Shown: positions 1 through 64,000 of the stretch, piece after piece
How positions within the stretch are numbered: the stretch's first letter is position 1
How the letters are laid out: each line of letters begins with the position of its first letter
Source of the DNA: an uncultured Alphaproteobacteria bacterium
Lineage (GTDB): Bacteria; Pseudomonadota; Alphaproteobacteria; Rs-D84
Length of the DNA stretch: 64,000 nucleotides
NCBI GenBank assembly: GCA_947175875.1
Contig: CAMWON010000002.1
Location: 1,216-65,215 of the forward strand
Direction of reading: 5' to 3'
Program-made: the position numbers and the translations under genes
The notes under the pieces: model-generated
Told to the model about the DNA's origin: nothing
Databases searched by the model: none
The model's input: only the letters and a program-made list of their open reading frames with translations

Positions 1-436
1 GCATGTTACGCACAATCTGTAGCAGTATATCGTATTCGTGATGTGGCTTATAACCAGATGCACGTGCGCGATTAGTTTCGTTTGTTGTCAGATTCAGGTA
101 GTCTGCATCGTTGTATTTAACCTTGCGTCCCTTCGGCTCATGTGAAAGCCAATGGAGAAAGTTCTGGATGTCGCGGCTGATTCTTAACAGATAGCTGGCC
201 GATAGTTCCAGTTCGTGGACCTTAATTTTGAACTGTTTTGCCAGGTCTGCATTAAAAGTGTTAAGTGGCGCGAAATCCGTCAGAACTTCGAAGCAACGTA
301 TGGATTTGTGCAACGCATTCAGTGTTTTATCGTCGGCACCGACGGTGTTTCGGATGTGTTCCAAATACTGTTTTATTAGGCGTTCATTTGTCGGATTGTA
401 CTGTGCACGATTTTCATCGTTTAGTATGGTTGCCAT
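1..436 (-). CDS. Tyrosine-type site-specific integrase, N-terminal ~145 aa only (runs off window start)
   Basis: Own translation of the minus strand from ATG at 436-434: MATILNDENRAQYNPTNERLIKQYLEHIRNTVGADDKTLNALHKSIRCFEVLTDFAPLNTFNADLAKQFKIKVHELELSASYLLRISRDIQNFLHWLSHEPKGRKVKYNDADYLNLTTNETNRARASGYKPHHEYDILLQIVRNM. It is open to position 1. The pattern F.HWL....G....Y.DADY.NL...E.R.A.A matches, from memory, the SAM-like N-domain of island integrases. It is absent from the ORF track because there is no stop in the window. Confidence 0.65.
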   Translation of the reverse strand, partial: MATILNDENRAQYNPTNERLIKQYLEHIRNTVGADDKTLNALHKSIRCFEVLTDFAPLNTFNADLAKQFKIKVHELELSASYLLRISRDIQNFLHWLSHEPKGRKVKYNDADYLNLTTNETNRARASGYKPHHEYDILLQIVRNM

Positions 437-566
437 TATATACTCCTTTTGTTTGACAACCCAATGAAACATGCATAAAATAGACTATGCATATTCCTTT
501 GGGGATTTGCAGGTTTATGTCCCTTGCGATCATTTCTTGCAGGAAGCGGCGCAGGGGATTTTTGTT

Positions 567-1073
567 TTATAGTTGAAAACATAATTGTCCCTCTTTTTCG
601 GGTGTCGGATGTTGTGGAAGACTGCTTTCCGGAATGCGGCAATCGGAGGGGGTGGTGACAGAATCGTATATACTCAAATCATCGACGATATGGAAAGTAC
701 CCGATAACAGGTCTTTTGCGCTGATTTTATAAGCCCTGTTTGCCACTTTGCCGCATAATGGACAGATGCCGCTTAGCTTTAAACTGGTGCCAGTTTCATG
801 CATTGTGACATTGTTGTTTAGCGGAACGATTGGTTCGCGACAACGCAGGCAATACATTTCGTTAGTTTTTAACGGATTCTTGGTAACACGGTTCTTGGTT
901 CGCAGATAGTTTATCAAATCATATCCGCGGATAAGGGTTGGTTTACCATCATCGATTGTTGGCATGCCATCTGCGACAAATGCGCGTATAGTCCTGGCCG
1001 AACGGTCGATAAGGGCGCCAGCCTCATCCATTGTATAGCACGCCATATAGGAAATTTTGTTAAGCTTGTACAT
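567..1073 (-). CDS. DNA-binding protein, N-terminal HTH plus C-terminal CxxC...CxxC zinc ribbon
   Basis: ORF track 567..1112. I prefer the internal start MYKLNK (ATG 1073) because AAGGAA lies ~6 nt upstream and overlap with the upstream gene is minimal. Motifs: SARTIRAFVADGMP (HTH-like), CLRC...CPLC. Confidence 0.5.
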   Translation of the reverse strand: MYKLNKISYMACYTMDEAGALIDRSARTIRAFVADGMPTIDDGKPTLIRGYDLINYLRTKNRVTKNPLKTNEMYCLRCREPIVPLNNNVTMHETGTSLKLSGICPLCGKVANRAYKISAKDLLSGTFHIVDDLSIYDSVTTPSDCRIPESSLPQHPTPEKEGQLCFQL

Positions 1074-1275
1074 CGTCATCTTCCTTTTTGTTGGGGTTGA
1101 TGGTGTGTGCATCTATCCAGGTATCAACATCTGATTTTTTATATCTGATGCGGTTACCTATTTTTATGTATGGAATGTCCAAACGTCCATAATGGCGCAT
1201 TGAATTCATACTGGCCACAGTTGAATGTATGTATTTTGCAACCTCATTTTGAGACATTAAATTACTGTCTGTCAT
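1060..1275 (-). CDS. Excisionase/AlpA-like helix-turn-helix protein
   Basis: 71 aa. MSQNEVAKYIHSTVASMNSMRHYGRLDIPYIKIGNRIRYKKSDVDTWI resembles the MerR/excisionase-type HTH_17 pattern (..iG.r.rY....v..Wi). It lies next to the integrase module. Confidence 0.6.
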   Translation of the reverse strand: MTDSNLMSQNEVAKYIHSTVASMNSMRHYGRLDIPYIKIGNRIRYKKSDVDTWIDAHTINPNKKEDDDVQA

Positions 1276-1394
1276 ATTTAGCTCCTTTTGTTCTGCTTGT
1301 TTAATTGACTACAATATTGAGGAGCTTTTGCAAAAAGGCGAGAAATAAAAAATTTAGCTAGCTAATGAATACACTAGCTAGCTATCGAGAATAA

Positions 1395-2204
1395 TTACCA
1401 CATGCAAATCCAGCTAAAAATTGTCTTTTCACTTCGTTTTATGCCCCTTGTTTCTAATTCGGCTTTTAGTCTGATTGCTTCGGTCAATGAACGTTCTTTG
1501 CCAGATTCCATCCAAAGCTGTTTGGCTATTTCTTGGTTTTTTCGTGAATTATTTTTTGATTTGTCTTGGTTGATAATGCCGTATAGAGATTTATGTAATT
1601 TTACAATTTGCCATTTTAAACATGTTAGGTCTTTCTGGGTTGTTGCATTAAGAGGTAATGTATTTTCAACATCTTGAGTGTGCGCGTTGTTTCTGAATAA
1701 AAAATCACCGTACATGGCTATTTTGATTAATATTTCACCGCACAGAATAGTTTTTCGGTTTGTTTCAAAATCACGAATTATCTGTTGTTGTATTTTGGTT
1801 TTGGCGTTCTTTAGAGCTTCTGGCGACTTTGATTGCAGGATAAGTTCGACCTGGCGAGCATGATAATGTATGGCTGCCTCCATGGCTTTGGCGCAAATGT
1901 CTAATTGTTGGTCGTGGCTGAGATTTGGGAGATTTAAGGCCTCAGAGATGCGAGACAATTCTTTTTCGTAACCGTCTAAAATAGCTTGGTGTTTTTCTTT
2001 TATATCTTCAGATACTCTGTCTTGTGGGGTAATTAACCAATCTCGCCATCCGGGTATCATAATGTCTATTGCCATATCTTTTGGAAATTGTTTATGGATT
2101 TCAACCGCCTTGTGATCCAGATCTTCCCATAAAGCGGTTTGATCCAATATAAAATCGTAAAATGGTGGACGAATTGATTGGAATAGTTTTTGTGCCTCTG
2201 TCAT
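1395..2204 (-). CDS. Hypothetical protein (island cargo)
   Basis: 269-aa ORF, AT-rich codon usage, no motif recognised. An antisense 91-aa ORF was rejected. Confidence 0.5.
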   Translation of the reverse strand: MTEAQKLFQSIRPPFYDFILDQTALWEDLDHKAVEIHKQFPKDMAIDIMIPGWRDWLITPQDRVSEDIKEKHQAILDGYEKELSRISEALNLPNLSHDQQLDICAKAMEAAIHYHARQVELILQSKSPEALKNAKTKIQQQIIRDFETNRKTILCGEILIKIAMYGDFLFRNNAHTQDVENTLPLNATTQKDLTCLKWQIVKLHKSLYGIINQDKSKNNSRKNQEIAKQLWMESGKERSLTEAIRLKAELETRGIKRSEKTIFSWICMW

Positions 2205-2360
2205 AATATTTTCCTGTATTTTTGGTTGTATTTATATAGTCACGCTAACGGACAAAAGCTTAATATTCAAGTAAATCGCATAATAAAAATTAATCCCTGT
2301 GGTAGCAAATAGGTAGCAAAAGGGTCAAAATAGGGCTGAAAATTCTGAGTTAAAAATAAT

Positions 2361-2383
2361 AAAAAATCCGCAGAAGTCTGCGG
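2361..2383 (-). terminator. Intrinsic terminator of tRNA-fMet
   Basis: On the minus strand, CCGCAGA-cttc-TGCGG is followed by TTTTTT immediately after the tRNA 3' end. Confidence 0.7.
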
Positions 2384-2390
2384 AAAATCT

Positions 2391-2467
<77 letters not shown>

Positions 2468-2480
2468 TCAACGTAGCTTT

Positions 2481-2508
2481 ATTATAGCCACATATAAGCT
2501 AGTGTCAA
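2481..2508 (-). promoter_or_regulatory. Sigma70-type promoter for tRNA-fMet
   Basis: Minus strand TTGACA-16 nt-TATAAT ends ~13 nt upstream of the mature tRNA 5' end. Confidence 0.7.
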
Positions 2509-2686
2509 TTAAAAAGTGAATCTTTTCAAAATTTGCCTTAAATAAATGTATCTTGTGCAACTGTAGCGCGAAATTTTTAAAATATTCTAATTATTTTTGC
2601 TGTGTGACTAAATTCTTATCCTTTCTTGAATTATCCTTTTTTTATTGCTAACATCATACGAATTTAAATATACAGGATATATAGGT

Positions 2687-3490
2687 ATGAGTATTACTTT
2701 TAGAAAAGTTTGGAAGGGTTTTTGGGAGCCGATATTGCGTTTACCAATATTTCAATGGATTATCGCAATATTGATGGCCGTGTCGATATGGTTTGTTTAT
2801 TTTACATCGCGTCTGCGTATCAAGAATATAGAAGTTTTTCGTAAATATCGCAGAAAACCGGCTATTTTTGTGTTCTGGCATGGGCGCAGTATGATGCTGT
2901 CGCCGATTGTGGCGATGCGTGGCATGCGTTCTTATGCGGTGGCGTCGCGTCACAAGGACGGGCGCATGATGGCAAAGTTGCAGCGCTTGTTCGGTTTGCG
3001 TTCCATATCAGGAAGTACGTCCGACGGCGGCATATCCGTATTACGCCAAGGGGTTCGCGTACTGCGCCAGGGCGGATATTCCGTATGTATTTCACCCGAC
3101 GGGCCTGGCGGGCCGTCTTTGCGTGTTCAGGACGGGGCGCTTTATTTTGCGAAAATGAGTGGTGCACCGATAATTCCGGTATGTTTTTCCGCGTCACGTG
3201 CGCAGTTGCAGAAACGCTGGGACAGGTATTTGGTCGCGTTGCCTTTTGGGACTATTACGTGTAATGTTGGTAATCCGGTGTTTGTAGACAGAAAAGCCAC
3301 CCCGCAAGAGTTTGAGGCGGCCAGAAAATCGTTGGAGGATTTCATGGTTCGCCAGATGCGCGAAATGGATGCCGAGTTTGGTTTGGCGCCGGCGGAACAG
3401 GGCCAGACCGCGCGTCGTTTCAAGGACGAAATGCGTGCGGCAAAGGCGGCAAAAAAGAATGCGAAAAAAGCCCGGCGAGTAAAAAAATAA
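2687..3490 (+). CDS. DUF374-domain protein (lysophospholipid acyltransferase-like, lipid A/Kdo locus associated)
   Basis: ORF 2645..3490; ATG at 2687 preferred. Motifs FWHGRSMM, SRHKDGRMMAKL, GSTSDGG, ISPDGPGGP, WDRYLVALPFG match the remembered DUF374 consensus. It sits directly upstream of lpxK. Confidence 0.7.
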   Translation: MSITFRKVWKGFWEPILRLPIFQWIIAILMAVSIWFVYFTSRLRIKNIEVFRKYRRKPAIFVFWHGRSMMLSPIVAMRGMRSYAVASRHKDGRMMAKLQRLFGLRSISGSTSDGGISVLRQGVRVLRQGGYSVCISPDGPGGPSLRVQDGALYFAKMSGAPIIPVCFSASRAQLQKRWDRYLVALPFGTITCNVGNPVFVDRKATPQEFEAARKSLEDFMVRQMREMDAEFGLAPAEQGQTARRFKDEMRAAKAAKKNAKKARRVKK

Positions 3491-3500
3491 CGGAATAGAG

Positions 3501-4415
3501 ATGAAAACACCCTGGTGGTTTTTAAGAAAGACTCCGCTGGCGTTGATACTGTGGCCGGTGTCGGTTTTATATTATATGGTGTCATGCACGGTGTACGGCG
3601 TTCGCAAGATTGGGGCCTATAAATCGCGCCGGCCGGTTATATGTGTCGGGAACATATTTGCCGGCGGTGTCGGCAAGACGCCGATTGTGCGCGCCATTGC
3701 AGTGCACCTGGGCGCGCCGGTTGTTATGCGCGGGTATAAAAAGTGCGCGGCGACCGGTAACATCGGGGACGAGGCGACAATGCTGGCGCGCGCCGGTTTG
3801 CAGGTGCATACGGGCGATAGAAAAAGCAATGTTCGCCTGCTGGATGCACAGGATGAAAACAGCCCCATTGTCATGGACGACGGATTTCAAAATCCGCGTA
3901 TAAAAAAAGACATTTCCATTTTGGTATTTGATGAGCGTTTGGGTGCAGGAAACGGTTTTGTCCTGCCGGCGGGCCCATTGCGCGAGCCGGTACGTGCCGC
4001 ACGGCGGGCGGACGCCATTATTATAATAAAGTCAAACGGCGGGCATGTGCGCAAATTAAAACTGCCGGCGGGGATACCGGTGTTTTATGCCGAAAACAAG
4101 ACCATATCGCCGTACGGTGATACGGTTCGTCTGGCGGCGTTTGCGGGAATTGGGTATCCGAAAAAGTTTTTTGCGGCACTGAAAAACGTTGTTTATAAGA
4201 AAAGCTTTGCCGACCATTATCAATACACGGCCGAGGACATTGAGAAACTGCGCAAAGCTGCGGCGCGGCGCAAGGCAAAACTGATTACGACCGAAAAGGA
4301 CTGGGTTCGTTTGCCGGCGGATGTGCGGGATGAAATAAAATATGCAAGACTGGAAACGGTTATTGAAGACGGATTTTATGACTGGCTAAAGGAGAAGCTG
4401 AGATGCCGACATTAA
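3501..4415 (+). CDS. lpxK: Tetraacyldisaccharide 4'-kinase
   Basis: 304 aa. P-loop VGNIFAGGVGKTP is typical of LpxK. Size and lipid A gene context fit. Confidence 0.85.
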   Translation: MKTPWWFLRKTPLALILWPVSVLYYMVSCTVYGVRKIGAYKSRRPVICVGNIFAGGVGKTPIVRAIAVHLGAPVVMRGYKKCAATGNIGDEATMLARAGLQVHTGDRKSNVRLLDAQDENSPIVMDDGFQNPRIKKDISILVFDERLGAGNGFVLPAGPLREPVRAARRADAIIIIKSNGGHVRKLKLPAGIPVFYAENKTISPYGDTVRLAAFAGIGYPKKFFAALKNVVYKKSFADHYQYTAEDIEKLRKAAARRKAKLITTEKDWVRLPADVRDEIKYARLETVIEDGFYDWLKEKLRCRH

Positions 4416-5338
4416 AAAAAGAGGTTCGCCTGTCCGGGCGCGGAATTCATTCGGGGTGCCGGGTCGACATTGTGGTAAAGCCCGCGGACCGGAATGGGAT
4501 ATATTTTGTGCGCACCGATATAAAGGGTAGTGGGCCGATTATCGCACGCTTTGACAATGTCGGCGATACAAAAATGCGCAATACGACAATCGGGTGCCCG
4601 TGCGGTGCGCATGTTCAGACAATTGAACATTTGATGGCGGCGTTGTTCATGGCGGGAGTGGACAGCGCGGTAATCGAAATAGACGGTCCGGAAACGCCCA
4701 TAATGGACGGCAGTGCGTCCGTTTTCATAGACGCGTTTAAAAAAGCGGGCGTGACGGCCGGCGTGATAAAAAAGATTGTTGTTCGCCGCCCGGTTACGGC
4801 GACGGTGCGCGATGTGCGGCGGACGCTGCCGATTGGGTTGCGCGTGCGTCTGTGGATTATGGATTTAATATCCGGGCGCCGCGCCGACGGGTATGTAAAA
4901 TTGGAACCCAATGGCGGCGATGCGCTGGATATAAAGGCGACGCTGGTATATCCCGAAAAAATTATCGGACGCCAGACATATGAATACAAATTTGACGGCA
5001 CGAAAAAGTCGGTTGAGGCGTTTGTTCACGACATTGCGCGTGCGCGCACGTTTGGAAAGTATTCGGAATGGGAATATTTAAAGGCGCGCGGCATGGGGCG
5101 CGGCGCGGACGAGACGAATGTAATCGCCCTGAATGATGCGGGGGATGGGACGCTGAATGCGCTGATGTGGCCGGACGAATTTGTGCGTCATAAAATCATA
5201 GATGCGGTCGGCGACATGGCGACGTCGGGCGGGATGATTGCGGGGCGCCTGACATCGTACAAGGGCAGTCATGCGATGAACAATATCGTGCTGAAAAAAT
5301 TGTTCAGCGACCCGCGCAATTATGATATAGTTGAATAA
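4403..5338 (+). CDS. lpxC: UDP-3-O-acyl-N-acetylglucosamine deacetylase
   Basis: 311 aa. Motifs: GRGIHSG, TIEHLMAAL, EIDGPETPIMDGSA, HKIIDAVGD, SYKGSHAMNN. Confidence 0.9.
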   Translation: MPTLKKEVRLSGRGIHSGCRVDIVVKPADRNGIYFVRTDIKGSGPIIARFDNVGDTKMRNTTIGCPCGAHVQTIEHLMAALFMAGVDSAVIEIDGPETPIMDGSASVFIDAFKKAGVTAGVIKKIVVRRPVTATVRDVRRTLPIGLRVRLWIMDLISGRRADGYVKLEPNGGDALDIKATLVYPEKIIGRQTYEYKFDGTKKSVEAFVHDIARARTFGKYSEWEYLKARGMGRGADETNVIALNDAGDGTLNALMWPDEFVRHKIIDAVGDMATSGGMIAGRLTSYKGSHAMNNIVLKKLFSDPRNYDIVE

Positions 5339-5353
5339 AGCAAAAAGGATTTT

Positions 5354-5788
5354 TTGATGAAGAAATTTTTTGGATTTTTTGCGTTGGCAGCGCTGTGTGC
5401 GTGCGGCGGCATGATAAAAAATGAAAACGGCAGTGAATTTTTGACCCAATTGGATGCGGAGCCGATTGGCTGCACTTTCCTTTACAAGCTGGAGTCGGAG
5501 GTTTCCGTCTATGACGCCGACGATGCGCGCCGGTATCTGGAAAACCGCATCGCGGACCAGGCGCGTCCGGGTAATGCGTATTGGATAACCAGCTCGCGTA
5601 CACGTCCGAACGAATGGGTGATATTCGGGCCGGAACGCAGTTTTGTTTTGGTTGCGAACGTTTATGACTGTCCGCATCCGCGCAGTGTTCGTACCGCACG
5701 CGACGGCGGGTCGGCGACGGTTGCGTATCCGGTCGATGTTATCACGACAACATGCGGCGGCGCGGGCGCATATGGCCAGTGTCAATAG
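5354..5788 (+). CDS. Small lipoprotein, function unknown (possibly pilus-accessory)
   Basis: 144 aa with signal/lipobox-like MMKKFFGFFALAALCACGG. It lies just upstream of the pilO-like gene but is separated from it by a terminator. Confidence 0.55.
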   Translation: MMKKFFGFFALAALCACGGMIKNENGSEFLTQLDAEPIGCTFLYKLESEVSVYDADDARRYLENRIADQARPGNAYWITSSRTRPNEWVIFGPERSFVLVANVYDCPHPRSVRTARDGGSATVAYPVDVITTTCGGAGAYGQCQ

Positions 5789-5811
5789 GTTGCATATCGC
5801 GATAAAATAAC

Positions 5812-5842
5812 AACCCGCTTTTTTAGGCGGGTTATTTTTATT
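5812..5842 (+). terminator. Intrinsic terminator
   Basis: AACCCGC-ttttttag-GCGGGTT followed by ATTTTTATT. Confidence 0.7.
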
Positions 5843-5908
5843 CTGTGTTTGCCAAGATTGGTAATTTTATGTTATAATTATTCATACCTAGGATATTAGG
5901 GAGAGAGT

Positions 5909-7171
5909 TTGATAAATCAAGTAATAACCGTTGACAGAAAGAAATATGCCGCCGGTCTGTTTTGGCAGCCCGTTGCCAGTGGCTTTGTCGCGCGCAATTA
6001 TGCGCGCAGTCTGGCACGCAGTATCGATAAAAAATTAAATCTGTATGCGGATTACCGCGCGATGGTTGGACTGGGCGGACGCCGCATGGGACATCGCAGC
6101 GGAATGCACAGTGCGGCCGCCGAAATTATGGATTCCATGACGGAATATTCGTCATTTCTGGGTGTGTTTCAGGCGGGACGTATGTTCTATCTGGTTGCGG
6201 TTAGAAACGGAATAATTTTAAACGACCGTCTGTTTGATTCAGAGGCGGCGGCGCGTGCGGAATATCTGCGCCTGGCGGCGATTCCGGATTGGTCCGCATT
6301 GTTCGCCCCCGGCGCATGGTCCATGCCGCGCGCGGTGGAACGCAATTTGTCCGATATAATAACGGGGCGGGCGCCGGCGGCGCTGCGTCATATCGGGCGT
6401 GCAAAAATGATTGTGACGTCGGCGGCGATAATCGCATTGTTTGCGTTGGGATTTTTATACATGTTCCGGGGGCCGATTGCACAAATGTTGGCGCCGCGTC
6501 CCCAGGTGGCGAAAATCGACCCCGAACTGGCGGCGGAGTACAAGCGCCGGATAGAGGAAAAAAACAAAGAACTGGACAAGGCGTTTGAGATAGAAAAGGC
6601 GGCGCCGGTCGAGCCTTTGCGTATGCCGTACGATTATCTGCCCGACCCGGCGGCGCGTGCAAATTTGTGCTATCAGGCAATCGGATTTTTGATGCAGCCG
6701 GTTCAGGGCTGGAATCAGGTGTCGGCCGAATGCGGCGAGGAATATGCAAACGCATCGCTGCGTCGCGGGTTTGGAACACTGACCGGGTTTTATGAGACGG
6801 CAGGCACGCTGATGCCCGGCGCGTTTGTCCGCGAGGAGTCTGAAAATTCACTGAATGTGCGGGCGCGCCTGCCGGAATTGGAGACGCGTTCGTCCCAGGA
6901 TGAACGTGACGCTGACACGATTGTCCGCGACGTGTACAGCATGTTTCAGGCAACGGGCGAGGATGTGGAAATCGGCGTTGTCGCGGACACGATAACAAAC
7001 GGTGTGGAAACGGAGTCTGTTGACGTTGTGGAAATTGCCGCGTCATCAAAACTGACGCCGGCCCAGTTTATGGAAATATTCGCCGATTTTGGCGGTGTTT
7101 ATATGACCCGATGCGCATGGGACGTGTCGCGTCGCATTTGGAACTATGAGGTGATAATCTATGCAAAATAA
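5909..7171 (+). CDS. Type IVb pilus biogenesis protein, PilO(PilO2)-like
   Basis: 420 aa, TTG start after AGGGAGAGAG. The N-terminus VITVDRKKYAAGLFWQPV matches the remembered PilO2/PAP_PilO signature (..Y.tGLFWQ..). There is one central TM segment. Gene order is O-P-Q-R as in R64/PAPI-1 pil operons. Confidence 0.6.
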   Translation: MINQVITVDRKKYAAGLFWQPVASGFVARNYARSLARSIDKKLNLYADYRAMVGLGGRRMGHRSGMHSAAAEIMDSMTEYSSFLGVFQAGRMFYLVAVRNGIILNDRLFDSEAAARAEYLRLAAIPDWSALFAPGAWSMPRAVERNLSDIITGRAPAALRHIGRAKMIVTSAAIIALFALGFLYMFRGPIAQMLAPRPQVAKIDPELAAEYKRRIEEKNKELDKAFEIEKAAPVEPLRMPYDYLPDPAARANLCYQAIGFLMQPVQGWNQVSAECGEEYANASLRRGFGTLTGFYETAGTLMPGAFVREESENSLNVRARLPELETRSSQDERDADTIVRDVYSMFQATGEDVEIGVVADTITNGVETESVDVVEIAASSKLTPAQFMEIFADFGGVYMTRCAWDVSRRIWNYEVIIYAK

Positions 7172-7820
7172 GAAATTTCGACTGATTGCCGTTTTTGCAA
7201 TGCTGTGCATATGCGGTGGCGCACGCGCCGCCGTCACGGACGTGGACGATGATATGGACGCAATCAGTGCAGAGGCGGTCGCCGATTACAAGGTTGAGGG
7301 CAGTCTGTTCCAGCAGATTACTGATTTGGAACAGGAAAAGGTTTTAATGCAGTTGGAAAAAGAACGCGCCCAGCTGGATTTGGAACTGGACAGACTGGCG
7401 GCGGAAAAGATAAAGCTGCACATGGAAATAGACACTTTGTCGGGCCGGGCCGAGGCGCAGCAGCAGGAGCTGGAGACGGAAAAGGCAAAGCTGGAGGCGG
7501 AGGCCGCGCGCTTGGCGCGTGAAAAGGAATCCCTGGCCGAGGCCGCCGCCGCACCGAAAAAGACGGTTTCCACGTCGTCGCGCGCGGAAGAGTTCGATGA
7601 CGACGTCGTGATTTCCGACGCGTTTCGCTTAATCAATGTAATCGGCGCCGGTTCACAGTTGCAGGCGACGGTTGAAGATTTGAGCACCGGCCAGACGAAA
7701 AGAATTCGTGCGGGCTCGGTTCTGGACGGTTTTTCCGTGAAATCAATATCGCTGGACGACGGGGTTGTGTTCGTCAAAGACGGAAAAAGCCAGACGCTGA
7801 ACATTGGCGGAAACAGATAA
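7161..7820 (+). CDS. PilP-like pilus assembly protein with long coiled coil
   Basis: 219 aa. Signal peptide, a ~90-aa E/L/A/K-rich coiled coil, and a C-terminal small beta domain (FRLINVIGAGSQLQATVEDLSTGQTKRIRAGSVLDGFSVKSISLDDGVVF), as in PilP/GspC HR domains. Confidence 0.5.
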   Translation: MQNKKFRLIAVFAMLCICGGARAAVTDVDDDMDAISAEAVADYKVEGSLFQQITDLEQEKVLMQLEKERAQLDLELDRLAAEKIKLHMEIDTLSGRAEAQQQELETEKAKLEAEAARLAREKESLAEAAAAPKKTVSTSSRAEEFDDDVVISDAFRLINVIGAGSQLQATVEDLSTGQTKRIRAGSVLDGFSVKSISLDDGVVFVKDGKSQTLNIGGNR

Positions 7821-7841
7821 ATACAATACGGACATAAAAGC

Positions 7842-9470
7842 ATGGCCACATCGGATAAAACGATTTTGAATCCTTTTTCGTCCACGCCGTCGGTACCGGC
7901 GGGGCTGGAAAATTCCACCAACAAGGACGTGGTCGATTATTTGTTTTCCAACGGAAACCGCTTGTTAACGGCGGCGGGCGGTGAATTTGAACTGTCCAAG
8001 GATACGCAGAGTTTAATTGCGTATTTCGCCGGGGGCGAGCTGATTATATCCCGCACGCACCGGTATGACGGACGCGTGCTGGCGTTTATTGATTTGCTGG
8101 CGCGGCGCGGTCGTACGGCACGGACGCCGTTTTATTCCGATTTGGGATTGCTGTCCACTATTTACAAAACGTACGAAGGGCGCGGCAGTGACGGCCGGGC
8201 CAGGACGGATTACGACAACCAGATGCAAAAGGACTTTGTCGATATCGTGGCAAAGGCCGCCGCCCAGAAAGTGTCCGACATTCATATAGAGGTTGCGGAC
8301 CAGACAACGATATATTTCCGTATCGACGGCAGTATGCAGCCGGTGCTGGAATACAATTCCGGATGGGGTGAATCGTTTGTTCGCGCGGCGTTTGCGTCGG
8401 CGGATATATCAAACGCAAACTATGCCCAGAACGAGTATCAGTCCGCCCAGAAAGACGGCCGCACGCCATTGCGCGGGACCAAGGATTTATATCTGCCGGC
8501 GGGCGTCCTGGCGATACGTATGCAGTTTAACCCCATCGCATTCGGCAGCCGGTATGTCGTAATGCGACTGCTGTACGACAATCCGTCCGAGGGGATTAAA
8601 TCCGGCCAGGAATTTGGCGAATATGAACAGAATCTGTTGATGCAGTTGCGCTCGTTCCCGACGGGATTGGTTGTTGTGGCGGGTCCGACCAGTTCCGGTA
8701 AATCCACAACGCTGGTTCGGAACATGTCGCTGATGCTGAAAGAGCGGCGCTATGAAATCAATTTGATTACGGTTGAAGACCCGGCCGAGCAAAAGATTTT
8801 CGGCGCGCACCAGATGCCTGTTGTCAACGCCATGAACGAGGATCAGCGCGAGGAAAAATTTACAGAGGCACTGGCCGCGGCGTTGCGCAGTGACCCGGAC
8901 ACATTGATGGTTGGTGAAATCCGCACCTTGTCTGCGGCGCAGTTAACGGTAAAGGGCGCGCTGTCGGGGCATAATGTTTGGACGACGCTGCATGCGAATT
9001 CGGCGATGGCGGCGCTGACCCGATTGCTGGATATGGGGGTAGAGGCGTTTAAGTTAAAAGAAGAAACAATGATGCGCGGGTTAATATCCATGCGCTTGTT
9101 TAAAAAGCTGTGCCCGGATTGTCGCGAACCGCTGGCAAACCATCCCGAACACCCGGCGTATCGCCGCGTGCTGGACGCGTTTGGGGAATTGGGCCTGCGC
9201 CAGGTATTTATTCGCGGCGCGGGTTGTGAAAAATGCGGGCGCAGCGGGACGCTGGGCCGTATCAAGGCGGGCGAGATTATTATTACAAACAGTGAATTTT
9301 TGAACCTGGCCCTGTCGGGGGATACGGACGGCGCGGTGCGGTACTGGCTGGAAAACATGGACGGACGCACACTGAAAGAGGCCGCGATTTCATTGATGTT
9401 GCAGGGGATTATCGGTGTTGATGAACTGGAGCGCTGGGTCGGGTTGCTTGACCGGCCGGGGGTATATTGA
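7842..9470 (+). CDS. GspE/PilB-family secretion ATPase (PilQ-like of type IVb systems)
   Basis: 542 aa. Walker A GPTSSGKSTT, Asp box TVEDPAE, Walker B/His box LRSDPDTLMVGEIR...GHNVWTTLHAN, tetracysteine CPDC...CEKC. Confidence 0.85.
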   Translation: MATSDKTILNPFSSTPSVPAGLENSTNKDVVDYLFSNGNRLLTAAGGEFELSKDTQSLIAYFAGGELIISRTHRYDGRVLAFIDLLARRGRTARTPFYSDLGLLSTIYKTYEGRGSDGRARTDYDNQMQKDFVDIVAKAAAQKVSDIHIEVADQTTIYFRIDGSMQPVLEYNSGWGESFVRAAFASADISNANYAQNEYQSAQKDGRTPLRGTKDLYLPAGVLAIRMQFNPIAFGSRYVVMRLLYDNPSEGIKSGQEFGEYEQNLLMQLRSFPTGLVVVAGPTSSGKSTTLVRNMSLMLKERRYEINLITVEDPAEQKIFGAHQMPVVNAMNEDQREEKFTEALAAALRSDPDTLMVGEIRTLSAAQLTVKGALSGHNVWTTLHANSAMAALTRLLDMGVEAFKLKEETMMRGLISMRLFKKLCPDCREPLANHPEHPAYRRVLDAFGELGLRQVFIRGAGCEKCGRSGTLGRIKAGEIIITNSEFLNLALSGDTDGAVRYWLENMDGRTLKEAAISLMLQGIIGVDELERWVGLLDRPGVY

Positions 9471-10540
9471 TGGAACGCCTTGAAAAGCTGTATGCAAAAT
9501 TTATGTTCCGGACCAATACGTCCAAGCGTATGGCGACGTGCCGGAAACTGGCGTCGCTGTTGCGCAATGATTTTACGTTGATGAATGCGCTGGGGCGGAT
9601 TGAAATGATTGAATCGCGCGGCGGTAAAAAACCGGGCGAGCCGTTCGCAATCGTAATGCGCGAATGGCAAAAGAATCTGGAACGCGGTATGAGTTTTTCA
9701 GAGGCGACGCGCGGATGGGTTCCAGCGGAAGAAACGCTGTTGTTGACATCCGGGAATATTTCAAATCTGGCGGTGGCGCTGGACAATGTTGGCCGCGTGG
9801 TAGAGGGGTCGGGCCGTATTTCGCGCGCGATGGCGTCGGCGGTTGCGTATCCGTTGTTTCTGTTCGCGTTGACGTTCGGGATAATAATAATGGTTGGGCT
9901 GTATCTGGTGCCGCCGTTGGCAGAGGCGGCGGGCGACGGCGTCATATGGCGCGGCGCGGCGGCGTCACTGATATGGTTAAGCGGGGCGGCGTATAAATAT
10001 TGGTTCATTGTCGTTATGGCCGCGGCCGCGATTATCGGGGCTGTATGGATAAGCCTGCCGAACTGGGCCGGGCGGGCGCGCGCGGTGGCGGATAAACTGC
10101 CGCCGTGGAACGTTTACAAGATACGCGTGTCGGTGTCGTGGTTAATGTCCTTGTCGGCGATGGTGGCGGCGGGAATGACCGTGCCGGACGCGATGCGAAT
10201 GCTGGCCGACAACGGGAACAGGTATCTGCGTACAAGACTTTCGGCGGCACTGCGATATATTGCAAACGGTGACAATTTGGGTGTTGCGTTGGCGAATACC
10301 GGGATGGATTTTCCGAACGATGAAATTATCGGTGATTTGGCGATATATGCCGACATGAACGGGTTTGACCAGAATCTGTCGCGTGTGGCGAACGATTATC
10401 TGGACCAGTCCGTGCGCCGTATGGAGGCGATATCAAGCACATTGAACAGCATCGGCATAATCCTGGTGTCGGCGATAATCGCGTGGGTTGTTCTGGGGAC
10501 GTTCCAGATGCAGGACCAGATTACGGCTGCATTGTCATAA
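9467..10540 (+). CDS. GspF/PilC-family inner-membrane platform protein (PilR-like)
   Basis: 357 aa, three predicted TM regions. Size, and position overlapping the stop of the ATPase gene, fit. Confidence 0.75.
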   Translation: MMERLEKLYAKFMFRTNTSKRMATCRKLASLLRNDFTLMNALGRIEMIESRGGKKPGEPFAIVMREWQKNLERGMSFSEATRGWVPAEETLLLTSGNISNLAVALDNVGRVVEGSGRISRAMASAVAYPLFLFALTFGIIIMVGLYLVPPLAEAAGDGVIWRGAAASLIWLSGAAYKYWFIVVMAAAAIIGAVWISLPNWAGRARAVADKLPPWNVYKIRVSVSWLMSLSAMVAAGMTVPDAMRMLADNGNRYLRTRLSAALRYIANGDNLGVALANTGMDFPNDEIIGDLAIYADMNGFDQNLSRVANDYLDQSVRRMEAISSTLNSIGIILVSAIIAWVVLGTFQMQDQITAALS

Positions 10541-10585
10541 TGGAAATTCAAATTTCTGGAAATAATAATCGAAATAGGATATAAT

Positions 10586-10770
10586 TCCCATCGTAATAGG
10601 GCTTCCTGTTATGCGAGCGTGGAAATCTCGCGACAAAAATCGCCTGCGCAGGCGTTAAATGCTCCACCCAACGCGGGTTGGAGACTGGTTGAATATAAAG
10701 AATAGACCAGGCATGAATTTTTGCATGATTTCCACCCTCCAACCGCCCTATATGTTTGGCGGTCTTTTTT
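10586..10770 (+). ncRNA. Structured RNA element, copy A of a 3-member family (unclassified)
   Basis: TATAAT at 10580-10585, with the same TATAATTCCCATCG as copy B. Long-range helix GAGCGTGGAAATC (10615-10627) / GATTTCCACCCTC (10727-10739). Hairpin CTCCACCC-aacgc-GGGTTGGAG (10662-10683). CAACC, then ACCGCC-loop-GGCGGT + CTTTTTT terminator ending at 10770. No ORF. Confidence 0.55.
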
Positions 10771-10880
10771 GTTCATGCCCCGGTTTTGCGTCTTCTTAAA
10801 CAATAAAATTGTGCCGGGGCTCTTATGTGTTGTTCAGTTCCGCGCGCGTTGCCTGACGTGCCATTGGGGACCCCTGTGTG

Positions 10881-10916
10881 ATAAAAATAAAAACCATCGG
10901 AAAAATTCAGATGGTT
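10881..10916 (-). terminator. Intrinsic terminator of the RusA-like gene; carries the CTCCAACC module
   Basis: Minus strand: stop-AAAAAA-CTCC-AACCATC-loop-GATGGTT-TTTATTTTTAT. It has the same CTCCAACC-plus-hairpin layout as the 3' ends of elements A, B and C. Confidence 0.6.
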
Positions 10917-10925
10917 GGAGTTTTT

Positions 10926-11495
10926 TTACACCATAAACGGCAGGTTTTCCAGTGTCCCTTCGACCACGCGGACGTTTACGTCAATCCACATAAATATGGT
11001 GTCGGGTGTGCGCGGTATGTCCGGACAGAACATATCGGTGGACAACAGGTGGCTGGTATTTACCGACAATTTGGTTATCAAATGGTCGTCGTCCAGCAGT
11101 GTGTAAATCGGACCGATATCGCGCGGCGTGTTTGCACCGATTTCGTGTTCATTTTGCGGCGCGCGCAGGCCGTCGAACAATGTCTTGATGCGGTTGTCGA
11201 TGTCGGACCGCGTCATGCCGACGATTTCCGGGTGCATCATCTGGATGTCCAGTTCCGCAATCAATTTCAAATTCGGCGTTATAATCGGGTTCCAGTCGAT
11301 GCCCCCGATATGGCGTGTGGTAATGGGGCTTTTGGTGGCGCCGGGCATCATGAACTTGGTCATGTTGTTCCATGGGCTGTGTTCAACCAGCTTTTTTAAC
11401 TGGGGGTGAAACTGCATGCGGATATCCGAAATATGCTGGGCGCGTTTCTTTGGATTAATTAAAATTTCTCCGAAATATAGCAGTTTGAACTTCAT
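10926..11495 (-). CDS. Hypothetical protein with RusA-like endonuclease motif
   Basis: 189 aa, RBS AAGGGGA 9 nt upstream. RSDIDNRIKTLFDGLRAP...LLDDDHLITKLSV resembles E. coli RusA [30 protein letters not shown] (from memory). The overlapping plus-strand ORFs were rejected. Confidence 0.6.
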   Translation of the reverse strand: MKFKLLYFGEILINPKKRAQHISDIRMQFHPQLKKLVEHSPWNNMTKFMMPGATKSPITTRHIGGIDWNPIITPNLKLIAELDIQMMHPEIVGMTRSDIDNRIKTLFDGLRAPQNEHEIGANTPRDIGPIYTLLDDDHLITKLSVNTSHLLSTDMFCPDIPRTPDTIFMWIDVNVRVVEGTLENLPFMV

Positions 11496-11572
11496 GGTAT
11501 TTTATCCCCTTTTTCCTTGATAAGTATACCAGAAATTGCTATGGTTTTCATAGAAAAAAGAAAGGAATTTAA

Positions 11573-13972
<2,400 letters not shown>

Positions 13973-13990
13973 ATAAAAAGGGGTGCCGTA

Positions 13991-14374
13991 ATGGCCGAAC
14001 AAAACGATTCTTTGCCGCATATGGATAAAGACGGAATTGTGACTTATCCGGATGGACGGCGTTTTCAAATAAACGATGCCGGCGAGATAATCGCATTGGA
14101 CGGAAAAGACGTGTCGGTGAAATCCGAAGCAGATGCGGCCAAAGATACGGAGTACGGCAATCTTGATTATTTGATAAACAATCATCCGGACAGACTGGAC
14201 GATGTTGATGCGGCGCGCGCGCAGCGTGGCAGACTGGAAAAAGAGATGGGGATTGATTCTAAAAAAAGTGCCGCCGCCTTTGCAAAGGCGCGGGAAAAAC
14301 TGCGCGCGCGTATTAATCAGAATAACAATCCGGGTATGATTGATATCATGGCCCGGCAAAACCAAAATGATTAA
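13991..14374 (+). CDS. Hypothetical protein
   Basis: 127-aa hydrophilic ORF with no recognised motif. The coding call rests on length, strand consistency and spacing after gyrB. Confidence 0.45.
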   Translation: MAEQNDSLPHMDKDGIVTYPDGRRFQINDAGEIIALDGKDVSVKSEADAAKDTEYGNLDYLINNHPDRLDDVDAARAQRGRLEKEMGIDSKKSAAAFAKAREKLRARINQNNNPGMIDIMARQNQND

Positions 14375-14387
14375 AAAAGGGGCGCCA

Positions 14388-14615
14388 ATGTCCGCAAGTA
14401 ACGACATGCAGAAAACAACAACCGCACGCGAAGAAGAGATGGTTGTTATAAACGGTCGCAAAATGCTGCTGATGCCGGACGGGACATTGGTGCCGATGAA
14501 AAAGAAAACTATGTTCAACAAGGCTACCGAGCGCTTGAACAACGGTGCCCCCGCGCCGCAAAATCATAATGTGACGATGGCCGACATGTTGGCGCAAAAA
14601 AAGCAAAACGGTTAA
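14388..14615 (+). CDS. Hypothetical small protein
   Basis: ORF 14340..14615. ATG at 14388 is preferred (AAAAGGGG upstream; avoids overlap). Confidence 0.4.
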   Translation: MSASNDMQKTTTAREEEMVVINGRKMLLMPDGTLVPMKKKTMFNKATERLNNGAPAPQNHNVTMADMLAQKKQNG

Positions 14616-14618
14616 AGT

Positions 14619-15281
14619 ATGTTTACGGCGGATTGGTTTTTTGCATTGGACCGACAGTTGCGGGACATGGGAATGGATTCCGATGCGCAGAGTTTTGACG
14701 AGATAAAGGAAAACCTGTCGCGCCGTCATGTATGCACGCCGGACGAATTTGCCGACAACTGTGCATACGTTATATTGGCGGGCGGATTTTCACAAAAGAC
14801 CGCGAAAAAAATTCATGCAAAAATCATGGCGCATATTGCGGAAAATGGTGCGGACTTTGACGCGATGATGGGATTGTTTGCGAATAAAAACAAGATTAAC
14901 GCCATTTGCAAAATATGGACGGGGCGCGCGGATTTATGCCGGGCCTATTATGAATTGGAAACGACGGACGCACGGTTGGCCTATCTGGCAAAACTGCCCC
15001 ATATCGGGAAAATTACGGCAAATCATCTGGCGCGAAACCTGGGCGAGGATGTTGTGAAATACGATATCTGGATTCAGCGTTTGGGTGTTCTGTTCGCGGG
15101 CAATGCGGCGTTGAGCGCAAAAATAGACAACGGGAATCTGGACGCGGATGTGCGACGCGCGTGCGACGACATGTTTGCGTCACTTTGTGTGGCGACCGGA
15201 CTGCCACGCGGATATATTGATGTGGTGTTATGGAAAGCATGCCAACAAAAATTGATTTCTATGGACGCCTGCTTGCAATAA
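14619..15281 (+). CDS. Helix-hairpin-helix protein, possibly HhH-GPD-like DNA glycosylase family
   Basis: 220 aa. LAKLPHIGKITANHLARNLG is a typical HhH motif. The gene lies next to ung. No catalytic assignment is possible. Confidence 0.45.
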   Translation: MFTADWFFALDRQLRDMGMDSDAQSFDEIKENLSRRHVCTPDEFADNCAYVILAGGFSQKTAKKIHAKIMAHIAENGADFDAMMGLFANKNKINAICKIWTGRADLCRAYYELETTDARLAYLAKLPHIGKITANHLARNLGEDVVKYDIWIQRLGVLFAGNAALSAKIDNGNLDADVRRACDDMFASLCVATGLPRGYIDVVLWKACQQKLISMDACLQ

Positions 15282-15368
15282 TCGCCGGTCATGTACCGTT
15301 ATGTACATTCCCTTTGATTATCGCGGCGCATTCGTCACATATAAATCAATTTTGAAAAGGATTGTATT

Positions 15369-16031
15369 ATGAACGTAAAAATTGAACAGACCTGGAAAGA
15401 TGCGTTGGCGTCCGAATTTGATAAAGATTATTTTATCAAGCTAACCGATTTCGTCCGCGCGGAATACATGTCCGGTAAAAAGATTTATCCGGCGCCGGCA
15501 AATATTTTTAATGCGTTCAATCTGTGTCCGCTGGATCGGGTAAAGGTCGTTATGATTGGCCAGGACCCCTATCACGAGCCGGGCCAGGCACACGGCCTGT
15601 GTTTTTCCGTTTTGCCGCCGACGCCGGTGCCGCCGTCGCTGGTTAATATTTACAAGGAAATTGAAAACGATTTGGGTCGTCCGTCCGTGACGCACGGCGA
15701 TTTGACGCATTGGGCCCAGCAGGGCGTTTTAATGTTAAATGCAACATTGACCGTTCAGGCGCACCGGGCCGCATCACATGTGGGGCGCGGATGGGAACAG
15801 TTTACGGACGCCGTTATCCGCACGGTTGCGGCGCGTGACAACGTCGTATATATGCTGTGGGGGGCGTACGCCCAGCGCAAGGCGGAATTTGTAAACCCGC
15901 AAAATAATTTGATATTAAAATCCGTGCATCCGTCGCCCTTATCGGCGCATCGCGGATTTTTTGGAAATCATCATTTTTCACGTGCGAACGAATATCTGGC
16001 CGCGCACGGCATGACGCCGATTGAATGGTAA
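15369..16031 (+). CDS. ung: Uracil-DNA glycosylase
   Basis: 220 aa. Motifs: VVMIGQDPYHEPGQAHGLCFSV, GVLMLNATLTV, HPSPLSA. Confidence 0.95.
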   Translation: MNVKIEQTWKDALASEFDKDYFIKLTDFVRAEYMSGKKIYPAPANIFNAFNLCPLDRVKVVMIGQDPYHEPGQAHGLCFSVLPPTPVPPSLVNIYKEIENDLGRPSVTHGDLTHWAQQGVLMLNATLTVQAHRAASHVGRGWEQFTDAVIRTVAARDNVVYMLWGAYAQRKAEFVNPQNNLILKSVHPSPLSAHRGFFGNHHFSRANEYLAAHGMTPIEW

Positions 16032-16044
16032 AATTACCCGGCGA

Positions 16045-16400
16045 CGCAAAATAAAGACATTTCCTGAAGGTAAGGACCATTGCGATTTTACGCATACCGC
16101 GCGGAATATCGTTTGGCATATGGTTCGATTTCTTACGCAGACATACATCTGTTCCGCCGTCACCGGATAATATATGGAAACGGCCGCCAAAAAATTGGTG
16201 GCCGGGGCGTTCGAAAATCATAAGAACCATGACTCCTCAGGCCTTTCGGTTTCCCGTATTGTATAGCCATCGGCACCCCGGCCATTTCCACGAGCACGAG
16301 GAATAACGGTGCGACGCACCGCATGGATTATTTCGATGCGTTTATCGCACCGGTTCTTAAAGGCTTTCGACAGCCCCAAACCAATATCCCTACTGGTTCG
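16045..16400 (-). pseudogene. Possible degraded IS66-family TnpB (ORF2) remnant
   Basis: Two minus-strand frames read ...RGADGYTIRETERPEESWFL* and MVLMIFERPGHQFFGGRFHILSGDGGTDVCLRKK. They loosely follow the remembered IS66 TnpB pattern (MRKGFDGL..LV.E.L..DP.SGHLFVF.NRR.D.IKIL.WDG.G.CL..KRLE). The remnant is frameshifted and truncated. Confidence 0.3.
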
Positions 16401-16440
16401 GGGTTATTATAGCATTGCTTGTGATAAAAATCCAGAGATA

Positions 16441-17001
16441 TTAAAAATTATACGATACGCCCAGACCGTAAAATGCGTATGAATGATTTTCGTCGGCCGT
16501 GTTGCCGTTCGAGAAATGCTGAACAAAAATTTCACCGCCCCAGTGCTCTGTAAAACGATATCCGGCCGATATTTTAAACTGAAATACCAGTTTTGCCCCC
16601 AGACGGTCGTTCTCTTTTGCCTGGAAACCGACGCCGACACCCGGGCCGACGTACCAATCGTCGCCATACAACAATGCGACATCACCGGATGCCCATACCA
16701 TCGGGATTGAAAAATCAGTCCAGTCCCAGCCGTATGCACGACCCATGCCGACTGTTTCGCCAAAGTTCATAGACTGGCGCGCGGGCAGGGTAAAGAATGT
16801 TGTCGGTTGCGAATACTGAATATTTGGCAGCATATAAAACGGCACGAATTGCGATGGCGGCGGGACAAGGAATCCGCTGTTTACACCTTGACCGATATTA
16901 ACGACAATTTGATTTTGGGCGGTGCCAAAATATGGGTTCCAATCGGCATTTGCCGCACATGCGACGACCGAAGATACAAAAGCAAATACGATTTTTTTCA
17001 T
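16441..17001 (-). CDS. pagL: Outer-membrane acyloxyacyl hydrolase, lipid A 3-O-deacylase (PagL-like)
   Basis: ORF 16441..17037; start MKKIVFAFVSSVVACAANA (17001) preferred. HFSNG catalytic-type motif and C-terminal GLGVSYNF beta-signal. Confidence 0.7.
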   Translation of the reverse strand: MKKIVFAFVSSVVACAANADWNPYFGTAQNQIVVNIGQGVNSGFLVPPPSQFVPFYMLPNIQYSQPTTFFTLPARQSMNFGETVGMGRAYGWDWTDFSIPMVWASGDVALLYGDDWYVGPGVGVGFQAKENDRLGAKLVFQFKISAGYRFTEHWGGEIFVQHFSNGNTADENHSYAFYGLGVSYNF

Positions 17002-17110
17002 AAGTGGAAATATATAATATTTTCGTTTGGGCTTCAACAGAATTTTATTAAATAATATAATGTTTTTGTATATGAATGAAATCCTGGGGTGGGGCGCGTG
17101 CTATTTTGCC

Positions 17111-17138
17111 TTGCAATCGGAAAATTCTCTGTTATAAT
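17111..17138 (+). promoter_or_regulatory. Sigma70-type promoter for tRNA-Met
   Basis: TTGCAA-16 nt-TATAAT, ending 10 nt before the tRNA. Confidence 0.7.
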
Positions 17139-17148
17139 CGGGGGCGTT

Positions 17149-17225
17149 GGCGGGATAGCTCAGCTGGTTAGAGCAGTGGAATCATAATCCACGTGTCGGG
17201 GGTTCAAGTCCCTCTCCCGCTACCA
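17149..17225 (+). tRNA. tRNA with CAT anticodon (elongator Met, or Ile2 if lysidinylated)
   Basis: GGCGGGATAGCTCAGCTGGTTAGAGCAGTGGAATCATAATCCACGTGTCGGGGGTTCAAGTCCCTCTCCCGCTACCA. It forms a full cloverleaf with anticodon loop ATCATAA. Confidence 0.9.
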
Positions 17226-17233
17226 AAATTCAA

Positions 17234-17259
17234 ATGCCCCTTGCGGGCATTTTAATTTT
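17234..17259 (+). terminator. Intrinsic terminator after tRNA-Met
   Basis: ATGCCC-cttgc-GGGCAT followed by TTTAATTTT. Confidence 0.65.
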
Positions 17260-17295
17260 GGTACAGGGACGCAGAAGCCCCGAGGAAAGGGGGGG

Positions 17296-17390
17296 CAAAC
17301 AAGCAAATAGGCATGTGGGAACATGCCGGTTGCGCAACGCGCAAATTTGCGAAGTTCCGCGAAGCGAATTCCCTCTCCCGCTACCAAAAT
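17296..17390 (+). repeat. tRNA-Met-derived repeat unit, copy 2
   Basis: CAAACAAGCAAATAGGCATGTGGGAACATGCCGGTTGCGCAACGCGCAAATTTGCGAAGTTCCGCGAAGCGAATTCCCTCTCCCGCTACCAAAAT. It is near-identical to 19951-20060 apart from an 18-nt indel. Confidence 0.8.
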
Positions 17391-17394
17391 AAAT

Positions 17395-17416
17395 CGCCCC
17401 TTTTGGGCGGTTTTTT
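17395..17416 (+). terminator. Intrinsic terminator after repeat copy 2
   Basis: CGCCC-ctttt-GGGCG followed by GTTTTTT. Confidence 0.55.
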
Positions 17417-17769
17417 AGAACCTTTGTTGTACTGAAAATTCAAGCCCCCATTTATCGAACTCGCGTTGCCAAATGTTTGAATCGCGGCGCGTATAACTTA
17501 GCGTCAACGTCGGTACAAAGTTCCACAGGGTTAGTTTATTATTGGGTGTTTCTATACTATCGTATAATAAAATAGACTGCTACAAATTTTCTTAGGAATT
17601 TATTGCGTGCATATTACCTTACAGGATTATATATTAAAAATCACATTTTTTCAATGTGATTTTTTTGTTTAATTACAACAAATTAAATTTATTATTCAAA
17701 AAAAAACGCTTTATAATTGCTATTAAGAGTATTAGATAATACTCGCAATCCCAAACAAAGGAGGGAAAA

Positions 17770-18657
17770 ATGTCGTTTGATATATATACAGAAACAGGTT
17801 ATACGCAATTAACACCAGGTGCATACAATATTATTGGTATAGGTTATGGTGGGGACGGCGCTAAAGGAGGAACTTCACCAAGTGGAAATAATGTAACATC
17901 TGGTGATGTAAACGGCGCAGTTGGAGCTGGTGGTGGTGCAGGAGCTTTTGTCTTTTTCAAAAATATAAACGTTGGTGAGTATGATGGATATCTGTCTTTT
18001 GTCATTGACGAAAAAAGTAAAAACCTTACTATTCTTGGGCCATTGGTGGGCAATGTAAAAATACCCCAAGCAGGTTCTGGAGTCCAAGCTCCTGTTCCGG
18101 CTACGAGCTTGACTATTCCCCCTGTGCCCGGTGATTCTGTAGCTCCGGCTAATGCAGAGTACGTTGGTTCGCGTGGTGGTGGTGCAGGTGGAACTTATGG
18201 TGTAAGAGGAACGAGCACACCTGCTGTGACACCTGGTGGTAAGGGTAATAATGGAAATGGTGGTTCAGCCGTTCTTCCAGCTATTTCGGGCAGTTTGCGT
18301 TCTGGCGGTGTCGGTGGAGCAGGTGGAGGTAACACTCCTTATACGGGTCAAGGCGGTAATGGTGGCAAAGGAGTGCTAGATAGTGGCTTGATAATATCTG
18401 AATCTACTACCTTGCAAGATATTGTTCAAGCAATACAAGGTGGAAGCGGCTCAAATGGAACTTCACCTAGCATACGGCCGGCGCAAGCGGGTATATCAGG
18501 AGCTTATGGCGCTGGTGGCGGTGGCGCTTGGACCTCTGGCACAAATGGGGGTGCTCCAAGCAATCCAGCCTATCATGTTAACGGTGTCGGTGGCGCCGGA
18601 GGCATTGGTGGTATTCCTGCAGTTATCGTTGTGCATTTGACACAAAAAGTGCGCTAA
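17770..18657 (+). CDS. Glycine-rich protein (Gly_rich-domain-like), no signal peptide
   Basis: 295 aa, RBS AAGGAGGGA. It contains repeated GGxGGxG runs (GAGGGAGA, GGGAGGTYG, GGVGGAGGG, GGNGGKG, GGAGGIGG). The N-terminus TPGAYNIIGIGYGGDGAKGG is as in glycine-rich domain proteins. Confidence 0.6.
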   Translation: MSFDIYTETGYTQLTPGAYNIIGIGYGGDGAKGGTSPSGNNVTSGDVNGAVGAGGGAGAFVFFKNINVGEYDGYLSFVIDEKSKNLTILGPLVGNVKIPQAGSGVQAPVPATSLTIPPVPGDSVAPANAEYVGSRGGGAGGTYGVRGTSTPAVTPGGKGNNGNGGSAVLPAISGSLRSGGVGGAGGGNTPYTGQGGNGGKGVLDSGLIISESTTLQDIVQAIQGGSGSNGTSPSIRPAQAGISGAYGAGGGGAWTSGTNGGAPSNPAYHVNGVGGAGGIGGIPAVIVVHLTQKVR

Positions 18658-18691
18658 TTGTATACCCTCTCCGTCAAGTGGCGGAGAGGGT

Positions 18692-19726
18692 ATGTTTATA
18701 CTAAAATCAAAGTTGTTGAATATGTGTGGAAACAAAAAAAATACTTTACTTAGCTATTTATGTTTATCAACTGTATTGTGCATTGTTTCGTTTTGTCCAG
18801 CATGTGCTAAAGAATATAAACATGTGGCCAATAATAGAAATTACACAACCTATAACAAACCCCAGGAACAATTCTCTGATAATAAATTAAATTTTAAACA
18901 AAATTTGTATTTAGGAATCGGCGCGGGAAAAAGCGTTTTCACTTTCGGAAAAATAAAAGCAGATTATAAGGACCAAGCTGATGCATGGCGTGCGCCAGGT
19001 TCCTTCCAAAAATCGGAATTTGCCAGTGGCGAGTCATTAAGTCTTCAGATGTTTGTAGGTACACAGGTTACACAAAACACTCGTTTAGATTTTACTTATT
19101 TGCATTATTCAAATTTATCATTGAAAATGAAATCACACAGTCTGTTGCCAATTGATGATAAAGTTACAAACTATACAGACGGATATAAATTTAATAAAGA
19201 ACCAGATATTTCTGCTGATGCAACTATGCTGAATATTTACTATTATTTAGACCGCCTTATCGGAACATTGAAGATACGACCATATATTGGTGCTGGTATT
19301 GGAATGGCACAAAATGTTATGTCTGATTATACCATTTTTGATGGTGCTGCTTATATAATTCCTGAGATGCAAGGTACTGTACAAAAATCAGGAACACCTA
19401 TTCGGATCTCAAATATTAAAACACGTCATAAGGGCAGCACTGTCGGTAATTTTGCATTTTCTTTTGAACTTGGCGCATCCTATAATTTAACTAAAAATTG
19501 CATAATAGATATTTTTGGACGTTATGTAAATTTAGGTTCTGTAGAGAGTGAAGGCGTAGTGTCAACATATAGTTTTTTTACTTCAACATCTGATGACATT
19601 CCAGTTGGCGATGCATATAATATAGGCGCACCAGCTGGAGAAACAACATCTTATTATCCCGATTGGAAAGAAAAAGGAAATCTCAACATTGTTGATATTG
19701 GACTAAAACTTAGGTTTTTATTCTAA
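18692..19726 (+). CDS. Outer-membrane beta-barrel protein
   Basis: 344 aa. Signal peptide ending CPACA-KEY, alternating hydrophobic strands, and C-terminal GLKLRFLF (terminal-Phe beta-signal). Confidence 0.65.
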   Translation: MFILKSKLLNMCGNKKNTLLSYLCLSTVLCIVSFCPACAKEYKHVANNRNYTTYNKPQEQFSDNKLNFKQNLYLGIGAGKSVFTFGKIKADYKDQADAWRAPGSFQKSEFASGESLSLQMFVGTQVTQNTRLDFTYLHYSNLSLKMKSHSLLPIDDKVTNYTDGYKFNKEPDISADATMLNIYYYLDRLIGTLKIRPYIGAGIGMAQNVMSDYTIFDGAAYIIPEMQGTVQKSGTPIRISNIKTRHKGSTVGNFAFSFELGASYNLTKNCIIDIFGRYVNLGSVESEGVVSTYSFFTSTSDDIPVGDAYNIGAPAGETTSYYPDWKEKGNLNIVDIGLKLRFLF

Positions 19727-19909
19727 TTTACGGGGTGCTTTCGTGTTAAGAAATATTTTTTGAGTTTTTTGTATATGCTGTCTTTTGAATGTCCGTTGCT
19801 ACGCCGATTGGTGCAAGAAACAAGGCGGCGGTGTAGAACAGTGTGCATCGCACCCAAGTTCTTGGACTGACTGTGGTACGTTTAATGGTGAAACCATATA
19901 TTGTTTTCC

Positions 19910-20060
19910 ACAGGGTAGTACCAGTGGTGGCAAATCCACGTGTCGGGGGTTCAAACAAGCAAATAGGCATGTGGGAACATTCCGGTTGCGCAACGCGCAA
20001 ATTTGTGCAGTTCCGCCAAGGCGTCAGCCGATGGCGAATTCCCTCTCCCGCTACCAAAAT
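19910..20060 (+). repeat. Degenerate tRNA-Met copy with ~85-nt insertion in the T-loop (repeat copy 3)
   Basis: AATCCACGTGTCGGGGGTTCAA (19933-19954) is identical to the tRNA anticodon-stem-to-T-loop segment. It is followed by ACAAGCAAATAGG...GCGAAT and then TCCCTCTCCCGCTACCAAAAT. The upstream CAGGGTAGTACCAGTGGTGGCAA is a decayed 5' half. Confidence 0.75.
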
Positions 20061-20063
20061 TTG

Positions 20064-20087
20064 AACCGACCTTTGTGTCGGTTTTTT
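20064..20087 (+). terminator. Intrinsic terminator after repeat copy 3
   Basis: AACCGAC-ctttgt-GTCGGTT followed by TTTT. Confidence 0.6.
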
Positions 20088-20090
20088 AAT

Positions 20091-20118
20091 AAAAAATCCG
20101 GCAACCGCCGGATTTTTT
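20091..20118. terminator. Bidirectional intrinsic terminator (serves secB)
   Basis: AAAAAA-TCCGGC-aacc-GCCGGA-TTTTTT. Confidence 0.65.
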
Positions 20119-20132
20119 CATTATTGCAAATA

Positions 20133-20573
20133 TTATGCATTTGCCGGGGCGGCCGCCTGTTTCTGGGCGTACAGCTGGGCAAAGTCCACGGGCTGCATCG
20201 CGAATGTCGGGAAACCGGATTCAGATGTCAAACGCGTAATCAAGCCGCGTACCGCCGGGAACAACAATGTCGGAACGTCAATCAACAATGTGCGCTTTTT
20301 GGCTTCTTCGTCTTTTTCCTCTTCCATCTGGACCAGGCCCGAATATGTGGATTCAATCAAGAATATTGTTTTTTCGTTCGCGTCCAGTTTCGAGTGAACC
20401 TTGGTAATCAAATCAACCATGAACAGGTTGTTTTCCGCGCCCTTTATCTGAATATCGATGTTTATTTCCAGCTTTGCCTGACCGTTGTCCTGTTTAAAGA
20501 ACAGTTCCGGGACATTCGGGCTTTCAAAAGAAATGTCTTTTAAAAACTGGGAGATAATGTTAAATTTTGCCAT
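20133..20573 (-). CDS. secB: Protein-export chaperone SecB
   Basis: 146 aa. N-terminus FNIISQFLKDISFESPNVPELF and LLIDVPTLLFPAVRGLITRLTSESGFP are typical of SecB. Confidence 0.85.
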   Translation of the reverse strand: MAKFNIISQFLKDISFESPNVPELFFKQDNGQAKLEINIDIQIKGAENNLFMVDLITKVHSKLDANEKTIFLIESTYSGLVQMEEEKDEEAKKRTLLIDVPTLLFPAVRGLITRLTSESGFPTFAMQPVDFAQLYAQKQAAAPANA

Positions 20574-20656
20574 TGCGATTGCTCCTTTTTTTACGCATCG
20601 TTTTATGGTAATATAGCATTATCAGAGTTCTTTTACAAGTGGGGGGATAATAAAAA

Positions 20657-21772
20657 ATGGCTTTTGGGAAAACATTACTAATGCGTGTGGCGATGTGCGC
20701 CGGTATGGCGGTTGCGCTGACGTCGTGCCGCGACTTGTCACCGACGGGCGGAACGTACACCACCGCGGGCGACAATTCCGTTATCCCGTCCAATTTGAAA
20801 AAGGTTTCTTATTCAAGCCTGCCGGGATGGCGCGACGATGACGTGCGCTATGCGTTGCAGGCGTTCCGCAACACATGCAAGGCAAAAATACAATACACCG
20901 GCCGCGTGGTGCCCGACCGCGCATTGCTGGAGGAAAAGTGCCGCAACCTGCCGGCGGCGTCGGCGGATACCGCGACGGTGCGCGCATGGTTTGAATCCAA
21001 TTTCCAGCCGTACCAGATTCACACCGACACCGGTGCCACGCGCGGGACATACACTGGTTATTATTCGCCGGTGATTCCGGCATGTCGGACAAAAACGGCA
21101 CAATGTAACGAGCCGTTAATGGGTATTCCAACAGACGGGCGCAATTACAAGGGCGTTGCGAAAAAAGACATTGTTGAAAAGCAGATTGGCCGTGTTCTGT
21201 ACTGGGCGAACATCGTTGACGTTCAGAACATTCAGATTCAGGGCAGTGGGAACCTGAAACTGGAGGACGGAACGGACGTAAAGTTGAACTTTGCGGCGGT
21301 AAACGACATGCCGTTCAAATCCATTGGCGAAGAGCTGCGCGCGCGCGGCATCCGGCCGGAGGGCGGATATTCCGCCGACGCGGTGTGGAGTCATTTAAAG
21401 GCGAATCCGGCACTGGCCAAAGACGTTATCTATAAGAATCCGCGGTATGTATATTTCTATGAATCCGTTCCGCCGGATGTTATTGGAAAGCTGGGGACGC
21501 CGCTGTCGAAAATCCGCAGTGTGGCCATGGACACGGATATATATACATTGGGATTGCCGGTGTATGTGAACACGAATCTGTCCGACGGGCGTGCGTTCCG
21601 CAGGCTCATGATTGCCCAGGATACCGGGTCCGCGATAAAGGGCTGGATTCGTGCGGACATATTCTTTGGCAAGGGTGACGATGCCTATAAATATGCCCAC
21701 GGCCAGCATGCCCAGGGCGAGATGTATATCCTGATGCCAAAGGTGTACGAATATGTCAAACCCGGTCGGTAA
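20657..21772 (+). CDS. mltA: Membrane-bound lytic murein transglycosylase A
   Basis: 371 aa. Lipoprotein-like signal (ALTSC), YTGYYSP, and 3D-domain motif AQDTGSAIKGWIRADIFFGKGDDA. Confidence 0.85.
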   Translation: MAFGKTLLMRVAMCAGMAVALTSCRDLSPTGGTYTTAGDNSVIPSNLKKVSYSSLPGWRDDDVRYALQAFRNTCKAKIQYTGRVVPDRALLEEKCRNLPAASADTATVRAWFESNFQPYQIHTDTGATRGTYTGYYSPVIPACRTKTAQCNEPLMGIPTDGRNYKGVAKKDIVEKQIGRVLYWANIVDVQNIQIQGSGNLKLEDGTDVKLNFAAVNDMPFKSIGEELRARGIRPEGGYSADAVWSHLKANPALAKDVIYKNPRYVYFYESVPPDVIGKLGTPLSKIRSVAMDTDIYTLGLPVYVNTNLSDGRAFRRLMIAQDTGSAIKGWIRADIFFGKGDDAYKYAHGQHAQGEMYILMPKVYEYVKPGR

Positions 21773-22082
21773 ATGGGAAAAGCGCGACGGGCGCCCCGGA
21801 ACATTGGCGGGTGCCTTAGGCGGTTTGATGGAAATGCTGGGGGTGCGGGCGTCCGATGCTGATTTGGCGGGGCGCTGGGATGCGATTATGGGTCCGGAAA
21901 TTGCATCGATTGCGCGGCTTGCCGCAATTAAAAAAACACGCGACGGGAAATACAACGTTGTCGTGCGGCCGGCAAACCCCGCCTTCACGTTACAGTTGTC
22001 GTACATGGCGCCGGAAATCACCGCGCGAATCAACAAATATTTCGGGCGCGAGGCGGTTGCAAAAATCAGCTTTCGCAAATAA
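21753..22082 (+). CDS. DUF721/DciA-like protein
   Basis: 109 aa. W..IMGPEIA......IKK...G.Y.VVVRPANPAFTLQLSYMAPEITARINKYFG follows the DUF721 pattern. Confidence 0.7.
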   Translation: MSNPVGKWEKRDGRPGTLAGALGGLMEMLGVRASDADLAGRWDAIMGPEIASIARLAAIKKTRDGKYNVVVRPANPAFTLQLSYMAPEITARINKYFGREAVAKISFRK

Positions 22083-22089
22083 AAAAAAT

Positions 22090-22106
22090 CCCGCCATGTG
22101 GCGGGT
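22090..22106. terminator. Bidirectional terminator between DUF721 gene and mnmE
   Basis: A8-CCCGCC-atgt-GGCGGG-TGTTTT between convergent genes. Confidence 0.7.
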
Positions 22107-22109
22107 GTT

Positions 22110-23396
22110 TTATTTCCCCAAGCACAGTTGGCCGAATGTGGCGTCCATGACGTCGGATGCGCTGATTGCGCCCAGGATTCGGCCCACCGCATCCGCGGCG
22201 CGGCGCGTGTGTTCCGCAAATATATCCCAGTTGTCGCCGGCGGCAATGGCCGCGGCCAGGTTTTCGTTTGCGTCGGACAGCAGTTCGCGCGTGCGCACAT
22301 TCAAAACGACGTCCGTGTCCGTGCCATCGGTTAGCTGTTTTATTTTTTCACGTAATGCGTTCATTACCATGTCGATGCCGTCGCCTGTCTTGGCCGATAT
22401 GCACAGTGCGCCGTCGGCCCCCCCGCACAGGTCTGATTTGTTTATGACAATGATTTCATTGTCGTGCGGCGTTATATCTGTCGGTGCGTCGAACACGCGC
22501 AGAACAATGTCGGCGTCGTTCATTTCGTCGCGTGTTTTTTGAATGCCTATTTTTTCAATCTCGTCCGCGGCCGCGTCGCGCAGGCCCGCCGTATCCATCA
22601 AATGGACCAGGTATCCGTCAATGTCGATATCGGCGGATATTATGTCGCGCGTGGTGCCGGGAATGTCGGATACTATTGCACGGTTTGCGCCGACGATTTG
22701 ATTGAACAGTGATGATTTCCCGACGTTCGGCCGGCCCGCCAGTACGATGTTTATTCCGCCGCGCACCATGCGTGCGGCGTTGAAGTGCGACAATGCGGCG
22801 GATATTTCCGAATGCAGTTTTTTTGTCCGCACCCGTAACGTTTCGCCGATGTTTGCGGGCAGGTCGTCCGCATCATAATCCAAAATTGCGGCCGCATATG
22901 CGGATATGTCAATCATGTCACCGCGCCAGGACTGGTACTTTTTACTGTCCCCGCCCGACAGCGAGCGCAGTGCCCAGCGCCGCTGCATATCCGTTTTTGC
23001 GTCCAGCAGTGCCGCCAGACCGTCTACATCTGTCAAATCCATTTTCCCGGCATAAAAGGCGCGGCGTGAAAATTCACCCGGCATTGCCATACGCGCCCCG
23101 TTTTCCATCAGGTATGAGAATATTTTTTGTATAACGGCATCTGCGCCGTGGGACTGAATCTCTATTACATCCGTGCCGGTAAATGAATGCGGTGCGGCAA
23201 AGTATATTATTAAACACTGGTCTATCAAATCGCCGGCATTATCCGCCAGGTTTGCAAAATATGCACGTCGCGGCATGGGTGTGCGACCGATGAACTTTGC
23301 GGCCATGTCGCCCAAATTATCCCCCGATATTCGGATAACCGCAACACCGGATTTCCCGCGTCCCGATGACAGGGCAAAAATCGTATCGTTATTCAT
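22110..23396 (-). CDS. mnmE: tRNA modification GTPase MnmE (TrmE)
   Basis: 428 aa. Motifs GRPNVGKSSLFN and DTAGLR, plus C-terminal FGQLCLGK (C-I/L-G-K). Confidence 0.93.
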   Translation of the reverse strand: MNNDTIFALSSGRGKSGVAVIRISGDNLGDMAAKFIGRTPMPRRAYFANLADNAGDLIDQCLIIYFAAPHSFTGTDVIEIQSHGADAVIQKIFSYLMENGARMAMPGEFSRRAFYAGKMDLTDVDGLAALLDAKTDMQRRWALRSLSGGDSKKYQSWRGDMIDISAYAAAILDYDADDLPANIGETLRVRTKKLHSEISAALSHFNAARMVRGGINIVLAGRPNVGKSSLFNQIVGANRAIVSDIPGTTRDIISADIDIDGYLVHLMDTAGLRDAAADEIEKIGIQKTRDEMNDADIVLRVFDAPTDITPHDNEIIVINKSDLCGGADGALCISAKTGDGIDMVMNALREKIKQLTDGTDTDVVLNVRTRELLSDANENLAAAIAAGDNWDIFAEHTRRAADAVGRILGAISASDVMDATFGQLCLGK

Positions 23397-23972
23397 TTAC
23401 TTTTTCCCGCTTATGCTTTTCAGTGCCATCGGAACCAGTTTTGTAATATCTGTGCCGGGGTTGTCCGCAACCAGTTTCTGGGCCATTTCAACAACATCCA
23501 TGCGGCGATAACCCAAAGCCTCAAGCGCGGAGAGCAAATCGGACAATGCGCCCCCGGCCATATCAGAACCAAAATCAAGTGATGCGCCGCCAACCTTGGA
23601 CTTTAGTTCGACGATGATTTTTTCCGCAACTTTTTTACCGACGCCCGGCGCGGTTGCGATTGTTTTTGCATCACCGGTCGCAATGGCGGAAATCAATGTG
23701 TCTGTCTTTATCGTGCCAAGAATCGCCAGTGCAACCTTTGGGCCGACACCGGATACCGCCGTTAGCATGTTAAACAGGTTTTGCGTAGATGCGCGCGTAA
23801 AGCCAAACAGCCTTATCGAATCTTCGCGTACGACCGTTTCAATCCATAGGGATACGGTCTCTTTTGGGGTTAAATATTCGGGGGTATAAACCTTGTACCC
23901 CACAGGGCCCGCCATGATGATTACAAAACCGTCGCCGATGTAATCAACAATACCTTGCAATTTGCCAATCAT
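23397..23972 (-). CDS. ruvA: Holliday junction DNA helicase subunit RuvA
   Basis: 191 aa. Motifs: MIGKLQG, GVGYKV, LTAVSGVGPKVALAIL, PGVGKKVAEKI. Confidence 0.93.
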   Translation of the reverse strand: MIGKLQGIVDYIGDGFVIIMAGPVGYKVYTPEYLTPKETVSLWIETVVREDSIRLFGFTRASTQNLFNMLTAVSGVGPKVALAILGTIKTDTLISAIATGDAKTIATAPGVGKKVAEKIIVELKSKVGGASLDFGSDMAGGALSDLLSALEALGYRRMDVVEMAQKLVADNPGTDITKLVPMALKSISGKK

Positions 23973-24023
23973 TTGCTATCCTTTTGGGGTAATTTTAATC
24001 CAATATAATTAAAAGGTCAAATT

Positions 24024-24740
24024 ATGAGTGGACACAGTAAATGGCATAACATTCAGCATAAAAAGGGTGCAGTTGATGCCGCACGCAGCGGTCTGTTTAC
24101 AAAACTGGCACGTGAAATTACCATGGCGGCAAAGCTGGGGGACAAGAACCCGGATAACAATCCGCGTTTAAGACTTGCGATTCTGCAGGCACGCAAAAGC
24201 TCTATGCCGAATGATAATATCAAGCGCGCGATTGACAAAGCATCGGGCAGCAATACCGAAAACTATGTTGCGGTACGCTATGAAGGATACGGCCCGGGTG
24301 CGGTTCCGGTAATTGTAGAGGCGCTGACGGATAATCCGCGCCGCACCGTACCAGAGGTTCGCAATATTTTCGCCAAAAACGGCGGCAATATGGGTGAAGA
24401 AGGCAGCGTTGTATTCATGTTTACCCGCGCGGGTCAGATTATGTATCCGGCATCGATTGGTAAAACCGAAGATGAAATGATGGAAATCATCATGGATGCG
24501 AATGCGGACAATCTGGAAACATCCGAAGAGGGCTTTATCATCACAACCAAGCCTGATGACTTTATCACGGTTCAGAAAGCGCTGGCGGACAAGCTGGGCG
24601 AACCGGAACAGGCGGAACTGACCTGGATTCCGAACATGCCGATGGATTTGGACGACGAAGCGTATGCAAAGATTGAAAAGCTGGTTGATGCGCTGGATGC
24701 AAATGACGACGTTCAGAAAGTATTTACGGCGGCGGCATAA
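24024..24740 (+). CDS. yebC: YebC/PmpR-family transcriptional regulator
   Basis: 238 aa. The MSGHSKWHNIQHKKG N-terminus is diagnostic. Confidence 0.93.
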   Translation: MSGHSKWHNIQHKKGAVDAARSGLFTKLAREITMAAKLGDKNPDNNPRLRLAILQARKSSMPNDNIKRAIDKASGSNTENYVAVRYEGYGPGAVPVIVEALTDNPRRTVPEVRNIFAKNGGNMGEEGSVVFMFTRAGQIMYPASIGKTEDEMMEIIMDANADNLETSEEGFIITTKPDDFITVQKALADKLGEPEQAELTWIPNMPMDLDDEAYAKIEKLVDALDANDDVQKVFTAAA

Positions 24741-24742
24741 TA

Positions 24743-25216
24743 ATGCGTATTTTGGGGATTGACCCAGGGCTTTTACATACGGGCTGGGCGGTGATTGAAA
24801 GCAATGGCTCGGCCCGAAAATATATCGCCAGCGGCGTTATACTGCCGCCGGCGAAATTATCGTTTCCGGAACGTCTGGCGATAATATTTCGCGGCGTGTC
24901 TGAGCTATGCGAAACTTTCCGGCCGGATGCATGCTCGATTGAGGTTATATTTGTTAACGTCAATCCAAAGACGACACTGGTTCTGGGCCAGGCGCGTGCG
25001 GCCGCAATTGTTGCGGTTTCAACCCGCGATATTCCGGTTTATGAGTATGAGCCGAACAAGATAAAAAAAGCACTGACATCGGCCGGGCATGCATCAAAAG
25101 ACCAGATTGACAAGATGGTGCGCATTTTATTGCCGGCGGCAAATCCAAAGACCCCGGACGAGGCGGATGCGATTGCAATCGCACTGGCGCACAGTAATAT
25201 GAGCAGATTTATTTAA
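24743..25216 (+). CDS. ruvC: Crossover junction endodeoxyribonuclease RuvC
   Basis: 157 aa. Motifs: MRILGIDPGL..TGWAVIE, EYEPNKIKKA, DEADAIAIAL. Confidence 0.93.
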   Translation: MRILGIDPGLLHTGWAVIESNGSARKYIASGVILPPAKLSFPERLAIIFRGVSELCETFRPDACSIEVIFVNVNPKTTLVLGQARAAAIVAVSTRDIPVYEYEPNKIKKALTSAGHASKDQIDKMVRILLPAANPKTPDEADAIAIALAHSNMSRFI

Positions 25217-25220
25217 ATCA

Positions 25221-25317
25221 CTGGATTGCTTCACATACGTTCGCAATGACAATAGTGATGCAACACCCGGATTGTCCACATTGTCATTGCGAGGGGCGCA
25301 GCCCCGTGGCAATCCAG
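25221..25317. repeat. Palindromic MITE-like element, copy 1 (97 nt)
   Basis: CTGGATTGCTTC...TCGCAATGACAAT...TGTCATTGCGAGG...GTGGCAATCCAG. The outer and inner arms are self-complementary. Confidence 0.8.
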
Positions 25318-25395
25318 TATTATATATGACTACATTCCGTTTTTAATATATCTCTTGTTTATGGTATAATGTGTCCATAACCAAAGAGAGAAACA

Positions 25396-25680
25396 ATGAA
25401 AAAAGATTTTATCCAAGAACAGGACATGAAGTTACGCATGAAGCATAGAATGCTGCTGCGCGCGTTTTTCATCAATTTAATTTTGGGCGTTATTGCGCTG
25501 GCGCTGACGTACTTTCCGATACTGCTTTACGTCGCCGTATGGGCGACGGGCATTTCCCCGATGGTAATGTATTTTTCCATTATCGGCGGGATTGCATTCT
25601 GGCAGATGCTGGGGGTGGTGCTGTTTCTGGTGCCGGGAATTTCCGCATGGATGGAAAGACGCAGTTTGGCCAATTATTAA
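25396..25680 (+). CDS. Small integral membrane protein (3 predicted TM)
   Basis: 94 aa, RBS AAAGAGAGA. Hydrophobic segments LILGVIALALTYFPILLYVAVWA, MVMYFSIIGGIAFW, GVVLFLVPGI. Confidence 0.5.
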   Translation: MKKDFIQEQDMKLRMKHRMLLRAFFINLILGVIALALTYFPILLYVAVWATGISPMVMYFSIIGGIAFWQMLGVVLFLVPGISAWMERRSLANY

Positions 25681-25683
25681 TAT

Positions 25684-25706
25684 ACCGGGCGTATGCCCGG
25701 TTTTTT
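25684..25706 (+). terminator. Intrinsic terminator
   Basis: CCGGGC-gtat-GCCCGG followed by TTTTTT. Confidence 0.75.
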
Positions 25707-25716
25707 GTTTGATTTA

Positions 25717-25804
25717 CTGGATTGCTTCGCTATCGCTCGCAATGACAATGAGTCTGGAATGACTGTCATTGCGAGGAGGCGTCTGCGCCGACGTGGCAAT
25801 CCAG
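25717..25804. repeat. Palindromic MITE-like element, copy 2 (88 nt)
   Basis: It has the same four conserved blocks as 25221-25317, in the same orientation; the central part differs. Confidence 0.8.
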
Positions 25805-25811
25805 TAACTAT

Positions 25812-25839
25812 TTGCAAATCGTAATTTTCCTGTTATAAT
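25812..25839 (+). promoter_or_regulatory. Sigma70-type promoter of RNA element B
   Basis: TTGCAA-16 nt-TATAAT, the same hexamers and spacing as the tRNA-Met promoter. Confidence 0.65.
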
Positions 25840-25845
25840 TCCCAT

Positions 25846-25998
25846 CGCATCGGGTGATACCCGGTGTGAGGTGTCATAACCTCTCAAAGTGAAAACTCCA
25901 ATATGGTTGGAGGCCTGCGATATATTTGAATAAGCGGGACTATTACTTTGGTAGTTATGAACCTCCAACCGCCCTTCATCACGGCGGTACGTTTTTTT
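25846..25998 (+). ncRNA. Structured RNA element, copy B (unclassified family), leader of a small HTH gene
   Basis: 5' hairpin CGGGT-gat-ACCCG. Long-range helix GAGGTGTCATAAC (25868-25880) / GTTATGAACCTC (25954-25965). Hairpin CTCCAA-tatgg-TTGGAG (25896-25912). CAACC, then CCGCC-loop-GGCGG + T7 terminator. The RBS GGAGG begins 13 nt after the T-run. Confidence 0.6.
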
Positions 25999-26020
25999 AT
26001 AAAAACCAATGGAGGAAAAA

Positions 26021-26290
26021 ATGAAAAAAATAGATGAAACAACCGCGCGTCTGGGCGTGGCAATGCGGCATGCGCGTAATAAATGTAAAATGCCCTTGGA
26101 CGAGGCGGCGGCAACACTGCGAATAATGCCGGATGAATTATACGAATATGAACGTGGCCGTGTTATGTTGCCATATGATATAATGGAGCGCGTGTTTATA
26201 ATGGGCTATAAAATGATGATGATACGCATGCTGGAAAGTGTGTATCGACGACAAAGAAAAATGTTTAACAAATTTAATCAAAATAAATAA
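26021..26290 (+). CDS. Small XRE-type helix-turn-helix protein
   Basis: ORF 26009..26290. ATG 26021 is preferred because GGAGG lies 5 nt upstream. LGVAMRHARNKCKMPLDEAAATLRIMPDELYEYERG is an XRE/Cro-like HTH. Confidence 0.6.
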   Translation: MKKIDETTARLGVAMRHARNKCKMPLDEAAATLRIMPDELYEYERGRVMLPYDIMERVFIMGYKMMMIRMLESVYRRQRKMFNKFNQNK

Positions 26291-26292
26291 AA

Positions 26293-26318
26293 ACACCGGG
26301 GAACCCCGGTGTTTTTAT
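26293..26318. terminator. Bidirectional intrinsic terminator
   Basis: ACACCGGGG-aa-CCCCGGTGT flanked by A- and T-runs between convergent genes. Confidence 0.75.
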
Positions 26319-26329
26319 TGCGCTGTTTT

Positions 26330-27910
26330 TTATTCCTTGCGCATGGGATATTTGCCGTCGATTAAGTTCTGGCGCACGACGTGATGTTTTATCTTTTGCG
26401 TGCTGGTCGTCGGCAGTTCGTCCGTTGTCATTGCAAAGTGTGTCACCCACTTATAGCTGGCGACCTTTTTATTTGCATTCGCGATTGCTGCGCCCAACTT
26501 TTCCATTGTCATGTCCGGTTCAACACTAAAGACGCCGTATGCAACGGTTTTATCCTTTATCTTGTGTTCGAATACCGCAACATTGTTTACGCCCGGGATT
26601 TTCATGAACAGGGCCTCCAGTTCGTCCGGATAAACGTTTTTGCCGGAATCCAGAACGATAACCTGTTTTTTACGGCCGGCAAAGTGCAGTTCGCCGTTTT
26701 TATCCATTGAAACCATGTCGCCGGTGTTAAAGAATCCGCGTTCGTCAAATACAACCTCGTTTGCATCAGGGTTGTTTAAATATCCGCCAAACACCTGGTG
26801 ACCGCGAATCCACAGAACGCCGACGCCGTCTTCGTTCATGTCGCGGATTTCGCATTCGTTGTTTGTTGTCGGTGCACCGAATGCAAACGGAAAACGTTTC
26901 TTTAACGGTTTGGAAATGCATACGGGGCCGACGGTTTCTGTCAGGCCATATCCCTGAATAAAGCGCATGCCTAAGCGTTCATAGAATGTTTCAACCTCTG
27001 GCTTGGTCGCGGCACCGCCCGCAATCAGCAGCGATACACGGCCGCCGAATATTTCACGGATTTGATTTTGAACGCGGTTTACGATAAAGCCCAAACCGAT
27101 TTTGCGCAAAAATTTGCCATATTTCAAAACCGTGTTTACCAGCCACCATTTGTTCTGAGATTTGGCCGTATCGATAATACGGTTGCGAATAACCTCAAAC
27201 AAACGGGGAACGGCCGGAATTGCATGCGGACGGAATTTTTTGAAATCCGCCATGATTTCCTTTGGGTTAACGGTCGGCTGAAGCAATACACCCGCGCCAT
27301 AGTGCAGCGTTGCCAGCAATTCAACCGCAAACCCGAATATGTGATACATCGGCAGGAAGCCGTACATAATATCGCCCGGCCCGATATAGTCGCGCATGTC
27401 GTCCAAAGACTTAGAACATTCGATTAAGTTAAAGTGCGTCAACGGCACAACCTTTGGCTTGCCGGTGGAGCCCGATGTAAACGACAGGGTCGCCACGTCC
27501 AACGGTTCCAGCGGTGCCGGTTTCAGGCGACCGTTTGCCTTGCCGTCTTCTTGGGTAATGTCAAAGAACTTGAACTTCTTGGTCTTGTAAAAGAACGATT
27601 TTTCTGCACATACCATATGACAGTCGGTGGTCGATGTCATGTTGTCATATTCAAACGGTGTTAAATTGGTATCAAGCAGCAGAACCGTTCCGCCCAGATA
27701 CCATATCGCGAACATGGTCGTCGGCATCTGGGGGATATTGTGCGACAGCACACCCACAATGTCACCGCGTTTCATTCCGGCCGCATGCAGTTCGGCCGCA
27801 CGGCGTTTAACCAGTTCAACAAACCCGGAAAATGTCACCCCTTCGCGGACCAGGAACAGGTTGTCCGGCCATGTGGCGGCGGCTTTTTCCAGCAATTGGT
27901 ACATGTTCAT
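26330..27910 (-). CDS. AMP-dependent acyl-CoA synthetase/ligase (FadD-like)
   Basis: 526 aa. Motifs: LSFTSGSTGKPKVV, GYGLTET, FNTGD...GR.K. Confidence 0.85.
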   Translation of the reverse strand: MNMYQLLEKAAATWPDNLFLVREGVTFSGFVELVKRRAAELHAAGMKRGDIVGVLSHNIPQMPTTMFAIWYLGGTVLLLDTNLTPFEYDNMTSTTDCHMVCAEKSFFYKTKKFKFFDITQEDGKANGRLKPAPLEPLDVATLSFTSGSTGKPKVVPLTHFNLIECSKSLDDMRDYIGPGDIMYGFLPMYHIFGFAVELLATLHYGAGVLLQPTVNPKEIMADFKKFRPHAIPAVPRLFEVIRNRIIDTAKSQNKWWLVNTVLKYGKFLRKIGLGFIVNRVQNQIREIFGGRVSLLIAGGAATKPEVETFYERLGMRFIQGYGLTETVGPVCISKPLKKRFPFAFGAPTTNNECEIRDMNEDGVGVLWIRGHQVFGGYLNNPDANEVVFDERGFFNTGDMVSMDKNGELHFAGRKKQVIVLDSGKNVYPDELEALFMKIPGVNNVAVFEHKIKDKTVAYGVFSVEPDMTMEKLGAAIANANKKVASYKWVTHFAMTTDELPTTSTQKIKHHVVRQNLIDGKYPMRKE

Positions 27911-27979
27911 AACAAAAATTCCTTGTTGTTTTTATATTGGACAGGAATTATTATAACCATCAAAGGGAATATTGCAAAT

Positions 27980-28750
27980 ATGAAAATTCTGACACTTAAC
28001 ATTAACTCCATACGTGCGCACGCACAGAGTTTTATCGACATTTTACGCGCAGGCGAATACGACGTAATCATGGTTCAGGAATTAAAGGTCGAAGACGCCT
28101 CGTTCCCGTACAACCTGTTTGACGATTACGGATACAATATAAAAGTGTTCGGCCAGAAAAGCTGGAACGGGGTGGCCGTGTTTTCAAAATTTTCAATAGA
28201 GGATGTGACGCGCGGTATGCCGGGATACGCGGATGTAAACGCACGCTTTATCGAATGTGTTATTGATGGGCGTGTGCGTATTATAAACGTATATATGCCA
28301 AACGGTGACACCGTGGATTCACCAAAGTTTCCGTACAAGCTGGAATGGCTGCATGCGTTTACCGATTATATTTCACAATACATAAATTCGCCCGAGCCGG
28401 TTGTTATCGGCGGTGACTTTAACATTGCAATCGAAGACCGTGATGTGTGGAAGCCTGCGAACTATGTCGGCATCGCAATCGCCGCACCAGAGGCACGTGC
28501 GATAATGCGCGGGTGGCTGGCGGACGGATGGGTTGACGCGTGGCGCGGATTACACCCGGATGATGTTGATTACACCTGGTACGGATATCGTGGTCGTGAT
28601 ACGGTCGGTAATCGCCAGGGGCTGCGACTGGATTATTTCCTGTGTAACAAGGTTGCCGCGGATATGGTGCGTGCATGTGAAATCGACATGGGGCCGCGTC
28701 TGGCGGATAAACCGACGGATCATTGCGGATTGGCGTTGGTGCTGAAATAA
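27980..28750 (+). CDS. xthA: Exodeoxyribonuclease III
   Basis: ORF 27740..28750. The true start is MKILTLNINSIRA at 27980 (the upstream 80 codons overlap the fadD-like promoter region). Motifs: VQELK, GGDFNI, SDHCGL-type C-terminus. Confidence 0.9.
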   Translation: MKILTLNINSIRAHAQSFIDILRAGEYDVIMVQELKVEDASFPYNLFDDYGYNIKVFGQKSWNGVAVFSKFSIEDVTRGMPGYADVNARFIECVIDGRVRIINVYMPNGDTVDSPKFPYKLEWLHAFTDYISQYINSPEPVVIGGDFNIAIEDRDVWKPANYVGIAIAAPEARAIMRGWLADGWVDAWRGLHPDDVDYTWYGYRGRDTVGNRQGLRLDYFLCNKVAADMVRACEIDMGPRLADKPTDHCGLALVLK

Positions 28751-28769
28751 AAAAATTAAGGAGTGCGGC

Positions 28770-29639
28770 ATGGCAAAGGTTGGTATTTTATATATTGCAC
28801 TGGGGCGGTATACTGTTTTCTGGGACGAGTTTTATGAAAGCTGTGAGCGGAACCTGCTGCATGCGGACAAGCACTATTTTATATGGACCGATAATCCGAC
28901 CGATGCAATGCAGGCACCGAATGTAACGATTATTCCCGCGACAAAACGCGGATGGCCGTATGACAGTCTGTTGCGTTTTGAAATGTTTTACGGTCATAAG
29001 AAAGAACTGTCGAAATTTGATTACTTATTCTTTTTCAATGCGAATTTCAAATTCATAAATCCGACCGATTTATCCGAAATCGCACCGCGTGAATGGGACA
29101 ATGGTCTGTGCGCCAGTCTGCATCCCGGTCGCCATGGCGACATCTGGCGTGATACGCCAGATGGTTTCCCCTATGAAAGAAGAAAAGAAAGCACCGCGTA
29201 CGTTCCGTATGGAACTGGACGGCATTATGTATGCGGGGCGTTTAACGGCGGGACGGCCGATGCATTTTTAGAGATGTGCGGCGCGCTGGCCAAAAATGTT
29301 CAAAAGGATATTAAAAACGGAATCAATGCGGTGGTTGATGATGAAAGTCATCTGAATGCTTATCTGGCGACGCGTGATTTTTTGTTGTGCGGTCGTGCAT
29401 ACGGATATCCGGAACATAAATTAAAGCGCTTGGCGCCGGGTGATGCGGTAATGGTAAAGATTATCAGTCGTGAAAAAAATACTCCGAAATACGGCGGTAC
29501 CAAATGGTTGCGCGGCCAGACGGATAAAAAAATTCCCAATAGCCGATTTTCTTATTTTATGCGGTCTGTGACACGTGCGGCATCTTCGTTGATACCGGTG
29601 CGCCGACTGCGTCGCAAAGTTAGAGAGATGTATTGGTAA
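28770..29639 (+). CDS. Glycosyltransferase family 6 (bacterial ABO/alpha-1,3-Gal(NAc)-transferase-like)
   Basis: 289 aa. GILYIALGRYTVFWDEFYESCE, GWPYDSLLRF, DYLFFFNANFKF (NxN in place of DxD), HPG, YERRKESTAYVPYGTGRHYVCGAFNGG, DDESHLNAYL and KNTPKYGG align block-for-block with remembered Bacteroides ovatus BoGT6a. Confidence 0.8.
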   Translation: MAKVGILYIALGRYTVFWDEFYESCERNLLHADKHYFIWTDNPTDAMQAPNVTIIPATKRGWPYDSLLRFEMFYGHKKELSKFDYLFFFNANFKFINPTDLSEIAPREWDNGLCASLHPGRHGDIWRDTPDGFPYERRKESTAYVPYGTGRHYVCGAFNGGTADAFLEMCGALAKNVQKDIKNGINAVVDDESHLNAYLATRDFLLCGRAYGYPEHKLKRLAPGDAVMVKIISREKNTPKYGGTKWLRGQTDKKIPNSRFSYFMRSVTRAASSLIPVRRLRRKVREMYW

Positions 29640-29664
29640 AAAATAAAACGGGCCGCCGGCCCGT

Positions 29665-30360
29665 TTAAAATTCTTCGCCGGTCTGTTCAAAGCGTTTGTG
29701 AATGCAGCCGATGGCGGTCTGGTGCACGCCGGGTGTTGCAGAGTAATATACGAAACGACCGGCGCGGTATGATGTGACGAAATCATCATCGGATAGTTTC
29801 TTTAAATATTGCGACACTTTTATTTGGGGCAGGGCGACGCCCGCGGCGATATTGCATACGCAATCTTTGCCGTGTTGCATCAGATATTCCAGTATCCGCA
29901 TCTTGTCAATATGTGCGAACAGCTTTATTCTGTTCGCCGCCATTGTCGTATAATCGCTTGGTAATATTTCACGATAATCATCGCGCAAGAACTTTAGCTG
30001 GTCCGTCATGTGACCGAACAGTTTGCGCAGGCATACAAATATACTGGCCGGATATTCTTCGTTTATTTCATAGTAAATAAAAATTCCATGACGGGTGGTA
30101 CGCACCAGATTGGCATCGCGCATTTTGCGCAAGTGCTGTGATACAATCATTTGTTTGGCCCCGACGCCGCGTGCAATCGCCGATACGGATGACGTGCCGT
30201 TCACGTCCAGCCATTCCAGTATCCGCAGGCGCAGCGGATGCGATATGTATGCGATACCGCGTGACGCACGCGCCATAATATGCGCGGGCAGCTGCTTTTT
30301 GATAATGGTGTCCGGTAATTCCATGTTGTTTATGATAGCACTTATTTTTTTGGCCGGCAA
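29665..30360 (-). CDS. Tandem ArsR/SmtB-type winged-HTH regulator (two domains)
   Basis: 231 aa. LRLRILEWLDVNGTSSVSAIARGVGAKQMIVSQHLRKMRDANLV and DKMRILEYLMQHGKDCVCNIAAGVALPQIKVSQYLKKLSDDDFV form two ArsR-like units. Confidence 0.7.
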   Translation of the reverse strand: MPAKKISAIINNMELPDTIIKKQLPAHIMARASRGIAYISHPLRLRILEWLDVNGTSSVSAIARGVGAKQMIVSQHLRKMRDANLVRTTRHGIFIYYEINEEYPASIFVCLRKLFGHMTDQLKFLRDDYREILPSDYTTMAANRIKLFAHIDKMRILEYLMQHGKDCVCNIAAGVALPQIKVSQYLKKLSDDDFVTSYRAGRFVYYSATPGVHQTAIGCIHKRFEQTGEEF

Positions 30361-30432
30361 ATATTATTTGACTTTTTGATATGTATTGTTTATTATATAT
30401 ATCGTTTTTGATATATAAAGAAAGGGGAATTT

Positions 30433-30930
30433 ATGAGAAAGCTGATTATTGCGCTTATGGCGACAATGCCGGCGGCGGTGTATGCGAATCCGGCCTGTCC
30501 TATATGCACGGTGGCGATTGGGGCCGCGCTGCCTATTACCCGGCGTATGGGTGTGCCTGATGCTGTTGCGGGCCTGTGGGTGGGTGCGTTTTTGGCGATT
30601 ATGGGTTATTGGATTATAAAGTTTATGGATAAAAGAGGCTGGCGTTTTTGGGGGCGCAATGCGATTGTTTTAGCCGCATCGGTTGCAACAATCGGTTTTG
30701 CTTATATCGGCCAGGTGAAATACAGTCCGTGCAGCTATTTCGGATTTTTTAAAATAGATCCGCTGTTGTTTGGAACTGTTCTGGGGGCGGTGTTATTTAT
30801 ATTAACGGAAAAGCTGTACGATTTCATGAAAGAAAAAAATGGCGGTCATGCACATTTTCCTTTTGAAAAAGTTGTGCTGCCGGTTGTTGTCTTGGCGATT
30901 GCCAGCGGTATTTTGACTATATGCAGATAA
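30433..30930 (+). CDS. Integral membrane protein with N-terminal CPIC motif
   Basis: 165 aa. Signal-like N-terminus, four hydrophobic segments, and CPIC after the predicted cleavage site. It is divergent from the ArsR-type gene. Confidence 0.5.
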   Translation: MRKLIIALMATMPAAVYANPACPICTVAIGAALPITRRMGVPDAVAGLWVGAFLAIMGYWIIKFMDKRGWRFWGRNAIVLAASVATIGFAYIGQVKYSPCSYFGFFKIDPLLFGTVLGAVLFILTEKLYDFMKEKNGGHAHFPFEKVVLPVVVLAIASGILTICR

Positions 30931-30943
30931 AGGGGAGGAGATA

Positions 30944-31498
30944 ATGCGAAAAATAAAAAACGTAAAAGAATTTGTTGAAAAGATGGATGCGGCAAAAAAG
31001 GTAAATCCAAAGGATTTGTCATCGGATCAGGATTTGTCGATTGGAATTATGAACCTGATTTCCATCGAAGAGCATCTGATGTTCTCTGGTGCCAAGACAG
31101 GCAAGACCGCTTTTTACGACCAGATAAATGAAGTGCGCGAAATGCGCAAGCGCATGATGCAGAAAATTATTCCGTCATACGAGGGCGAGGTTTGGTGCAT
31201 ATCCAAGCATTTGCTGGCGTCCAGTATGCGTTTGTTTGAAGTGGGAACCAAGGCGCTGGCCGCCGGGGACAAGACTCAGGCGTACGCGCTGTTTGATGAT
31301 TCCTATGGTCTGTACTGCATGTTCTGGGGGCTGAATATGGGTATGCTGGGGGGCGCGTCGGATTTGAAATATATGCCAAAGGAAAAGAAGACTGCGGCAA
31401 AACCCGATGCGGCGGTGGCGGTATCCGACAAGGCCCCGACATCAATGGGAAAGCTTAAAAACTGGGTCAAAAATGCGGTAAATTGCTGTATAGAATAG
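30944..31498 (+). CDS. Hypothetical protein
   Basis: 184 aa, RBS GGGGAGGAG. It is probably co-transcribed with 30433..30930. No motif recognised. Confidence 0.5.
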   Translation: MRKIKNVKEFVEKMDAAKKVNPKDLSSDQDLSIGIMNLISIEEHLMFSGAKTGKTAFYDQINEVREMRKRMMQKIIPSYEGEVWCISKHLLASSMRLFEVGTKALAAGDKTQAYALFDDSYGLYCMFWGLNMGMLGGASDLKYMPKEKKTAAKPDAAVAVSDKAPTSMGKLKNWVKNAVNCCIE

Positions 31499-31513
31499 GT
31501 GCGCATTTTATCC

Positions 31514-31541
31514 TTGCATTTTTGGACCGTGCCCGTATAAT
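31514..31541 (+). promoter_or_regulatory. Sigma70-type promoter for tRNA-Thr
   Basis: TTGCAT-16 nt-TATAAT, ending 11 nt before the tRNA. Confidence 0.65.
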
Positions 31542-31552
31542 TAACGGGCAAT

Positions 31553-31626
31553 GCCCTAATAGTCTAGTGGTAAAACACGTCCTTGGTAAGGACGAGTCGC
31601 AAGTCCGATTCTTGCTTAGGGCACCA
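31553..31626 (+). tRNA. tRNA-Thr(GGT)
   Basis: GCCCTAATAGTCTAGTGGTAAAACACGTCCTTGGTAAGGACGAGTCGCAAGTCCGATTCTTGCTTAGGGCACCA. It forms a cloverleaf with anticodon loop TTGGTAA. The T-loop TCCGATT is atypical. Confidence 0.8.
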
Positions 31627-32084
31627 GAAATTTATCATCTGTCTTTCGTTTGTTCGTTTTTGTTTCCGGTCATGTATGTCCAATACACTCCCGTTACAAA
31701 AACATTACAATCCGCAACATCTAAGACATTAATCGCTAAATGGGCAGCATAATTGAATCCCCTGTTTTGGGATTTTTTCTTTAATTTTTTATTGCTTTAA
31801 TTTTATCTGTATCTATAATCAAATCTGAACTGGTGGGGACATTGGTTCGGGGCTGTCACAAGCCTGTAATCTCCGGTGCAGAAAAAGAAGGACATCGTTA
31901 ATCCGATACTCTGGATTTTTGCATCGTTATATATCCCTGACTTTGAAAAAAAGGTCGGGGGGCTGTTCGTTATACAACAGGTTTTTACCAAAAGCGGCAG
32001 AATCATTGAGATACTGATTTGTGAACTCCCCGACTGCTCTTTATTTTGGGCGGTCGTTTTGTTTTTCAACAGAAAGGAGTGCAA

Positions 32085-34697
32085 ATGTTAAAAAACAAGC
32101 ATTTTGCAGACTTGGCAAAAGTTTGCAGTATCTTGCCGGCGTTGGTGGTTATGCCTGCGATGGCAGTTAGTATTACAGACAACACCAGCCTGAACGATAA
32201 ATTTCCAGATGGTGTTATAAATGAAACTGTATCTTCGCTGAAAGGATTTAGCGGGGTTATTACAACGCCAACGATTGCAATTAATGCCACTGGGAATGCA
32301 CTGCAGGTTCAGGGGGAAAAATCACGTATGGAACTGGGCGCCGATGCGGAAAAAATTACGAGTGATATTAAAATAAAATCTGATACCAAGGCGGGTATTG
32401 TCGCAAATAAAAAAGGAACTGTTTTAATCGGTGGCGACAAGACGGAAAGCGTTGATATTGTTGCTGCGACCAAGGCTGTATCGGCCAGTTCGGCAAATAT
32501 TGATATAACTGGACGGAATATAAATATTAATGGCGCCGCGCGTGCGATTGATGCGCAATATGCGTCCAAGGTTAATGTAAATGGCGATAATATAAAATTA
32601 CATTCTGATACTTCCCAGGCGTTAATTGTTTTTGATGCGGGTACGGAAATAAACGTCCGTGGCGGGCGTGTTGATATTTCAACCGATACAGAAGGGCCTT
32701 ATGCGGCGGTTCATGCCGGTGAAGGTGGTGCGATTGATATTACCGCCGATGATATCGTAATCACGGGTAATATGGCCGGCGTTGCCGCGATGAGTGGTGG
32801 CAGCCTTAACATCAACGGTAATACGCACATTCAGGCCGAAGACAAGGCCATTATGACACGTGGCGGGGCAATAATTAATATAAACAAGAATGCGGACAGT
32901 GTTGTAAAAATTGATGGGAATATTAATTTTGACTATAACAGACCGACATCCGGTACCGCGATTGATGCTGATGTAAATGTAACGTTGGTGGGTGCGGATT
33001 CTTATTGGAATGGAAATACGGTTGCGGCGTATACAGAGATTGCGGATTCCGAAGAATATATGACGGTTGCCGGGATGAATTTGGATTTGCGTGACGGTGC
33101 AACGTGGAACGCGGCAAAAATTACAGATGTAAAGAATGAAAATGAAGGCGTATATTACATTGCGCTAAACAATTTGAACATTGATGGCGGTGTTGTAAAT
33201 GTTTTAGATGATGCGCGCGGTATTGCAATCGATAATGCAAATATTTCCAATGCGACATTTAACGGCGGCCCGGTTACAATTAATAACAAAATGGAAATTG
33301 CCGGCGGCACCAATGTATTTAATTCGGATATATTTGGCACAGATGGCGCATTGGTTGTTAATAATGGGGCAACGCTGAATATCGGCGATTCAATGATTGA
33401 TATTGATTCAATCACGTTGGATGGAACAATTGTTGCAAATTTGACCGACCGTGCGGATGCAATCTTTACAACAAATGCGTTTAATGGCGCCGGCAAATTG
33501 TCGTTTGTTATGAAGCAGGCAGGCGAATATAAAATATTCGGCAATGCGGTATTTGATGGTGATGCGGAATTAGGCAGTGCGCTGTACCACTTGGTTTGGA
33601 ATGATGATAAAACATCGGTCAGTGCGGAAATGAAATCTGTTGCAGATATCGCCGATGACAACGGTCTGTCGGCCGGTGCGTCGAATACGATTGTGAATTT
33701 GGTTAATTCAGATTCCGATACGCTGAACGATTTTGGTATGCGTGTCCAGGAACGCCTGGCGGCGGGTGATGCCGCGGCCGTTGAAAAGGCAGCAAAAAGT
33801 CTGAATTCCGACAAGGCGTCTGTAATTCAGTCGGTTGCAACAAACTTGTCATCAACGGTTGCAAATCTGGCCTCCAGTCGTATGGAACTGGCAATGCTGG
33901 GGCGCAATGGTGGTGACGCAGATGTGGCTGGTGGTGTATGGACCCAGGGGTTGTATAACAAATCAAAGTTAAACAACCTGTTTAACGGATATACACGTGG
34001 TGTTGCCGCCGGTTTGGATGGAACAATCAACCGCGTATTTACCGTTGGGGCCGGTTATGCATTTAACCACAGCGATATGGACGTAATGGACAGCGATGTT
34101 GAAATCGACAGCAACACTGTGTTTGTATACGGCCAGTATAAGCCTTCAAAATGGTATGTAAATTCCGTATTGAACTATACAATATCTGACTTTACGGAAT
34201 CTGCAGATGTGCTGGGTGTTCCTGTGAATGCGGATTACAAGTTGACATCTTGGGGTGTGCATGTGGCAAGTGGATATAACTTTGCATCCGGCATTACACC
34301 GGAAGTAGGGTTGCGTTATTTGCATATTGACGATGACAGCTATACCAACAGTTTGGGTATTCGTACCAAGATTGATGATGCGGAATATTTCACTGCAACC
34401 GCCGGTGCAAAATATGCATTTGATATCAAGGCTGGGAAATATCTGACGCTGCGTCCGGAAATGCGTGCGGCAATCAAATACGATTTGACATCAGATAAGT
34501 TTGATTCCGTTGTTGCGATGCCCGGGGTTGATTCCTATGGTGTTATTGGAGACCGCTTGAATCGTATGGGCGGCGAATTGTCAACAGGCTTTGGCATGAT
34601 TTACAAGTCTATGTCGTTGTCGTTGAACTATAACATTGAAGTTCGCAAGGACTACAAATCACAGACCGGTATGGTTCGCGCCAGATACAACTTCTAA
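32085..34697 (+). CDS. Autotransporter (type Va) outer-membrane protein
   Basis: ORF 32046..34697. ATG 32085 follows AAAGGAG. Signal peptide ...VVMPAMA, a long Gly/Asn/Ile/Thr-rich repetitive passenger, and a C-terminal beta-barrel ending GMVRARYNF. Confidence 0.8.
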   Translation: MLKNKHFADLAKVCSILPALVVMPAMAVSITDNTSLNDKFPDGVINETVSSLKGFSGVITTPTIAINATGNALQVQGEKSRMELGADAEKITSDIKIKSDTKAGIVANKKGTVLIGGDKTESVDIVAATKAVSASSANIDITGRNININGAARAIDAQYASKVNVNGDNIKLHSDTSQALIVFDAGTEINVRGGRVDISTDTEGPYAAVHAGEGGAIDITADDIVITGNMAGVAAMSGGSLNINGNTHIQAEDKAIMTRGGAIININKNADSVVKIDGNINFDYNRPTSGTAIDADVNVTLVGADSYWNGNTVAAYTEIADSEEYMTVAGMNLDLRDGATWNAAKITDVKNENEGVYYIALNNLNIDGGVVNVLDDARGIAIDNANISNATFNGGPVTINNKMEIAGGTNVFNSDIFGTDGALVVNNGATLNIGDSMIDIDSITLDGTIVANLTDRADAIFTTNAFNGAGKLSFVMKQAGEYKIFGNAVFDGDAELGSALYHLVWNDDKTSVSAEMKSVADIADDNGLSAGASNTIVNLVNSDSDTLNDFGMRVQERLAAGDAAAVEKAAKSLNSDKASVIQSVATNLSSTVANLASSRMELAMLGRNGGDADVAGGVWTQGLYNKSKLNNLFNGYTRGVAAGLDGTINRVFTVGAGYAFNHSDMDVMDSDVEIDSNTVFVYGQYKPSKWYVNSVLNYTISDFTESADVLGVPVNADYKLTSWGVHVASGYNFASGITPEVGLRYLHIDDDSYTNSLGIRTKIDDAEYFTATAGAKYAFDIKAGKYLTLRPEMRAAIKYDLTSDKFDSVVAMPGVDSYGVIGDRLNRMGGELSTGFGMIYKSMSLSLNYNIEVRKDYKSQTGMVRARYNF

Positions 34698-34713
34698 AAA
34701 GCTGTATGAAAAA

Positions 34714-34740
34714 CCTCCCGCAATGAAGGGAGGTTTTTTA
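34714..34740 (+). terminator. Intrinsic terminator
   Basis: CCTCCC-gcaatgaa-GGGAGG followed by TTTTTT. Confidence 0.75.
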
Positions 34741-34811
34741 TTGTGTTTTTTATTTGATTTTGTGATGCGTTTGGATACCATTTTTAGTGAATGGAAGGGT
34801 GGCCCGCGCAG

Positions 34812-36137
34812 ATGCGAAAAATAATCGCCGTTTTGTTTTTGTTGTTTTTTGCGGTGCCATGTGGGGCGGCCGAGATTACCATGACCGCGACCGAGGCGCT
34901 GCGGACCGCGGGCGATATGGTTCGGCGCGGCGACTTTGAACACGCAAATCAGATTTTGACACAATTGCCGGATACCGGCAGTGCGGCGCTGGAGATAGAG
35001 CGACGCTTTTTACAGGGCCAGATTGCGCAACAGCGCGGTGATTATGACGCGGCGATAAAGATATATCAGGCGCTGTTGGATGCGTATCCGGGACTGGCGC
35101 GCGTTCGGTTTGAGATGGCCGTATGCTATATGCATCAGAAAAAATGGCGGCGGGCGGATTATCATCTGCGTCTGGCGATGGCCGGCGACGATTTGTCGGC
35201 CGATGCAAAGCGCGTCATGAATTATTACCGATATGTCGTTCGCCAGAACAAGAACTGGAACGTGTGGTTTAATTTCGGCGCCGCGCCCGATAACAACGTT
35301 AACAACGCCGTCGGCGGCCAGGAATGCATAATGACGATGTTCGGTTTGATGTGCCGGACGCTGGATGCGCCGGAATCGGCGGTCGGGGCGAATTTGACGC
35401 TTGGCGGAAATTACGAGTTCAAATTGTCCGATGCGTGGCGCTGGAAATCAGAGGCCAACGTTTATGCGAACTTTTATGACAAAAGCAGGTATGACGATTT
35501 GTATTTAAGCATGGCGACGGGGCCGCGTTATGTGTGGACGCGCGGCGACGTATGGCTGGCCGCGGCCGGCGGGCGCCGATGGTACGGATGGGAGCGCTAT
35601 AACTGGTCCGCCGGGGCGCGTATGGACGTCAATTATGATTTTACGCGGCGCATGTCGGGCGGGCTGTATCTGCGCATTATGGAAAACAGGTATGATATGT
35701 ATAACGACCTGTTGAATGGACAGACTTATTCTGCAAACATGAGGTTGACATATTCGTTTAATTCGCGCGTATATATGGTTGCGCGCGCTGGTGTTGGGCG
35801 CGAGGTGACGGCGGACGACGTTTATTCGTACTGGTCGCCGAATGTGTCGGTCGGCGTCGGGGTGGAACTGCCGTGGGGATTTCATGCGTATGCGGAGCCG
35901 GGTGTGTACTGGAACCGATACGATGCGGCGCGATGGGCGGTGCGCGACAATCAAATGACGCGCATAACAGAGCGTGACACGACATGGCGATATGCGCTGT
36001 CGGTGTCGAACAACAAGCTGGACGTGTGGGGTTTTGTGCCGACGGTGACGGTTAGCTATACGCGGCGCGATTCCAACATATGGCAGCGCGAATTTGACAA
36101 GACGGCGATAGAGTTCACAATGCAACAGAGGTTTTAA
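34812..36137 (+). CDS. Surface lipoprotein assembly modifier (Slam; TPR + DUF560 beta-barrel)
   Basis: ORF 34791..36137; start MRKIIAVLFLLFF preferred. N-terminal TPR-like repeats, then NWNVWFNFGAAPDNNVNNA and a barrel ending IEFTMQQRF. It is followed by a TbpB-like lipoprotein, as in known Slam loci. Confidence 0.65.
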   Translation: MRKIIAVLFLLFFAVPCGAAEITMTATEALRTAGDMVRRGDFEHANQILTQLPDTGSAALEIERRFLQGQIAQQRGDYDAAIKIYQALLDAYPGLARVRFEMAVCYMHQKKWRRADYHLRLAMAGDDLSADAKRVMNYYRYVVRQNKNWNVWFNFGAAPDNNVNNAVGGQECIMTMFGLMCRTLDAPESAVGANLTLGGNYEFKLSDAWRWKSEANVYANFYDKSRYDDLYLSMATGPRYVWTRGDVWLAAAGGRRWYGWERYNWSAGARMDVNYDFTRRMSGGLYLRIMENRYDMYNDLLNGQTYSANMRLTYSFNSRVYMVARAGVGREVTADDVYSYWSPNVSVGVGVELPWGFHAYAEPGVYWNRYDAARWAVRDNQMTRITERDTTWRYALSVSNNKLDVWGFVPTVTVSYTRRDSNIWQREFDKTAIEFTMQQRF

Positions 36138-36152
36138 TAAGGGAGGAAAGGT

Positions 36153-36998
36153 ATGAAAAAGTATGCGATTTTGACAAGTGTTTTGTTTTTGGCGGCGTGC
36201 CACGACGGCGGCGGACATCATCATTCGGATTATGTTCCGTCACCAAATGCACCGGCGATTGACATGCCGGTGGCCCTGCAGTCATGGAATGGCGGTGATG
36301 CGGAAAGCGGCGATAATTTCAGCCGTGATGTGTTTCGGTTCACATTGGACGGCGCCGGGAATATAACGGCGGTTGAACTGGACGGTGACATGTACGCCAA
36401 GACGGGCGACAACGAATACAAACATTTGGAACCGGGCAAGACAAGCGTGCTGAATCTGGCGACACTGGGGCGCGAGGCCGGATTGCAGTTCGCCGATTTC
36501 GGATACGCAATGGAGACCGAGCTGGAGGCGACCAAGACCGACCATGATTTCTATGTCTTTACCGGCGGTGCGGCGAACAAGGCGGTAGATGCTGATTTAG
36601 CAAAAGGTGCGACATACCGTGGAACGGCCGTTGCGTATATAGAGGCCGACATGTCTGACAGAATCGCGAACCAGGTGTCAAAGACGGACGATGCAAAACT
36701 GGTCGTTGATGCGTCCGGAAATCATACGTTGACCATGAACTTTGCCACCGCGGACAAGCCCTGGTACAACGTGACGGCGCACAAGGACGGCACGATAAAA
36801 TTGTCCGGCGGTGAAAATGTCGCGGCGGATTTTCGTGTTGAAAACATGACGATGCATGACAATTATGCGACGGGACGGTTCTTTGGCGACGGTGGCGTCG
36901 CATCAGAGGCGACGTATCGTGTCGGGGCCGAGTTCAAAGACAACGCAAACGGGCGCGAGGTTGAGTTTGATTCGGCCTTTGGCGGAATAAAACAATAG
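36153..36998 (+). CDS. Surface lipoprotein with TbpB/fHbp-like C-terminal beta-barrel (putative Slam substrate)
   Basis: 281 aa. Lipobox LAAC followed by GGGHHHSDY. C-terminal GRFFGDGGVASEATYRVGAEF....EVEFDSAFGGIKQ matches the G.FYG..A.E..G.F...AFG..K ending of TbpB/HpuA-type barrels. Confidence 0.6.
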   Translation: MKKYAILTSVLFLAACHDGGGHHHSDYVPSPNAPAIDMPVALQSWNGGDAESGDNFSRDVFRFTLDGAGNITAVELDGDMYAKTGDNEYKHLEPGKTSVLNLATLGREAGLQFADFGYAMETELEATKTDHDFYVFTGGAANKAVDADLAKGATYRGTAVAYIEADMSDRIANQVSKTDDAKLVVDASGNHTLTMNFATADKPWYNVTAHKDGTIKLSGGENVAADFRVENMTMHDNYATGRFFGDGGVASEATYRVGAEFKDNANGREVEFDSAFGGIKQ

Positions 36999-37006
36999 GG
37001 CACAAT

Positions 37007-37040
37007 AAAAACCGGCCAATCGGCCGGTTTTGTGTTTTTT
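37007..37040. terminator. Bidirectional intrinsic terminator
   Basis: AAAAA-CCGGCC-aatc-GGCCGG-TTTTGTGTTTTTT between convergent genes. Confidence 0.75.
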
Positions 37041-37045
37041 AGCCT

Positions 37046-39139
37046 TTATCGGTCCATGTCCGCATTTGCCAGCATTTCCCGCAAATTGCGCGCCGGTTTC
37101 TTTTTGCGGGCGGCCAGTTTGTCCTGCAACGCAGCCTTGTTCTTTTGACGCGTGGCGCGTTTTTCCTCTGGCGTCATGTCATCCGTGACGGCGGTTAATT
37201 CGCCCGTCTGGTCGTGGCCCAGATGTTTGCGCGACAGGGAGTGTAGTTTTTTCTGCTGGCGATCGAACTCGGCCGTGGCACGGGCAAGCGTTTCCTTTTT
37301 CGACTCGTACCTGTCACGCTCTGCCACGATGCTGCGTCTGGGGTGCATTTCCTGGTGGCTTTTGAAACTCCAGCGGGCGGCATCGGCGGCGTTTCGTGCG
37401 CCGTTTACAATGCCCAACGCATTTTCCAGCGATTCCCGCGCCAGGATTTTCCCCTTGTACTGTTTCCATTGGGACAGTTTGTCGTCGTTCATGCGGCCCC
37501 GTATCGTGGCCAGCAGGCGGTTGAGTTCCTGTATCGCGTCCGCCAGATGCTCGCGCCGTTTTTTCTCTTGATCGCGTCCGAACAACAGCGGCAGGCTTTT
37601 CTGCTGTGGCGTTGCAACAGTATTATCGGCCGCACCCGTTATATAGTCATAGATTGTCTTTTCCAATTCCGGTGCCGCCAGGTTCGCCTCTTGCTCGTTC
37701 GGCTGGCTGTCTTTGAAATATTCCGCGATTGTTTTGCACGCCTTCTGTATGCCGGACATATTCGTATAAACCGCATCGGCAACGTCGTATGCACTGCCGG
37801 CGTCGGCCATTTTTTGATACTCGCGGTCGTATTGCGCCAAATCCGCGGCCAATTCTTCGCGTATCGGCGCCTCGTCGTCTATTGTGCGCTTTAATTTTTC
37901 AAGACTGGCCTTTTTGTCGCGCGCGGATATTTGCGGCGAGTTAATCATCGCCTCTACGGACCCTGCATTGTCCGCCTGAAGAAGTAATGTCTGTTCGCGG
38001 TTAAGCTGAATCTTGCTGTCTCTTATGACCTGTTCCGGAATATGGCGGATAAAGAAATTATGCTTGTCCGCGCGCAGAACCATCTGCAGTTCGTCCGGTG
38101 TCAACTGTTCGGCGCGGCCGTCCAAAATGTCGCGCTGAGCCAGGTGCATATATACGTCCATGGCCAGGTCGTTTCGTTTAATGTCGCTATCCTGCCATGT
38201 TTTGGCGCAAATCATGCGCGGCAGAATTTCTTTGAAACGCACGGCCAGGGCTTTTTCGCGACCATAATTGTTCGGGTCGTGACGCTCTGTGTTTTGTACC
38301 AGGCGTATCATGGCGTCGCGCAGTTTCGTATAATATGCCGGCAGAATATTCGCGTTCTTTTCCGCCTGTGTTTTCGCGTTTGTCGTATCGACTGTTTTCG
38401 GCCGATATGCGGCGGCGCTTTTTAGTGCGTGGGACAGCACCTGTTCATCCATTAGATCGTTGTCCATTTTTTCCATCAGTGCTGTGATGTTTCTGGATTT
38501 GCTGAGTGTCGACTGATTTATTCTTTCGCGGAATTTCGGGGATGCACCGCGAAAGTTTATCAGCTTTCCCATGTCCATATTTTGAATCAGTTCGCGTGCA
38601 TTGGCGTTGGCCTGGTTGTTGAAATACGATGCTTCGGACATTTCGTATATTTTATTTAACAATATCGCGTTTTCTTTTGAGGTCTTGGATATGTCGCCTG
38701 TGCCGATGCTGGAATAAGGTATGTATCCGTACGGCAGCATTGCATATATGGCCGCAATGTTTTTCTCGAACGGGCGCTGTTCCATTGCGGCGACAATTGC
38801 ATTGTATATTGTTGCGCCGCCGTATGAACGTGAATTGCCAGAGCGTTCGTATGCACGGCCCAGCAATGCCGGGAACTTGTCCGCCAGGTTCAGCATTGTG
38901 TTCGCGTCGCGTAACAGGTCGCCATGGCTGTGGCCGCTGGCCACGACATACGCCAGTGTTTCCTGGGCCGCCGTGGACAGGGCCGGCGCGCCGTTTAAAA
39001 TTACATCCAGGGGCAGGTCGAAATACAGGTTCGGGTTAAAATCCGCCTCGCGCAGTGTTAATAGCCATTGTTGAAACTGTGCAAGGTTTTGTTGTGATAC
39101 GTGCACTTGTTCAGCCATTGAAAATTCCTTTTTTATCAT
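37046..39139 (-). CDS. Large hypothetical protein (697 aa), helical/coiled-coil rich
   Basis: Long uninterrupted ORF with no signal peptide, TM or recognised motif. The alternative start MAEQVH is at 39118. Confidence 0.6.
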   Translation of the reverse strand: MIKKEFSMAEQVHVSQQNLAQFQQWLLTLREADFNPNLYFDLPLDVILNGAPALSTAAQETLAYVVASGHSHGDLLRDANTMLNLADKFPALLGRAYERSGNSRSYGGATIYNAIVAAMEQRPFEKNIAAIYAMLPYGYIPYSSIGTGDISKTSKENAILLNKIYEMSEASYFNNQANANARELIQNMDMGKLINFRGASPKFRERINQSTLSKSRNITALMEKMDNDLMDEQVLSHALKSAAAYRPKTVDTTNAKTQAEKNANILPAYYTKLRDAMIRLVQNTERHDPNNYGREKALAVRFKEILPRMICAKTWQDSDIKRNDLAMDVYMHLAQRDILDGRAEQLTPDELQMVLRADKHNFFIRHIPEQVIRDSKIQLNREQTLLLQADNAGSVEAMINSPQISARDKKASLEKLKRTIDDEAPIREELAADLAQYDREYQKMADAGSAYDVADAVYTNMSGIQKACKTIAEYFKDSQPNEQEANLAAPELEKTIYDYITGAADNTVATPQQKSLPLLFGRDQEKKRREHLADAIQELNRLLATIRGRMNDDKLSQWKQYKGKILARESLENALGIVNGARNAADAARWSFKSHQEMHPRRSIVAERDRYESKKETLARATAEFDRQQKKLHSLSRKHLGHDQTGELTAVTDDMTPEEKRATRQKNKAALQDKLAARKKKPARNLREMLANADMDR

Positions 39140-39193
39140 ATTGTTTTAACGGATTTATTATAGCGCATTTTGGCCGTATTTTCAAATATTTTG

Positions 39194-39233
39194 GCGGTGC
39201 GCGTATTTTTGTTGCGGCGCGCGTATTTTTGTT
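39194..39233 (+). repeat. Tandem 20-nt direct repeat overlapping the aspS promoter
   Basis: GCGGTGCGCGTATTTTTGTT followed by GCGGCGCGCGTATTTTTGTT, then TATAAT at 39234-39239. Confidence 0.7.
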
Positions 39234-39384
39234 TATAATTTGCCAAAATGATGCGTTGGATTCGCGATGACGTGACTGACACCCACCGAGCGGGCGCGCA
39301 CATGCATGATTAAGTTATAAGCCGGGGTGGCACCGCGCGGGGAAATTTCCCAGCGCCCCCGATATCACGTACAAAGGGACCAAA

Positions 39385-41139
39385 ATGTTATCACTTAAAT
39401 CAAAATACAGAACCCATACATGCGGGGAATTGAACGCGTCCAATGTCGGCCAGACGGTGACTTTGTCGGGCTGGGTTCATCGCAAGCGCGACCACGGGTC
39501 GCTGCTGTTCATCGACCTGCGCGACAATTACGGAATAACGCAGTGCGTGTTTGACGGCGGGGATGCGGCGCTGGAAAAAGTTCGCCCCGAATCCGTAATC
39601 ACAATCACAGGTACGGTTGTGGCCCGCGATGCGGCGGCCGTCAACGACAAGATTCCGACGGGCGCGATTGAAATCAAGGCCGATAAATTCGATGTTTTAA
39701 CAAATGCGGACGTTCTGCCGTTCCAGGTGTTCGGCGACGACGACACCGTGGCCGAGGATTTGCGCTTAAAGCACCGCTATATCGATTTGCGCCGCGAATC
39801 CCTGCATAACAACATATTGTTCCGCAACCGCGTTATGAAGTTTCTGCGCGATAAAATGTGGGATATGGGATTCTCGGAATTTCAGACACCAATTCTGACC
39901 GTATCCAGTCCGGAGGGCGCGCGCGACTATATCGTTCCGTCGCGTCATCATCACGGAATGTTTTACGCGTTGCCCCAGGCGCCGCAGCAGTTTAAACAGT
40001 TGTTGCAGATTGCAGGATTTGACCGCTATTTCCAGATTGCGCCGTGTTTCCGTGACGAGGATTTGCGCGCCGACCGTCTGCTGGAGTTTTATCAGCTGGA
40101 CCTGGAAATGTCGTTTGTTGATTTACCCGATATTCAGGCGGTCGGAAACGAACTGATTCCGGCGCTGATACGCGAATTTGTGCCGGGTGCAAAAATATGC
40201 GCGGAAATTCCGCATATTCCGTATGATGTCGCGATGCTGAAATACGGTTGTGACAAGCCGGATTTGCGCAATCCGATTGAAATTTCGGACGTGACGGAAA
40301 TTTTCCGCGGCTCTGATTTCGGAATCTTTGCGAGTGCCATTGAAAACGGCAGTGTTGTGCGCGCCATTCCGGCCCCGGCATCGGCGGACAAGCCGCGCAG
40401 CTGGTTTGACAAGCTGGGCGATTATGCCGTCAAAGAGTTGGGCCTGGGGGGCCTCGGCTACATCGTCTTTGGCGATGTGGCAAAAGGTCCGGTCGCCAAA
40501 AAACTGGACGAGGGGCGCATCGCCAAACTGCGTGAAATCGCGGGCGACGGTTCGACACTGTTCTTTGTCTGTGACGAGGCGAACGCCGCGGCCAAGGCGG
40601 CGGGCAAGCTGCGCATAAAGCTGGGCAACGATTTGGGCTTGATTGACGACAAGGAATTCCGTCTGTGCTGGATTGAAGAATTCCCGTTCTATGAACTGAA
40701 CGAGGAAACCGGTGCGATTGATTTCGGGCACAATCCGTTTTCGTTGCCGCGCGGCGAACTGGACGGCGACCCGTTAAAGATAAAGGCGAACCAGTTCGAC
40801 ATGGTTTTGAACGGCGCCGAAATTTGCAGCGGGGGCCTGCGCAACTATAACCCGGAAACGATGGTGCGCGCGTTTGAAATCGCGGGATACGGCGAGGAAG
40901 ATGTAAAGGCCAAATTCGGCGGAATGTACGCCGCGTTCCAGTACGGTGCGCCGCCGCACGGCGGGTGCGCGTTCGGTGTGGACCGCTTGATTCAGATTAT
41001 GCTGGGCGAGGACAACCTGCGCGAGGTTGTAGCGTTCCCGACAAATCAGCGCGGCCAGGACTTGATGCTGGGCGCCCCGCGCGAGGTGACCGAGCAGCAG
41101 CTGCGCGAGGTTCATATACAGGTTCGCAAGAAAGGCTAA
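39385..41139 (+). CDS. aspS: Aspartyl-tRNA synthetase
   Basis: 584 aa. Motifs: GWVHRKRDHG, FQIAPCFRDEDLRADR, GGLRNY, GGCAFGVDRL. Confidence 0.95.
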   Translation: MLSLKSKYRTHTCGELNASNVGQTVTLSGWVHRKRDHGSLLFIDLRDNYGITQCVFDGGDAALEKVRPESVITITGTVVARDAAAVNDKIPTGAIEIKADKFDVLTNADVLPFQVFGDDDTVAEDLRLKHRYIDLRRESLHNNILFRNRVMKFLRDKMWDMGFSEFQTPILTVSSPEGARDYIVPSRHHHGMFYALPQAPQQFKQLLQIAGFDRYFQIAPCFRDEDLRADRLLEFYQLDLEMSFVDLPDIQAVGNELIPALIREFVPGAKICAEIPHIPYDVAMLKYGCDKPDLRNPIEISDVTEIFRGSDFGIFASAIENGSVVRAIPAPASADKPRSWFDKLGDYAVKELGLGGLGYIVFGDVAKGPVAKKLDEGRIAKLREIAGDGSTLFFVCDEANAAAKAAGKLRIKLGNDLGLIDDKEFRLCWIEEFPFYELNEETGAIDFGHNPFSLPRGELDGDPLKIKANQFDMVLNGAEICSGGLRNYNPETMVRAFEIAGYGEEDVKAKFGGMYAAFQYGAPPHGGCAFGVDRLIQIMLGEDNLREVVAFPTNQRGQDLMLGAPREVTEQQLREVHIQVRKKG

Positions 41140-41150
41140 TGTGCAAAAAA

Positions 41151-41176
41151 CGCCCGCCGACTGGCGGGTGTTTTTT
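41151..41176 (+). terminator. Intrinsic terminator of aspS
   Basis: CGCCCGCC-gact-GGCGGGTG followed by TTTTTT. Confidence 0.8.
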
Positions 41177-41228
41177 GTAAGAAATCAAACCTATTGGCAA
41201 CAATTTTTTCCCATATATAATTTTTTGT

Positions 41229-41606
41229 ATGGAGTGTGCCAGTATGAATCCGCAGCTTGATAAATTGTCCGAAATGTTGAATTTAAGCCCGTATCAGAAA
41301 AAGGCCCTGGCCGCGGGTCAGGGGAAGTACGATATGGCGCGTCTGGTTAAGCGCGGCGGCCTGTTGTATGCGCCGTATGATGCGCGCGGTCTGATTGGGG
41401 TGGCGGCGGATTTGCTGCGCGGCCGTCGCGCCGATTTGATTGGGCGGAACAAGACCCTGCTGCGTGCCCAGCGCGGCATACGCTTTCACAGTGCCGGATT
41501 TCATTCGGTGCGCGTGGGCGGTTTCATGTACTATGCGGATGCGTCGGGTGCCGCAATATCACGCGCAGCGTTTATGCGCGGAATACAAAACGCCGCGGCG
41601 CGTTAA
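41229..41606 (+). CDS. Hypothetical protein
   Basis: 125-aa ORF (alternative start 41244) with no recognised motif. An antisense 73-aa ORF was rejected. Confidence 0.4.
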   Translation: MECASMNPQLDKLSEMLNLSPYQKKALAAGQGKYDMARLVKRGGLLYAPYDARGLIGVAADLLRGRRADLIGRNKTLLRAQRGIRFHSAGFHSVRVGGFMYYADASGAAISRAAFMRGIQNAAAR

Positions 41607-44077
41607 AACTTGCCGTGTGTTGCGATAAATTCGCGCAGGAACGACGCATCGAAATTCTTCATTATTTCAGACAGGGAATAACGCCGCGCGCCGGACGGTA
41701 AAATCTGGACCGATATGGGCGTCGGTGCGGGCGAGGTTCCGCGCAGGATTATATCCATGTTTGCACGCATGCGTCCGTCCGTTATTTCCAGCGCGCCACC
41801 GGCCGTGGCGTGACGCATGGATATTGTTAAAGGTGCGGTCGTTTGGAAATCGCGGCCCGCGAATTCGCCCTTTACGTTCATTTCCTTTAGCGCGCTGCGT
41901 CCGCCGTCCAGTGCGTTTGATATGGCGTATTCTGCATTCAGTGTCGTTATGTCGGGCGCGGCGGCGTAAAATTCGTCGACGCCGAATCCGATTATGTATC
42001 CGCCGGTAAACGTCGCGTCGATTGTGCCGGCCATGTTGTACGATATGTCGTGCGCAATCTTGCCGGATGTGCGTATGTCTGCCTCGCCCGTGATGCGTGT
42101 GTCGGATACGTTCAGCGGCATGTTCGCCCCCAGCAGCGCGCCGGCGAGCTTAAAGTTGCTGGCCTGGACGGAAATGGAATATTCCTTTTTCTCTTTTGAT
42201 ATTATTATCAGCAAATTTCCACGGTCGCGGTCCGATATCGAGAACGTTTGGTTGGAGTCTTTGCGGCTGTATACAAAATTGCTGTATTCGTCGCCGTTGT
42301 ATATCAGCTTGTCCGCCTGCAGTGATATGTTGGCGCTCAAATCAAACGGCAGCATTATCGGCGCGTCCGTCAGGAATTCCATCTCGTCATAATTGTCGAT
42401 AAAGTCTTGGGCCGTCAATGCGTCCAGATTCAGCGTGTCCGTTTTCAGCGTTATTGTTTTTCCGGCGGCTGTTCCGATAAATTCATGCTCTAAAAAACGG
42501 ATTGTCAGATTTGATATGGCGTCGTCCCGGCGCAGGCCGGACACGAAATACTCGCCGTCGGCAATCGCGCGCAAATCCATGTCTGGGAACCAGTCGTGAA
42601 GACTGTGCCCCGATATTACGAATGCGTCGCCCTGGGTCGTCAATTCCCAGCGCCCGCTGTGCGGGCGGAATGTGACGCGGTCCCCGCTTAATGCAAAGTC
42701 GCCGATTTCATTGCGCATGAAAGCCGGAATGAAATCCATTTCGCCGCGCATCCAGGAAAGCGTCTTGTCGCGTGCGAATTTAAATTCCGGGCGAACGGTG
42801 TCTTTTTCTATGAACAGTGTTCCGGCCGCGTCCGCGAATATGAATTTTACCTGGCCGCGGCGCCCCAGCTTAGCCAGCATGCCGCGCACATCCTCATCGG
42901 ACGGCATCGGCGCGTCGGATGTTACGGTTGCCGTGAACGTGTCGCCGTCGACACTCAGCGTGCCCGTCATGCCGCGGTATGTGAATTTGTCGCACGACCA
43001 TTTCTCGGGCGTGCCTGAAAACATGCACGTTGCCATGCGGCCGTCTATTTTTGTCGAAATCGCCAAATCGTGCGCGCCGTCCGCGGAGATTACGCCGCCG
43101 CTGATTACCGTATTGTCGGCGACGATTTTTTCAATGCGCAGGGCGTCGGGCGTGCCGGTCGCCTGAATAATTAAATGCGAAAACTCATGCCCCGCCAGAG
43201 TCAAGCGCCCGCGCAGGTTCAAATTGAACGACGTTTCGTATATAAAGCGCGTGGGGTTCAACAGGAATGAAAAATCAAACACGGCGTCGGACGAAGATAT
43301 CTGAATGTTGCGGCGTCCGTCGGGGGCCAGTTCTATGTTGCCGGTAAAGTTGTTCGCATGTATGTCCGAGAATCGAACGCCGTATCCGCCGTCCCAGTCG
43401 AACTTCATTTCCAAATCAATCATGCCGGGGATTTTTGGCTGCTCAAACTCGAACATGCGGTTGATGTTGTCCGTCTGCAGCGACATTGTGCCGCGCGCAC
43501 CGCCGTCGCCGGTTAAATTGCCCAGCAGCACCAGATTATTGTTTTTGTTTGTGACGTAAAACGCGTCGCCGTCCAGTTTGATGTCGTATTTGTGCTGGTC
43601 CGTGCGGACGGTTGCTTGGAAACTGCCGTCGCCGATAACACCGTTTATGATTCTGTAATCCTTGCCTAAAAATTCAACGTTGCAGTTGTGCAGGTCGATG
43701 TCGTATTCCGGCGCGACCGGGACCAGGCGCGATATCTTTACATTCGCATCATACACGCCGATGCGGTTCGACAGGCGCGCGTTTTCAATATTGAACAGGG
43801 ACGATATCGGAATGCGAAACGCCGCGGCGCCGATGCGGCCGTCGGGTACGCGCACGTCGCGCGCGACAATTGTCGCCGCGCCCAGCAGGCTGAAATGCAC
43901 GTCGCCTTGAATCCGCGTTTCGACCCCTGTCTGGGCGGTAATCGCCGCCTCCAGTTTCGGTTTTAAACGGTTCAATGTGAACATTGGCGGCACCACCACG
44001 ACCATGATGGCGGCCACGGCGACAAATGCGGCGGAAAAGTATATTATTCTGCGGCGGGTTCTGGGTTTTAATGCCAT
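41603..44077 (-). CDS. AsmA-family outer-membrane biogenesis protein
   Basis: ORF 41603..44140; start MALKPRTRRR (44077) preferred. A single N-terminal TM anchor is followed by LKPKLEAAITAQTGVETRIQGDVHFSLLGAATIVARDV, typical of AsmA N-domains. Total ~824 aa. Confidence 0.6.
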   Translation of the reverse strand: MALKPRTRRRIIYFSAAFVAVAAIMVVVVPPMFTLNRLKPKLEAAITAQTGVETRIQGDVHFSLLGAATIVARDVRVPDGRIGAAAFRIPISSLFNIENARLSNRIGVYDANVKISRLVPVAPEYDIDLHNCNVEFLGKDYRIINGVIGDGSFQATVRTDQHKYDIKLDGDAFYVTNKNNNLVLLGNLTGDGGARGTMSLQTDNINRMFEFEQPKIPGMIDLEMKFDWDGGYGVRFSDIHANNFTGNIELAPDGRRNIQISSSDAVFDFSFLLNPTRFIYETSFNLNLRGRLTLAGHEFSHLIIQATGTPDALRIEKIVADNTVISGGVISADGAHDLAISTKIDGRMATCMFSGTPEKWSCDKFTYRGMTGTLSVDGDTFTATVTSDAPMPSDEDVRGMLAKLGRRGQVKFIFADAAGTLFIEKDTVRPEFKFARDKTLSWMRGEMDFIPAFMRNEIGDFALSGDRVTFRPHSGRWELTTQGDAFVISGHSLHDWFPDMDLRAIADGEYFVSGLRRDDAISNLTIRFLEHEFIGTAAGKTITLKTDTLNLDALTAQDFIDNYDEMEFLTDAPIMLPFDLSANISLQADKLIYNGDEYSNFVYSRKDSNQTFSISDRDRGNLLIIISKEKKEYSISVQASNFKLAGALLGANMPLNVSDTRITGEADIRTSGKIAHDISYNMAGTIDATFTGGYIIGFGVDEFYAAAPDITTLNAEYAISNALDGGRSALKEMNVKGEFAGRDFQTTAPLTISMRHATAGGALEITDGRMRANMDIILRGTSPAPTPISVQILPSGARRYSLSEIMKNFDASFLREFIATHGKF

Positions 44078-44126
44078 TTTCTCTTTCCTTGTATTTTTAT
44101 TATAATGAATTATATTAACAATTAAA

Positions 44127-46118
44127 ATGAAAAAGAGCATATTCGATCTTCAAAGCGATTATAAACCCATGGGCGACCAGCCGACGGCGATTGCCGAACT
44201 GGCCGGCGGCATTCGCGAGGGACGCCGCGACCAGGTTCTGTTGGGGGTGACGGGTTCTGGAAAAACGTTCACGATGGCGAACGTGATTGCCGAACTGTCG
44301 CGGCCGGCGCTGATTATGGCGCCGAACAAGATTCTGGCGGCGCAGCTGTACACGGAAATGAAATCATTCTTTCCGAACAATCATGTCGAATATTTTGTGT
44401 CGTATTATGATTATTACCAGCCTGAGGCGTATATGCCGACCACCGACACGTATATCGACAAGGACGCGTCGATTAACGAGCAGCTGGACCGAATGCGCCA
44501 CAGTGCGACGCGCGCCATGCTGGAAGAGCGCGACGTTGTCGTAATATCGTCGGTGTCGTCCATTTACGGTATGGGCAGCCCGGAGCAGTATTCGGGAATG
44601 AAACTGGTTCTGAATGCGGGCGACCAAATCGGGATGCGGGATGTTATGCGCGCGTTGGTCGATATTCAGTACAAGCGCAACGATGTCGCGTTTGAGCGTG
44701 GCGATTTTCGGGTGCGTGGCGACACGCTGGACATATTTCCATCGCACGCGCTGGACCGCGCATGGAAGGTGTCTTTCTTTGGCGACGAGATAGAGGAGAT
44801 ATGGGAGTTTGATACGTTGACCGGGGCAAAGCTGCACAGGCTAGACCGGGTGGCGGTGTATCCCAATACGCACTATGCGACGCCGATGCCCAGCATTCTG
44901 CAGGCAATCGGACAGATAAAATCCGATTTGAAAGAGCGTTTGGATTACTTTCATGAAAACATGAAATATATCGAAGAACAGCGCCTGCGCGAGCGTGTGA
45001 ATTTCGATATAGAGATGATGGAATCAACGGGAACGTGCCGCGGAATTGAAAACTATTCGCGATACCTGTCCGGGCGCGCACCGGGCCAGCCGCCGCCGAC
45101 GTTGTTCGAATACCTGCCGCGTGACGCCGTGTTGTTTATTGACGAAAGCCACGTCACCGTTCCCCAGATTTCGGCGATGTCGCGCGGGGACCGTGCGCGC
45201 AAAGAGACGCTGTCGCAGTATGGATTCCGTCTGCCGGCGTGCATCGACAACAGACCGCTGACGTTTGAGGAATGGGATGCACTGCGCCCCCAGACGATAT
45301 TTGTTTCCGCAACGCCCGCGCCGTGGGAATTGGATGCGGCGGGCGGCATCGTGTCAGAGCAGGTTATACGTCCGACAGGTCTGCTGGACCCGGTGTGCGA
45401 CGTGCGGCCGACAACAAACCAGGTTGACGATTTGCTGGACCAGATACGCGGGACAAAAGGGCGCGTTCTGGTAACGACGCTGACCAAAAAAATGGCGGAG
45501 CAGCTGACAGACTATTTAAATGAAAACGGCGTGCGCGCAAAATATCTGCACAGTGATATCGAAACGCTGGAGCGTATAGAGCTGCTGCGTGATTTGAGAC
45601 TGGGGAAATACGATGTGCTGGTCGGAATCAATCTGCTGCGCGAGGGGCTGGACGTTCCGGAATGCGAACTGGTTGCGATTATGGACGCGGACAAAGAGGG
45701 TTTCCTGCGTTCCACGCGGTCGCTTATTCAGACAATCGGGCGCGCGGCGCGAAACGCAAACGGGCGCGTAATACTGTATGCGGACCGCATGACGGATTCG
45801 ATGAACGCCGCATTGACCGAAACGGTGCGACGGCGTGAAAAGCAGATGGCGTACAACAAGGCGCACGGTATAACACCGAAGACCGTTACCAAGGCCGTCT
45901 TTGCAGAGGTTGGCGAAAAGGATGAAAAAACGGACAAGAAGCGCCGCTTTGTATATGACAAATCCGGCGGCGTGATGGATGCGGAATCGATACGCAAGCA
46001 GATAAAGGAATTAACGAAAAAGATGCGGCGTGCGGCCGAAGATTTGGAGTTTGAAGAGGCCGGCGAATATCGCGACGCGATAAGAAAGCTGGAAGACGAT
46101 TTGTTGTTGGTGGAGTGA
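44127..46118 (+). CDS. uvrB: Excinuclease ABC subunit B
   Basis: 663 aa. Motifs: [30 protein letters not shown], and a C-terminal UVR domain. Confidence 0.97.
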
Positions 46119-46121
46119 TAA

Positions 46122-46520
46122 ATGGCGGAGTTTATTTCAAACAATGTTGATGAACTGCGCGCGTGGGCGGCGGATTTTGCGCGTGGGTTGAGCGCGCCCG
46201 TGACGGTGGCGCTGCACGGGGATTTGGGCATGGGCAAGTCCGAGATTGCGCGCGCAATTATCAAGACGCTGCGCGGGGCGGACACCGTCGTGCCCAGTCC
46301 GACGTTCACAATCGTTCAAAATTATGACGGGATATCCCACTTTGATTTGTACCGTGTGGCGGATGCCGACGAATTGGCTGAAATCGGTCTGCAGCATGCG
46401 ATGGACAATGACATTACGTTGATAGAGTGGCCCGATATCGCGGCGCAAATGCTGCCGGCGGACACGGTGCATGTTTATATAACGGCGCACGGGGCGGGTC
46501 GCAAAATTGTTGTCGGGTAA
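46122..46520 (+). CDS. tsaE: tRNA threonylcarbamoyladenosine biosynthesis ATPase TsaE
   Basis: 132 aa. Motifs: LHGDLGMGKSEIARAI, VPSPTFTIVQNY, HFDLYRV. Confidence 0.85.
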   Translation: MAEFISNNVDELRAWAADFARGLSAPVTVALHGDLGMGKSEIARAIIKTLRGADTVVPSPTFTIVQNYDGISHFDLYRVADADELAEIGLQHAMDNDITLIEWPDIAAQMLPADTVHVYITAHGAGRKIVVG

Positions 46521-46714
46521 ATTGGGAAATGGCTCCTGTGGCGCGGCGGCGGCGCGTGCGGCATAGTTATAACGCGGATTGACATTCGCGATGCGAACAC
46601 TGCGTACACGGACTTTTCAGGTTCCGAACCCATATCCCTGCGGATTCAAGTGTGCATGCGCCGGAATCCAATAAAGCGTTGTTTGCAAAATAAAATCCCG
46701 GATTTTCCGGGATT

Positions 46715-48499
46715 TTATTTTTTTGCCGCCGGCAACAGCCGTTGCACCGCCAGCGGGAAATCCGTACTGCGCGCCAGATAAGAGCCCGACACCAATGCGT
46801 CCGCGCCCGCCGCCCAACACTGGGCGGCCGTGTCCGCGTTTATTCCGCCGTCAACAGATATTGTGAATTTCAAATTGTATTTTTTACGCGTCGCGTTCAA
46901 TACGGAAATTTTCTTTAACGCGCCGGGGTCGAACGGCTGGCCTGCGGCGCCGGGTGCGACGGACATAACCATAACCTCGTCCACTTCGCGCAGTATCGGT
47001 TTTAATATTGAGACCGACGAATCCGGATTCAGCGCCACGCCCGCACGACGGCCGGCCGCCCTGATTTCCCGCAGGGCCGTGCGCACGCCGGACGTGTTTG
47101 TCGACACCACGACCGTATCCGCCCCGGCCGCGATTGCGTCCGCCGCCCAGACGGACGGGCTTTCCGTCATCAAATGAACATGCAGATGCGCGTTTGTTTT
47201 TCCGCGAATCATCTTTAATTCATTTATGCCGCCGGCAACCCGGTCAACATAAAATCCGTCCATAATATCGACATGAATCATGGATATGCCGCCCGATTTA
47301 AACAGTGTGTATGTTTCGGGGCGGCGCATGTTAAAGCACAGCGTGCTGGGCATAATCGGGATAAAGCGCGCGGCGCGTTTGCGCGGGCGCCCGATATGAA
47401 ATATCCCGCGCAGCCACGCGCTGCGTCGGCGCATGCGTTCCTGGCGGGCAAGGGATGCGTCGATGCGCGGCTTTTGCAATGCCCATATATATGTCGCCAG
47501 TGCGCGCGGCGGTGCGTCATACGGCAGCTTTTGAACCGGGATTGAAAACACGTTTTCAAAGAATTCCGCCGCGCCCGCCATTTCCGCACCGCCGCCGCCC
47601 AGCATTATTTTTGTCGGTCTGTATTTTGTGATGGCCGCGGCCGCCGCCTCTTTTACGGCGCCGGCGATTTCAACCATGCGGGGCAGAATTATTTCATTTA
47701 TGTCCGCGCGCGAAAAATCATATGCGGGGTCCGCGGGGGTAAAGCGGTCCATTTCCTGGGGGGCAAGTGATGCGACCGCGCGTTTTACGCGTTCGGCCGC
47801 GTCGGGGTCGATGCGCATTTTGTCCGCAATGTCGCCGGTTATTTTTGCGCCGCCCCCCGGTATTTTGCGAAACATGACCGGACCGCGGTCCGTCCATATC
47901 GACGCGGTCGTATATGCGTCGCCCAAATCAATGAACATTGTGTTTTCGTGGGCACGGCGCAGGGTTGCGTTCAAAAGAAAATGCGGGTCGAAAAATCCGG
48001 CGGTCTGGATATGCGCGCGGCGCATGGCGGCGGTGATTTCATCCATTCGGGCCCGGTCGTAAAATATCGCCCCGAACGCGGATATCAGCGCGCGGTCCGT
48101 ATGCCCGATTGGCGTCAGCACGTTGCGCGCCCCCGGCGTGTCATAGCGCAGCGGGACAATGTGCATCGGATAGAATCCGTCCGGCGGGGTTATCTGGGCG
48201 ATTTGCGCCCGGACGTCCGATGCGGTGATTTTATGTTCGGCGCCCCATGCGGAGCTTTTCGCGCTCATGTCAAAATGTGCGTCGCCGAAATCGCCCGTCA
48301 CATACGCCGCGTCAAAATGTGCGCCAATCTGGCGTTCCAGTTCGTCGATAACGGATTTAAGCGCATATACCGTGTCGCGGCTGTCCATCGAGAATACGGC
48401 CGATTTGTCGATGCGCGCGTTGCGCACGCGGTGCGCGCATCCCCGCACGCCGGCCGCGCCGATGTCCAGGCACAGAAAAGATGAATCAAACAGGTTCAT
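46715..48499 (-). CDS. FtsA-like actin-fold protein fused in frame to ribulose-phosphate 3-epimerase
   Basis: 594 aa. Residues 1-345 are FtsA-like (LDIGAAGV, HIVPLRYD..G....PIG, FIDLGDAYTT, IPGGGAKITGDIA, IMLGGGGAEMAG..EFFENVF). Residues 346-378 form a basic amphipathic stretch. Residues 379-594 are a complete Rpe (HVDIMDGFYV, HVHLM, MSVAPGAAGQPF, SVDGGI, SGSYL). Confidence 0.75.
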   Translation of the reverse strand: MNLFDSSFLCLDIGAAGVRGCAHRVRNARIDKSAVFSMDSRDTVYALKSVIDELERQIGAHFDAAYVTGDFGDAHFDMSAKSSAWGAEHKITASDVRAQIAQITPPDGFYPMHIVPLRYDTPGARNVLTPIGHTDRALISAFGAIFYDRARMDEITAAMRRAHIQTAGFFDPHFLLNATLRRAHENTMFIDLGDAYTTASIWTDRGPVMFRKIPGGGAKITGDIADKMRIDPDAAERVKRAVASLAPQEMDRFTPADPAYDFSRADINEIILPRMVEIAGAVKEAAAAAITKYRPTKIMLGGGGAEMAGAAEFFENVFSIPVQKLPYDAPPRALATYIWALQKPRIDASLARQERMRRRSAWLRGIFHIGRPRKRAARFIPIMPSTLCFNMRRPETYTLFKSGGISMIHVDIMDGFYVDRVAGGINELKMIRGKTNAHLHVHLMTESPSVWAADAIAAGADTVVVSTNTSGVRTALREIRAAGRRAGVALNPDSSVSILKPILREVDEVMVMSVAPGAAGQPFDPGALKKISVLNATRKKYNLKFTISVDGGINADTAAQCWAAGADALVSGSYLARSTDFPLAVQRLLPAAKK

Positions 48500-48503
48500 T
48501 GCT

Positions 48504-49184
48504 TTATTTCACCAGGATGCGCGCATCGTCACGCATGTCGATTACGGATATGTCGCGCGCCAGCAAGTCGTGCTTTTCATTTAATACGATAAGGGACGCA
48601 ATTGCGGCGGCGGGATTTTTCTCGGGCAGCATGACGGTGATGCCGCCGGTTGTCTGGATGTTCCAGCGCCGGTTTTCAATCCATTCAAGGTAATCCAGAC
48701 TGCCGATAAGGTTATGCGCGGCCTTGGTTATTTCGGATATGTCGTCGGGCAGGGGACCGCGGAACACAATTGATGCGGGGTCGCGCTGAGCCTCGGGCCG
48801 GCGGACGATTGTGCCGTCGGCCGACAAGGGAAAGAATGCGTCGCCGTCCGTCCACTGGGCCACGGCGGTGTACATTTTCACGCGCACCGACAGATTGCCG
48901 TTCGGCATGCGGCGCACCGCCGCGTCGCGCACACCGGGGGTGGCCGCAATTCGTGCGGCCATCGCGTTCAGGTCAACCGAATATGTATTCGTGCCGGGCG
49001 CAACGGCGGCGGCCGCCGCCACCGCGTTCAAATCGCCCACGCGCGGGGTGGCGGATATTGATATCGTATGCACGCGCGCGGCGGCGCCGTGGCCCATTGC
49101 GGTCATTATTATACGCACGGCGAAATATGTCGCCCCAATCACGGACAACGCAAAGCACAGCCAAAACCAGAAAGAACGTTTCAT
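48504..49184 (-). CDS. ftsQ: Cell division protein FtsQ
   Basis: 226 aa. N-terminal TM followed by POTRA-like and FtsQ-type domains. It is immediately upstream of the ftsA-like gene. Confidence 0.75.
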   Translation of the reverse strand: MKRSFWFWLCFALSVIGATYFAVRIIMTAMGHGAAARVHTISISATPRVGDLNAVAAAAAVAPGTNTYSVDLNAMAARIAATPGVRDAAVRRMPNGNLSVRVKMYTAVAQWTDGDAFFPLSADGTIVRRPEAQRDPASIVFRGPLPDDISEITKAAHNLIGSLDYLEWIENRRWNIQTTGGITVMLPEKNPAAAIASLIVLNEKHDLLARDISVIDMRDDARILVK

Positions 49185-49237
49185 GTGACGAATTATAGCA
49201 TATTTTTATGCGATAAAAAAGGGGACGGGGCAAAAAA

Positions 49238-49618
49238 TTACATTGCGCGCAGCAGATAACCGCGACGGAACATGCATTTGCGGTAAGAGCCGACGGATTT
49301 CGACGTCGTGTTGCGCGGAACGCTCATCAAACTGCGCTGGCCGACGTCCTTGTATTCGTTTGACTGAAACGTCACCCACAGGCCGTCCCAGTCCGGCATC
49401 ATTCCGCTTTGGTTCGGCGCCAGCAGCTTTGCCAGGCGCGAGCGCGGCAGATACGACGGCTTGGTAATGCCAAGGCACGCCTTGTGGTCGCGGACGAACT
49501 GCTCGGTCGTGACGGCCTCGTTCTCCCAGTTCAGGACGGTGGCGTTGTCAATGCTGCCACGGTTCGGGGACGAACATGCGCACAGGCACAAAACAGGAAT
49601 GATAAATTTTATTCTCAT
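49238..49618 (-). CDS. Small lipoprotein, function unknown
   Basis: 126 aa, lipobox-like IPVLCLCACSS. Confidence 0.5.
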   Translation of the reverse strand: MRIKFIIPVLCLCACSSPNRGSIDNATVLNWENEAVTTEQFVRDHKACLGITKPSYLPRSRLAKLLAPNQSGMMPDWDGLWVTFQSNEYKDVGQRSLMSVPRNTTSKSVGSYRKCMFRRGYLLRAM

Positions 49619-49692
49619 GATACGTCATTATAATTTAATTGCTTTATGGGGGCAATACTTTTTATAATAACAAAAAGGCAAGGGAGCGCATC

Positions 49693-50013
49693 GTGGCAAT
49701 AACAGTGCAAAATTTTATCAAGATGGCGAACTTTTACAACCAGATGACGATGATGATGTCGGCAATCTGTGTGCAAAAGGGCGGCATCGCGATTGAGAAT
49801 TATGTCGGGCGGTTCTTTGCGGCGGACACGCTGGAATTTGTTTATGAATACGGGCGCCGCCTGGTGGAAAGCGGTGCGGCCACGCCGGATGTGCGCGCGC
49901 TGGTCGAACGGTTTCGGATTCAGTACGAACGCGTCAAGGATTTGACCACGCCGTCACAGCGGCCGATTTATGAAATGACGCTGGAAGAATTTGAAAAGTT
50001 GATGAACATATAA
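49693..50013 (+). CDS. Hypothetical protein
   Basis: ORF 49639..50013. GTG 49693 is preferred (AAGGGAG 6 nt upstream). It lies directly upstream of the PilN-like gene. Confidence 0.4.
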   Translation: MAITVQNFIKMANFYNQMTMMMSAICVQKGGIAIENYVGRFFAADTLEFVYEYGRRLVESGAATPDVRALVERFRIQYERVKDLTTPSQRPIYEMTLEEFEKLMNI

Positions 50014-50024
50014 GGGGCATGCGA

Positions 50025-51356
50025 ATGAAAAAAAGTAGACTTATCTATATTGCGATTGCGGCGGCGGTTTGCACCGCATGCGCCCAGCGCGCGGCCCAAA
50101 AAGACATGCCGCAGTATGACACGGTGACGGTGGTGGACAATCTGGTAATCGATGAAAACTCGGTGCCGATTTTCCCGAAAAAGGCGGCGCTGACGACCGA
50201 TACCGCGCGGCGCTTTTCAATAGAACTGCCAAAGCGGTGCAGTGTTGACTGGAACAACCAGTCGGTGGTTTCCGTCGTGCCGGAGGAAAAGATAGAGGTC
50301 GTGCGTCTGGACATGGGGGACGCGCTGCCAAATCTGCAGGTGTCGGATTATGACTTTAAACAGTTAACCGTGAAACAGGCGCTGGACAAACTGCTCGACG
50401 GGACGGACATCGCCGTGGTAGAGGACGAGCAGGGGATTGAAAAAATCACCGGTTCGATACAGTCGGGCGATTTGGCCGACGCGGTGGATTTGATGGCAAA
50501 AATGGGGCGCGCGTATTATACGTATGACGCGGCCGCGGCGGAGCTGCATCTGACGCATCGGGCAAAATGGATGATAAAGATGCCGCGCGATGAAACGATT
50601 ATCATGGCGCTGCTGGATGCGATGCACGGTGCTGATATGCGAAACCTGCTGGTGAACTGGCATGACAAGACGGTCGTGTTCGAAGGGAATTACCAGACCG
50701 AGCGCGAGGTGGCGCGCATCATCGCCGACATATCGTCCAAGAAATTCATGATTGCATGGGATATCGACGTATACCGCGTTTATCCGAAGACGGACAATCC
50801 GATTATATGGATGAACCTGCTGCCGGCGTTCGGCGAAAAAAATGTTCGCATGTCGATACCGGGCGTCGTGGGACGCGCGCTGGTCGTGGGGCCGGAAATC
50901 AATACAAAGACTCTGCAGGAATTTTTGGCCCAGCAGTCGAATGTTGTCTTGATATCCCAGGGCACGTTTGCGGTTCCAAACGGCTGGCAGTCGCGGTTTG
51001 ACATCGGCCAGTGCGGCAAGGAAGAACGCTTAGAAACTGATTTAATTATTGGTGCGACCGGTAAATATGGGAACTTTGGCGGATATAAAAAGATAGACGC
51101 AAAAATAGTCCTGCGCACAAGTCAGGGCGAGTTGTCATCATTTACCATACCGTCCAGTGTTGGTGACAACTATGTCATAATCGGTATACCGACGCATTCG
51201 TTTGTGACGACGCCTGAAACGTTAATCAGCCCGTTTGCCGAACTGGTCGTGTTTATGAGCCCGCGCATCATATCCATTGTCGATGCGGCGGATATTCCCG
51301 ACAATTCGTTCACGCCGCTGGCGGGTGATGCGTTGCGGGCGTTTTTGGCAGAATAG
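50025..51356 (+). CDS. PilN-like secretin lipoprotein (type IVb pilus outer-membrane component)
   Basis: ~443 aa. Lipoprotein-type N-terminus MKKSRLIYIAIAAAVCTACAQ. The C-terminal part (NVVLISQGTFAVPNGWQSRFDIGQ...IDAKIVLRTSQGELSSFTIPSSVGDNYVIIGIP...ELVVFMSPRII) follows the secretin C-domain pattern. Confidence 0.5.
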   Translation: MKKSRLIYIAIAAAVCTACAQRAAQKDMPQYDTVTVVDNLVIDENSVPIFPKKAALTTDTARRFSIELPKRCSVDWNNQSVVSVVPEEKIEVVRLDMGDALPNLQVSDYDFKQLTVKQALDKLLDGTDIAVVEDEQGIEKITGSIQSGDLADAVDLMAKMGRAYYTYDAAAAELHLTHRAKWMIKMPRDETIIMALLDAMHGADMRNLLVNWHDKTVVFEGNYQTEREVARIIADISSKKFMIAWDIDVYRVYPKTDNPIIWMNLLPAFGEKNVRMSIPGVVGRALVVGPEINTKTLQEFLAQQSNVVLISQGTFAVPNGWQSRFDIGQCGKEERLETDLIIGATGKYGNFGGYKKIDAKIVLRTSQGELSSFTIPSSVGDNYVIIGIPTHSFVTTPETLISPFAELVVFMSPRIISIVDAADIPDNSFTPLAGDALRAFLAE

Positions 51357-51370
51357 GGGACTTGTTGCAG

Positions 51371-52627
51371 ATGTTGTTTTCAAAGCTTGAAAGAAAGATT
51401 GCATTCAGATACATGTGGGCGAAAAAGCGCGGATTCGGTTCCGTGATTTCGTGGGTGTCGCTGGTTGGAATCGCGCTGGGGGTGGCGACCCTGATTGTGG
51501 TTATGTCCGTTATGGCCGGATTTCACGATACTTTGTTGAACCGCATAATCGGAATGAACGGGCATGTCGTCGTTTACCACCAGGACGGGGCAATCGCCGA
51601 TTATGATTTCCTAATTGACAAGATGCGCCAGAACAAGGTTGTTTCCGCACGCGCCACGGGCATTGTTCCCATTGCCGAGGGCCAGGTTATGGCAACCGCC
51701 GGCGGCAACAACACCGGTGCAATGATACGCGGTATCCGCATGTCCGACCTGCAGGCAAAGGTGGACGGCGGCACCAGAATATACGGCCGCCCGATATCGG
51801 AAATAAAAGACGGCGAACTGATTGCGGGCGCGTCACTGGCACGCGCGCTGAACGTGACGATGGGGGACAAGGTGTCGCTGGTATCGGCCGCGGGGGCGAC
51901 GCCGACGCCGTTCGGAACAATGCCGCGCATTATGTCGTATCCGGTCATGTCGTCTTTCTTTATGGGAATGTACGAATATGACTCGGGGTATATATTCATG
52001 CCGCTGGAAACCGCACAGAAATATTTGAATATCGGAAATTCGGTCACGCATATCGATTTGTTCCTGCGCGACCCCGAGGATACGCGCGCGGTTGCGGATG
52101 CGCTGGGGCGGCTGTTGCCGGACGGGTTTGTCGTGCGCGACTGGCGCGATTTGAATCGCGGGTTTGTCGGTGCGCTGCAGGTGGAATCAAACGTTATGTT
52201 TTTAATTTTAATGCTGATTGTGATTGTTGCGGCGTTTAATATCGTGTCCAGTCTGGTAATGCTGGTCAAGGACAAATCCAAAGACATTGCGGTTCTGCGC
52301 ACGTTCGGGGTTTCGCGCCGTTCCATGATGCGCATATTCATATTGTCGGGTACCAGCATCGGCGCCATCGGCGCGGCGGTGGGAACCGTTCTGGGGGTAA
52401 TTGTCGCGATTTATATCGAGCCCATTCGCAAAGGCGTTCAATGGTTAACGGGGCGCGATTTGTTCCCGGCGGATTTGTATTATTTGTCGGAACTGCCGTC
52501 AAAGCTGTCCGTTACATCGGTCGTCGGCATTGCGGCACTGGCGATTGCGCTGGCGTTTGTGGCGACACTGTATCCGGCGTGGAAGGCGGCCTCTACCGAC
52601 CCTGTTGATGTATTAAGGAACGAATAA
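51371..52627 (+). CDS. lolC: Lipoprotein-releasing system permease LolC/LolE
   Basis: ~418 aa. FRYMWAKKRGFGSVISWVSLVGIALGVATLIVVMSVMAGF, MacB-like periplasmic domain, FtsX-type C-terminus. Confidence 0.88.
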   Translation: MLFSKLERKIAFRYMWAKKRGFGSVISWVSLVGIALGVATLIVVMSVMAGFHDTLLNRIIGMNGHVVVYHQDGAIADYDFLIDKMRQNKVVSARATGIVPIAEGQVMATAGGNNTGAMIRGIRMSDLQAKVDGGTRIYGRPISEIKDGELIAGASLARALNVTMGDKVSLVSAAGATPTPFGTMPRIMSYPVMSSFFMGMYEYDSGYIFMPLETAQKYLNIGNSVTHIDLFLRDPEDTRAVADALGRLLPDGFVVRDWRDLNRGFVGALQVESNVMFLILMLIVIVAAFNIVSSLVMLVKDKSKDIAVLRTFGVSRRSMMRIFILSGTSIGAIGAAVGTVLGVIVAIYIEPIRKGVQWLTGRDLFPADLYYLSELPSKLSVTSVVGIAALAIALAFVATLYPAWKAASTDPVDVLRNE

Positions 52628-53337
52628 TGGCGAACATACTGAATTCTTTGTCAAAGGTTTCCCGCGGCGACGTGGTTCTGTCCGTGCGCGACATAAAGAA
52701 GACTTTTATGGAGGGCGGCCAGCCGCTGCATATTCTGCGTGGTGGCGGATTTGACCTGCACCGCGGCGAGATTATCGCCCTGGTCGGACAATCGGGCAGC
52801 GGCAAGTCAACATTGCTGCAATGCGTGGGACTGCTGGACCGGCCGACATCGGGCAGCATTTTAATCGGCGGCGTCGCCGCGCAGAAAATGGACGATGAAA
52901 TGCGCACGAATATGCGCCGCGACAAGATTGGATTTGTTTACCAGCGGCATAATCTGCTGGGCGATTTTACGGCGCTGGAAAACGTGGCGCTGCCGATGCT
53001 GACGCGGGGGGTGCCGGAGTATGAGGCAAACGCGCGCGCGATGAAACTGTTGCGGGCGGCAAATGTCGCGCATCGCGCATCGCACTTTCCGGGCGAGATG
53101 TCCGGTGGCGAGCAGCAGCGCACCGCCGTTGCACGCGCATTGGCGAACGGACCTGAAATTTTGCTGGCGGACGAGCCGACAGGCAGTCTGGACCCCGCCC
53201 ATGCAACGGCCGTGTTCGACATACTGCTGGATTTGGTGCGGCGCAACAAGATGGCGATGCTGTTTGTGACGCATGACATGAATCTTGCGGCGCGCGCGGA
53301 CAGAACGATTACAATAAAAGACGGTATCGTCAAATAG
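52627..53337 (+). CDS. lolD: Lipoprotein-releasing system ATP-binding protein LolD
   Basis: 236 aa. Motifs: GQSGSGKSTLL, MSGGEQQRTAVARAL, LLADEPTGSLD. Confidence 0.9.
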   Translation: MANILNSLSKVSRGDVVLSVRDIKKTFMEGGQPLHILRGGGFDLHRGEIIALVGQSGSGKSTLLQCVGLLDRPTSGSILIGGVAAQKMDDEMRTNMRRDKIGFVYQRHNLLGDFTALENVALPMLTRGVPEYEANARAMKLLRAANVAHRASHFPGEMSGGEQQRTAVARALANGPEILLADEPTGSLDPAHATAVFDILLDLVRRNKMAMLFVTHDMNLAARADRTITIKDGIVK

Positions 53338-53362
53338 ACAATAAAAAACGGAGGGAGAAATC

Positions 53363-54094
53363 ATGAAAAAACAAGAAAATGTGAAAGTGGCCTGTTGTTC
53401 GCGTAGCCAGAAAATATGGGGCGTTGTCGCGCTGGCCGGGCTGTTTATGTGCGGTCTGTTTGTCGGCGCCACAATCAACGGAAACAAAAGCGCGCCCGCT
53501 TTGGAATATGCCGGCGCACAACCGGATACGGCCGACATGGAAACATGCCGGGTAATAGAAAATTTCCTGTTGCGCCGTGTTAATCCGATTGATTCTTCAC
53601 AGATTGCCCAGCACAGTGAAAATATCGATATTTATAAAATGCTGATTGAAAACGGCTGTCCGGAAAATGTCGAAAGATATCAGGGCTTGCTGACCCAGGA
53701 AATCGCGATAATAGAAATTTTGAAAAGCAACCAGATGCCGGCGACGACACACACATGCTCCGAGATTGAAGAGGTGCTGATGCAGAGTCTGCCGTCCGAC
53801 AACATGCAGAACAGCGACGTTCGCATCGAGCGTGCGAAAATTTACGCCAATCTGTCGGAACGCGGATGCCCCGAAAATTCACAGCAGTATGTAAATCTGG
53901 CGGCCAAGGAATTGGAAATCGCGCGCGCACTGCGTGATGACAAGTTTGACACGGCGGAGACGGTAGAGGTTGTCGAGACATACAAGCGTCTGGAAATGAA
54001 GCAGGCCGCGTCAGAGGTTCTGGACAAGGTTCAGAAATTAACCGATCCGGCGATTGATTTCATAATCCAGGTACAAAAGATAATAGAGGAATAA
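53363..54094 (+). CDS. Exported/anchored protein with duplicated (E/R)(N/R)GCPEN helical repeat
   Basis: 243 aa with an N-terminal hydrophobic anchor. Two ~75-aa repeats: YKMLIENGCPENVERYQGLLTQEIAIIEIL and YANLSERGCPENSQQYVNLAAKELEIARAL. Confidence 0.55.
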   Translation: MKKQENVKVACCSRSQKIWGVVALAGLFMCGLFVGATINGNKSAPALEYAGAQPDTADMETCRVIENFLLRRVNPIDSSQIAQHSENIDIYKMLIENGCPENVERYQGLLTQEIAIIEILKSNQMPATTHTCSEIEEVLMQSLPSDNMQNSDVRIERAKIYANLSERGCPENSQQYVNLAAKELEIARALRDDKFDTAETVEVVETYKRLEMKQAASEVLDKVQKLTDPAIDFIIQVQKIIEE

Positions 54095-54106
54095 AAGGGG
54101 GCGCAG

Positions 54107-54733
54107 ATGCGTAAAATCACACTTGCCTTGATTGTGGGTGCCTTGTCGTTCAACGCCTTGGCCGCGGATGTGACAGAGCGTCAGTCGTGTGCGGATATAA
54201 AGGCGCGAATTGACGCACTGGCGGCCGAGGCCGATTTGAATGATGCGGACGCGGCGTTGTTAACGGATTTGCGCGGGGCGTATCGTCGCGACTGTGTGGC
54301 GCGCGCATCGGGCCGCGGTTCGCGTACGATTGCCGCCGCCCGTGTTCAGGTGGCCACACCAAAAAAGACAGATGCGGAGAAAGAAGAGACGCCGGCCCCG
54401 GAAGAACCGTTGGTTGCCGACGCGTGCACCAACCCCGACGCCAACGGTTGCTGTCCGGGCGAGGAGTATTCCGATATCGGCAACGGCGTAATGTATTGCT
54501 GTAAAGGCGACGCTTGTTTCCCGCCGATGCAGGTGACGCCGCCGCAACCACAAAAGTCAGAGGAGGAAATCGCCGCCGAGATTGCCGCGAATATAGAAAA
54601 GGGACTTTGCGGTGACGGAACAAAGCCGAATAAATTCGGATGCTGTGCCGGCGAGATATTCAAGGACCTGGGCAACGCGACATTTGCATGCTGTAAGAAA
54701 GACGGTAATGAATGCTTTCCGCCGATGAATTAA
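54107..54733 (+). CDS. Secreted cysteine-rich repeat protein
   Basis: 208 aa with a signal peptide. Two ~40-aa repeats: C..PDANGCCPGEEYSDIGNGVMYCCKGDACFPPM and CGDGTKPNKFGCCAGEIFKDLGNATFACCKKDGNECFPPM. Confidence 0.55.
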   Translation: MRKITLALIVGALSFNALAADVTERQSCADIKARIDALAAEADLNDADAALLTDLRGAYRRDCVARASGRGSRTIAAARVQVATPKKTDAEKEETPAPEEPLVADACTNPDANGCCPGEEYSDIGNGVMYCCKGDACFPPMQVTPPQPQKSEEEIAAEIAANIEKGLCGDGTKPNKFGCCAGEIFKDLGNATFACCKKDGNECFPPMN

Positions 54734-54750
54734 CGGGTGCACTTGGGAAT

Positions 54751-54778
54751 AAAAAAACGGCCTTTTGGGCCGTTTTTT
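54751..54778. terminator. Bidirectional intrinsic terminator
   Basis: A7-CGGCC-ttttg-GGCCG-T6 between convergent genes. Confidence 0.75.
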
Positions 54779-55418
54779 ATTTCTGATTTTGACGCAATTT
54801 GTGAATGTCGTGCATCTTTTTCATGCCGCGGGCCTGGCTGATGCGTTGCATGCGACGCTCAAATTTATCCAGGATGTTCGCGTTTATTTCTTCGCGTGCG
54901 GACATGGTGTTTGCCATCGGCGCAAAGTCAATCATTACAATAATGATATAGTGTGCGGCGGGCGTTTTCAGCGTTTCCACAAATTCGCGCAATTTTTCCT
55001 GTTCCGCGCTTTCCGCAGCGCGACGCATTTCGTCTTTGCGCTCTAATTCCGCCGTCACATCCGCCAACCATTGCGCGGATTTTTTGGTTTTATCTGATTG
55101 CTCAACATGGTCGGTCAAATTGTCAAAGTATTCGGCCAATGCCTGCTTGTCCACATTCTTGCGGTATTTTTTGCGGGCGACTGGCGCGGCCGGATTCGGC
55201 ATGGGGGCGGCCGACGGCGCGGCGTGTGCGGTGGCAAATTCATTTTTGTCGCACTGCAATTTTTTCTGCGATGTTTTTATCTGTGGGGCACCTTTGACGT
55301 CCGATGTTTTTTGAGGTGGAACCATCGCCGGATTTCCGTATGTCTGGTAATAATAGTGCGTGTTGGCGATTCTTGGGACAAACTGCAGGCTTGCGATTAT
55401 TTGAGATATATTGTACAT
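54777..55418 (-). CDS. Hypothetical protein
   Basis: 213-aa ORF, basic and helical C-terminal half, no recognised motif. Confidence 0.45.
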   Translation of the reverse strand: MYNISQIIASLQFVPRIANTHYYYQTYGNPAMVPPQKTSDVKGAPQIKTSQKKLQCDKNEFATAHAAPSAAPMPNPAAPVARKKYRKNVDKQALAEYFDNLTDHVEQSDKTKKSAQWLADVTAELERKDEMRRAAESAEQEKLREFVETLKTPAAHYIIIVMIDFAPMANTMSAREEINANILDKFERRMQRISQARGMKKMHDIHKLRQNQK

Positions 55419-55514
55419 AAGTGCTCCTTTGTATTTTGTATGATAGCAGTGTTGACAATATTTGGCAATAGTATATGCGTGTTTGGCGGAATTTTTATTA
55501 AATGCAATAATCGC

Positions 55515-55542
55515 TTGCTTTTGGGGAATATTGGTATATAAT
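55515..55542 (+). promoter_or_regulatory. Sigma70-type promoter for the tRNA-Gly/tRNA-Tyr pair
   Basis: TTGCTT-16 nt-TATAAT, ending 20 nt before tRNA-Gly. Confidence 0.6.
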
Positions 55543-55562
55543 CATTGGGCTCTAGATTTGTT

Positions 55563-55637
55563 GCGGGCATAGTACAAAGGCTAGTATGCAAGCCTTCCAA
55601 GCTTGAAATGCGGGTTCGATTCCCGCTGCCCGCACCA
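55563..55637 (+). tRNA. tRNA-Gly(TCC)
   Basis: GCGGGCATAGTACAAAGGCTAGTATGCAAGCCTTCCAAGCTTGAAATGCGGGTTCGATTCCCGCTGCCCGCACCA. It forms a full cloverleaf with anticodon loop CTTCCAA. Confidence 0.9.
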
Positions 55638-55643
55638 TAGATT

Positions 55644-55730
55644 GGGCGTGCGCCGGAGTTGGAGAGCCGGGGCAGACTGTAAATCTGTTGGCTTAAGCCT
55701 GAGCTGGTTCGAATCCAGCCACTCCCACCA
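55644..55730 (+). tRNA. tRNA-Tyr(GTA), long variable arm
   Basis: GGGCGTGCGCCGGAGTTGGAGAGCCGGGGCAGACTGTAAATCTGTTGGCTTAAGCCTGAGCTGGTTCGAATCCAGCCACTCCCACCA. Anticodon loop CTGTAAA. It has one acceptor mismatch (C4:T69) and C at position 8. Confidence 0.8.
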
Positions 55731-55731
55731 G
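55721..55731 (+). repeat. Direct repeat (tRNA-Tyr 3' end), copy 1
   Basis: ACTCCCACCAG. Confidence 0.7.
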
Positions 55732-55735
55732 AATG

Positions 55736-55767
55736 AACGACCGTTATCATAACGGTCGTTTTTCTTT
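55736..55767 (+). terminator. Intrinsic terminator of the tRNA pair
   Basis: AACGACCGTT-atcat-AACGGTCGTT followed by TTTCTTT. Confidence 0.8.
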
Positions 55768-55844
55768 GGATTTCTAAGGTTTTTTAGAGTTCGAAAGTAT
55801 CGCTGCACCAATATGCCATTTTTTACCGATTTTCGAACTATATT

Positions 55845-56912
55845 TTATTTTGTAAATCTAATCTGTAAATTCAAATTGATAAATATGTCTCCGTTTTTCT
55901 CGTAAATACTACCAAATTTATGTCTTGTGGTGCTAGGAGTGTCTAACTTTGTATTTTCAAACAAATAATCCTTAAATGCGTCTTCGTTATATAAATGGTA
56001 GCATACTAGTACTCCATCTTCACGAACAACAATATAACCACCATAACTAGACAGACGGTCATTCCACTCACTTTGTGGGACCATACCAAGAGCAATTATT
56101 TTCAAGAAATTTCTAACTTTTGATATGATTTGTGGCTCGGTTAAGTCAAACTTGGTACTCTTAAACACCATATTGCATAATTCGTTCATAGTATTTGGAC
56201 AACCTAAATAGTATGCTAGTAGTATTTCTGCAACGATTTGTGGCATTTGTGTATCTATCGTTTTAAGATTGTCTGCAAAAATTTTGCTTGTCATTCCCAC
56301 AGATGTAATTTGCCCACCACACCGAATAATTTCTTTCAACCTATCCCTAACTTTACTTCGAGTAGATATGGCATTAATTTGGTGAACATCTGTATTTAAT
56401 CCAGATATTTTATAAATAAAATTTGTTCCCGTACTTGCGTTTAAGAGAGTTGAAGGACAACCTACACGAGATTTTATAGAAAATCCATAAGGTTCTGTTT
56501 CAGATATTATATCGTCTTTGATTGTTGCTATTATATCTGATTTTTGCCCTGAATTTGCTTTTATTTTGCTCAAAGAAAATACAGGCATTAAACGTTCTGC
56601 CTCATAAATCTCAAAAGCAGCTTCATCAGCATTTTGAATTCTATTAAATATTCGTTTTGTTTTCTCTGACAATCCATCTGTAGAAACAATACGAATAGGT
56701 GCTCTATTGCTTATTATGGATACCTTATCTGCTTCAGATAGGTCATAGGTTATATGTTCGCCAGGATTGTCATTTCTGAATATTTTTAAAAAATTATAAA
56801 AATGTCCTGTCGGCTCAAGATTGTTGTTAGCCGCTGCAATTTTGTGGTCTGCAAATAGACTATACAATACGTATAATTCTGACCATTCACCCTTATTGGC
56901 GGTTAAACTCAT
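55845..56912 (-). CDS. Type II restriction endonuclease, HpaII-like
   Basis: 355 aa. The N-terminus NKGEWSELYVLYSLFADHKI matches my recollection of the RE_HpaII family start (GEWSE.Y....LL). It overlaps the methylase stop by 4 nt. Confidence 0.55.
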   Translation of the reverse strand: MSLTANKGEWSELYVLYSLFADHKIAAANNNLEPTGHFYNFLKIFRNDNPGEHITYDLSEADKVSIISNRAPIRIVSTDGLSEKTKRIFNRIQNADEAAFEIYEAERLMPVFSLSKIKANSGQKSDIIATIKDDIISETEPYGFSIKSRVGCPSTLLNASTGTNFIYKISGLNTDVHQINAISTRSKVRDRLKEIIRCGGQITSVGMTSKIFADNLKTIDTQMPQIVAEILLAYYLGCPNTMNELCNMVFKSTKFDLTEPQIISKVRNFLKIIALGMVPQSEWNDRLSSYGGYIVVREDGVLVCYHLYNEDAFKDYLFENTKLDTPSTTRHKFGSIYEKNGDIFINLNLQIRFTK

Positions 56913-57772
56913 TGTGCGGCCTTTAATATTTTTATGATTTCTTTTGCAACCGCCTCTATAGCAGGTACCGCTACAGAATTGCCTAATTGCTTCATTGCTT
57001 GAACTTCAGACACAGGAAACTCAAAATCGGAAGGAAACCCTTGCATTAAAAGCCCCTCTTTTGGCGTAAGCCGTCTTATTACCCCATCAACTAAATAGGT
57101 GTCCCAATTACGTCTGTCGCTTATATTTGAATGACGCCCGCCAACACGTAAAGTAAAGCCAATATCTCTATCAACATGACCTCCGAAAATGTCACTCATT
57201 GTAAGTTTTAACTTTTTTGGTTTTGGAAATTCAAAATCTATATTTTTGTCTTTAAAACCAACCATAAATAAACGTGGTCTGTGTTGCGGAACGCCAAAAT
57301 CAGAAGCCCTAACTATTTTATAAAAGAAAGAATATCCCAATTCTTCCTCTATTACGCGTTTTATTGTTGCAAAGGTCTTTCCATTATCATGCTGTAACAA
57401 ACCGCGAACATTTTCTATAAAAAAGGCTTTTGGTTGTTTTTCTTTTATTATCCTAACAATGTCAAAAAACAGTGTTCCGCGTGTTTCATTAAACCCCTTT
57501 TTCAAGCCTACTTGTGAAAATGGCTGACAAGGAAATCCGCCTGTCAACACATCAAAGTCCGGGATACTAGCTGCATCAACTTTTGTTATATCGCCTGCGA
57601 ACATGTTCTTTTTAAACAATTTTGAATCTATCTTACTAAAGTTGCATTCGTATGTTTTTCTTGCAAATTCGTCCCATTCTGACGCAAATACACATTTTGC
57701 CCCGCAATTATGAAAGGCCAAATGAAACCCGCCGATACCAGCAAATAGGTCTATAAAAGTAATTTTTGACAC
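56909..57772 (-). CDS. DNA (cytosine-5)-methyltransferase
   Basis: 287 aa, GTG start after AGGAGG. Motif I FIDLFAGIGGF, motif IV GGFPCQPFS, motif VI ENVRGL, motif X QLGNSVAVP. Confidence 0.9.
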   Translation of the reverse strand: MSKITFIDLFAGIGGFHLAFHNCGAKCVFASEWDEFARKTYECNFSKIDSKLFKKNMFAGDITKVDAASIPDFDVLTGGFPCQPFSQVGLKKGFNETRGTLFFDIVRIIKEKQPKAFFIENVRGLLQHDNGKTFATIKRVIEEELGYSFFYKIVRASDFGVPQHRPRLFMVGFKDKNIDFEFPKPKKLKLTMSDIFGGHVDRDIGFTLRVGGRHSNISDRRNWDTYLVDGVIRRLTPKEGLLMQGFPSDFEFPVSEVQAMKQLGNSVAVPAIEAVAKEIIKILKAAQ

Positions 57773-57790
57773 ACAATCCTCCTATGCAGC

Positions 57791-57971
57791 AAAAAACCAC
57801 CTAAGAGTTCTTTGGTGGTTGGAGGTAAGACCTATCATTCTATGAAAATAGTGTGCTTATTTTGCCAAAAGCATTATTCACAACCCTCCAACCGCAGTTG
57901 GAGGTATTTTTCGTCCCCACGGACGCATAGAATGCAGAGGGTCTTAACCTCAATGCCAATCTCTTGGCATC
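57791..57971 (-). ncRNA. Structured RNA element, copy C (unclassified family), leader of the M-R operon
   Basis: Minus strand: TATAAT (57983-57978); hairpin ATGCCAA-gagat-TGGCAT; GAGGTTAAGACC (57951-57940) pairing with GGTCTTACCTC (57832-57822); perfect hairpin CCTCCAAC-tgcg-GTTGGAGG (57904-57885); CAACC; ACCACC-loop-GGTGGT + T6 terminator (57820-57791). AGGAGG follows 6 nt after the T-run. Confidence 0.6.
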
Positions 57972-58125
57972 AGTCTTATTATATCATAGTATTTTCATGC
58001 CCGGCTAGTACTTTATTTGTAATGGATGTTTTATTATGATGACCTAATTTTTTGCTTAAACGTCTTTATATCGTGTCCAATGCTAAGGAATGCATTAAAA
58101 TCTGTGGTCAGAAAATTGCTCATTG

Positions 58126-58136
58126 ACTCCCACCAG
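58126..58136 (+). repeat. Direct repeat (tRNA-Tyr 3' end-like), copy 2
   Basis: ACTCCCACCAG at the far border of the AT-rich block. Confidence 0.7.
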
Positions 58137-58137
58137 T

Positions 58138-58166
58138 AAAAAACACCCGTTTGTCGGGTGTTTTTG
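58138..58166 (-). terminator. Intrinsic terminator of the ABC-F gene
   Basis: ACACCCG-tttgt-CGGGTGT with an A-run (a T-run on the minus strand) at 58138-58143. Confidence 0.7.
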
Positions 58167-58167
58167 T

Positions 58168-59547
58168 TTATAGGTTTATTGTTTGTGTTGGGCCGATGTT
58201 GGTGACAAATGTTTCGTCGTGGGATACCAGCAAAATTGCGCCGGTGTATTGATTTAGGGCGTCTTCGAGTATCGACATGCTTTTGATATCCAGATTGTTG
58301 GTCGGTTCGTCCAATATCAATAAGTCCGGCGGATTCGCGCCCCCAAACAGTGCCGCCAATGTTGCCTTTAACAGTTCGCCGCCGGACAGGTCTGCGATTT
58401 TTTTTAGTGCGTTTGTGCCGCGAAAGCCAAAGTTTGCGGCGATGGCGTGTGCCTGGTGTCGTGTGATGTCGGATACATTCATTATTGCGTCAACGACTGT
58501 ATCCGCGGGATTTAACAGAGCCAAATTTTGGTCAAGATATGCGATGCGTGCCATGCGTTTTATTGTGCCCGCATCCGGTGTTAAATCGCCGGTGATAAGT
58601 TTTAGCAGTGTTGATTTCCCAGTGCCGTTTTTGCCGCGCAGCCATATTCTGTCGCCGCCATTTACATGCATGTTGAAATCGGACAGGATTTGCCGGCGCC
58701 CGTACGAAAACGACAGGGCGTCTATGTGCAGTAATTCCTTGGCATAGAACGGTTTGTTCGGCACCGGAATCTTGATAGTGTCATCGCGCATTTGCGTGGA
58801 TAGCGTGCGTCGCATGTCCGATTGTGCGGATATTTTTTCTTGAATTTTACGGCGTTTTTTCGCCTCTGTTTCAACACTTTTTCCGGCCAGGGCGTTTGCC
58901 GCAATACGACTGCGCCGGGCGTTTGATTTGTCTTTCTGTTGTTTGGCCTCGTGCGTGGCGCGTGTGCGCGCGGCGCTGTTCAATGTTTGGGTTAAGCGTT
59001 TGATTTCTTTTTCGGTTCCGGTGTATTGGGATTGCAGGTTTTGTTGCAGGGCGTCTTTTTGCTGTCTGTAAAAATCATAGTCGCCGCCGAACACGGTTAA
59101 TTTTCCGTTTGCCAATTCGATAATGACGTCCATTTTGCGCAGTAATTCACGGTCGTGCGATACGATGATTACGCCGCCGGAATATGTGCGCAGATGCGTG
59201 TAAAACCGGTTACGGGCATTTGTGTCCAGATTGTTGGTCGGCTCGTCCAATAACAGGATGTCTGCATTGCTGGCAAATGCGCGGCGCAGTGCGTCCATTT
59301 GATATTCGCCGCCGCTGTGTGTGTCGGAATGTCCCCGCTGGGCGACGAGGTACGTTGTCGCATTGCGCGTAATTTTTCCAGATACTGGATGCAGATTGCC
59401 GGCCAGTATGTTTAACAGTGTTGACTTGCCCGTGCCGTTGTCCCCGACTATGGCGATTTTATCGGCTGTGCCGAATACCATGTTTATATTGTCAAACAGA
59501 TTGTCGTCGTATCCAAAACAGACGTTTTGCAGTGAAATGTTGGGCAT
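58168..59547 (-). CDS. ABC-F-type tandem ATP-binding cassette protein (no TM domain)
   Basis: 459 aa. Two ABC modules: [24 protein letters not shown] and [24 protein letters not shown], separated by a charged linker. Confidence 0.8.
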
Positions 59548-59754
59548 AATAAAAACCTTGTGTTGCAGTTAAACAAGCACATACGTGCGAATGTTAAATG
59601 AATAAAGCAACTTATTTGTTCATAGTTTTTGCCCGTGTTGTGTATATGGGTATTATATTCGCGAAATCTGGCAAAGCAATAGATTTTTGAAAAACTTCTT
59701 GACCTAGAGTTGACTCTATGAATTAAACTGTGGACTAAAAAGGAGGAAAGAAAA

Positions 59755-60777
59755 ATGAAAATAATGTCTGTAATGCTAATTGTTGCGATTACAATTGCGG
59801 CCATTGGGGTTTGTTTTGGGCGCTTGCACACATGGGATAAAACATTTGCTAAAAATCCGAACGTTAATGTAACGCGTGTGCATTTCAAAAATCGTTACGG
59901 TATAAAATTGGCGGGCGATTTATATGTGCCTAAAAAACGCGTGGCGGACAAGATGCCGGCGATTGCCGTGTCCGGTCCGTTCGGGGCGGTAAAAGAGCAG
60001 GTGTCGGGTCGATATGCCCAGGAAATGGCGTCGCGCGGATTTGTCGCGCTGGCGTTTGATGCGTCTTATACCGGACAGAGCGGCGGGACGCCCCGCAATG
60101 TTGCGTCGCCGGATATAAACACCGAAGACTTTTCGGCGGCGGTGGATTATTTAACCACGCGCGGCGATGTTGATGAGAACAAAATCGGTATTATCGGAAT
60201 TTGCGGGTTTGGTGGAATGGGACTGAATGCGGCGGCGATGGATACGCGAATAAAGGCGACGGTGACGTCAACCATGTATGATATGTCGCGTGTAAATGCA
60301 AACGGATATTATGACGCGATGAGTGCGGATGACCGCTATGCGGAGCGTGCACGCCTGAACGCGCAGCGCACGGCGGACGCCAAAAACGGCGAAGCGGCAT
60401 TTGCGGGCGGATTGCCGGAAACGCTGCCCGACGACGCGCCCCAGTTTATGAAGGATTATGTGGCTTATTATAAAACGCCGCGCGGTTATCACAAGCGCAG
60501 CGTTGCGTCGAACAAAGGATGGCGGGCGACGTCTGCGTTGTCGTTCATGAACATGCCGATATTGTCGTACAGTAATGAAATTCGCACACCTGTTTTAATG
60601 CTGCACGGGGAAAATGCGCACAGCCGCTATTTCAGTGAAGGTGCGTTTAAAAAATTGACCGGCGAGAACAAAGAGCTGCTCATCATCCCGGGCGCCAATC
60701 ACACGGATTTGTATGACAATATGGATGTGATTCCGTTTGATAAAATACAAAGCTTTTTTGATGAGAATTTAAAATAA
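59755..60777 (+). CDS. Alpha/beta hydrolase (dienelactone-hydrolase-like GxCxG elbow)
   Basis: 340 aa. N-terminal TM/signal, nucleophile elbow IGICGFGG, and C-terminal GANHTDLYD (His). Confidence 0.7.
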   Translation: MKIMSVMLIVAITIAAIGVCFGRLHTWDKTFAKNPNVNVTRVHFKNRYGIKLAGDLYVPKKRVADKMPAIAVSGPFGAVKEQVSGRYAQEMASRGFVALAFDASYTGQSGGTPRNVASPDINTEDFSAAVDYLTTRGDVDENKIGIIGICGFGGMGLNAAAMDTRIKATVTSTMYDMSRVNANGYYDAMSADDRYAERARLNAQRTADAKNGEAAFAGGLPETLPDDAPQFMKDYVAYYKTPRGYHKRSVASNKGWRATSALSFMNMPILSYSNEIRTPVLMLHGENAHSRYFSEGAFKKLTGENKELLIIPGANHTDLYDNMDVIPFDKIQSFFDENLK

Positions 60778-60803
60778 AAAAAGGCCGGCAAATGCCGGTC
60801 TTT

Positions 60804-61172
60804 TTATTCGTCGCATGCATATGTATATTTTTTCGGCATTTTATATAAATTGTTTGTTATCGCGTCGGCGGCCAGCGGCACAATCCCGAATATTATTCCG
60901 GGGAATATGTCAAGGAATATGGCCGCGCTGTTCGGGCGGCGTGCAATTATCGGCTGGGGACAGTTGTCGTTCGGTGTTTTTATCGTAATGCCGTTTCCCG
61001 CGCGCACCCGCATTTTTTCATTTGGTTTGATTTTAAATATTCCGTTGTCGGACGATGCGCTGATTACATCGGACGAATTGTTGAAAATCGTCGTTTCATG
61101 ATTGCTGCCGATGCCGATTGTTCCACAGGACGCAATTCCCAGAGTTAATATAATTGCAATCAGGCGTTTCAT
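60804..61172 (-). CDS. Small lipoprotein, function unknown
   Basis: 122 aa, lipobox LGIASC. Confidence 0.5.
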   Translation of the reverse strand: MKRLIAIILTLGIASCGTIGIGSNHETTIFNNSSDVISASSDNGIFKIKPNEKMRVRAGNGITIKTPNDNCPQPIIARRPNSAAIFLDIFPGIIFGIVPLAADAITNNLYKMPKKYTYACDE

Positions 61173-61198
61173 TTTTGTGCCCCCAATAATCGTTCGGT

Positions 61199-62782
61199 TT
61201 ATTCGTAGATTTCGACGCTGTCGATATATGTGCGGTTTACGGATTCCAGGGCGTGCGGCTTAAAATCCGGATTGGTTACGATTTCATCGCTGTCATCCTC
61301 GGGCAGGATTGTGACAATGTTTTGCTGGGCCCGGGTGTCGGCATGGGTTATGTTCGCGCCGTATGTCTTTGACTTGTACTTGCCGGTTAAGCGGTCCGGA
61401 ATCTGGATATAGGTCAGCGGATTTATCCCCGGTGTTTCCATCGCCATTTCGCGTGCCGGCGACAGTGTCAACTGGTCAACATTGTATATGGGTTTAAGGA
61501 AATTTGTTGGGGCCTGTTTTACCTCGCGCGGGGTGGGGGCGCCCGCCACCTCTACAATACGCAGGGCGCGCTGGCTGGCACCGTTGGGCGTTAATCTTAT
61601 TAATCCGTCAATGCCCATATAACCGCTGGGGTCAAGCAGGTATGCCGCATTCGATTTATCGGAATACACCATTCCAATCGCCAGGTTTGCCGCATCATAT
61701 CCGAATGACGCCAGTCGTGACGGCGCGCGGCCGGTAATCTGTTCGTACAGGTTTGCAAACGCCGGATTCATTTCAGGCAGGGCCGGGTATTTTGCCCCGC
61801 TAAGCGTTATGTCGGAATCAATGTTTGCGCCGTCCCACATTGCGGTTCCGTACAGGTTTGCCTCGCGTGCGGTGACCCCGTAATAGCGCAGGAACGACAC
61901 CAATGATTTTGCGTCGTCGCCGGTGCCTAATAACAAGACCGCGTCATATGGCAGGCGGCCGATTGTCTCTGATTTTGAGATGCGGTCCAGCTGGCGCGAC
62001 AGTGACGATTTTTCAATCGCCGTCAAACGTTCCGTTGTCAATATGTCGGACAGTATTTCACGTGCGCGCGTGTTTGCGGCGCTGCGTGCGTTGTAAAGGG
62101 ATGCGCGCATTGCGGCGTTCTTGATGGAATCGGTGTCTTTTTCGCGATAATAGACCAGGCCTGAGACCGGTATGTCGTAATTTGTCGCGGCGGTGCGCGC
62201 GGCGGCGGCAATTAACTTGCCTGAATTTGTGTCGGGGGCCAGTATGACGATGCCGCGCGCCTTGTCGGCGGCGATTTCGGATACGATTGCCTCAACCCCG
62301 TTGGACGGCATCAGTGCCATTGTCATAACACCGTCGCCAACGGCCGTCGCGTCCGATGTGAACGATATCGCCGGCAGGTCGTTTGGTTTCGCCGCGCGCA
62401 GCATGCGCGCATCGGCGGCGAACAGGGGGCCGACAATTATCTCGGGCGATGCGCCCAATGCATCGTTTATTGCGGTGGTACCGGCGGCCGAGTCAAAGAA
62501 CGATACCGACAGGCTGGCCGGTGCCCGCTGCAGGACGGCGGTCTCTATCGATGTCTTGATTGCGCGGCCTGTTGCGGCGTTGTCCCCCGTCAGCGGCAGC
62601 AGCACGGCCATGCGGTGCGGTGCGGTGTCCGTTGTGGCCGGCGTGCCGTATAGCGCCGTTGCCGACGATGTTGCGGTGTAAGAGCCGTATTCGCCATGCC
62701 ATGTGCCGCGTGACATGGGGCCCTGGCACCCGGCCAGCAGCGCGACACCACCCACAAATCCCAAAAAATTCTTTATATGCAT
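61199..62782 (-). CDS. lpoA: Penicillin-binding protein activator LpoA-like lipoprotein
   Basis: The track ORF 61199..63481 is trimmed. Start MHIKNFLGFVGGVALLAGCQG (62782; alternative 62809) gives a lipobox LLAGC. RMAVLLPLTGDNAATGRAIKTSIETAV and a periplasmic-binding-protein-like fold fit. It is divergent from rsmI, as in E. coli yraM/yraL. Confidence 0.65.
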   Translation of the reverse strand: MHIKNFLGFVGGVALLAGCQGPMSRGTWHGEYGSYTATSSATALYGTPATTDTAPHRMAVLLPLTGDNAATGRAIKTSIETAVLQRAPASLSVSFFDSAAGTTAINDALGASPEIIVGPLFAADARMLRAAKPNDLPAISFTSDATAVGDGVMTMALMPSNGVEAIVSEIAADKARGIVILAPDTNSGKLIAAAARTAATNYDIPVSGLVYYREKDTDSIKNAAMRASLYNARSAANTRAREILSDILTTERLTAIEKSSLSRQLDRISKSETIGRLPYDAVLLLGTGDDAKSLVSFLRYYGVTAREANLYGTAMWDGANIDSDITLSGAKYPALPEMNPAFANLYEQITGRAPSRLASFGYDAANLAIGMVYSDKSNAAYLLDPSGYMGIDGLIRLTPNGASQRALRIVEVAGAPTPREVKQAPTNFLKPIYNVDQLTLSPAREMAMETPGINPLTYIQIPDRLTGKYKSKTYGANITHADTRAQQNIVTILPEDDSDEIVTNPDFKPHALESVNRTYIDSVEIYE

Positions 62783-62830
62783 TGAAAAATCCATTTTATT
62801 CTGTATCATTTTACTATAAAAGGATTTTGA

Positions 62831-63625
62831 ATGCAAACCGGGCTTTATATTGTTGGGACACCCATTGGAAATTTGTCGGATATGTCGCCCCGCGCGATAG
62901 AAGTGCTGCGCGGTGTCGATTTGGTTGTGGCCGAAGATACGCGCGTTTTCGGCAAGCTGGCGTCGCATTTTGACATTGCAACGCCGGTGCGCGCCATGCA
63001 TGACCATAACGAGCGTGACGTGGTGCCTGGGCTGGTTGAACGTCTGCAGAACGGCGCCACAATCGCCGCCGTGTCGGATGCGGGAATGCCCGGGGTTAGT
63101 GACCCTGGATTTCGTCTGGTACGCGAATGCCGCGCGGCGGGCGTGCCGGTGTTTGTCGTGCCGGGACCGACGGCGGCGATATCGGCGCTGGTGCTGTCGG
63201 GATTTCCGACGGACCGTTTCACGTTCTGCGGCTTTTTCGACGAGAAAAAGGTTCGCGACGACAACAAAATACGCCACACAATCATTTATTATGAAAGTCC
63301 GAACCGCATTATGGCGACGATTGCGACGCTGGCGCGTGTCATGCCGGAACGCCGCATTGCCATTGTGCGCGAGATAACAAAGATTCACGAGGAGACGATA
63401 ATCGGATATCCGGCGGAATTGGTCTCTATAACGCCGCCGCGGGGCGAGATTGTGATTGTCGTCGCACCCGCGCCGGAACATAAAATGACCGACGCCGAGA
63501 TTGCAGAGATTGTCAACGATGTTGTCGCATCGTCCACAAAATCCGCGGCGGCGGACCTGGCGGCGCGTGCGGGCATTTCAAAGAAAGAGGCGTATCGGCG
63601 CCTGCTGGAGGCGGATAATGATTAA
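62831..63625 (+). CDS. rsmI: 16S rRNA (cytidine1402-2'-O)-methyltransferase RsmI
   Basis: 264 aa. Motifs: LYIVGTPIGNLSDMSPRAIEVL..VDLVVAEDTR, SDAGMPGVSDPG, YESPNR. Confidence 0.9.
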   Translation: MQTGLYIVGTPIGNLSDMSPRAIEVLRGVDLVVAEDTRVFGKLASHFDIATPVRAMHDHNERDVVPGLVERLQNGATIAAVSDAGMPGVSDPGFRLVRECRAAGVPVFVVPGPTAAISALVLSGFPTDRFTFCGFFDEKKVRDDNKIRHTIIYYESPNRIMATIATLARVMPERRIAIVREITKIHEETIIGYPAELVSITPPRGEIVIVVAPAPEHKMTDAEIAEIVNDVVASSTKSAAADLAARAGISKKEAYRRLLEADND

Positions 63626-64000
63626 ATTTGTCGGCAGTTTTGAAAAGGTGTCGGCCCTGCCGAACACTCATTTCCCAGAGTACGCGTTTGTCGGGCGCAG
63701 TAATGTTGGAAAATCGTCGCTGATTAACGCGATTGTCGGTGCGCCGGTGGCGCGAACATCGAATACGCCGGGGCGGACACAGTCGTTAAATCTGTTCAAC
63801 GTGGACGACCGTGCGATGATTGTGGATTTGCCCGGATACGGATATGCGCGTGTCGCGCGCAGCGACGCGATGCGGTGGCTGCTTCGGTTGGAGGAATATT
63901 TGCGCGGCCGGCGCCAGTTAAAGCGTCTGTTTATTTTAATTGATTCACGCATCGGGCCGCGGGATTCCGATTTGGACTTGATGGATTTCTGTGATGCGAA
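63618..64000 (+). CDS. engB: Ribosome biogenesis GTPase YihA/EngB (5' part; runs off window end)
   Basis: Own translation from ATG 63618: MIKFVGSFEKVSALPNTHFPEYAFVGRSNVGKSSLINAIVG...NTPGRTQSLNLF...VDLPGYGYA. It has G1 and G3 motifs and is open to 64000. Confidence 0.85.
   Translation, partial: MIKFVGSFEKVSALPNTHFPEYAFVGRSNVGKSSLINAIVGAPVARTSNTPGRTQSLNLFNVDDRAMIVDLPGYGYARVARSDAMRWLLRLEEYLRGRRQLKRLFILIDSRIGPRDSDLDLMDFCDA

What the first reader, a model, noticed from the sequence alone, without database searches (positions are those of the whole stretch)
10580..10930. Copy A of the RNA family is orphan, and a fourth CTCCAACC-terminator module closes the convergent RusA-like gene
Copy A has TATAATTCCCATCG at 10580 and its terminator ends at 10770. 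It keeps the family architecture but is followed by no plus-strand gene. Downstream there is only a long-loop hairpin, GCCCCGG...CCGGGGC.

About 110 nt further on, the convergent minus-strand gene (10926..11495) ends in stop-A6-CTCCAACCATC-loop-GATGGTT-T-rich. This is the same CTCCAACC-plus-hairpin 3' module seen in A (CTCCAACCGCCC...), B (CTCCAACCGCCC...) and C (CTCCAACCACC...).

Two readings are possible. Either A acts in trans as an sRNA whose CCUCC motifs are anti-Shine-Dalgarno-like, or the locus is a decayed cassette junction. Four occurrences of this 8-mer fused to terminators in 64 kb seems unlikely by chance, but I cannot compute the expectation here.
Basis: partly seen in the sequence, partly recalled or inferred. 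Interest (0 to 1): 0.65.

Follow-up and report, generated by a model that had tools for sequence, protein, structure and literature searches.

The report
Orphan leader RNA and deletion scar
Copy A is an intact, gene-less member of an uncatalogued structured leader-RNA family of tiny-genome gut Alphaproteobacteria, and the "fourth CTCCAACC terminator" is the tail of another copy, left behind by a recent deletion and now sitting at the end of the neighbouring gene.

Summary
CTCCAACC occurs 9 times in the window against about 1 expected, and seven of those lie in three full RNA copies (A, B, C) plus one terminator (D) behind the 189-aa gene.

The 8-mer is not a free-standing module. It is part of a roughly 150-190-nt promoter-to-terminator RNA whose helices are supported by covariation in 85 relatives. 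CCUC closes a long-range helix, AACC opens the terminator, and the whole word is complementary to GGUUGGAG upstream.

Copy A (10592-10769) is full length and has a promoter. Against its counterpart in a syntenic relative it is 88% identical, where third codon positions of the flanking genes are 61% identical. Neither genome has a credible gene directly behind it.

D is a deletion scar. In that relative and in closely related strains the same terminator ends a complete copy that leads a 50-codon ORF. The window lost about 186 bp (the gene's own terminator, the promoter and the RNA's 5' part) and a further 0.5-0.6 kb, keeping only the first 10 codons of that ORF.

So the "decayed cassette junction" reading is supported. 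A trans-acting role for A is untested, and its CCUCC motifs are paired. "RusA-like" is not supported.

The parts
10557..10585 (+). Promoter of copy A: TGGAAA, 17 nt spacer, TATAAT.
   Evidence: The consensus scan gives 10 of 12 matches. TATAAT is kept in the L123 counterpart, while the surrounding stop-to-start stretch is only 65% identical.
10592..10769 (+). Copy A, a full-length family RNA. Its parts are P1 10592-10613; long-range P2 10615-10627 with 10727-10739; extra hairpin 10641-10654; P3 10662-10683 (an irregular 5' arm, CUCCA-CC-CAAC); P4 10685-10710; the CUCCAACC word 10737-10744; and the terminator 10742-10770.
   Evidence: Model R1 scores 92.8 bits, E 5e-23, covering model positions 1-172. 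The MFE is -63.7 kcal/mol, z -3.3. It is 88.1% identical to L123 10669-10844, against 61% at third codon positions of the flanking genes. Of its 50 pairs, 40 are unchanged, 6 are kept by a one-sided change, 1 by a double change (10686-10709, U-A to C-G), and 3 are broken.
10777..10820 (.). Long-loop hairpin GCCCCGG(U)...(G)CCGGGGC downstream of A. Function unknown.
   Evidence: It folds at -16.7 kcal/mol on + and -15.4 on -. L123 keeps the stems, but the loop differs in sequence and is 7 nt shorter. No U run follows on either strand.
10823..10876 (-). Remnant of the cargo gene of the truncated copy: an SD (AGGGG) and the ORF start 10864, reading MARQATRAEL, then NNT and a stop at 10825-10823.
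   Evidence: The first 10 codons match the 50-codon ORF MARQATRAELAAAVIDLY... that follows the full copy in L123. Window 10835-10923 matches L123 11462-11548 at 87.6% identity.
10879..10920 (-). Element D, the 3' end of a family copy: CUCCAACC at 10920-10913, the terminator stem at 10916-10892 and the U-rich tail. It now lies 5 nt behind the stop codon of the 189-aa gene.
   Evidence: R1 matches only CCAACC plus the terminator (19.7 bits in all). The hairpin is -9.0 kcal/mol. The loop UGAAUUUUUC is typical of family terminators. In L123 the identical module ends a complete copy scoring 109.9 bits. It is the only solo module among 111.
10922..10923 (.). Junction of deletion 1. About 186 bp present in L123 (11549-11734) are missing here: the gene's own terminator, the promoter and roughly 115 nt of the RNA's 5' part.
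   Evidence: The blastn blocks and the sequence show it. Independent contigs of runs X1 and X2 span the junction, while run X3 has 767 letters where the window has 102.
10821..10835 (.). Approximate junction of deletion 2. About 0.5-0.6 kb present in L123 (roughly 10935-11461) are missing: a second, divergent leader, a 48-codon ORF on +, and most of the 50-codon ORF on -.
   Evidence: Contigs of X20, X21, X22 and X2 leave the window's sequence at 10807-10820, and in X22 the sequence beyond resembles L123. The X1 contig spans 10746-11178 in the window's form.
10926..11495 (-). The 189-aa gene of unknown function, convergent with A. Relatives keep it next to gyrB.
   Evidence: tblastn finds it at 96% identity in L101 and 81% in L092. 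It is 82% identical in nucleotides to L123. It has no Pfam, NCBIfam or PDB match above threshold.
25846..25997 (+). Copy B, the leader of a 93-aa XRE-type HTH gene. Listed for comparison.
   Evidence: R1 scores 111.2 bits. The gene matches HTH_31 at E 3e-4.
57791..57972 (-). Copy C on the minus strand, the leader of an HpaII-type methylase and endonuclease pair. Listed for comparison.
   Evidence: R1 scores 107.9 bits. The genes match DNA_methylase at E 1e-89 and RE_HpaII at E 3e-97.

Best explanation
The stretch between the pilus-like operon (GspE/GspF-type genes) and the 189-aa gene/gyrB is a strain-variable junction. It holds cassettes of the form [quoted passage not shown].

The RNA belongs to a large family that is not in Rfam, found in Candidatus Enterousia-like gut Alphaproteobacteria. 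The word CUCCAACC is an integral part of that RNA:
- Its CCUC closes a 12-13-bp long-range helix (P2).
- Its AACC is the first part of the terminator stem.
- The whole word can instead pair with GGUUGGAG(G), the 3' arm of hairpin P3.
The RNA therefore has a terminating fold and a competing fold that resembles sRNA-Xcc1.

Shown:
- Copy A is a complete, promoter-bearing copy that has been kept under selection. No gene follows it directly, here or in the syntenic relative.
- Element D is the last ~40 nt of a second, convergent copy. A ~186-bp deletion removed the 189-aa gene's own terminator, the copy's promoter and its first ~115 nt.
- A second deletion of ~0.5-0.6 kb removed a divergent leader and two small ORFs, leaving 10 codons of D's former cargo.

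Inferred:
- The RNA's terminator now serves the 189-aa gene.
- A is transcribed and, by default, terminated into a discrete RNA of about 180 nt. Whether that RNA does anything in trans is unknown.
For: The family and its structure:
- A genome scan with the motif pattern gave 120 loci. About 100 are in gut alphaproteobacterial MAGs, and the design is uniform: promoter, RNA, terminator, SD, start codon.
- On 85 sequences, 46 pairs are 90.8% paired. There are 545 double-change cells against 174 in shuffles and about 100 in slid controls. P2 pairs show 4-5 pair types each.
- Model R1 finds A, B and C at 93-111 bits and 112 copies in 753 kb.
- 92 of those 112 have an SD and ORF start, mostly 13-36 nt after the terminator.

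The two folds:
- The terminating fold is the MFE by 8-24 kcal/mol in five copies.
- Three copies found outside the search pattern change the three words in concert. L023:6046 has CCUUCUGC/UGCAGGAGG/CCUCCUGC. L004:2997 and L101:2561 change the ninth pair to U-A or A-U.
- Rfam aligns the sRNA-Xcc1 outer helix to GGUUGGAGG...CCUCCAACC in copy B, at a sub-threshold score.

D as a scar:
- Only 1 of 111 modules is solo.
- L123 is syntenic at ~83% identity. It has a full copy (109.9 bits) with the identical terminator, followed by the MARQATRAEL... ORF.
- The window keeps those 10 codons.
- Related strains hold the long form (X3: 767 letters in place of 102; X22: a full copy). X2 holds the D fusion, and X1 the window's form.
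- Neither L092 nor L101 has CTCCAACC behind the gene.

A under selection: 88.1% identity against 61% at third codon positions and 65% in the promoter-flanking spacer. A compensatory pair, 10686/10709, also appears in the ~95% strains.
Against: - The direction of the two indels is inferred from relatives: L123 at 83% identity and Logan contigs of strains at 95-98%. It does not come from a dated tree or raw reads.
- No RNA data exist for this organism, so transcription, termination at A and use of D as a terminator are all inferred.
- A scores in the lower tail of the family (92.8 bits, range 64-158) and its P3 5' arm is irregular, so some loss of function cannot be excluded.
- The invariance of the three words in most copies partly reflects the search pattern.
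- The factor that would flip the switch is unknown.
Confidence: 0.85

Rival explanations
1. Copy A is a dedicated trans-acting small RNA. Its CCUCC motifs would act as anti-Shine-Dalgarno sequences on other mRNAs, or it would act as a decoy for the factor that controls the family.
For: - It has its own promoter and terminator and no gene behind it.
- It is more conserved than neutral sites.
- The default fold terminates, so a discrete RNA is expected.
- About 1 in 8-10 family copies lacks a gene, and tandem copies occur in L101.
- The core weakly resembles sRNA-Xcc1, a Northern-verified sRNA (PMC2996969).
Against: - The CCUC(C) letters are paired in the structure supported by covariation.
- The same motifs are present in about 100 copies that are plainly cis leaders.
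- No complement of the conserved P4 loop occurs in the window beyond chance.
- There are no transcript data.
- In L123, A is followed by a second leader and an ORF, so it may be the first of a tandem pair rather than a free sRNA.
Confidence: 0.2
2. Copy A is a decaying relic, a leader that lost its gene and is no longer functional.
For: - There is no downstream gene.
- Its score is below the family median, its P3 5' arm is irregular, and the ninth pair of the alternative helix is lost.
- The adjacent DNA has suffered two deletions.
Against: - It is 88% identical to a counterpart 17-18% diverged elsewhere, with pairs kept in 47 of 50 cases and one compensatory change.
- The -10 box is conserved.
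- The counterpart and the related subfamily score similarly (90-103 bits), so the low score is a trait of the subfamily rather than fresh decay.
Confidence: 0.12
3. CTCCAACC plus a hairpin is an independent, reusable or mobile 3' module (or an uptake or recognition word) that is recruited to the ends of genes.
For: Four occurrences are fused to terminators in 64 kb, and the word is enriched 9 against 1.
Against: - 110 of 111 in-register modules lie in full RNA copies.
- The only solo one has a documented deletion origin.
- Two relatives have other terminators behind the same gene.
Confidence: 0.03
4. The result is chance or an assembly artefact.
For: The window comes from a metagenome-type genome with repeated RNA copies, which could mislead an assembler.
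Against: - 0 of 100 shuffles reach the observed count.
- Independent contigs from two studies (X1, X2) span the D junction.
- The shared repeat at the junction is only about 10-12 nt.
Confidence: 0.02

Closest known systems
sRNA-Xcc1 (Rfam RF02221), an 88-nt Northern-verified sRNA of Xanthomonas campestris (PMC2996969)
   Same: In copy B, the Rfam model's outer G-rich/C-rich helix enclosing two hairpins aligns to GGUUGGAGG, P4, P5, CCUCCAACC. That is the family's alternative (non-terminating) fold.
   Different: - The score is 25.4 bits against a gathering score of 53, and copy A gives no hit at all at E<=10.
- The Enterousia RNAs are about twice as long. They add P1, a competing long-range helix, a competing hairpin arm and a fused terminator, and they sit directly in front of genes.
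Classical terminator/antiterminator leaders: trp/his-type attenuators, PyrR-type attenuators and riboswitch expression platforms (from general knowledge)
   Same: Three copies of one word (1:2 or 2:3 pairing) overlap a terminator 13-36 nt before the SD and start codon. The terminating fold is the default.
   Different: There is no leader peptide, and no known ligand or protein. The element is multicopy and stands before unrelated genes: HTH regulators, secreted proteins and restriction-modification genes. The sensor is unknown.
Terminated riboswitch or leader transcripts that act in trans, such as the Listeria SreA/SreB type (from general knowledge; not tested here)
   Same: A leader that ends at its own terminator yields a stable small RNA. 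An orphan copy such as A would make only that product.
   Different: No trans target or transcript has been shown for A.
Ordinary intrinsic terminators left at deletion junctions
   Same: D is a hairpin of -9 kcal/mol followed by a U run, directly behind a stop codon.
   Different: Its sequence betrays its origin from a leader RNA: CUCCAACC, the family's loop, and the SD and 10 codons of the former cargo behind it.

Membership tests
   Copy A scores 92.8 bits, E 5e-23, over model positions 1-172. A was in the seed alignment, but its L123 counterpart, which was not, scores 90.0 bits.
   TGGAAA-17-TATAAT at 10557-10585. The same TATAAT placement is seen in the relatives. Promoter activity was not tested.
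   Copy A has none, whereas 92 of 112 relatives do. A is therefore a structural member without the usual cargo.
   Only CCAACC plus the terminator aligns (19.7 bits). The sequence upstream is the conserved C-terminus of the 189-aa gene. D is a fragment, not a copy.
sRNA-Xcc1 (RF02221) | A score at or above the Rfam gathering threshold of 53 bits. | tested here: not met
   Copy A gives no match at E<=10. Copy B scores 25.4 bits, E 0.015.
RusA Holliday-junction resolvase (PF05866), for the 189-aa protein | A Pfam score at or above 22.8 bits over the domain. | tested here: not met
   The score is 12.8 bits, E 0.18, over only 21 residues. NCBIfam gives nothing, and the best PDB E-value is 0.09, to an unrelated protein. 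The fold was not tested.
Intrinsic (factor-independent) terminator, for D and for A's 3' end | A stable hairpin followed directly by a U run on the transcribed strand. | tested here: met
   The hairpins are -9.0 and -9.1 kcal/mol, followed by U5AU5 and CU6. The simple scanner misses both because their loops exceed 8 nt. Termination itself cannot be tested with these tools.
SgrS (RF00534), RAGATH-21 and mmgR/suhB | The Rfam gathering score. | tested here: not met
   The scores are 19.5/37, 20.7/70.3 and 12.8/41 bits. The matches are terminator look-alikes.

The most novel reading that the evidence does not exclude
Copy A, like the roughly 10% of family copies that have no gene, is kept by selection because its terminated ~180-nt product works in trans. 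It could be a decoy that titrates the unknown factor flipping all the family's switches, or a c4/Xcc1-like antisense RNA. The family would then be a cis attenuator and a trans regulator in one network, governing surface, regulator and defence genes in ~1-Mb gut Alphaproteobacteria.
Probability: 0.2. Interest if true: 0.7.

Novelty: new variant of a known kind. Interest (0 to 1): 0.42.

Why it matters
For this locus the answer is mostly ordinary. The fourth "module" is a deletion scar, and the 8-mer is enriched because it belongs to a multicopy RNA.

Two things are worth keeping.
- The locus gives a clean natural series (long form, single deletion, double deletion) among strains 95-98% identical. 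It shows that these promoter-leader-gene cassettes turn over quickly, and that a leader's own terminator can be taken over by a neighbouring gene.
- Copy A is gene-less yet clearly constrained. That makes it the simplest object for asking whether this uncatalogued leader family also acts in trans, and for in-vitro termination assays without any cargo effects.

The family itself is a large, structurally well-supported regulatory RNA with an unknown trigger. It stands in front of regulators, secreted proteins and restriction-modification genes in host-associated bacteria with ~1-Mb genomes.

Tried and rejected
No genome-wide 8-mer count or copy census of the window's own genome was possible. About 960 kb of related loci were used instead.
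- Rfam: at gathering scores it finds only tRNAs. The lenient scan of A gives only terminator look-alikes (SgrS, RAGATH-21, mmgR), which I rejected.
- First alignment: it used C on the plus strand and was misleading. C is on the minus strand.
- RNAalifold: alone it recovered only P1 and the invariant 9-bp helix. The other helices had to be defined by hand and tested.
- Viral contigs: the two hits look like coding-sequence chance matches.
- RNA evidence: runs labelled "RNA?" (X20, X21) hold contigs of kilobases and behave like DNA. Only contigs were available, so nothing can be said about transcripts.
- Plus-strand ORF after A (53 codons from 10775; 111 codons in L123): rejected. It lacks an SD in the window, its frame is not preserved across a 7-nt loop-length difference, it has no Pfam match, and in L123 it overlaps a strongly structured second leader.
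- A-type look-alikes next to accC, each with a 61-76-aa HTH gene (L003, L021, L062, L074, L107, L114): I first took these for orthologues. There is no remnant of that HTH gene in the window, and the true syntenic counterpart is L123.
- Trans target of the conserved P4 loop: none beyond chance.
- RusA for the 189-aa protein: below threshold.

Full report
**What is in the sequence**

- A promoter-like site, TGGAAA-17-TATAAT, ends at 10585.
- A's terminator is ACCGCC/GGCGGU followed by a T run to 10770. D's is AACCAUC/GAUGGUU followed by U5AU5 on the minus strand. Each hairpin is about -9 kcal/mol.
- D begins 5 nt after the TAA of the 189-aa ORF 10926..11495. That is five A, not six.
- CTCCAACC occurs 9 times, against 1.07 expected, and no shuffle reaches that count. 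Two occurrences lie inside ORFs. The other seven are A, B and C (two each, because GGTTGGAG is the complement) and D.

**The 8-mer belongs to a structured RNA**

A and B fold alike. Once C is read on the minus strand, all three align from promoter to terminator.

About 100 are from uncultured gut Alphaproteobacteria, many labelled Candidatus Enterousia. Nearly all show the same order: TATAAT, P1 hairpin, a G-rich segment, an optional hairpin, CUCCAACC-loop-GGUUGGAGG, two further hairpins, CCUCCAACC fused to a terminator, then an SD and start codon.

On an 85-sequence alignment I defined 46 pairs and tested them.
- 90.8% of cells are paired.
- 545 cells have changes on both sides, against 174 in shuffles and about 100 when partners are slid.
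- The 12-13-bp long-range helix P2 covaries strongly, with 4-5 pair types at several positions.

Its 3' strand ends in the CCUC of CCUCCAACC, and the terminator stem starts at the following AACC. The word therefore straddles the junction between P2 and the terminator.

A covariance model (R1) finds A, B and C in the window at 92.8, 111.2 and 107.9 bits. It finds 112 copies in 753 kb of related loci. Of those, 92 have an SD and an ORF start, mostly 13-36 nt after the terminator.

The downstream genes are mainly small XRE-type HTH proteins and signal-peptide proteins, plus methylases and a helicase. In the window, B leads an HTH gene and C leads an HpaII-type methylase and endonuclease pair.

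**How the family probably works**

GGUUGGAG(G) can pair either with the upstream CUCCAACC (P3) or with the downstream CCUCCAACC. The second pairing removes CCUC from P2 and AACC from the terminator.

In five copies the terminating fold is the MFE by 8-24 kcal/mol. Termination is therefore the default, and read-through would need a trigger.

Most copies are invariant in the three words, partly because my pattern required them. Copies found only by the model do change them in concert:
- L023:6046 has CCUUCUGC/UGCAGGAGG/CCUCCUGC.
- L004:2997 and L101:2561 switch the ninth pair to U-A or A-U, with matching first words.

Rfam at gathering scores sees nothing here. At lenient settings, copy B gives a sub-threshold match to sRNA-Xcc1 (25.4 against 53 bits), whose outer helix aligns to exactly this alternative pairing. 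A gives none. The trigger is unknown, so this part is inference.

**Copy A**

A is a full-length copy. Its score is in the lower tail of the family. However, the related subfamily in other genomes (96-103 bits) and A's own syntenic counterpart in L123 (90.0 bits) score alike.

Between the window and L123, identities are as follows:

| Stretch | Identity |
|---|---|
| A | 88.1% (156 of 177) |
| Flanking GspF-type gene and 189-aa gene, overall | 82% |
| Same genes, third codon positions | 61% |
| Spacer before the RNA | 65% |

Of 50 pairs in A's fold, 47 are kept. One is kept by a double change (10686/10709, U-A to C-G), and the same pair of changes appears in contigs of strains about 95% identical.

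No gene follows A.
- The 53-codon frame from 10775 has no SD and is not preserved.
- In L123, A is followed by the same GCCCCGG/CCGGGGC hairpin (stems kept, loop changed). Then comes a second, divergent but similarly built leader with its own promoter, and then a 48-codon ORF.

A is thus a conserved gene-less copy, possibly the first of a tandem pair. Such copies are a minority, roughly 1 in 8-10, and include a triple tandem in L101.

A search for complements of the conserved P4 loop found nothing beyond chance.

**Element D**

R1 matches only CCAACC and the hairpin. In about 960 kb, 110 of 111 CTCCAACC-terminator modules in the family register have the RNA body upstream. D is the only solo one.

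Two relatives carry other terminators behind the same gene:
- L092: no CTCCAACC, and a different cassette with a Fic-like gene.
- L101: CCCGG/CCGGG.

A metagenome scan with D's own terminator found L123, which is syntenic over window 9003-13921 at about 83% identity. There the 189-aa gene ends with its own terminator. It is followed by a promoter and a complete family copy (109.9 bits) whose last 40 nt are D, and then by an SD and a 50-codon ORF, MARQATRAELAAAV....

The window keeps D, the SD and MARQATRAEL, then reads NNT-stop. Relative to L123 it lacks 186 bp at 10922/10923 and about 0.5-0.6 kb at about 10821-10835.

Contigs of public gut metagenomes show the same states in close strains:
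- X3 has 767 letters where the window has 102.
- X22 has D as part of a full copy.
- X2 has the D-gene fusion but diverges after 10820.
- X1 matches the window across 10746-11178.

The junctions are therefore real and the deletions are recent. The decayed-junction reading is correct.

**Limits**

- Only assembled contigs were available, not reads, and none are clearly RNA.
- Expression, termination and any trans role are therefore inferred.
- "RusA-like" for the 189-aa protein is not supported.
- Earlier notes of this scan describe the same RNA family in other genomes. I treated them as leads and re-derived the structure, the Xcc1 resemblance and the three-way changes here.

Noticed in passing
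window 55845-57972 (-): Copy C of the leader RNA stands directly in front of an HpaII-type C5-methylase and restriction endonuclease pair. The leader family therefore also controls a restriction-modification system.
   Followed up: partly
L101 2338-3022 (-): Three family copies lie in tandem (115, 93.5 and 88 bits; gaps of 42 and 104 nt) before a 195-aa outer-membrane-like gene. In this close relative the 189-aa gene/gyrB block is joined to the acyl-CoA-synthetase-like gene that lies near copy B in the window (26330-27910). That implies a rearrangement between the two regions.
   Followed up: partly
L123 10955-11180 (+): A divergent second type of leader has the same architecture (P1, long-range helix, terminator; MFE z -4.4). 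CACCCCGGCC and GCCGGGGUG take the place of CCUCCAACC and GGUUGGAGG. The GCCCCGG/CCGGGGC hairpin that survives at window 10777-10820 carries the same word.
   Followed up: partly
L123 11197-11343 (+) and 11491-11340 (-): Two convergent small ORFs have similar N-termini (MVKKATRAKL... and MARQATRAEL...). Each lies behind its own leader. Neither has a Pfam or NCBIfam match.
   Followed up: partly
window 60770-60812 and 20084-20124: These short stretches are 85-94% identical to the terminator region that follows the small HTH gene next to accC in six other genomes (L003, L074, L107, L114 and others). This looks like a second conserved terminator-like repeat.
   Followed up: no
window 31999-32060 (+): A weak R1 match (18.7 bits) consists of a hairpin plus a CCCCGACUGC...GGCGGU terminator, just before the ORF at 32046. 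It may be an ordinary terminator or a very degenerate fragment.
   Followed up: no
L092 5189-6229 and 6660-6770: In this relative the same intergenic slot holds a Fic-domain-like gene (motif HPFGEGNTRA), a different family copy with a 47-codon ORF, and runs of GTGGTTAGTG-type repeats in inverted orientation.
   Followed up: no
L012, L054, L067, L098 (downstream of gene-less copies): Several gene-less copies are followed by a recurring GCCGTCAT(A/T)CCG...GGAATC-type sequence, possibly a REP-like repeat.
   Followed up: no

Follow-up and report, generated by a model that had tools for sequence, protein, structure and literature searches.

A two-fold leader RNA, probably a transcription attenuator, upstream of a small HTH gene in an uncultured alphaproteobacterium and its distant kinship to sRNA-Xcc1

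The window analysed here is a stretch of 64,000 nucleotides from an uncultured alphaproteobacterium. On its plus strand, positions 25812-25998 hold a leader (copy B) that runs from a promoter through the U-run of an intrinsic terminator and contains a structured RNA of ~150 nt. The promoter scan identifies a sigma-70-type promoter (25812..25839, +) composed of TTGCAA (25812-25817), a 16-nt spacer and TGnTATAAT, in which TATAAT occupies 25834-25839 with the TG upstream. The promoter scores 10/12 positions and transcription is predicted to start at ~25844-25847. An earlier reading of the letters alone (the sequence-only reading) had described a leader with its own consensus-like TTGCAA-16-TATAAT promoter, and nearly all of the features it listed, this promoter included, are in place. 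The same holds for the element start directly after the -10 box, TCCCATCG, which it had called identical to copy A. This sequence occurs at 25840 in copy B and at 10586 in copy A, with no third occurrence in the window.

Downstream of the leader are an RBS, GGAGG (26011-26015), and an 89-aa XRE-like HTH gene with an ATG at 26021 and a stop ending at 26290 (together 26011..26290, +). The gene starts 22 nt after the U-run, in agreement with the distance of less than 25 nt proposed before. The protein matches Pfam HTH_31 with 21.6 bits (E = 2.8e-4), which is under the curated cut-off of 27. A bidirectional terminator (26286..26319, terminator scan) is common to the HTH gene and to a convergent gene annotated as AMP-binding (fadD-like; 26330-27910, minus strand). 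The sequence-only reading had made its case depend on the HTH gene not being expressed independently of the element. The promoter scan found no promoter-like site between the -10 box and the HTH start, so the gene should be readable only through the terminator of the element.

Upstream of the leader the repeat search identifies a palindromic repeat of ~105 bp (25704..25807) with outer arms TTACTGGATTGC/GCAATCCAGTAA and inner arms TCGCAATGACA/TGTCATTGCGA, and a second copy of it at 25208-25327. The 3' end of the nearer repeat adjoins the -35 box of copy B, and the GGCAATCCAGTAA-TTGCAA junction recurs upstream of B-type leaders in four related loci (L021, L022, L106, L108). The cassette had been placed between the two repeats. 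Both are in fact upstream of it and flank the neighbouring gene for a 94-aa membrane protein.

The transcript is predicted to begin with a 5'-terminal hairpin of 9 bp, P0 (25847..25867, +), which has a GAU loop and the arms GCAUCGGGU/ACCCGGUGU. It is the hairpin described earlier as CGGGT-gat-ACCCG, correctly located and longer than that description had it. Hairpins like P0 with a different sequence are also found in copies A and C. P0 is followed by a1 (25868..25883, +; GAGGU-G-UCAUAAC; GAGGTGTCATAAC spans 25868-25880), which is the 5' arm of a helix P1a supported by covariation, and by b1 (25885..25892, +; CAAAGUGA), the 5' arm of helix P1b, whose partner in the folding is the loop of hairpin P4. 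An A-rich tract lies just 5' of the hairpin P2 (25896..25912, +). P2, the CTCCAA..TTGGAG hairpin of the sequence-only reading, pairs region 1 (CUCCAAU) with region 2 (GGUUGGAG), and 96% of cells are paired in the family alignment. Region 2 in its full extent (GGUUGGAGG, 25905..25913, +) is also the 5' strand of an alternative closing helix, the antiterminator, which is supported by covariation.

What had been taken for a single variable hairpin is in fact two, P3 with a GAAUA/AAUAA internal loop and P4 (CUAU..AUAG). P3 (25914..25938, +) has a covarying stem, with changes on both sides at all 5 pairs, and a conserved interior, GAUAUAUUUGAAUAA (family consensus GAAUAUAUUGAAUAA). P4 (25940..25954, +; CUAU..GUAG in copy B) covaries and exists in one of the two folds only, the one called fold II below. 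The nucleotides of its loop, 25943-25951, serve as b', which is the 3' arm of P1b in the other fold. The 3' arm of P1a, a' (25954..25965, +; GUUAUGA-ACCUC, GTTATGAACCTC), follows, and folding brings it together with GAGGTGTCATAAC in a long-range helix that covaries. Region 3 (25962..25970, +; CCUCCAACC, a site also given as CCTCCAACC) was delimited by covariation and terminator analysis. It is common to P1a (CCUC), the antiterminator (all 9 nt) and the terminator (ACC). The terminator (25968..25998, +; -9.8 kcal/mol) has a stem ACCGCC/GGCGGU (25968-25988) with a 9-nt loop, then ACG and U7 (25992-25998), as read before. It is weak by standard criteria and is missed by a simple terminator scan because of its 9-nt loop and 3-nt spacer.

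A covariance model was built with a hand-set structure after an alignment with MAFFT only, folded with RNAalifold, proved too gappy. The family alignment is therefore fitted to a model carrying our own structure, and most of the sequences were gathered by exact matching to a pattern in which regions 2 and 3 are fixed. The model finds three copies in the window, as the sequence-only reading had proposed, and 132 in related loci; at least 132 examples occur in ~1 Mb of sampled loci. Copy B scores 86.9 bits (E = 9e-21) with a fold z-score of -5.4 and is far beyond chance. Copy A (10580..10770, +, -10 box to U-run; 66.6 bits) lies after T2SS-E/F-like genes and is an orphan without a downstream ORF on its strand. 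Copy C (57791..57983, -10 box to U-run; 87.0 bits) is the leader of an operon for a C5 DNA methyltransferase and an HpaII-type restriction endonuclease (57772-55845, -). It is read on the minus strand, from 57983 to 57791, a correction to the earlier account. The three copies fold alike, with z-scores, in the order given, of -5.4, -3.7 and -6.9, that of B being the -5.4. The scan of the 64-kb window with the model returned no copies besides these, and other GTTGGAG sites in the window were rejected since they are located in coding sequence or a tRNA.

The hosts of the family are nearly all gut alphaproteobacterial MAGs, and the promoter and terminator keep fixed positions. The promoter has at least 9/12 matches in 101/126 copies, and the distance from the end of the -10 box to P1 is 26-27 nt in most. 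A terminator is present in 123/132 copies and its 5' arm begins inside CCAACC in 121/123. In 117/132 copies an ORF with an RBS follows within ~40-60 nt, with no intervening promoter. Where the HTH protein has homologues identified by protein similarity alone, the element is directly upstream in both of the testable loci (L228 and L229). In a scan of the window with Rfam 15 only tRNAs reach the gathering score. The literature search found no paper mentioning an RNA motif in 'Enterousia', and the motif strings match unrelated papers only. We found no earlier description of this RNA family and regard it as undescribed.

Covariation indicates that the leader RNA can adopt two mutually exclusive folds, each with support of its own. 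Fold I consists of a long helix of ~20 bp, P1 (a1/b1 with a'/b'), and the hairpin P2. It frees AACC, the last four bases of CCUCCAACC, which are the terminator 5' arm. In fold II the pairing GGUUGGAGG:CCUCCAACC closes a three-way junction and withdraws AACC from the terminator. Here a1 is self-closed in a local hairpin (GAGGU/ACCUC), b' is in the P4 loop and a' becomes single-stranded junction sequence. The alternative pairings suspected earlier, including the local GAGG..CCUC closure, are thus real and covary across the family.

For fold I, 95% of cells are paired as against 35-50% when the partners are slid, and 19 pairs have changes on both sides. Native P1b duplexes average -8.5 kcal/mol and cross-paired copies -2.3 (p = 9e-57). 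Exact P1b complements of 7 nt or more occur in 80% of copies and in 2% of cross-paired controls, and across the family a1/b1 complements of at least 7 nt are present in 80-90% of copies versus 2-5%. For fold II, which RNAalifold predicts by itself, 97% of cells are paired and both the local hairpin and P4 covary. Pair 3-20 of the local a1 hairpin is 47-49 GC, 28 AU and 23 GU, and pair 225-265 of P4 is 73-75 UA and 25 AU. Where copies diverge, a change in region 2 is matched by one in region 3, for example in L017:6073 (UGCAGGAGG / CCUCCUGCC), and position 9 changes from G:C to U:A or A:U in L003:3019, L050:4075 and L078:2582. Because the collection pattern fixed regions 2 and 3, the covariation of the antiterminator helix comes from ~7 divergent copies.

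The energies of copy B are -59.7 kcal/mol for fold I and -51.1 kcal/mol for fold II, with fold I more stable by 5-9 kcal/mol. Such a strong preference would also fit a constitutive 5' UTR module that does not switch, in which the element is an mRNA stabiliser, an insulator or an RNase III site and the second fold reflects folding intermediates. A 5'-terminal hairpin and a long helix are typical stabilisers, the leader has both, and the Shine-Dalgarno sequences of the downstream genes are unusually strong (GG[AG]GG in 54% versus 16% of other genes). However, the covariation specific to fold II (P4, the local hairpin, and regions 2 and 3 together) would be left unexplained by selection on fold I alone, and it would be wasteful to conserve a terminator ahead of the gene. 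We consider a constitutive module very unlikely.

The many G-U pairs make the structure strand-specific and point to RNA rather than DNA. This bears on a DNA-level interpretation, according to which the element is a MITE-like repeat, a recombination site or a target-site duplication and the CCTCCAACC/GGTTGGAGG motifs are sites of protein binding or recombination. The motif does occur three times per element, palindromic repeats are nearby, and the synteny breakpoints between the window and locus L078 carry leader copies. Against this are the abundant G-U pairs with strand-specific compensatory changes, the constant orientation with a promoter upstream and a terminator and RBS downstream, and the P1a, P1b and P3 helices, whose sequences differ between copies while pairing is kept. 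The covariation already largely refutes the DNA-level interpretation, to which we give next to no weight. An integron attC site was rejected on inspection; the order and sequences of the core sites do not fit.

The element had also been read as part of a horizontally moving cassette and as an immunity or controller module. No evidence for horizontal movement of the RNA and HTH cassette was found. The family is lineage-specific and chromosomal, and in comparison with L228 the leader has diverged about as much as the flanking core genes (86% and 85% nucleotide identity). Leader position does differ among relatives, and copies are found at rearrangement junctions. The immunity module is a resemblance only, as the element stands equally before secreted proteins and the HpaII-type operon; what survives of it is the distant kinship to sRNA-Xcc1 and c4 described below, which is at the level of ancestry. 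The reading as mobile cassette and immunity module is in this sense partly supported.

About half of the genes behind family copies encode small XRE HTH proteins and about half encode secreted proteins, including cysteine-rich ones. HTH_31 matches 20/43 of the small proteins behind other copies, and some others match HTH_19 or HTH_3. Complements of a'/b' at the downstream RBS occur in 2-4% of copies, the same level as in the cross-paired control, and the duplex energies are also control-like. The only signal there is generic, namely CCUCC able to pair with strong Shine-Dalgarno sequences. Because native pairings equal these controls, we rejected the idea that the P4 loop or the junction strand acts on the downstream RBS in the manner of c4. 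Leader-peptide attenuation was likewise rejected: region 1 has no conserved leader-peptide ORF, and an in-frame upstream AUG is present in 16-17% of copies per frame.

We favor, with some confidence, the interpretation of copy B as a cis-acting two-state 5' leader with a conditional intrinsic terminator, that is, a transcription attenuator of the HTH gene. A conserved alternative helix shares bases with the terminator 5' arm, as expected of an attenuator. The strong promoter would produce an RNA of ~150 nt with two exclusive folds. In fold I transcription would terminate, releasing the ~150-nt RNA and leaving the HTH gene off. In fold II the polymerase would read through and the gene would be on. 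Fold I is the predicted default both thermodynamically and co-transcriptionally, in which case expression needs a factor that either stabilises the junction or holds off a1/b1 or region 1. Our best guess is that this factor acts on the 5' half and is an RNA or a protein, not a metabolite. Several points count against the attenuator. The start site, termination and read-through are predictions; the alignment was fitted to our own structure, from sequences mostly collected with regions 2 and 3 fixed; fold II is by a clear margin the less stable fold, and P2 is formed before region 3 is transcribed, so switching needs a trigger; copy A is followed by no gene that it could regulate; and the terminator of copy B is weak, so read-through could be constitutive.

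A stand-alone sRNA gene is a less probable explanation, which we nevertheless take seriously. Here the terminated RNA of ~150 nt, or a processed junction core, would act in trans and the downstream gene would be expressed merely by terminator leak. The closest known RNA is sRNA-Xcc1 (Rfam RF02221), an 88-nt sRNA of Xanthomonas campestris with ends mapped by RACE (PMC2996969). Nearly all copies have their own promoter and terminator, the orphan copy A lacks a downstream ORF, and L078 has three tandem copies with spacings that fit only short ORFs or none. We infer that the A-rich tract and U-tail could bind Hfq. The closing helix is followed by a purine in 105/106 copies and then by C in 95/106, resembling the tail of an RNase P substrate, of which the c4 precursor tail is an example; these are also terminator-stem bases. 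On the other hand, the sole copy-specific complement of a'/b' is within the same transcript and none is at the downstream RBS. The proximity of an RBS and ORF in most copies without a promoter between them, and the conserved overlap of terminator and alternative helix, which is needless for a plain sRNA, also favor the attenuator.

A metabolite- or ion-sensing riboswitch is improbable. In this case the three-way junction with its GAAUA/AAUAA loop would be an aptamer, and a ligand would stabilise fold II and prevent termination. That internal loop in P3 is conserved and the junction has conserved unpaired nucleotides as well, the design is one of terminator and antiterminator, and many leader copies precede diverse genes, as second-messenger riboswitches do. 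The downstream genes, however, encode XRE regulators, secreted cysteine-rich proteins and a restriction-modification operon, with no enzymes or transporters of a single pathway. Two upstream competitor strands that form ahead of the putative aptamer would be atypical. The prophage relatives described below use the loop and junction strand as antisense against an RBS, which suggests recognition between RNAs rather than a ligand pocket.

An extension of the attenuator, which we offer as a long shot, is that each copy is a self-addressed RNA switch in which the released junction core pairs in trans with a1/b1 of the same locus. The core would be freed from read-through transcripts, perhaps by an RNase P cut 5' of GGUUGGAGG. 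Its private a'/b' would be exposed and pair with a1/b1 on nascent transcripts of its own locus. P1 would then be blocked and the antiterminator forced, sustaining read-through. If true, each of the dozens of leader-gene units would have an independent heritable on/off state with the DNA unchanged. In effect, a gut symbiont with a reduced genome would phase-vary its surface proteins and small regulators by means of RNA. The differences in a and b between copies, in an otherwise conserved element, would then be explained as well.

The analysis adds a large family of structured regulatory RNAs to an uncultured, reduced-genome clade of gut Alphaproteobacteria. The family probably gates small XRE regulators and secreted, likely surface, proteins. 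The combination of two folds, locking arms that differ from copy to copy and a terminator switch common to all makes for an unusual kind of attenuator. It is also linked to sRNA-Xcc1, a widespread mobile-element RNA described from integron cassettes, prophages and plasmids and upstream of symE or ORF6N genes (PMC2996969; bioRxiv 10.1101/2025.06.18.660453; bioRxiv 10.1101/2020.03.17.996009).

By structural comparison the leader family appears to be a distant relative of this phage and integron RNA. With permissive filters sRNA-Xcc1 is the only Rfam family to appear for copy B, at 25.4 bits and below the gathering threshold of 53. Other members reach 37 and 43 bits, also sub-threshold, and three of six further family loci had no match to the sRNA-Xcc1 model at E <= 1. 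According to the Rfam consensus alignment both share a three-way junction with a 9-bp closing helix (GGYYGGRGG/CCYCCRRCC), a P3 with an AAUAYA..AAUAA interior, the P4 hairpin, a UUNNNNA junction strand and an RCC tail. Both are multi-copy and lie just upstream of small genes. In the other direction, our family model detects sRNA-Xcc1 loci of prophages (E = 1e-6 to 1e-2), and the match takes in an upstream GAGG..CCUC arm that corresponds to a1. A search of viral contigs for the exact Xcc1 consensus (GGCCGGGGG..CCCCCGGCC) gave GC-rich chance palindromes and was rejected, and BLAST of the Rfam Xcc1 consensus against plasmids found nothing.

In the prophage loci, upstream stretches of 7-9 nt are exactly complementary to the junction strand and to the P4 loop, as a1 and b1 are in the leader family. 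These loci have a c4-like a1b1/a'b'/a2b2 layout in which b2 adjoins the Shine-Dalgarno of the next gene in 16/18. This gives a testable c4-like mechanism for sRNA-Xcc1. The leader family differs in lacking a2/b2. Its terminator overlaps the closing helix, whereas in the prophage loci it is between b1 and the junction. The Rfam model covers the 3' junction only, to which the leader family adds, on a single transcript, P0, a1/b1 and a full extra closing strand (region 1). The host range, uncultured gut Alphaproteobacteria, also differs.

The c4 RNA of the immI region of P1 and P7 (RF01695) is similar in that a structured RNA presents a' and b' and the complements a1 and b1 are upstream. The a1b1/a'b'/a2b2 layout and the processing of c4 by RNase P have reportedly been described (Citron and Schuster 1990; Hartmann et al. 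1995, cited in PMC4919922). No Rfam match to c4 or isrK was found in 25600-26400 at E up to 10. Unlike c4, the leader family has no a2/b2 target at the downstream RBS. The read-out is apparently an intrinsic terminator, as opposed to the translational block and Rho-dependent polarity of c4. A c4-a1b1 motif is listed in PMC2864571.

The leader family also resembles classical attenuators and ON riboswitches (trp-type 1:2/2:3/3:4, pbuE adenine) in having consecutive segments with alternative pairings. The series is region 1 with region 2, region 2 with region 3, and region 3 with the terminator 3' arm, the middle pairing excluding the terminator. It differs from trp-type leaders in having no leader peptide, and from classical attenuators generally in an extra long-range helix, P1, with copy-specific sequences, which would lock the off state.

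Copy B, the element before the HTH gene, belongs to a large family of two-state leader RNAs that had not been described before and has sRNA-Xcc1 as a distant relative. The sequence-only reading had described 25812-26290 correctly in nearly every detail, including the promoter, the fold of ~150 nt, the terminator, the RBS and the ORF. The promoter (TTGCAA-16-TATAAT with a TG upstream; 25812-25839, forward strand) has 10 of 12 consensus matches. The ~150-nt stretch 3' of it has a predicted folding energy of -59.7 kcal/mol (z = -5.4), which none of 200 shuffled sequences equalled. The predicted fold on the forward strand begins with a 5' hairpin, P0 (25847-25867). In the long helix P1, GAGGU-G-UCAUAAC..CAAAGUGA (25868-25892) pairs with UUACUUUGG..GUUAUGA-ACCUC (25943-25965) and encloses two hairpins, P2 (CUCCAAU-AU-GGUUGGAG) and P3. 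The predicted terminator, ACCGCC/GGCGGU then U7 (25968-25998), lies 3' of P1. On the same strand follow GGAGG (26011) and the ATG (26021) of an 89-aa ORF, which starts 22 nt 3' of the U-run. The protein is a weak XRE-type match, scoring 21.6 bits with Pfam HTH_31, below the cut-off of 27. Expression of this gene had been tied to the element, and in agreement with this a promoter scan found no promoter-like site from the -10 box of copy B to the ATG.

On the minus strand (25890-25912) the conserved A-rich tract 5' of P2 reads as a U-run after P2, and this is family-wide. A scan of the window likewise listed the opposite strand of P2 as terminator-like. P2 with this U-run could act as a stop for antisense transcription from convergent genes.

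Copies A (10580-10770, forward strand) and C (57983-57791, minus strand) have the same architecture as copy B and largely different sequences; in P0, P1 and the terminator the sequence has changed and the pairing is kept. A pattern scan of one genome per species (CCAAN{3,5}GGTTGGAGN{35,65}CCTCCAACC) returned at least 120 loci, where about 25 were calculated to occur by chance. Nearly all of the matches listed are from animal and human gut MAGs with the titles Candidatus Enterousia, Rickettsiales bacterium or uncultured Alphaproteobacteria, and several genomes gave 3-4 loci each. A covariance model of the alphaproteobacterial family (R1) was built from 103 aligned cores with the structure set by hand. 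In the window it recovers exactly the three copies already proposed as one RNA family (B 86.9 bits, C 87.0, A 66.6). On the collected loci it finds at least 132 copies, about a dozen of them without an exact-pattern match. Copy A, complete in promoter, structure and terminator, is an orphan without a same-strand downstream ORF; T2SS-E/F-like genes are on one side of it and a convergent 189-aa ORF on the other. One leader copy is on a contig titled Bacteroides fragilis (CAVGNU010000003.1), whose ruvA, yebC, ruvC and 94-aa membrane protein are 58-91% identical to those of the window. This contig is almost certainly alphaproteobacterial and mis-binned; a locus titled Muribaculaceae (L031) was noted alongside it.

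The surroundings of the motif are conserved as well. Of 126 copies, 101 are preceded by a sigma-70-like promoter that agrees with the consensus at 9 or more of 12 positions, and in most copies 26-27 nt separate the end of the -10 box from P1. Of the 132 copies, 123 have an intrinsic terminator (median -10 kcal/mol), and in 121 of these its 5' arm starts within the conserved CCAACC, most often with the first A. In 117 of the 132 an RBS and ORF come next, mostly 40-60 nt past the motif. Shine-Dalgarno sequences behind leaders are unusually strong, with GG[AG]GG at 54% of these genes versus 16% of other genes of the same loci. Among 114 distinct proteins encoded downstream, about 52 begin with a signal-peptide-like N-terminus, many of them being cysteine-rich. 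Sixty-three complete downstream proteins are no longer than 130 aa; 43 of these have no signal-peptide-like N-terminus, and at least 20 of the 43 match XRE-type HTH Pfam families. The cysteine-rich secreted proteins recur in several paralogous groups.

Two folds, both under selection, are mutually exclusive. In fold I, P1 (a1/b1 with a'/b') and P2 form and AACC is free for the terminator; fold II is a three-way junction that takes AACC. In fold I (P1a, P2, P3) 95.2% of alignment cells are standard pairs, versus 35-50% with partners slid by 1-3 columns, and 19 of 28 pairs have changes on both sides. P1b lies in unalignable sequence, yet its pairing is specific to each copy, with a mean of -8.5 kcal/mol for duplexes of native arms versus -2.3 for arms of different copies (p = 9e-57). 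The P1 arms contain exact complements of at least 7 nt in 80-90% of copies versus 2-5% of controls. For fold II, the P4 hairpin (CUAU..AUAG) around the P1b 3' arm covaries, its second pair being UA in 73-75 cases and AU in 25. Local closure of the 5' arm, which had been put forward as a third alternative pairing (GAGGT...ACCTC), covaries with its local partner: among 29 copies that have A at the second position of GRGG, 28 carry U opposite. In 99% of cells GGUUGGAGG (the P2 3' arm extended by one G) is paired with CCUCCAACC, and RNAalifold, run on the alignment with the hand-set structure withheld, predicts exactly fold II.

Because region 2 (the P2 3' arm) and region 3 (the 3' strand that pairs with it) are fixed by the search pattern, the informative cases are divergent copies found only by the model. 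Two such copies read CUUCUGCU / UGCAGGAGG / CCUCCUGCC (L017:6073, locus and position) and CUCCUGAU / GUCAGGAGG / CCUCCGACC (L096:535), and the ninth pair changes from G:C to U:A or A:U in L003:3019, L050:4075 and L078:2582. In these copies region 3 changes along with region 2, evidence that we take as genuine though thinly sampled. P1b and P4 are incompatible, since the P4 loop consists of the 3' arm of P1b, and fold II takes for its closing helix the AACC that the terminator needs too. In copy B fold I is more stable by 8.6 kcal/mol with the terminator region and by 5.1 without it.

The most likely function, which we hold with rather more confidence than doubt, is that of a conditional terminator for the downstream gene. 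The logic would be the 1:2 / 2:3 / 3:4 of an attenuator, with region 1 (the P2 5' arm) pairing with region 2, region 2 with region 3 as antiterminator, and region 3 with the 3' arm of the terminator. The pairing of a1/b1 with a'/b' would add a lock. Fold I would lead to termination and a short RNA of ~150 nt, fold II to read-through into the gene. No conserved leader peptide was found across the family. Since P2 is the first to form and the P4 3' arm is transcribed later than the P1b 3' arm, fold I is presumably also the co-transcriptional default. For expression, some factor would have to occupy a1/b1 or region 1, or stabilise the junction. A metabolite is a possible trigger, given the conserved P3 interior GAAUA/AAUAA, but the downstream gene set does not suggest one, and we rank an RNA or protein above it because the nearest relatives pair equivalent segments RNA-RNA. 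Behind copy C is an operon of a C5 DNA methyltransferase and an HpaII-type restriction endonuclease (55845-57983 including the leader, minus strand), beside two tRNA genes (55563-55727). Restriction-modification behind a conditional terminator would be delayed or gated in its expression.

Copy B lies, as had been proposed, between ruvC (24743-25216) and a fadD-like AMP-binding gene (26330-27910, minus strand). The two palindromic repeats of ~105-120 bp described there are present (25208-25327, 25704-25807), each followed by a promoter, but their placement differs: the first precedes a 94-aa membrane-protein gene, which has no leader, and the second precedes copy B. The repeat 3' end GGCAATCCAGTA is just upstream of the promoter in both, and the same junction is found before B-type leaders in four other loci (L021, L022, L106, L108). 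The repeat may carry or abut an outward promoter. Around the RBS and start of the 94-aa gene (25379-25404) and the HTH gene (26004-26029) identity is 81% over 26 nt (AACCAA.G.AG.AAA.AATGAAAAAA), which hints at a common origin of the two small cassettes.

The HTH homologues elsewhere also carry the element: two loci found through the protein alone (L228, L229) have it immediately upstream, and a third (L230) is cut off. The suggestion of a horizontally moving cassette found no support, no sign of transfer being seen; the copy B leader is 86% identical in nucleotides to that of L228, equal to the flanking core DNA (85%). The closest relative among the collected loci, L078 (gyrB 97% amino-acid identity, ~85% nucleotide identity), has fadD, three tandem leader copies (2359-2999), then orf189 and gyrB (compared over 98-6688). 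In the window orf189-gyrB adjoins copy A and fadD adjoins copy B and the HTH gene, 13 kb apart (10580-13972, 25812-27910). In L004 and L046 too, fadD is followed by a leader, here with another cargo gene. This rearrangement and the changed cargo indicate that leaders mark variable, rearrangement-prone spots, possibly through recombination between copies.

In Rfam 15 no family reaches threshold for the leader RNA. The only recurring sub-threshold match is sRNA-Xcc1 (RF02221, cut-off 53 bits), with scores of 37 bits (L027) and 43 bits (L096; E = 1.6e-6, 351 nt searched); copy B, at 25.4 bits, is rejected as a member by the Rfam criterion. sRNA-Xcc1 was mapped in Xanthomonas as an 88-nt sRNA (PMC2996969), has seven copies in Xylella (PMC12189769), and in integron cassettes has been noted upstream of symE, with 'a divergent regulatory mechanism' (bioRxiv 10.1101/2025.06.18.660453). 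In APSE phages it precedes an ORF6N gene. With a pattern of the invariant positions of the Rfam consensus, 38 Xcc1-like loci were collected from viral contigs (L231-L267 and L191; for example L232 7020-7290, L231 on the minus strand, L235 and L240). In 18 distinct loci, the P4 loop and junction strand are each matched by an exact complement of 7-9 nt both upstream and downstream, and in 16 of the 18 the downstream P4-loop complement directly abuts the GGAG of the next gene. Phages P1 and P7 have this a1b1 / a'b' / a2b2 layout in their c4 RNA. PMC2864571 lists both the c4 and the c4-a1b1 motif. A c4/immI-like antisense layout would give sRNA-Xcc1 a cis-target mechanism, which is not described in the literature consulted on sRNA-Xcc1.

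R1, which holds alphaproteobacterial members only, detects prophage Xcc1 loci (E = 1e-6 to 1e-2), with matches that include the upstream GAGG..CCUC arm. By the common layout and this detection, the leader family and sRNA-Xcc1 share an architecture and are probably homologous. The sRNA-Xcc1 alignment corresponds to fold II; both have the closing helix (GGYYGGRGG/CCYCCRRCC), P3 with its AAUAYA..AAUAA interior, P4, the junction strand and the RCC tail. Unlike prophage sRNA-Xcc1, the leader family is without a2/b2, the second, downstream complement set; it also repeats the closing strand once more in full, as region 1, and has an intrinsic terminator on the closing helix.

Follow-up and report, generated by a model that had tools for sequence, protein, structure and literature searches.

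Leader RNAs of ~180 bases in gut Alphaproteobacteria: a family with alternative pairings beside an intrinsic terminator

Results

A structured RNA lies directly upstream of a restriction-modification operon

The window, i.e., the whole stretch of 64,000 nucleotides analysed here, carries on its minus strand an operon encoding a C5 DNA methyltransferase and an HpaII-type endonuclease (55845..57783 from the SD sequence to the end of the endonuclease gene). Immediately upstream lies an RNA unit, designated copy C, and the features of the unit and the operon are listed below in the direction of transcription.

57978..57983, minus strand: extended −10 element, TATAAT with a TG two bases upstream (read in the sequence)
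57953..57970, minus strand: P1, 5′-terminal hairpin AUGCCAA-gaga-UUGGCAU (sequence and fold)
57951-57940, minus strand: GAGGTTAAGACC (read in the sequence)
57937..57951, minus strand: S1, local hairpin GAGG...CCUC (covariation)
57946-57940, minus strand: X (UAAGACC), in the S1 loop, 5′ strand of the long-range helix X-X′
57926..57935, minus strand: Y (GCAUUCUAUG), partner of Y′ in the P6 loop (MFE fold and duplex energies)
57912..57925, minus strand: P3, variable hairpin CGUCC-GUGG-GGACG (fold)
57911-57905, minus strand: A-rich linker AAAAAUA following P3
57885..57904, minus strand: P4, hairpin CCTCCAAC-tgcg-GTTGGAGG (sequence and fold)
57904-57897, minus strand: alpha (CCUCCAAC), 5′ strand of P4
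57893-57885, minus strand: beta (GGUUGGAGG), 3′ strand of P4
57852..57884, minus strand: P5, UGUG/CACA stem, conserved loop GAAUAAU...AAAAUAAG, distal hairpin inserted
57832..57851, minus strand: P6, hairpin CUAU...AUAG (covariation)
57847-57836, minus strand: Y′, the P6 loop
57832-57822, minus strand: GGTCTTACCTC (read in the sequence)
57826..57832, minus strand: X′ (GGUCUUA), 3′ strand of X-X′, unpaired in the alternative fold
57817..57825, minus strand: alpha′ (CCUCCAACC), the alternative partner of beta
57791..57820, minus strand: intrinsic terminator AACCACC-loop-GGUGGUU followed by U6 (sequence and RNAfold)
57783-57778, minus strand: SD sequence AGGAGG of the operon
57772-56909, minus strand: C5 DNA methyltransferase with a GTG start at 57772 (PF00145, 1e-89)
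56912-55845, minus strand: HpaII-type endonuclease (PF09561, 3e-97)

All parts of copy C that had been named in a preliminary description of this DNA are indeed present at these positions of the minus strand. The predicted transcription start is ~7 nt downstream of the −10 box. A simple consensus scan of copy C detected neither the promoter, because the −35 box is absent, nor the terminator, because its 12-nt loop exceeds the limit of the tool; RNAfold predicted the terminator hairpin, followed by the U6 run. The last 4 nt of alpha′ are at the same time a part of the terminator 5′ arm. The interval between the U-run of copy C and the SD sequence is too short to hold a further promoter.

Two further units of the same architecture are found on the opposite strand of the window:

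10580..10772 (shared architecture at 10592-10772), plus strand: copy A, from the −10 box to the terminator (72.4 bits)
25834..25998 (shared architecture at 25846-25998), plus strand: copy B, a short form without P3 (75.1 bits)

A covariance model built here recovered exactly these three copies in the 64-kb window, with 84.8 bits for C, 75.1 for B and 72.4 for A, the next-best match being an antisense echo at 19 bits. The motif CCTCCAACC occurs six times in the window against 0.26 expected, and the folding z-scores of the three RNAs are −7.6, −4.0 and −5.5. A candidate fourth copy at 63886 was rejected as a chance match within a coding region. Copy B is followed by a gene for an 89-aa XRE-type HTH protein (26021-26290, HTH_31 match), while no same-strand ORF lies directly downstream of copy A; a unit from a related MAG (L018) is nearly identical to the latter.

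The copies belong to a large RNA family, mostly from uncultured gut bacteria

Two pattern scans of public genomes recovered more than 200 distinct relatives, and the hosts of nearly all of them are uncultured Alphaproteobacteria of the gut (Candidatus Enterousia and its kin). The first scan gave more than 118 matches versus ~27 expected by chance, almost all in MAGs of gut Alphaproteobacteria; the second, anchored on the P5 and P6 motifs, led to the same clade. With the covariance model, 110 and 94 matches scored between 35 and 120 bits. Copy C is thus a genuine member of a large family of leader RNAs. A genome contains at least 5-7 family copies, which differ throughout from one another and nonetheless keep their pairing. 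As a side observation, a complete genome from the lineage is only 0.96 Mb in size.

The core of the RNA is large and multi-stem, with invariant unpaired nucleotides, and the P5 loop motif is conserved across the family. A hairpin is found at the P1 position in all members inspected, though its sequence differs from copy to copy, and short-form members, window copy B among them, lack P3. A divergent class (L226 and L229) keeps only the alpha/beta/alpha′/terminator logic and the 3′ domain, its 5′ domain being different.

A search of the whole window against Rfam at the gathering threshold yielded five tRNAs and no other family. E-value scans of the three copies, two strong relatives, 16 small loci and one divergent member gave only sub-threshold matches to sRNA-Xcc1 and noise, with no convincing E-value on any copy, and we found no account of the family in the literature on Enterousia RNAs and structured microbiome RNAs. 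These ~180-base RNAs are an undescribed family in gut Alphaproteobacteria. The initial designation of the RNA as unclassified is correct as far as Rfam families at threshold are concerned, but has to be qualified in that its 3′ half repeatedly matches sRNA-Xcc1 below threshold and shares its topology with the P1 C4 RNA (see below). A phage origin was rejected: no megablast match was found among 50,697 phage records, only three pattern matches occur in the 2.9 million viral contigs of IMG/VR, and the downstream proteins have no PHROG matches except for one weak HTH match.

Positions of promoter, terminator and start codon across the family

Of 207 members, 203 have a −10-like hexamer 20-45 nt ahead of S1, most commonly at 27-28 nt. 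At the other end of the RNA, 132 of 150 members have a terminator 5′ arm that shares 3-4 nt with alpha′ at a fixed spacing, and the U-run begins a median of 18 nt past alpha′ (IQR 17-20). A same-strand SD sequence with an ORF follows 153 of 192 leaders (80%), at a median of 50 nt past alpha′ (IQR 47-56); the remaining 39, copy A included, have no suitably placed downstream ORF. The initial view of a structured RNA that runs from promoter to terminator is thereby strengthened by ~200 relatives. A leader peptide was considered and rejected, as an SD-preceded ORF of at least six codons is present in only 88 of 205 leaders and no uORF is conserved; most such ORFs start at a chance GUG or UUG just after beta and stop at inconsistent positions.

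The downstream genes fall into 106 with signal-peptide-like N-termini (predicted secreted proteins), 33 that are small and mostly of the XRE type, and 14 others, including restriction-modification (R-M) genes and a helicase gene; no metabolic theme common to them was found. The possibility that the HTH genes lead operons was ruled out, since they are monocistronic and have terminators of their own. Two other genomes (L225 and L275) have this leader type immediately before an orthologous M.HpaII-like gene, and in L226 and L229 the methyltransferase gene is preceded by a divergent alpha/beta/alpha′/terminator leader. Conservation of copy C next to the ABC-F gene was considered and rejected: in 10 relatives, no leader lies closer than 4 kb to the ABC-F orthologue (54-58% identity). 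The proposed link to the timing of R-M expression proves specific only in part: the combination of leader and methyltransferase gene recurs in two other genomes, but most members precede genes for secreted proteins or XRE regulators.

Covariation supports the helices and a three-way dependence

Five helices are backed by covariation. In S1, columns 3-5/14-18 are 96% paired, with one pair occurring as GC in 60, AU in 25 and GU in 17 sequences. The X-X′ helix is paired in 99%, with double changes at all six pairs and four pair types per position. In P6, columns 160/180 are UA in 76 and AU in 29 sequences, and the P5 stem covaries in per-sequence folds (GUCGC/GCGAC, GUUGC/GCAAC, GCUGU/ACAGC and others). 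The Y′ loops are highly diverse (87 distinct among 100 sequences); Y forms a duplex of −8.1 kcal/mol with its own Y′, compared with −1.7 kcal/mol when Y′ is taken from other copies (p = 8e-57). For X-X′, S1 and P6, none of 500 shuffles matched the observed values, and slid controls were 31-55% paired versus 96.8%. As the variable hairpins were out of register in the MAFFT alignment, RNAalifold found no more than S1 and beta:alpha′ in it, and the structure for the model was written by hand.

Beta is complementary both to the upstream alpha and to the downstream alpha′, which creates a three-way dependence: a change in one of the three segments, e.g., to GUCAGGAGG, GGCAGGAGG or GGUUGGAGU, is accompanied by a change in the other two. 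The covariation classes comprise AACC, UGAC, UGCC, AGCC, AAUC and GGAGU/ACUCC, and in the main class beta starts with GGU. The cores of beta and alpha′ are exactly complementary, in Watson-Crick pairs throughout, in ~190 of 207 sequences, representing at least six different core sequences, and beta:alpha′ is conserved more strictly than alpha:beta. The spacing between alpha and beta ranges from 3 to 14 nt. All substitutions in alpha preserve pairing (CG to UG 22 and 19 times, AU to GU 5 times), and the dominance of wobble-preserving changes indicates selection on RNA rather than on DNA.

The covariation originally noticed among copies A, B and C thus holds across ~200 relatives (115 and then 94 further sequences), and so do the competing pairings of CCUCCAACC beside the terminator that had been read as an attenuator layout. 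A refinement concerns the long-range GAGG:CCUC closing pairs proposed at first: they gain no covariation support, and the 5′ GAGG covaries instead with the local CCUC to form hairpin S1.

Discussion

A leader that may switch between termination and read-through

The reading that we favour, with fair though far from full confidence, is that copy C is a cis-acting 5′ leader acting as a bistable terminator/read-through switch for the downstream gene. The model builds on the helices, the three-way complementarity, the terminator overlap and the fixed position before genes described above. Each unit would begin at an extended −10 promoter of its own and end at an intrinsic terminator, with the RBS of the gene it serves ~25 nt further on; as promoter and terminator both precede the RBS, the gene would be transcribed only by read-through. 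In State I, alpha and beta would pair to form hairpin P4, the variable X and Y segments would pair with X′ and Y′ into a long helix, and the free alpha′ could then build the base of the terminator, so that transcription would stop and release a short RNA of ~180 nt. In State II, beta would pair with alpha′, the 3′ half would adopt a three-way junction (beta, P5, P6, single-stranded X′ and alpha′) with the fold of sRNA-Xcc1 and P1 C4, and the small hairpins S1 and P6 would form; with 3-4 nt at the foot of the terminator sequestered, RNA polymerase could enter the M-R operon. The switch might be triggered by a ligand, by a protein or by the short RNA.

With two exclusive folds placed beside a terminator, the leaders probably decide whether the following gene is transcribed. 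We infer that the two folds alternate rather than partially coexist as pseudoknots, although S1 together with X-X′, and P6 together with Y-Y′, could coexist in that way. Likewise, State II would be expected to suppress termination; beta:alpha′ takes away only 3-4 of the ~9 terminator pairs. Nested folding gives State I as more stable than State II, by a mean of 10.9 kcal/mol overall and with the same preference in 99% of members, and State II would therefore need a stabiliser, a kinetic route or pseudoknots outside the energy model. The leaders that have no suitably placed ORF behind them, copy A among them, also speak against the model, as do the negative outcome of the search for a sensor and the want of a common metabolic theme among the downstream genes.

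Alternative explanations

The 3′ domain, from beta to alpha′ with the terminator, might instead be the actual product, a trans-acting antisense RNA of the C4/sRNA-Xcc1 type, which we regard as rather unlikely. Termination, and perhaps RNase P cleavage at the GGU with which beta starts, would set it free, its Y′ loop and single-stranded X′ would recognise distant mRNAs with X and Y acting like a1 and b1 of P1, and the location before a gene would be secondary. In its favour are the sRNA-Xcc1 matches of the 3′ half in five independent members, the agreement in topology and segment placement with P1 C4 detailed below, the stricter conservation of beta:alpha′ and the orphan copies without a downstream ORF. 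C4-like RNAs of A. baumannii, moreover, are multi-copy and GGW-processed (PMC5320573). It leaves unexplained, however, the covariation of S1 and the fixed 47-56 nt spacing to the start codon in 80% of units, and the expected targets are missing: X′/Y′ pair with their own initiation region no better than with those of other units (−9.63 versus −9.27 kcal/mol, p = 0.10), which led us to reject C4-style targeting of the own RBS, and a k-mer search found no second X+Y site within the 64-kb window. Nor do the covariance models meet, as the Rfam C4 model (RF01695) never matched family RNAs (E<=10 on five leaders, E<=1 on 16 loci) and the model built here, R1, gave less than 4 bits on P1 c4. A small molecule of global significance, such as a second messenger, might bind the junction with the P5 loop and the A-rich linker and choose between the two pairings of beta. 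The large conserved multi-stem core with invariant unpaired nucleotides, the terminator-type expression platform overlapping alpha′ and the many copies per genome before genes for surface or secreted proteins would all suit a riboswitch, and c-di-GMP-I riboswitches have a similar genome distribution, with many copies before such genes. We nevertheless judge this still less likely, given that the downstream genes share no metabolic theme, that P3 is entirely absent in short forms, that the L226/L229 class retains little beyond the switching elements and the 3′ domain, and that no feature points to a ligand.

The leader might be constitutive, combining a stabilising 5′ structure with a leaky terminator to fix expression at a low level, as could be argued from the strong thermodynamic preference for State I, from the 5′-terminal hairpin in all members and from the uORF scan of the leaders, which found no sensor; this is improbable, since neither the beta-alpha′ complementarity kept through several independent triple changes nor the covariation of hairpins S1 and P6 would be explained. 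That the element works as DNA, as repeated operator half-sites for XRE regulators or a MITE-like mobile repeat, we consider very improbable. Alpha and beta do form an inverted repeat with alpha′ as a third half-site, and XRE genes are common neighbours, but the alpha-beta spacing varies from 3 to 14 nt, substitutions keep G-U wobble pairs, same-genome copies differ throughout while staying paired, terminal inverted repeats and target duplications are absent, and the viral contigs hold only the three matches mentioned above.

Returning to the two-state leader, a bolder version would have the switch address itself, an idea for which we see only a slim chance. The terminated RNA, perhaps after RNase P cleavage at beta, would refold into a C4/sRNA-Xcc1-like domain exposing X′ and Y′, which could pair in trans with X and Y of the nascent transcript of the same gene, block State I and drive beta:alpha′ antitermination. 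If true, this would mean RNA-only positive-feedback (bistable) control for each of tens of surface-protein, regulator and R-M genes, and the diverse X/Y ‘address codes’ would prevent cross-talk among the paralogous leaders of one small genome.

Significance

The family adds a large, well-supported structured RNA with more than 200 distinct sequences, and apparently tens of copies in a genome, from an uncultured gut lineage. Its output apparently consists mainly of secreted or surface proteins and solitary XRE regulators, along with at least one restriction-modification system, and so a sizeable share of the host interface may be RNA-gated. With leader control, R-M operons would have a third mode of regulation next to C proteins and antisense RNAs. 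The three-way covariation records a terminator/antiterminator/anti-antiterminator switch in nature with unusual clarity.

Comparison with known systems

The logic of the leader is that of trp-type attenuators and of terminator-type riboswitch platforms, where 1:2 corresponds to alpha:beta, 2:3 to beta:alpha′ and 3:4 to alpha′ with the terminator 3′ arm, followed by the U-run and the gene. In contrast to trp-type attenuators, the family has no conserved leader peptide, and to both systems it adds the covarying long-range X-X′ and Y-Y′ pairings and the hairpins S1 and P6.

The similarity to sRNA-Xcc1 (RF02221) concerns the 3′ half, whose alignment, from beta to alpha′, spans the complete 87-nt model (positions 1-87) in five independent members: copy B (25.4 bits), L023 (32.5), L012 (36.8), L066 (34.3) and L226 (28.5). 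These scores, 25-37 bits against a gathering score of 53, fall short of membership, and copies A and C gave no match at E<=10. Still, the fold is common to both, namely a 9-bp closing helix, two hairpins and a single strand of 6-7 nt, then RCC and U’s, with beta:alpha′, P5 and P6 each backed by covariation in the family; the exact AUACAAUAC of the sRNA-Xcc1 consensus is present even in the divergent member L226. Like the family leaders, sRNA-Xcc1 is found upstream of a co-oriented gene, which in integron cassettes of Xanthomonas is the toxin gene symE (bioRxiv 10.1101/2025.06.18.660453), and it can be multi-copy (PMC12189769). It lacks the ~90 additional 5′ nucleotides of the family (P1, S1/X, Y, P3, alpha), whereas in the family an explicit terminator overlaps the closing helix; host clade and cargo genes differ as well.

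The P1/P7 C4 RNA with the immI leader (RF01695) also lies within the leader of the operon it precedes. P1 C4 and the family share a closing stem, a hairpin, a specificity-loop hairpin and a 7-nt single strand, and both have upstream complementary segments of 7 and 8 nt (a1 and b1 in P1, X and Y here) that fit in size and order; X-X′ and Y-Y′ covary, and in both systems the specificity nucleotides co-vary at three places. P1, however, has downstream a2/b2 target sites over the icd RBS that the family lacks, while in P1 no terminator overlaps the closing stem and no alpha-like decoy is annotated. Translational repression by C4 stands against coupling to an intrinsic terminator in the family. The leaders described here are a new example of the leader-embedded regulatory RNAs typified by C4 and sRNA-Xcc1. 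The comparison suggests that the scattered ‘sRNAs’ sRNA-Xcc1 and P1 C4 belong to a single broad class of switches that are embedded in leaders and precede genes that are risky to express, and the family offers a testable mechanism for sRNA-Xcc1.

Copies of the leader and their distribution

The preliminary description had placed an unclassified structured RNA (copy C) upstream of the restriction-modification (R-M) operon. Reading of the region 57600-58200 on the minus strand recovered all of its elements:

57983-57978, minus strand: hexamer of an extended -10 box, TGaTATAAT
57970-57953, minus strand: 5′ hairpin
57951-57940, minus strand: GAGGUUAAGACC
57904-57885, minus strand: perfect hairpin CCUCCAAC-ugcg-GUUGGAGG
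57832-57822, minus strand: GGUCUUACCUC
57825-57817, minus strand: CCUCCAACC
57820-57791, minus strand: terminator AACCACC...GGUGGUU followed by U6
57772, minus strand: GTG start of the C5 methyltransferase gene (M; PF00145, 1e-89), after AGGAGG
next on the minus strand: HpaII-type endonuclease gene (R; PF09561, 3e-97)

A generic promoter/terminator scan missed both signals of copy C, because the -35 box is absent and the terminator loop has 12 nt. The same plan was recognized, as had been proposed, in the plus-strand paralogues A and B, and folding of the three RNAs gave z-scores of -7.6, -4.0 and -5.5 against shuffled sequence. The CCTCCAACC motif occurs six times in the window vs. 0.26 expected; its match at 63886 was rejected as a further copy, since it lies inside a coding region and is due to chance.

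No ORF on the same strand follows copy A (10773-10935). Behind it come a second hairpin, gccccgg...ccggggc (~10777-10822), and a terminator-like hairpin AACCATC...GATGGTT with T-runs (~10893-10930); the latter is probably the terminator of the convergent gene 11495-10926. One related locus (L018) holds a near-identical orphan. Inverted GTCATTGCGAG/CTCGCAATGAC pairs (25240-25293 and 25736-25775), which form a REP-like palindromic element, lie in the long intergenic stretch ahead of copy B; their 11-mer recurs in 18 related MAG loci, often as inverted pairs 30-45 nt apart and up to eight times in one of them (L127).

Rfam 15 at gathering thresholds returned five tRNAs and nothing else from the whole window, and permissive scans of copies A, B and C one by one gave no convincing match, so that the RNA is indeed unclassified in Rfam 15. 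Literature searches by motif string, by host clade combined with RNA terms, and for catalogues of microbiome structured RNAs likewise yielded no description of the leader family.

Scanning of a species-representative genome collection with the pattern CTCCA-N2-14-GGTTGGAG-N40-70-CCTCCAACC yielded more than 118 stretches among the matches listed (~27 chance matches estimated), and ~118 of 125 pattern matches had the full architecture. Almost all came from uncultured gut Alphaproteobacteria (Candidatus Enterousia and MAGs labelled 'Rickettsiales' or 'Alphaproteobacteria') of ruminants, horse, rabbit, chicken and human. From 115 cores (alignment A3) we built the covariance model R1 (127 positions, 22 base pairs), which with filters off found exactly three copies in the window (84.8, 75.1 and 72.4 bits), the next match being an antisense echo at 19 bits. 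R1 gave 110 matches on the fetched loci, seven of them overlooked by the exact pattern, and 94 additional ones (alignment A4) after a second scan. That scan relied on the P5-loop and P6 motifs alone, was hence unbiased for the strands alpha, beta and alpha′, and returned the same clade. Several MAGs bear at least 5-7 copies within the truncated samples. A complete genome of the host clade comprises only 958,618 bp. Weak R1 matches at 16325-16444 (minus strand, 12.8 bits, E = 0.17) and 31850-32031 (plus strand, 8 bits, E = 2.9) are probably noise, though they could be degenerate copies.

Only three pattern matches were obtained from IMG/VR, and the phage collection had no match to the window. 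The three IMG/VR contigs (L119, L120, L121) are classed as viral and may be prophages or misclassified bacterial contigs. The leaders of L119 and L120 are identical, score 117.8 bits and precede the gene of a 316-aa secreted protein.

Anatomy and covariation of the leader

From 5′ to 3′, the leader comprises:

-10 box: found in 203 of 207 members, usually 27-28 nt upstream of S1
P1: hairpin following the -10 box
S1: hairpin GNGG...CCNC, with X within its loop
Y: strand after S1
P3: hairpin, missing from short forms
A-rich linker between P3 and P4
P4: alpha, loop and beta
P5: stem, conserved loop GAAUA...AAUAAG and, in some members, an inserted hairpin
P6: hairpin CUAU...AUAG, whose loop is Y′
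3′ end: X′, one A, alpha′ and the terminator

The covariation noticed among the three copies was borne out family-wide. In A3, the long-range helix X-X′ is 99% paired with double changes in all six pairs (one pair: AU 52, CG 45, GC 10, UA 6), S1 is 96% paired (one pair: GC 60, AU 25, GU 17), and a pair in P6 alternates between UA (76) and AU (29). The observed pairing measures were reached in 0 of 500 shuffles, and sliding of the 3′ strands lowered pairing from 96.8% to 31-55%. The Y′ loops are highly variable (87 distinct among 100 sequences), and Y pairs with its own Y′ at -8.1 kcal/mol vs. -1.7 with Y′ from other copies (p = 8e-57). The P5 stems covary in per-sequence folds. In contrast, covariation does not support the long-range GGGG:CCUC pairs of the preliminary description, since CCUC never varies; it is with the nearby CCNC that the 5′ GNGG covaries, forming S1. 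Taken together, the element is real and under strong selection at the RNA level.

Leaders of the UGACC class (L135, L148, L158, L206 and ~35 others) are 160-185 nt long, owing to an additional GC-rich hairpin in P3; with the U-run behind it, this hairpin looks like an internal terminator. With few exceptions, the genes downstream of these leaders encode secreted Cys-rich proteins.

The strand beta is complementary to both alpha and alpha′, and all three switch jointly between classes.

Classes of the alpha, beta and alpha′ strands
Main class: alpha CUCCAACC; beta GGUUGGAGG; alpha′ CCUCCAACC
Long P3 insert (~40 sequences): alpha CUCCUGAC; beta GUCAGGAGG; alpha′ CCUCCUGACC
Further class: alpha CUUCUGCC; beta GGCAGGAGG; alpha′ CCUCCUGCC
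Further class: alpha blank; beta GGCUGGAGG; alpha′ CCUCCAGCC
Further class (~15 sequences): alpha blank; beta GGUUGGAGU; alpha′ ACUCCAACC
Further class: alpha blank; beta GGUUGGGAG; alpha′ CUCCCAACC
Further class: alpha blank; beta GAUUGGAGC; alpha′ ACUCCAAUC

In ~190 of 207 distinct sequences, the beta and alpha′ cores (4 nt) are exactly complementary; the loop-proximal end of alpha is more degenerate (AACC 62, AACU 22, AAUC 17), likewise in the unbiased set. The two main classes coexist in a single MAG (L005 vs. L135, L165 and L169). Most changes in alpha preserve G-U pairing (A3), and alpha and beta lie anywhere from 3 to 14 nt apart; both observations suggest that selection acts on the RNA and not on a DNA operator.

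Just after beta, 74 of 205 leaders have a GUG or UUG 4-14 nt past the SD-like GGAGG of that strand. The short ORFs starting there differ in length and are not conserved, but ribosome loading at this site is conceivable in principle whenever beta is unpaired.

Terminator, downstream genes and the R-M operon

Where hairpin and U-run could be strictly defined (150 leaders), the 5′ arm of the terminator takes in the final 3-4 nt of alpha′ in 132 cases, and the U-run starts a median of 18 nt past alpha′ (IQR 17-20). A same-strand ORF with an SD begins 30-80 nt past alpha′ in 153 of 192 evaluable leaders (80%; median 50, IQR 47-56). No separate promoter would fit between the U-run and the SD, and the downstream gene can therefore be expressed only by read-through. 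The 153 proteins include 106 with signal-peptide-like N-termini, 33 small non-secreted and 14 others. Pfam assigned XRE-type HTH families, Listeria-Bacteroides repeats and an outer-membrane beta-barrel domain among the 80 searched, most of which had no match. The small HTH genes are monocistronic, each with its own terminator, and short-form leaders without P3 precede small proteins only.

The nearest M homologues (80-86% identity) belong to other gut Alphaproteobacteria. At two of these loci (L225, L275; 100 and 108 bits) a family leader ends 41-43 nt upstream of the M start, as in the window; the leader bodies are unlike and the terminator-SD segment is similar. At two others (L226, 1298-1482; L229) the M orthologue is preceded by a divergent leader that R1 does not detect, with alpha CCCUGAC, beta GUCGGGGAG, alpha′ CUCCCUGACC overlapping the terminator, and a different 5′ domain. 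The R-M genes (55563-57772) form a low-GC block (0.36 vs. ~0.5 for the window) directly adjoining tRNA-Gly and tRNA-Tyr, which looks like a horizontally acquired island set behind a native leader. The neighbouring ABC-F gene has no leader close by in ten relatives (54-58% identity); the leader thus moves with the R-M cargo and not with the ABC-F flank.

Upstream of M in L227, L228 and L230 lies another structured region, with a 14-nt long-range complement UUUCCCAAUCUGAC/GUUAGAUUGGGAAA. The next-closest M homologues come from Saccharibacteria/CPR genomes.

Proposed switch and comparison with known systems

The segments follow the order of a four-segment attenuator, with the successive pairings alpha:beta, beta:alpha′, and alpha′ with the 3′ arm of the terminator. 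In State I, P4, X-X′ and Y-Y′ would be formed and the terminator intact; in State II, beta:alpha′ would close the 3′ half as a three-way junction, S1 and P6 would form, and the terminator foot would be sequestered. The main argument for a switch is that each covarying element serves one state or the other. The earlier attenuator/switch interpretation is supported by the three-way covariation and the terminator overlapping alpha′, and a cis-acting bistable attenuator is the most likely reading. Since pseudoknots could accommodate S1 together with X-X′, and likewise P6 together with Y-Y′, we only infer a strict alternation of the two folds. In nested energy models, State I is more stable than State II by a mean of 10.9 kcal/mol and in 99% of members. 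As to a trigger, no uORF is conserved in 205 leaders, the downstream genes share no functional theme, and the variable segments are not complementary to the ribosome-binding site of their own unit.

The main rival, which we consider rather unlikely, is a C4-like domain that is processed and acts in trans.

C4-like RNAs of A. baumannii are multi-copy and processed at GGW (PMC5320573). In the annotated phage P1 immI leader, a1 (7 nt) and b1 (8 nt) lie upstream of the 77-nt C4 RNA, which consists of a closing stem, a hairpin, a hairpin with loop b′ and a single-stranded a′; a1, b1, b′ and a′ match X, Y, Y′ and X′ in order and size. However, our leaders have no C4 model match and no a2/b2 sites, and R1 does not match P1 c4.

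The 3′ half also resembles sRNA-Xcc1 (RF02221), with matches of 25.4, 32.5, 36.8, 34.3 and 28.5 bits (the last in L226) that span the whole model in the State II fold but remain below the gathering score of 53; the exact AUACAAUAC of its consensus is also present in L226. In Xanthomonas integron cassettes, sRNA-Xcc1 precedes the symE toxin gene in the same orientation (bioRxiv 10.1101/2025.06.18.660453), and in Xylella it is multi-copy and annotated beside C4 and isrK RNAs (PMC12189769). We therefore file the family as a leader-embedded regulatory RNA of the kind exemplified by C4 and sRNA-Xcc1, here coupled to an intrinsic terminator.
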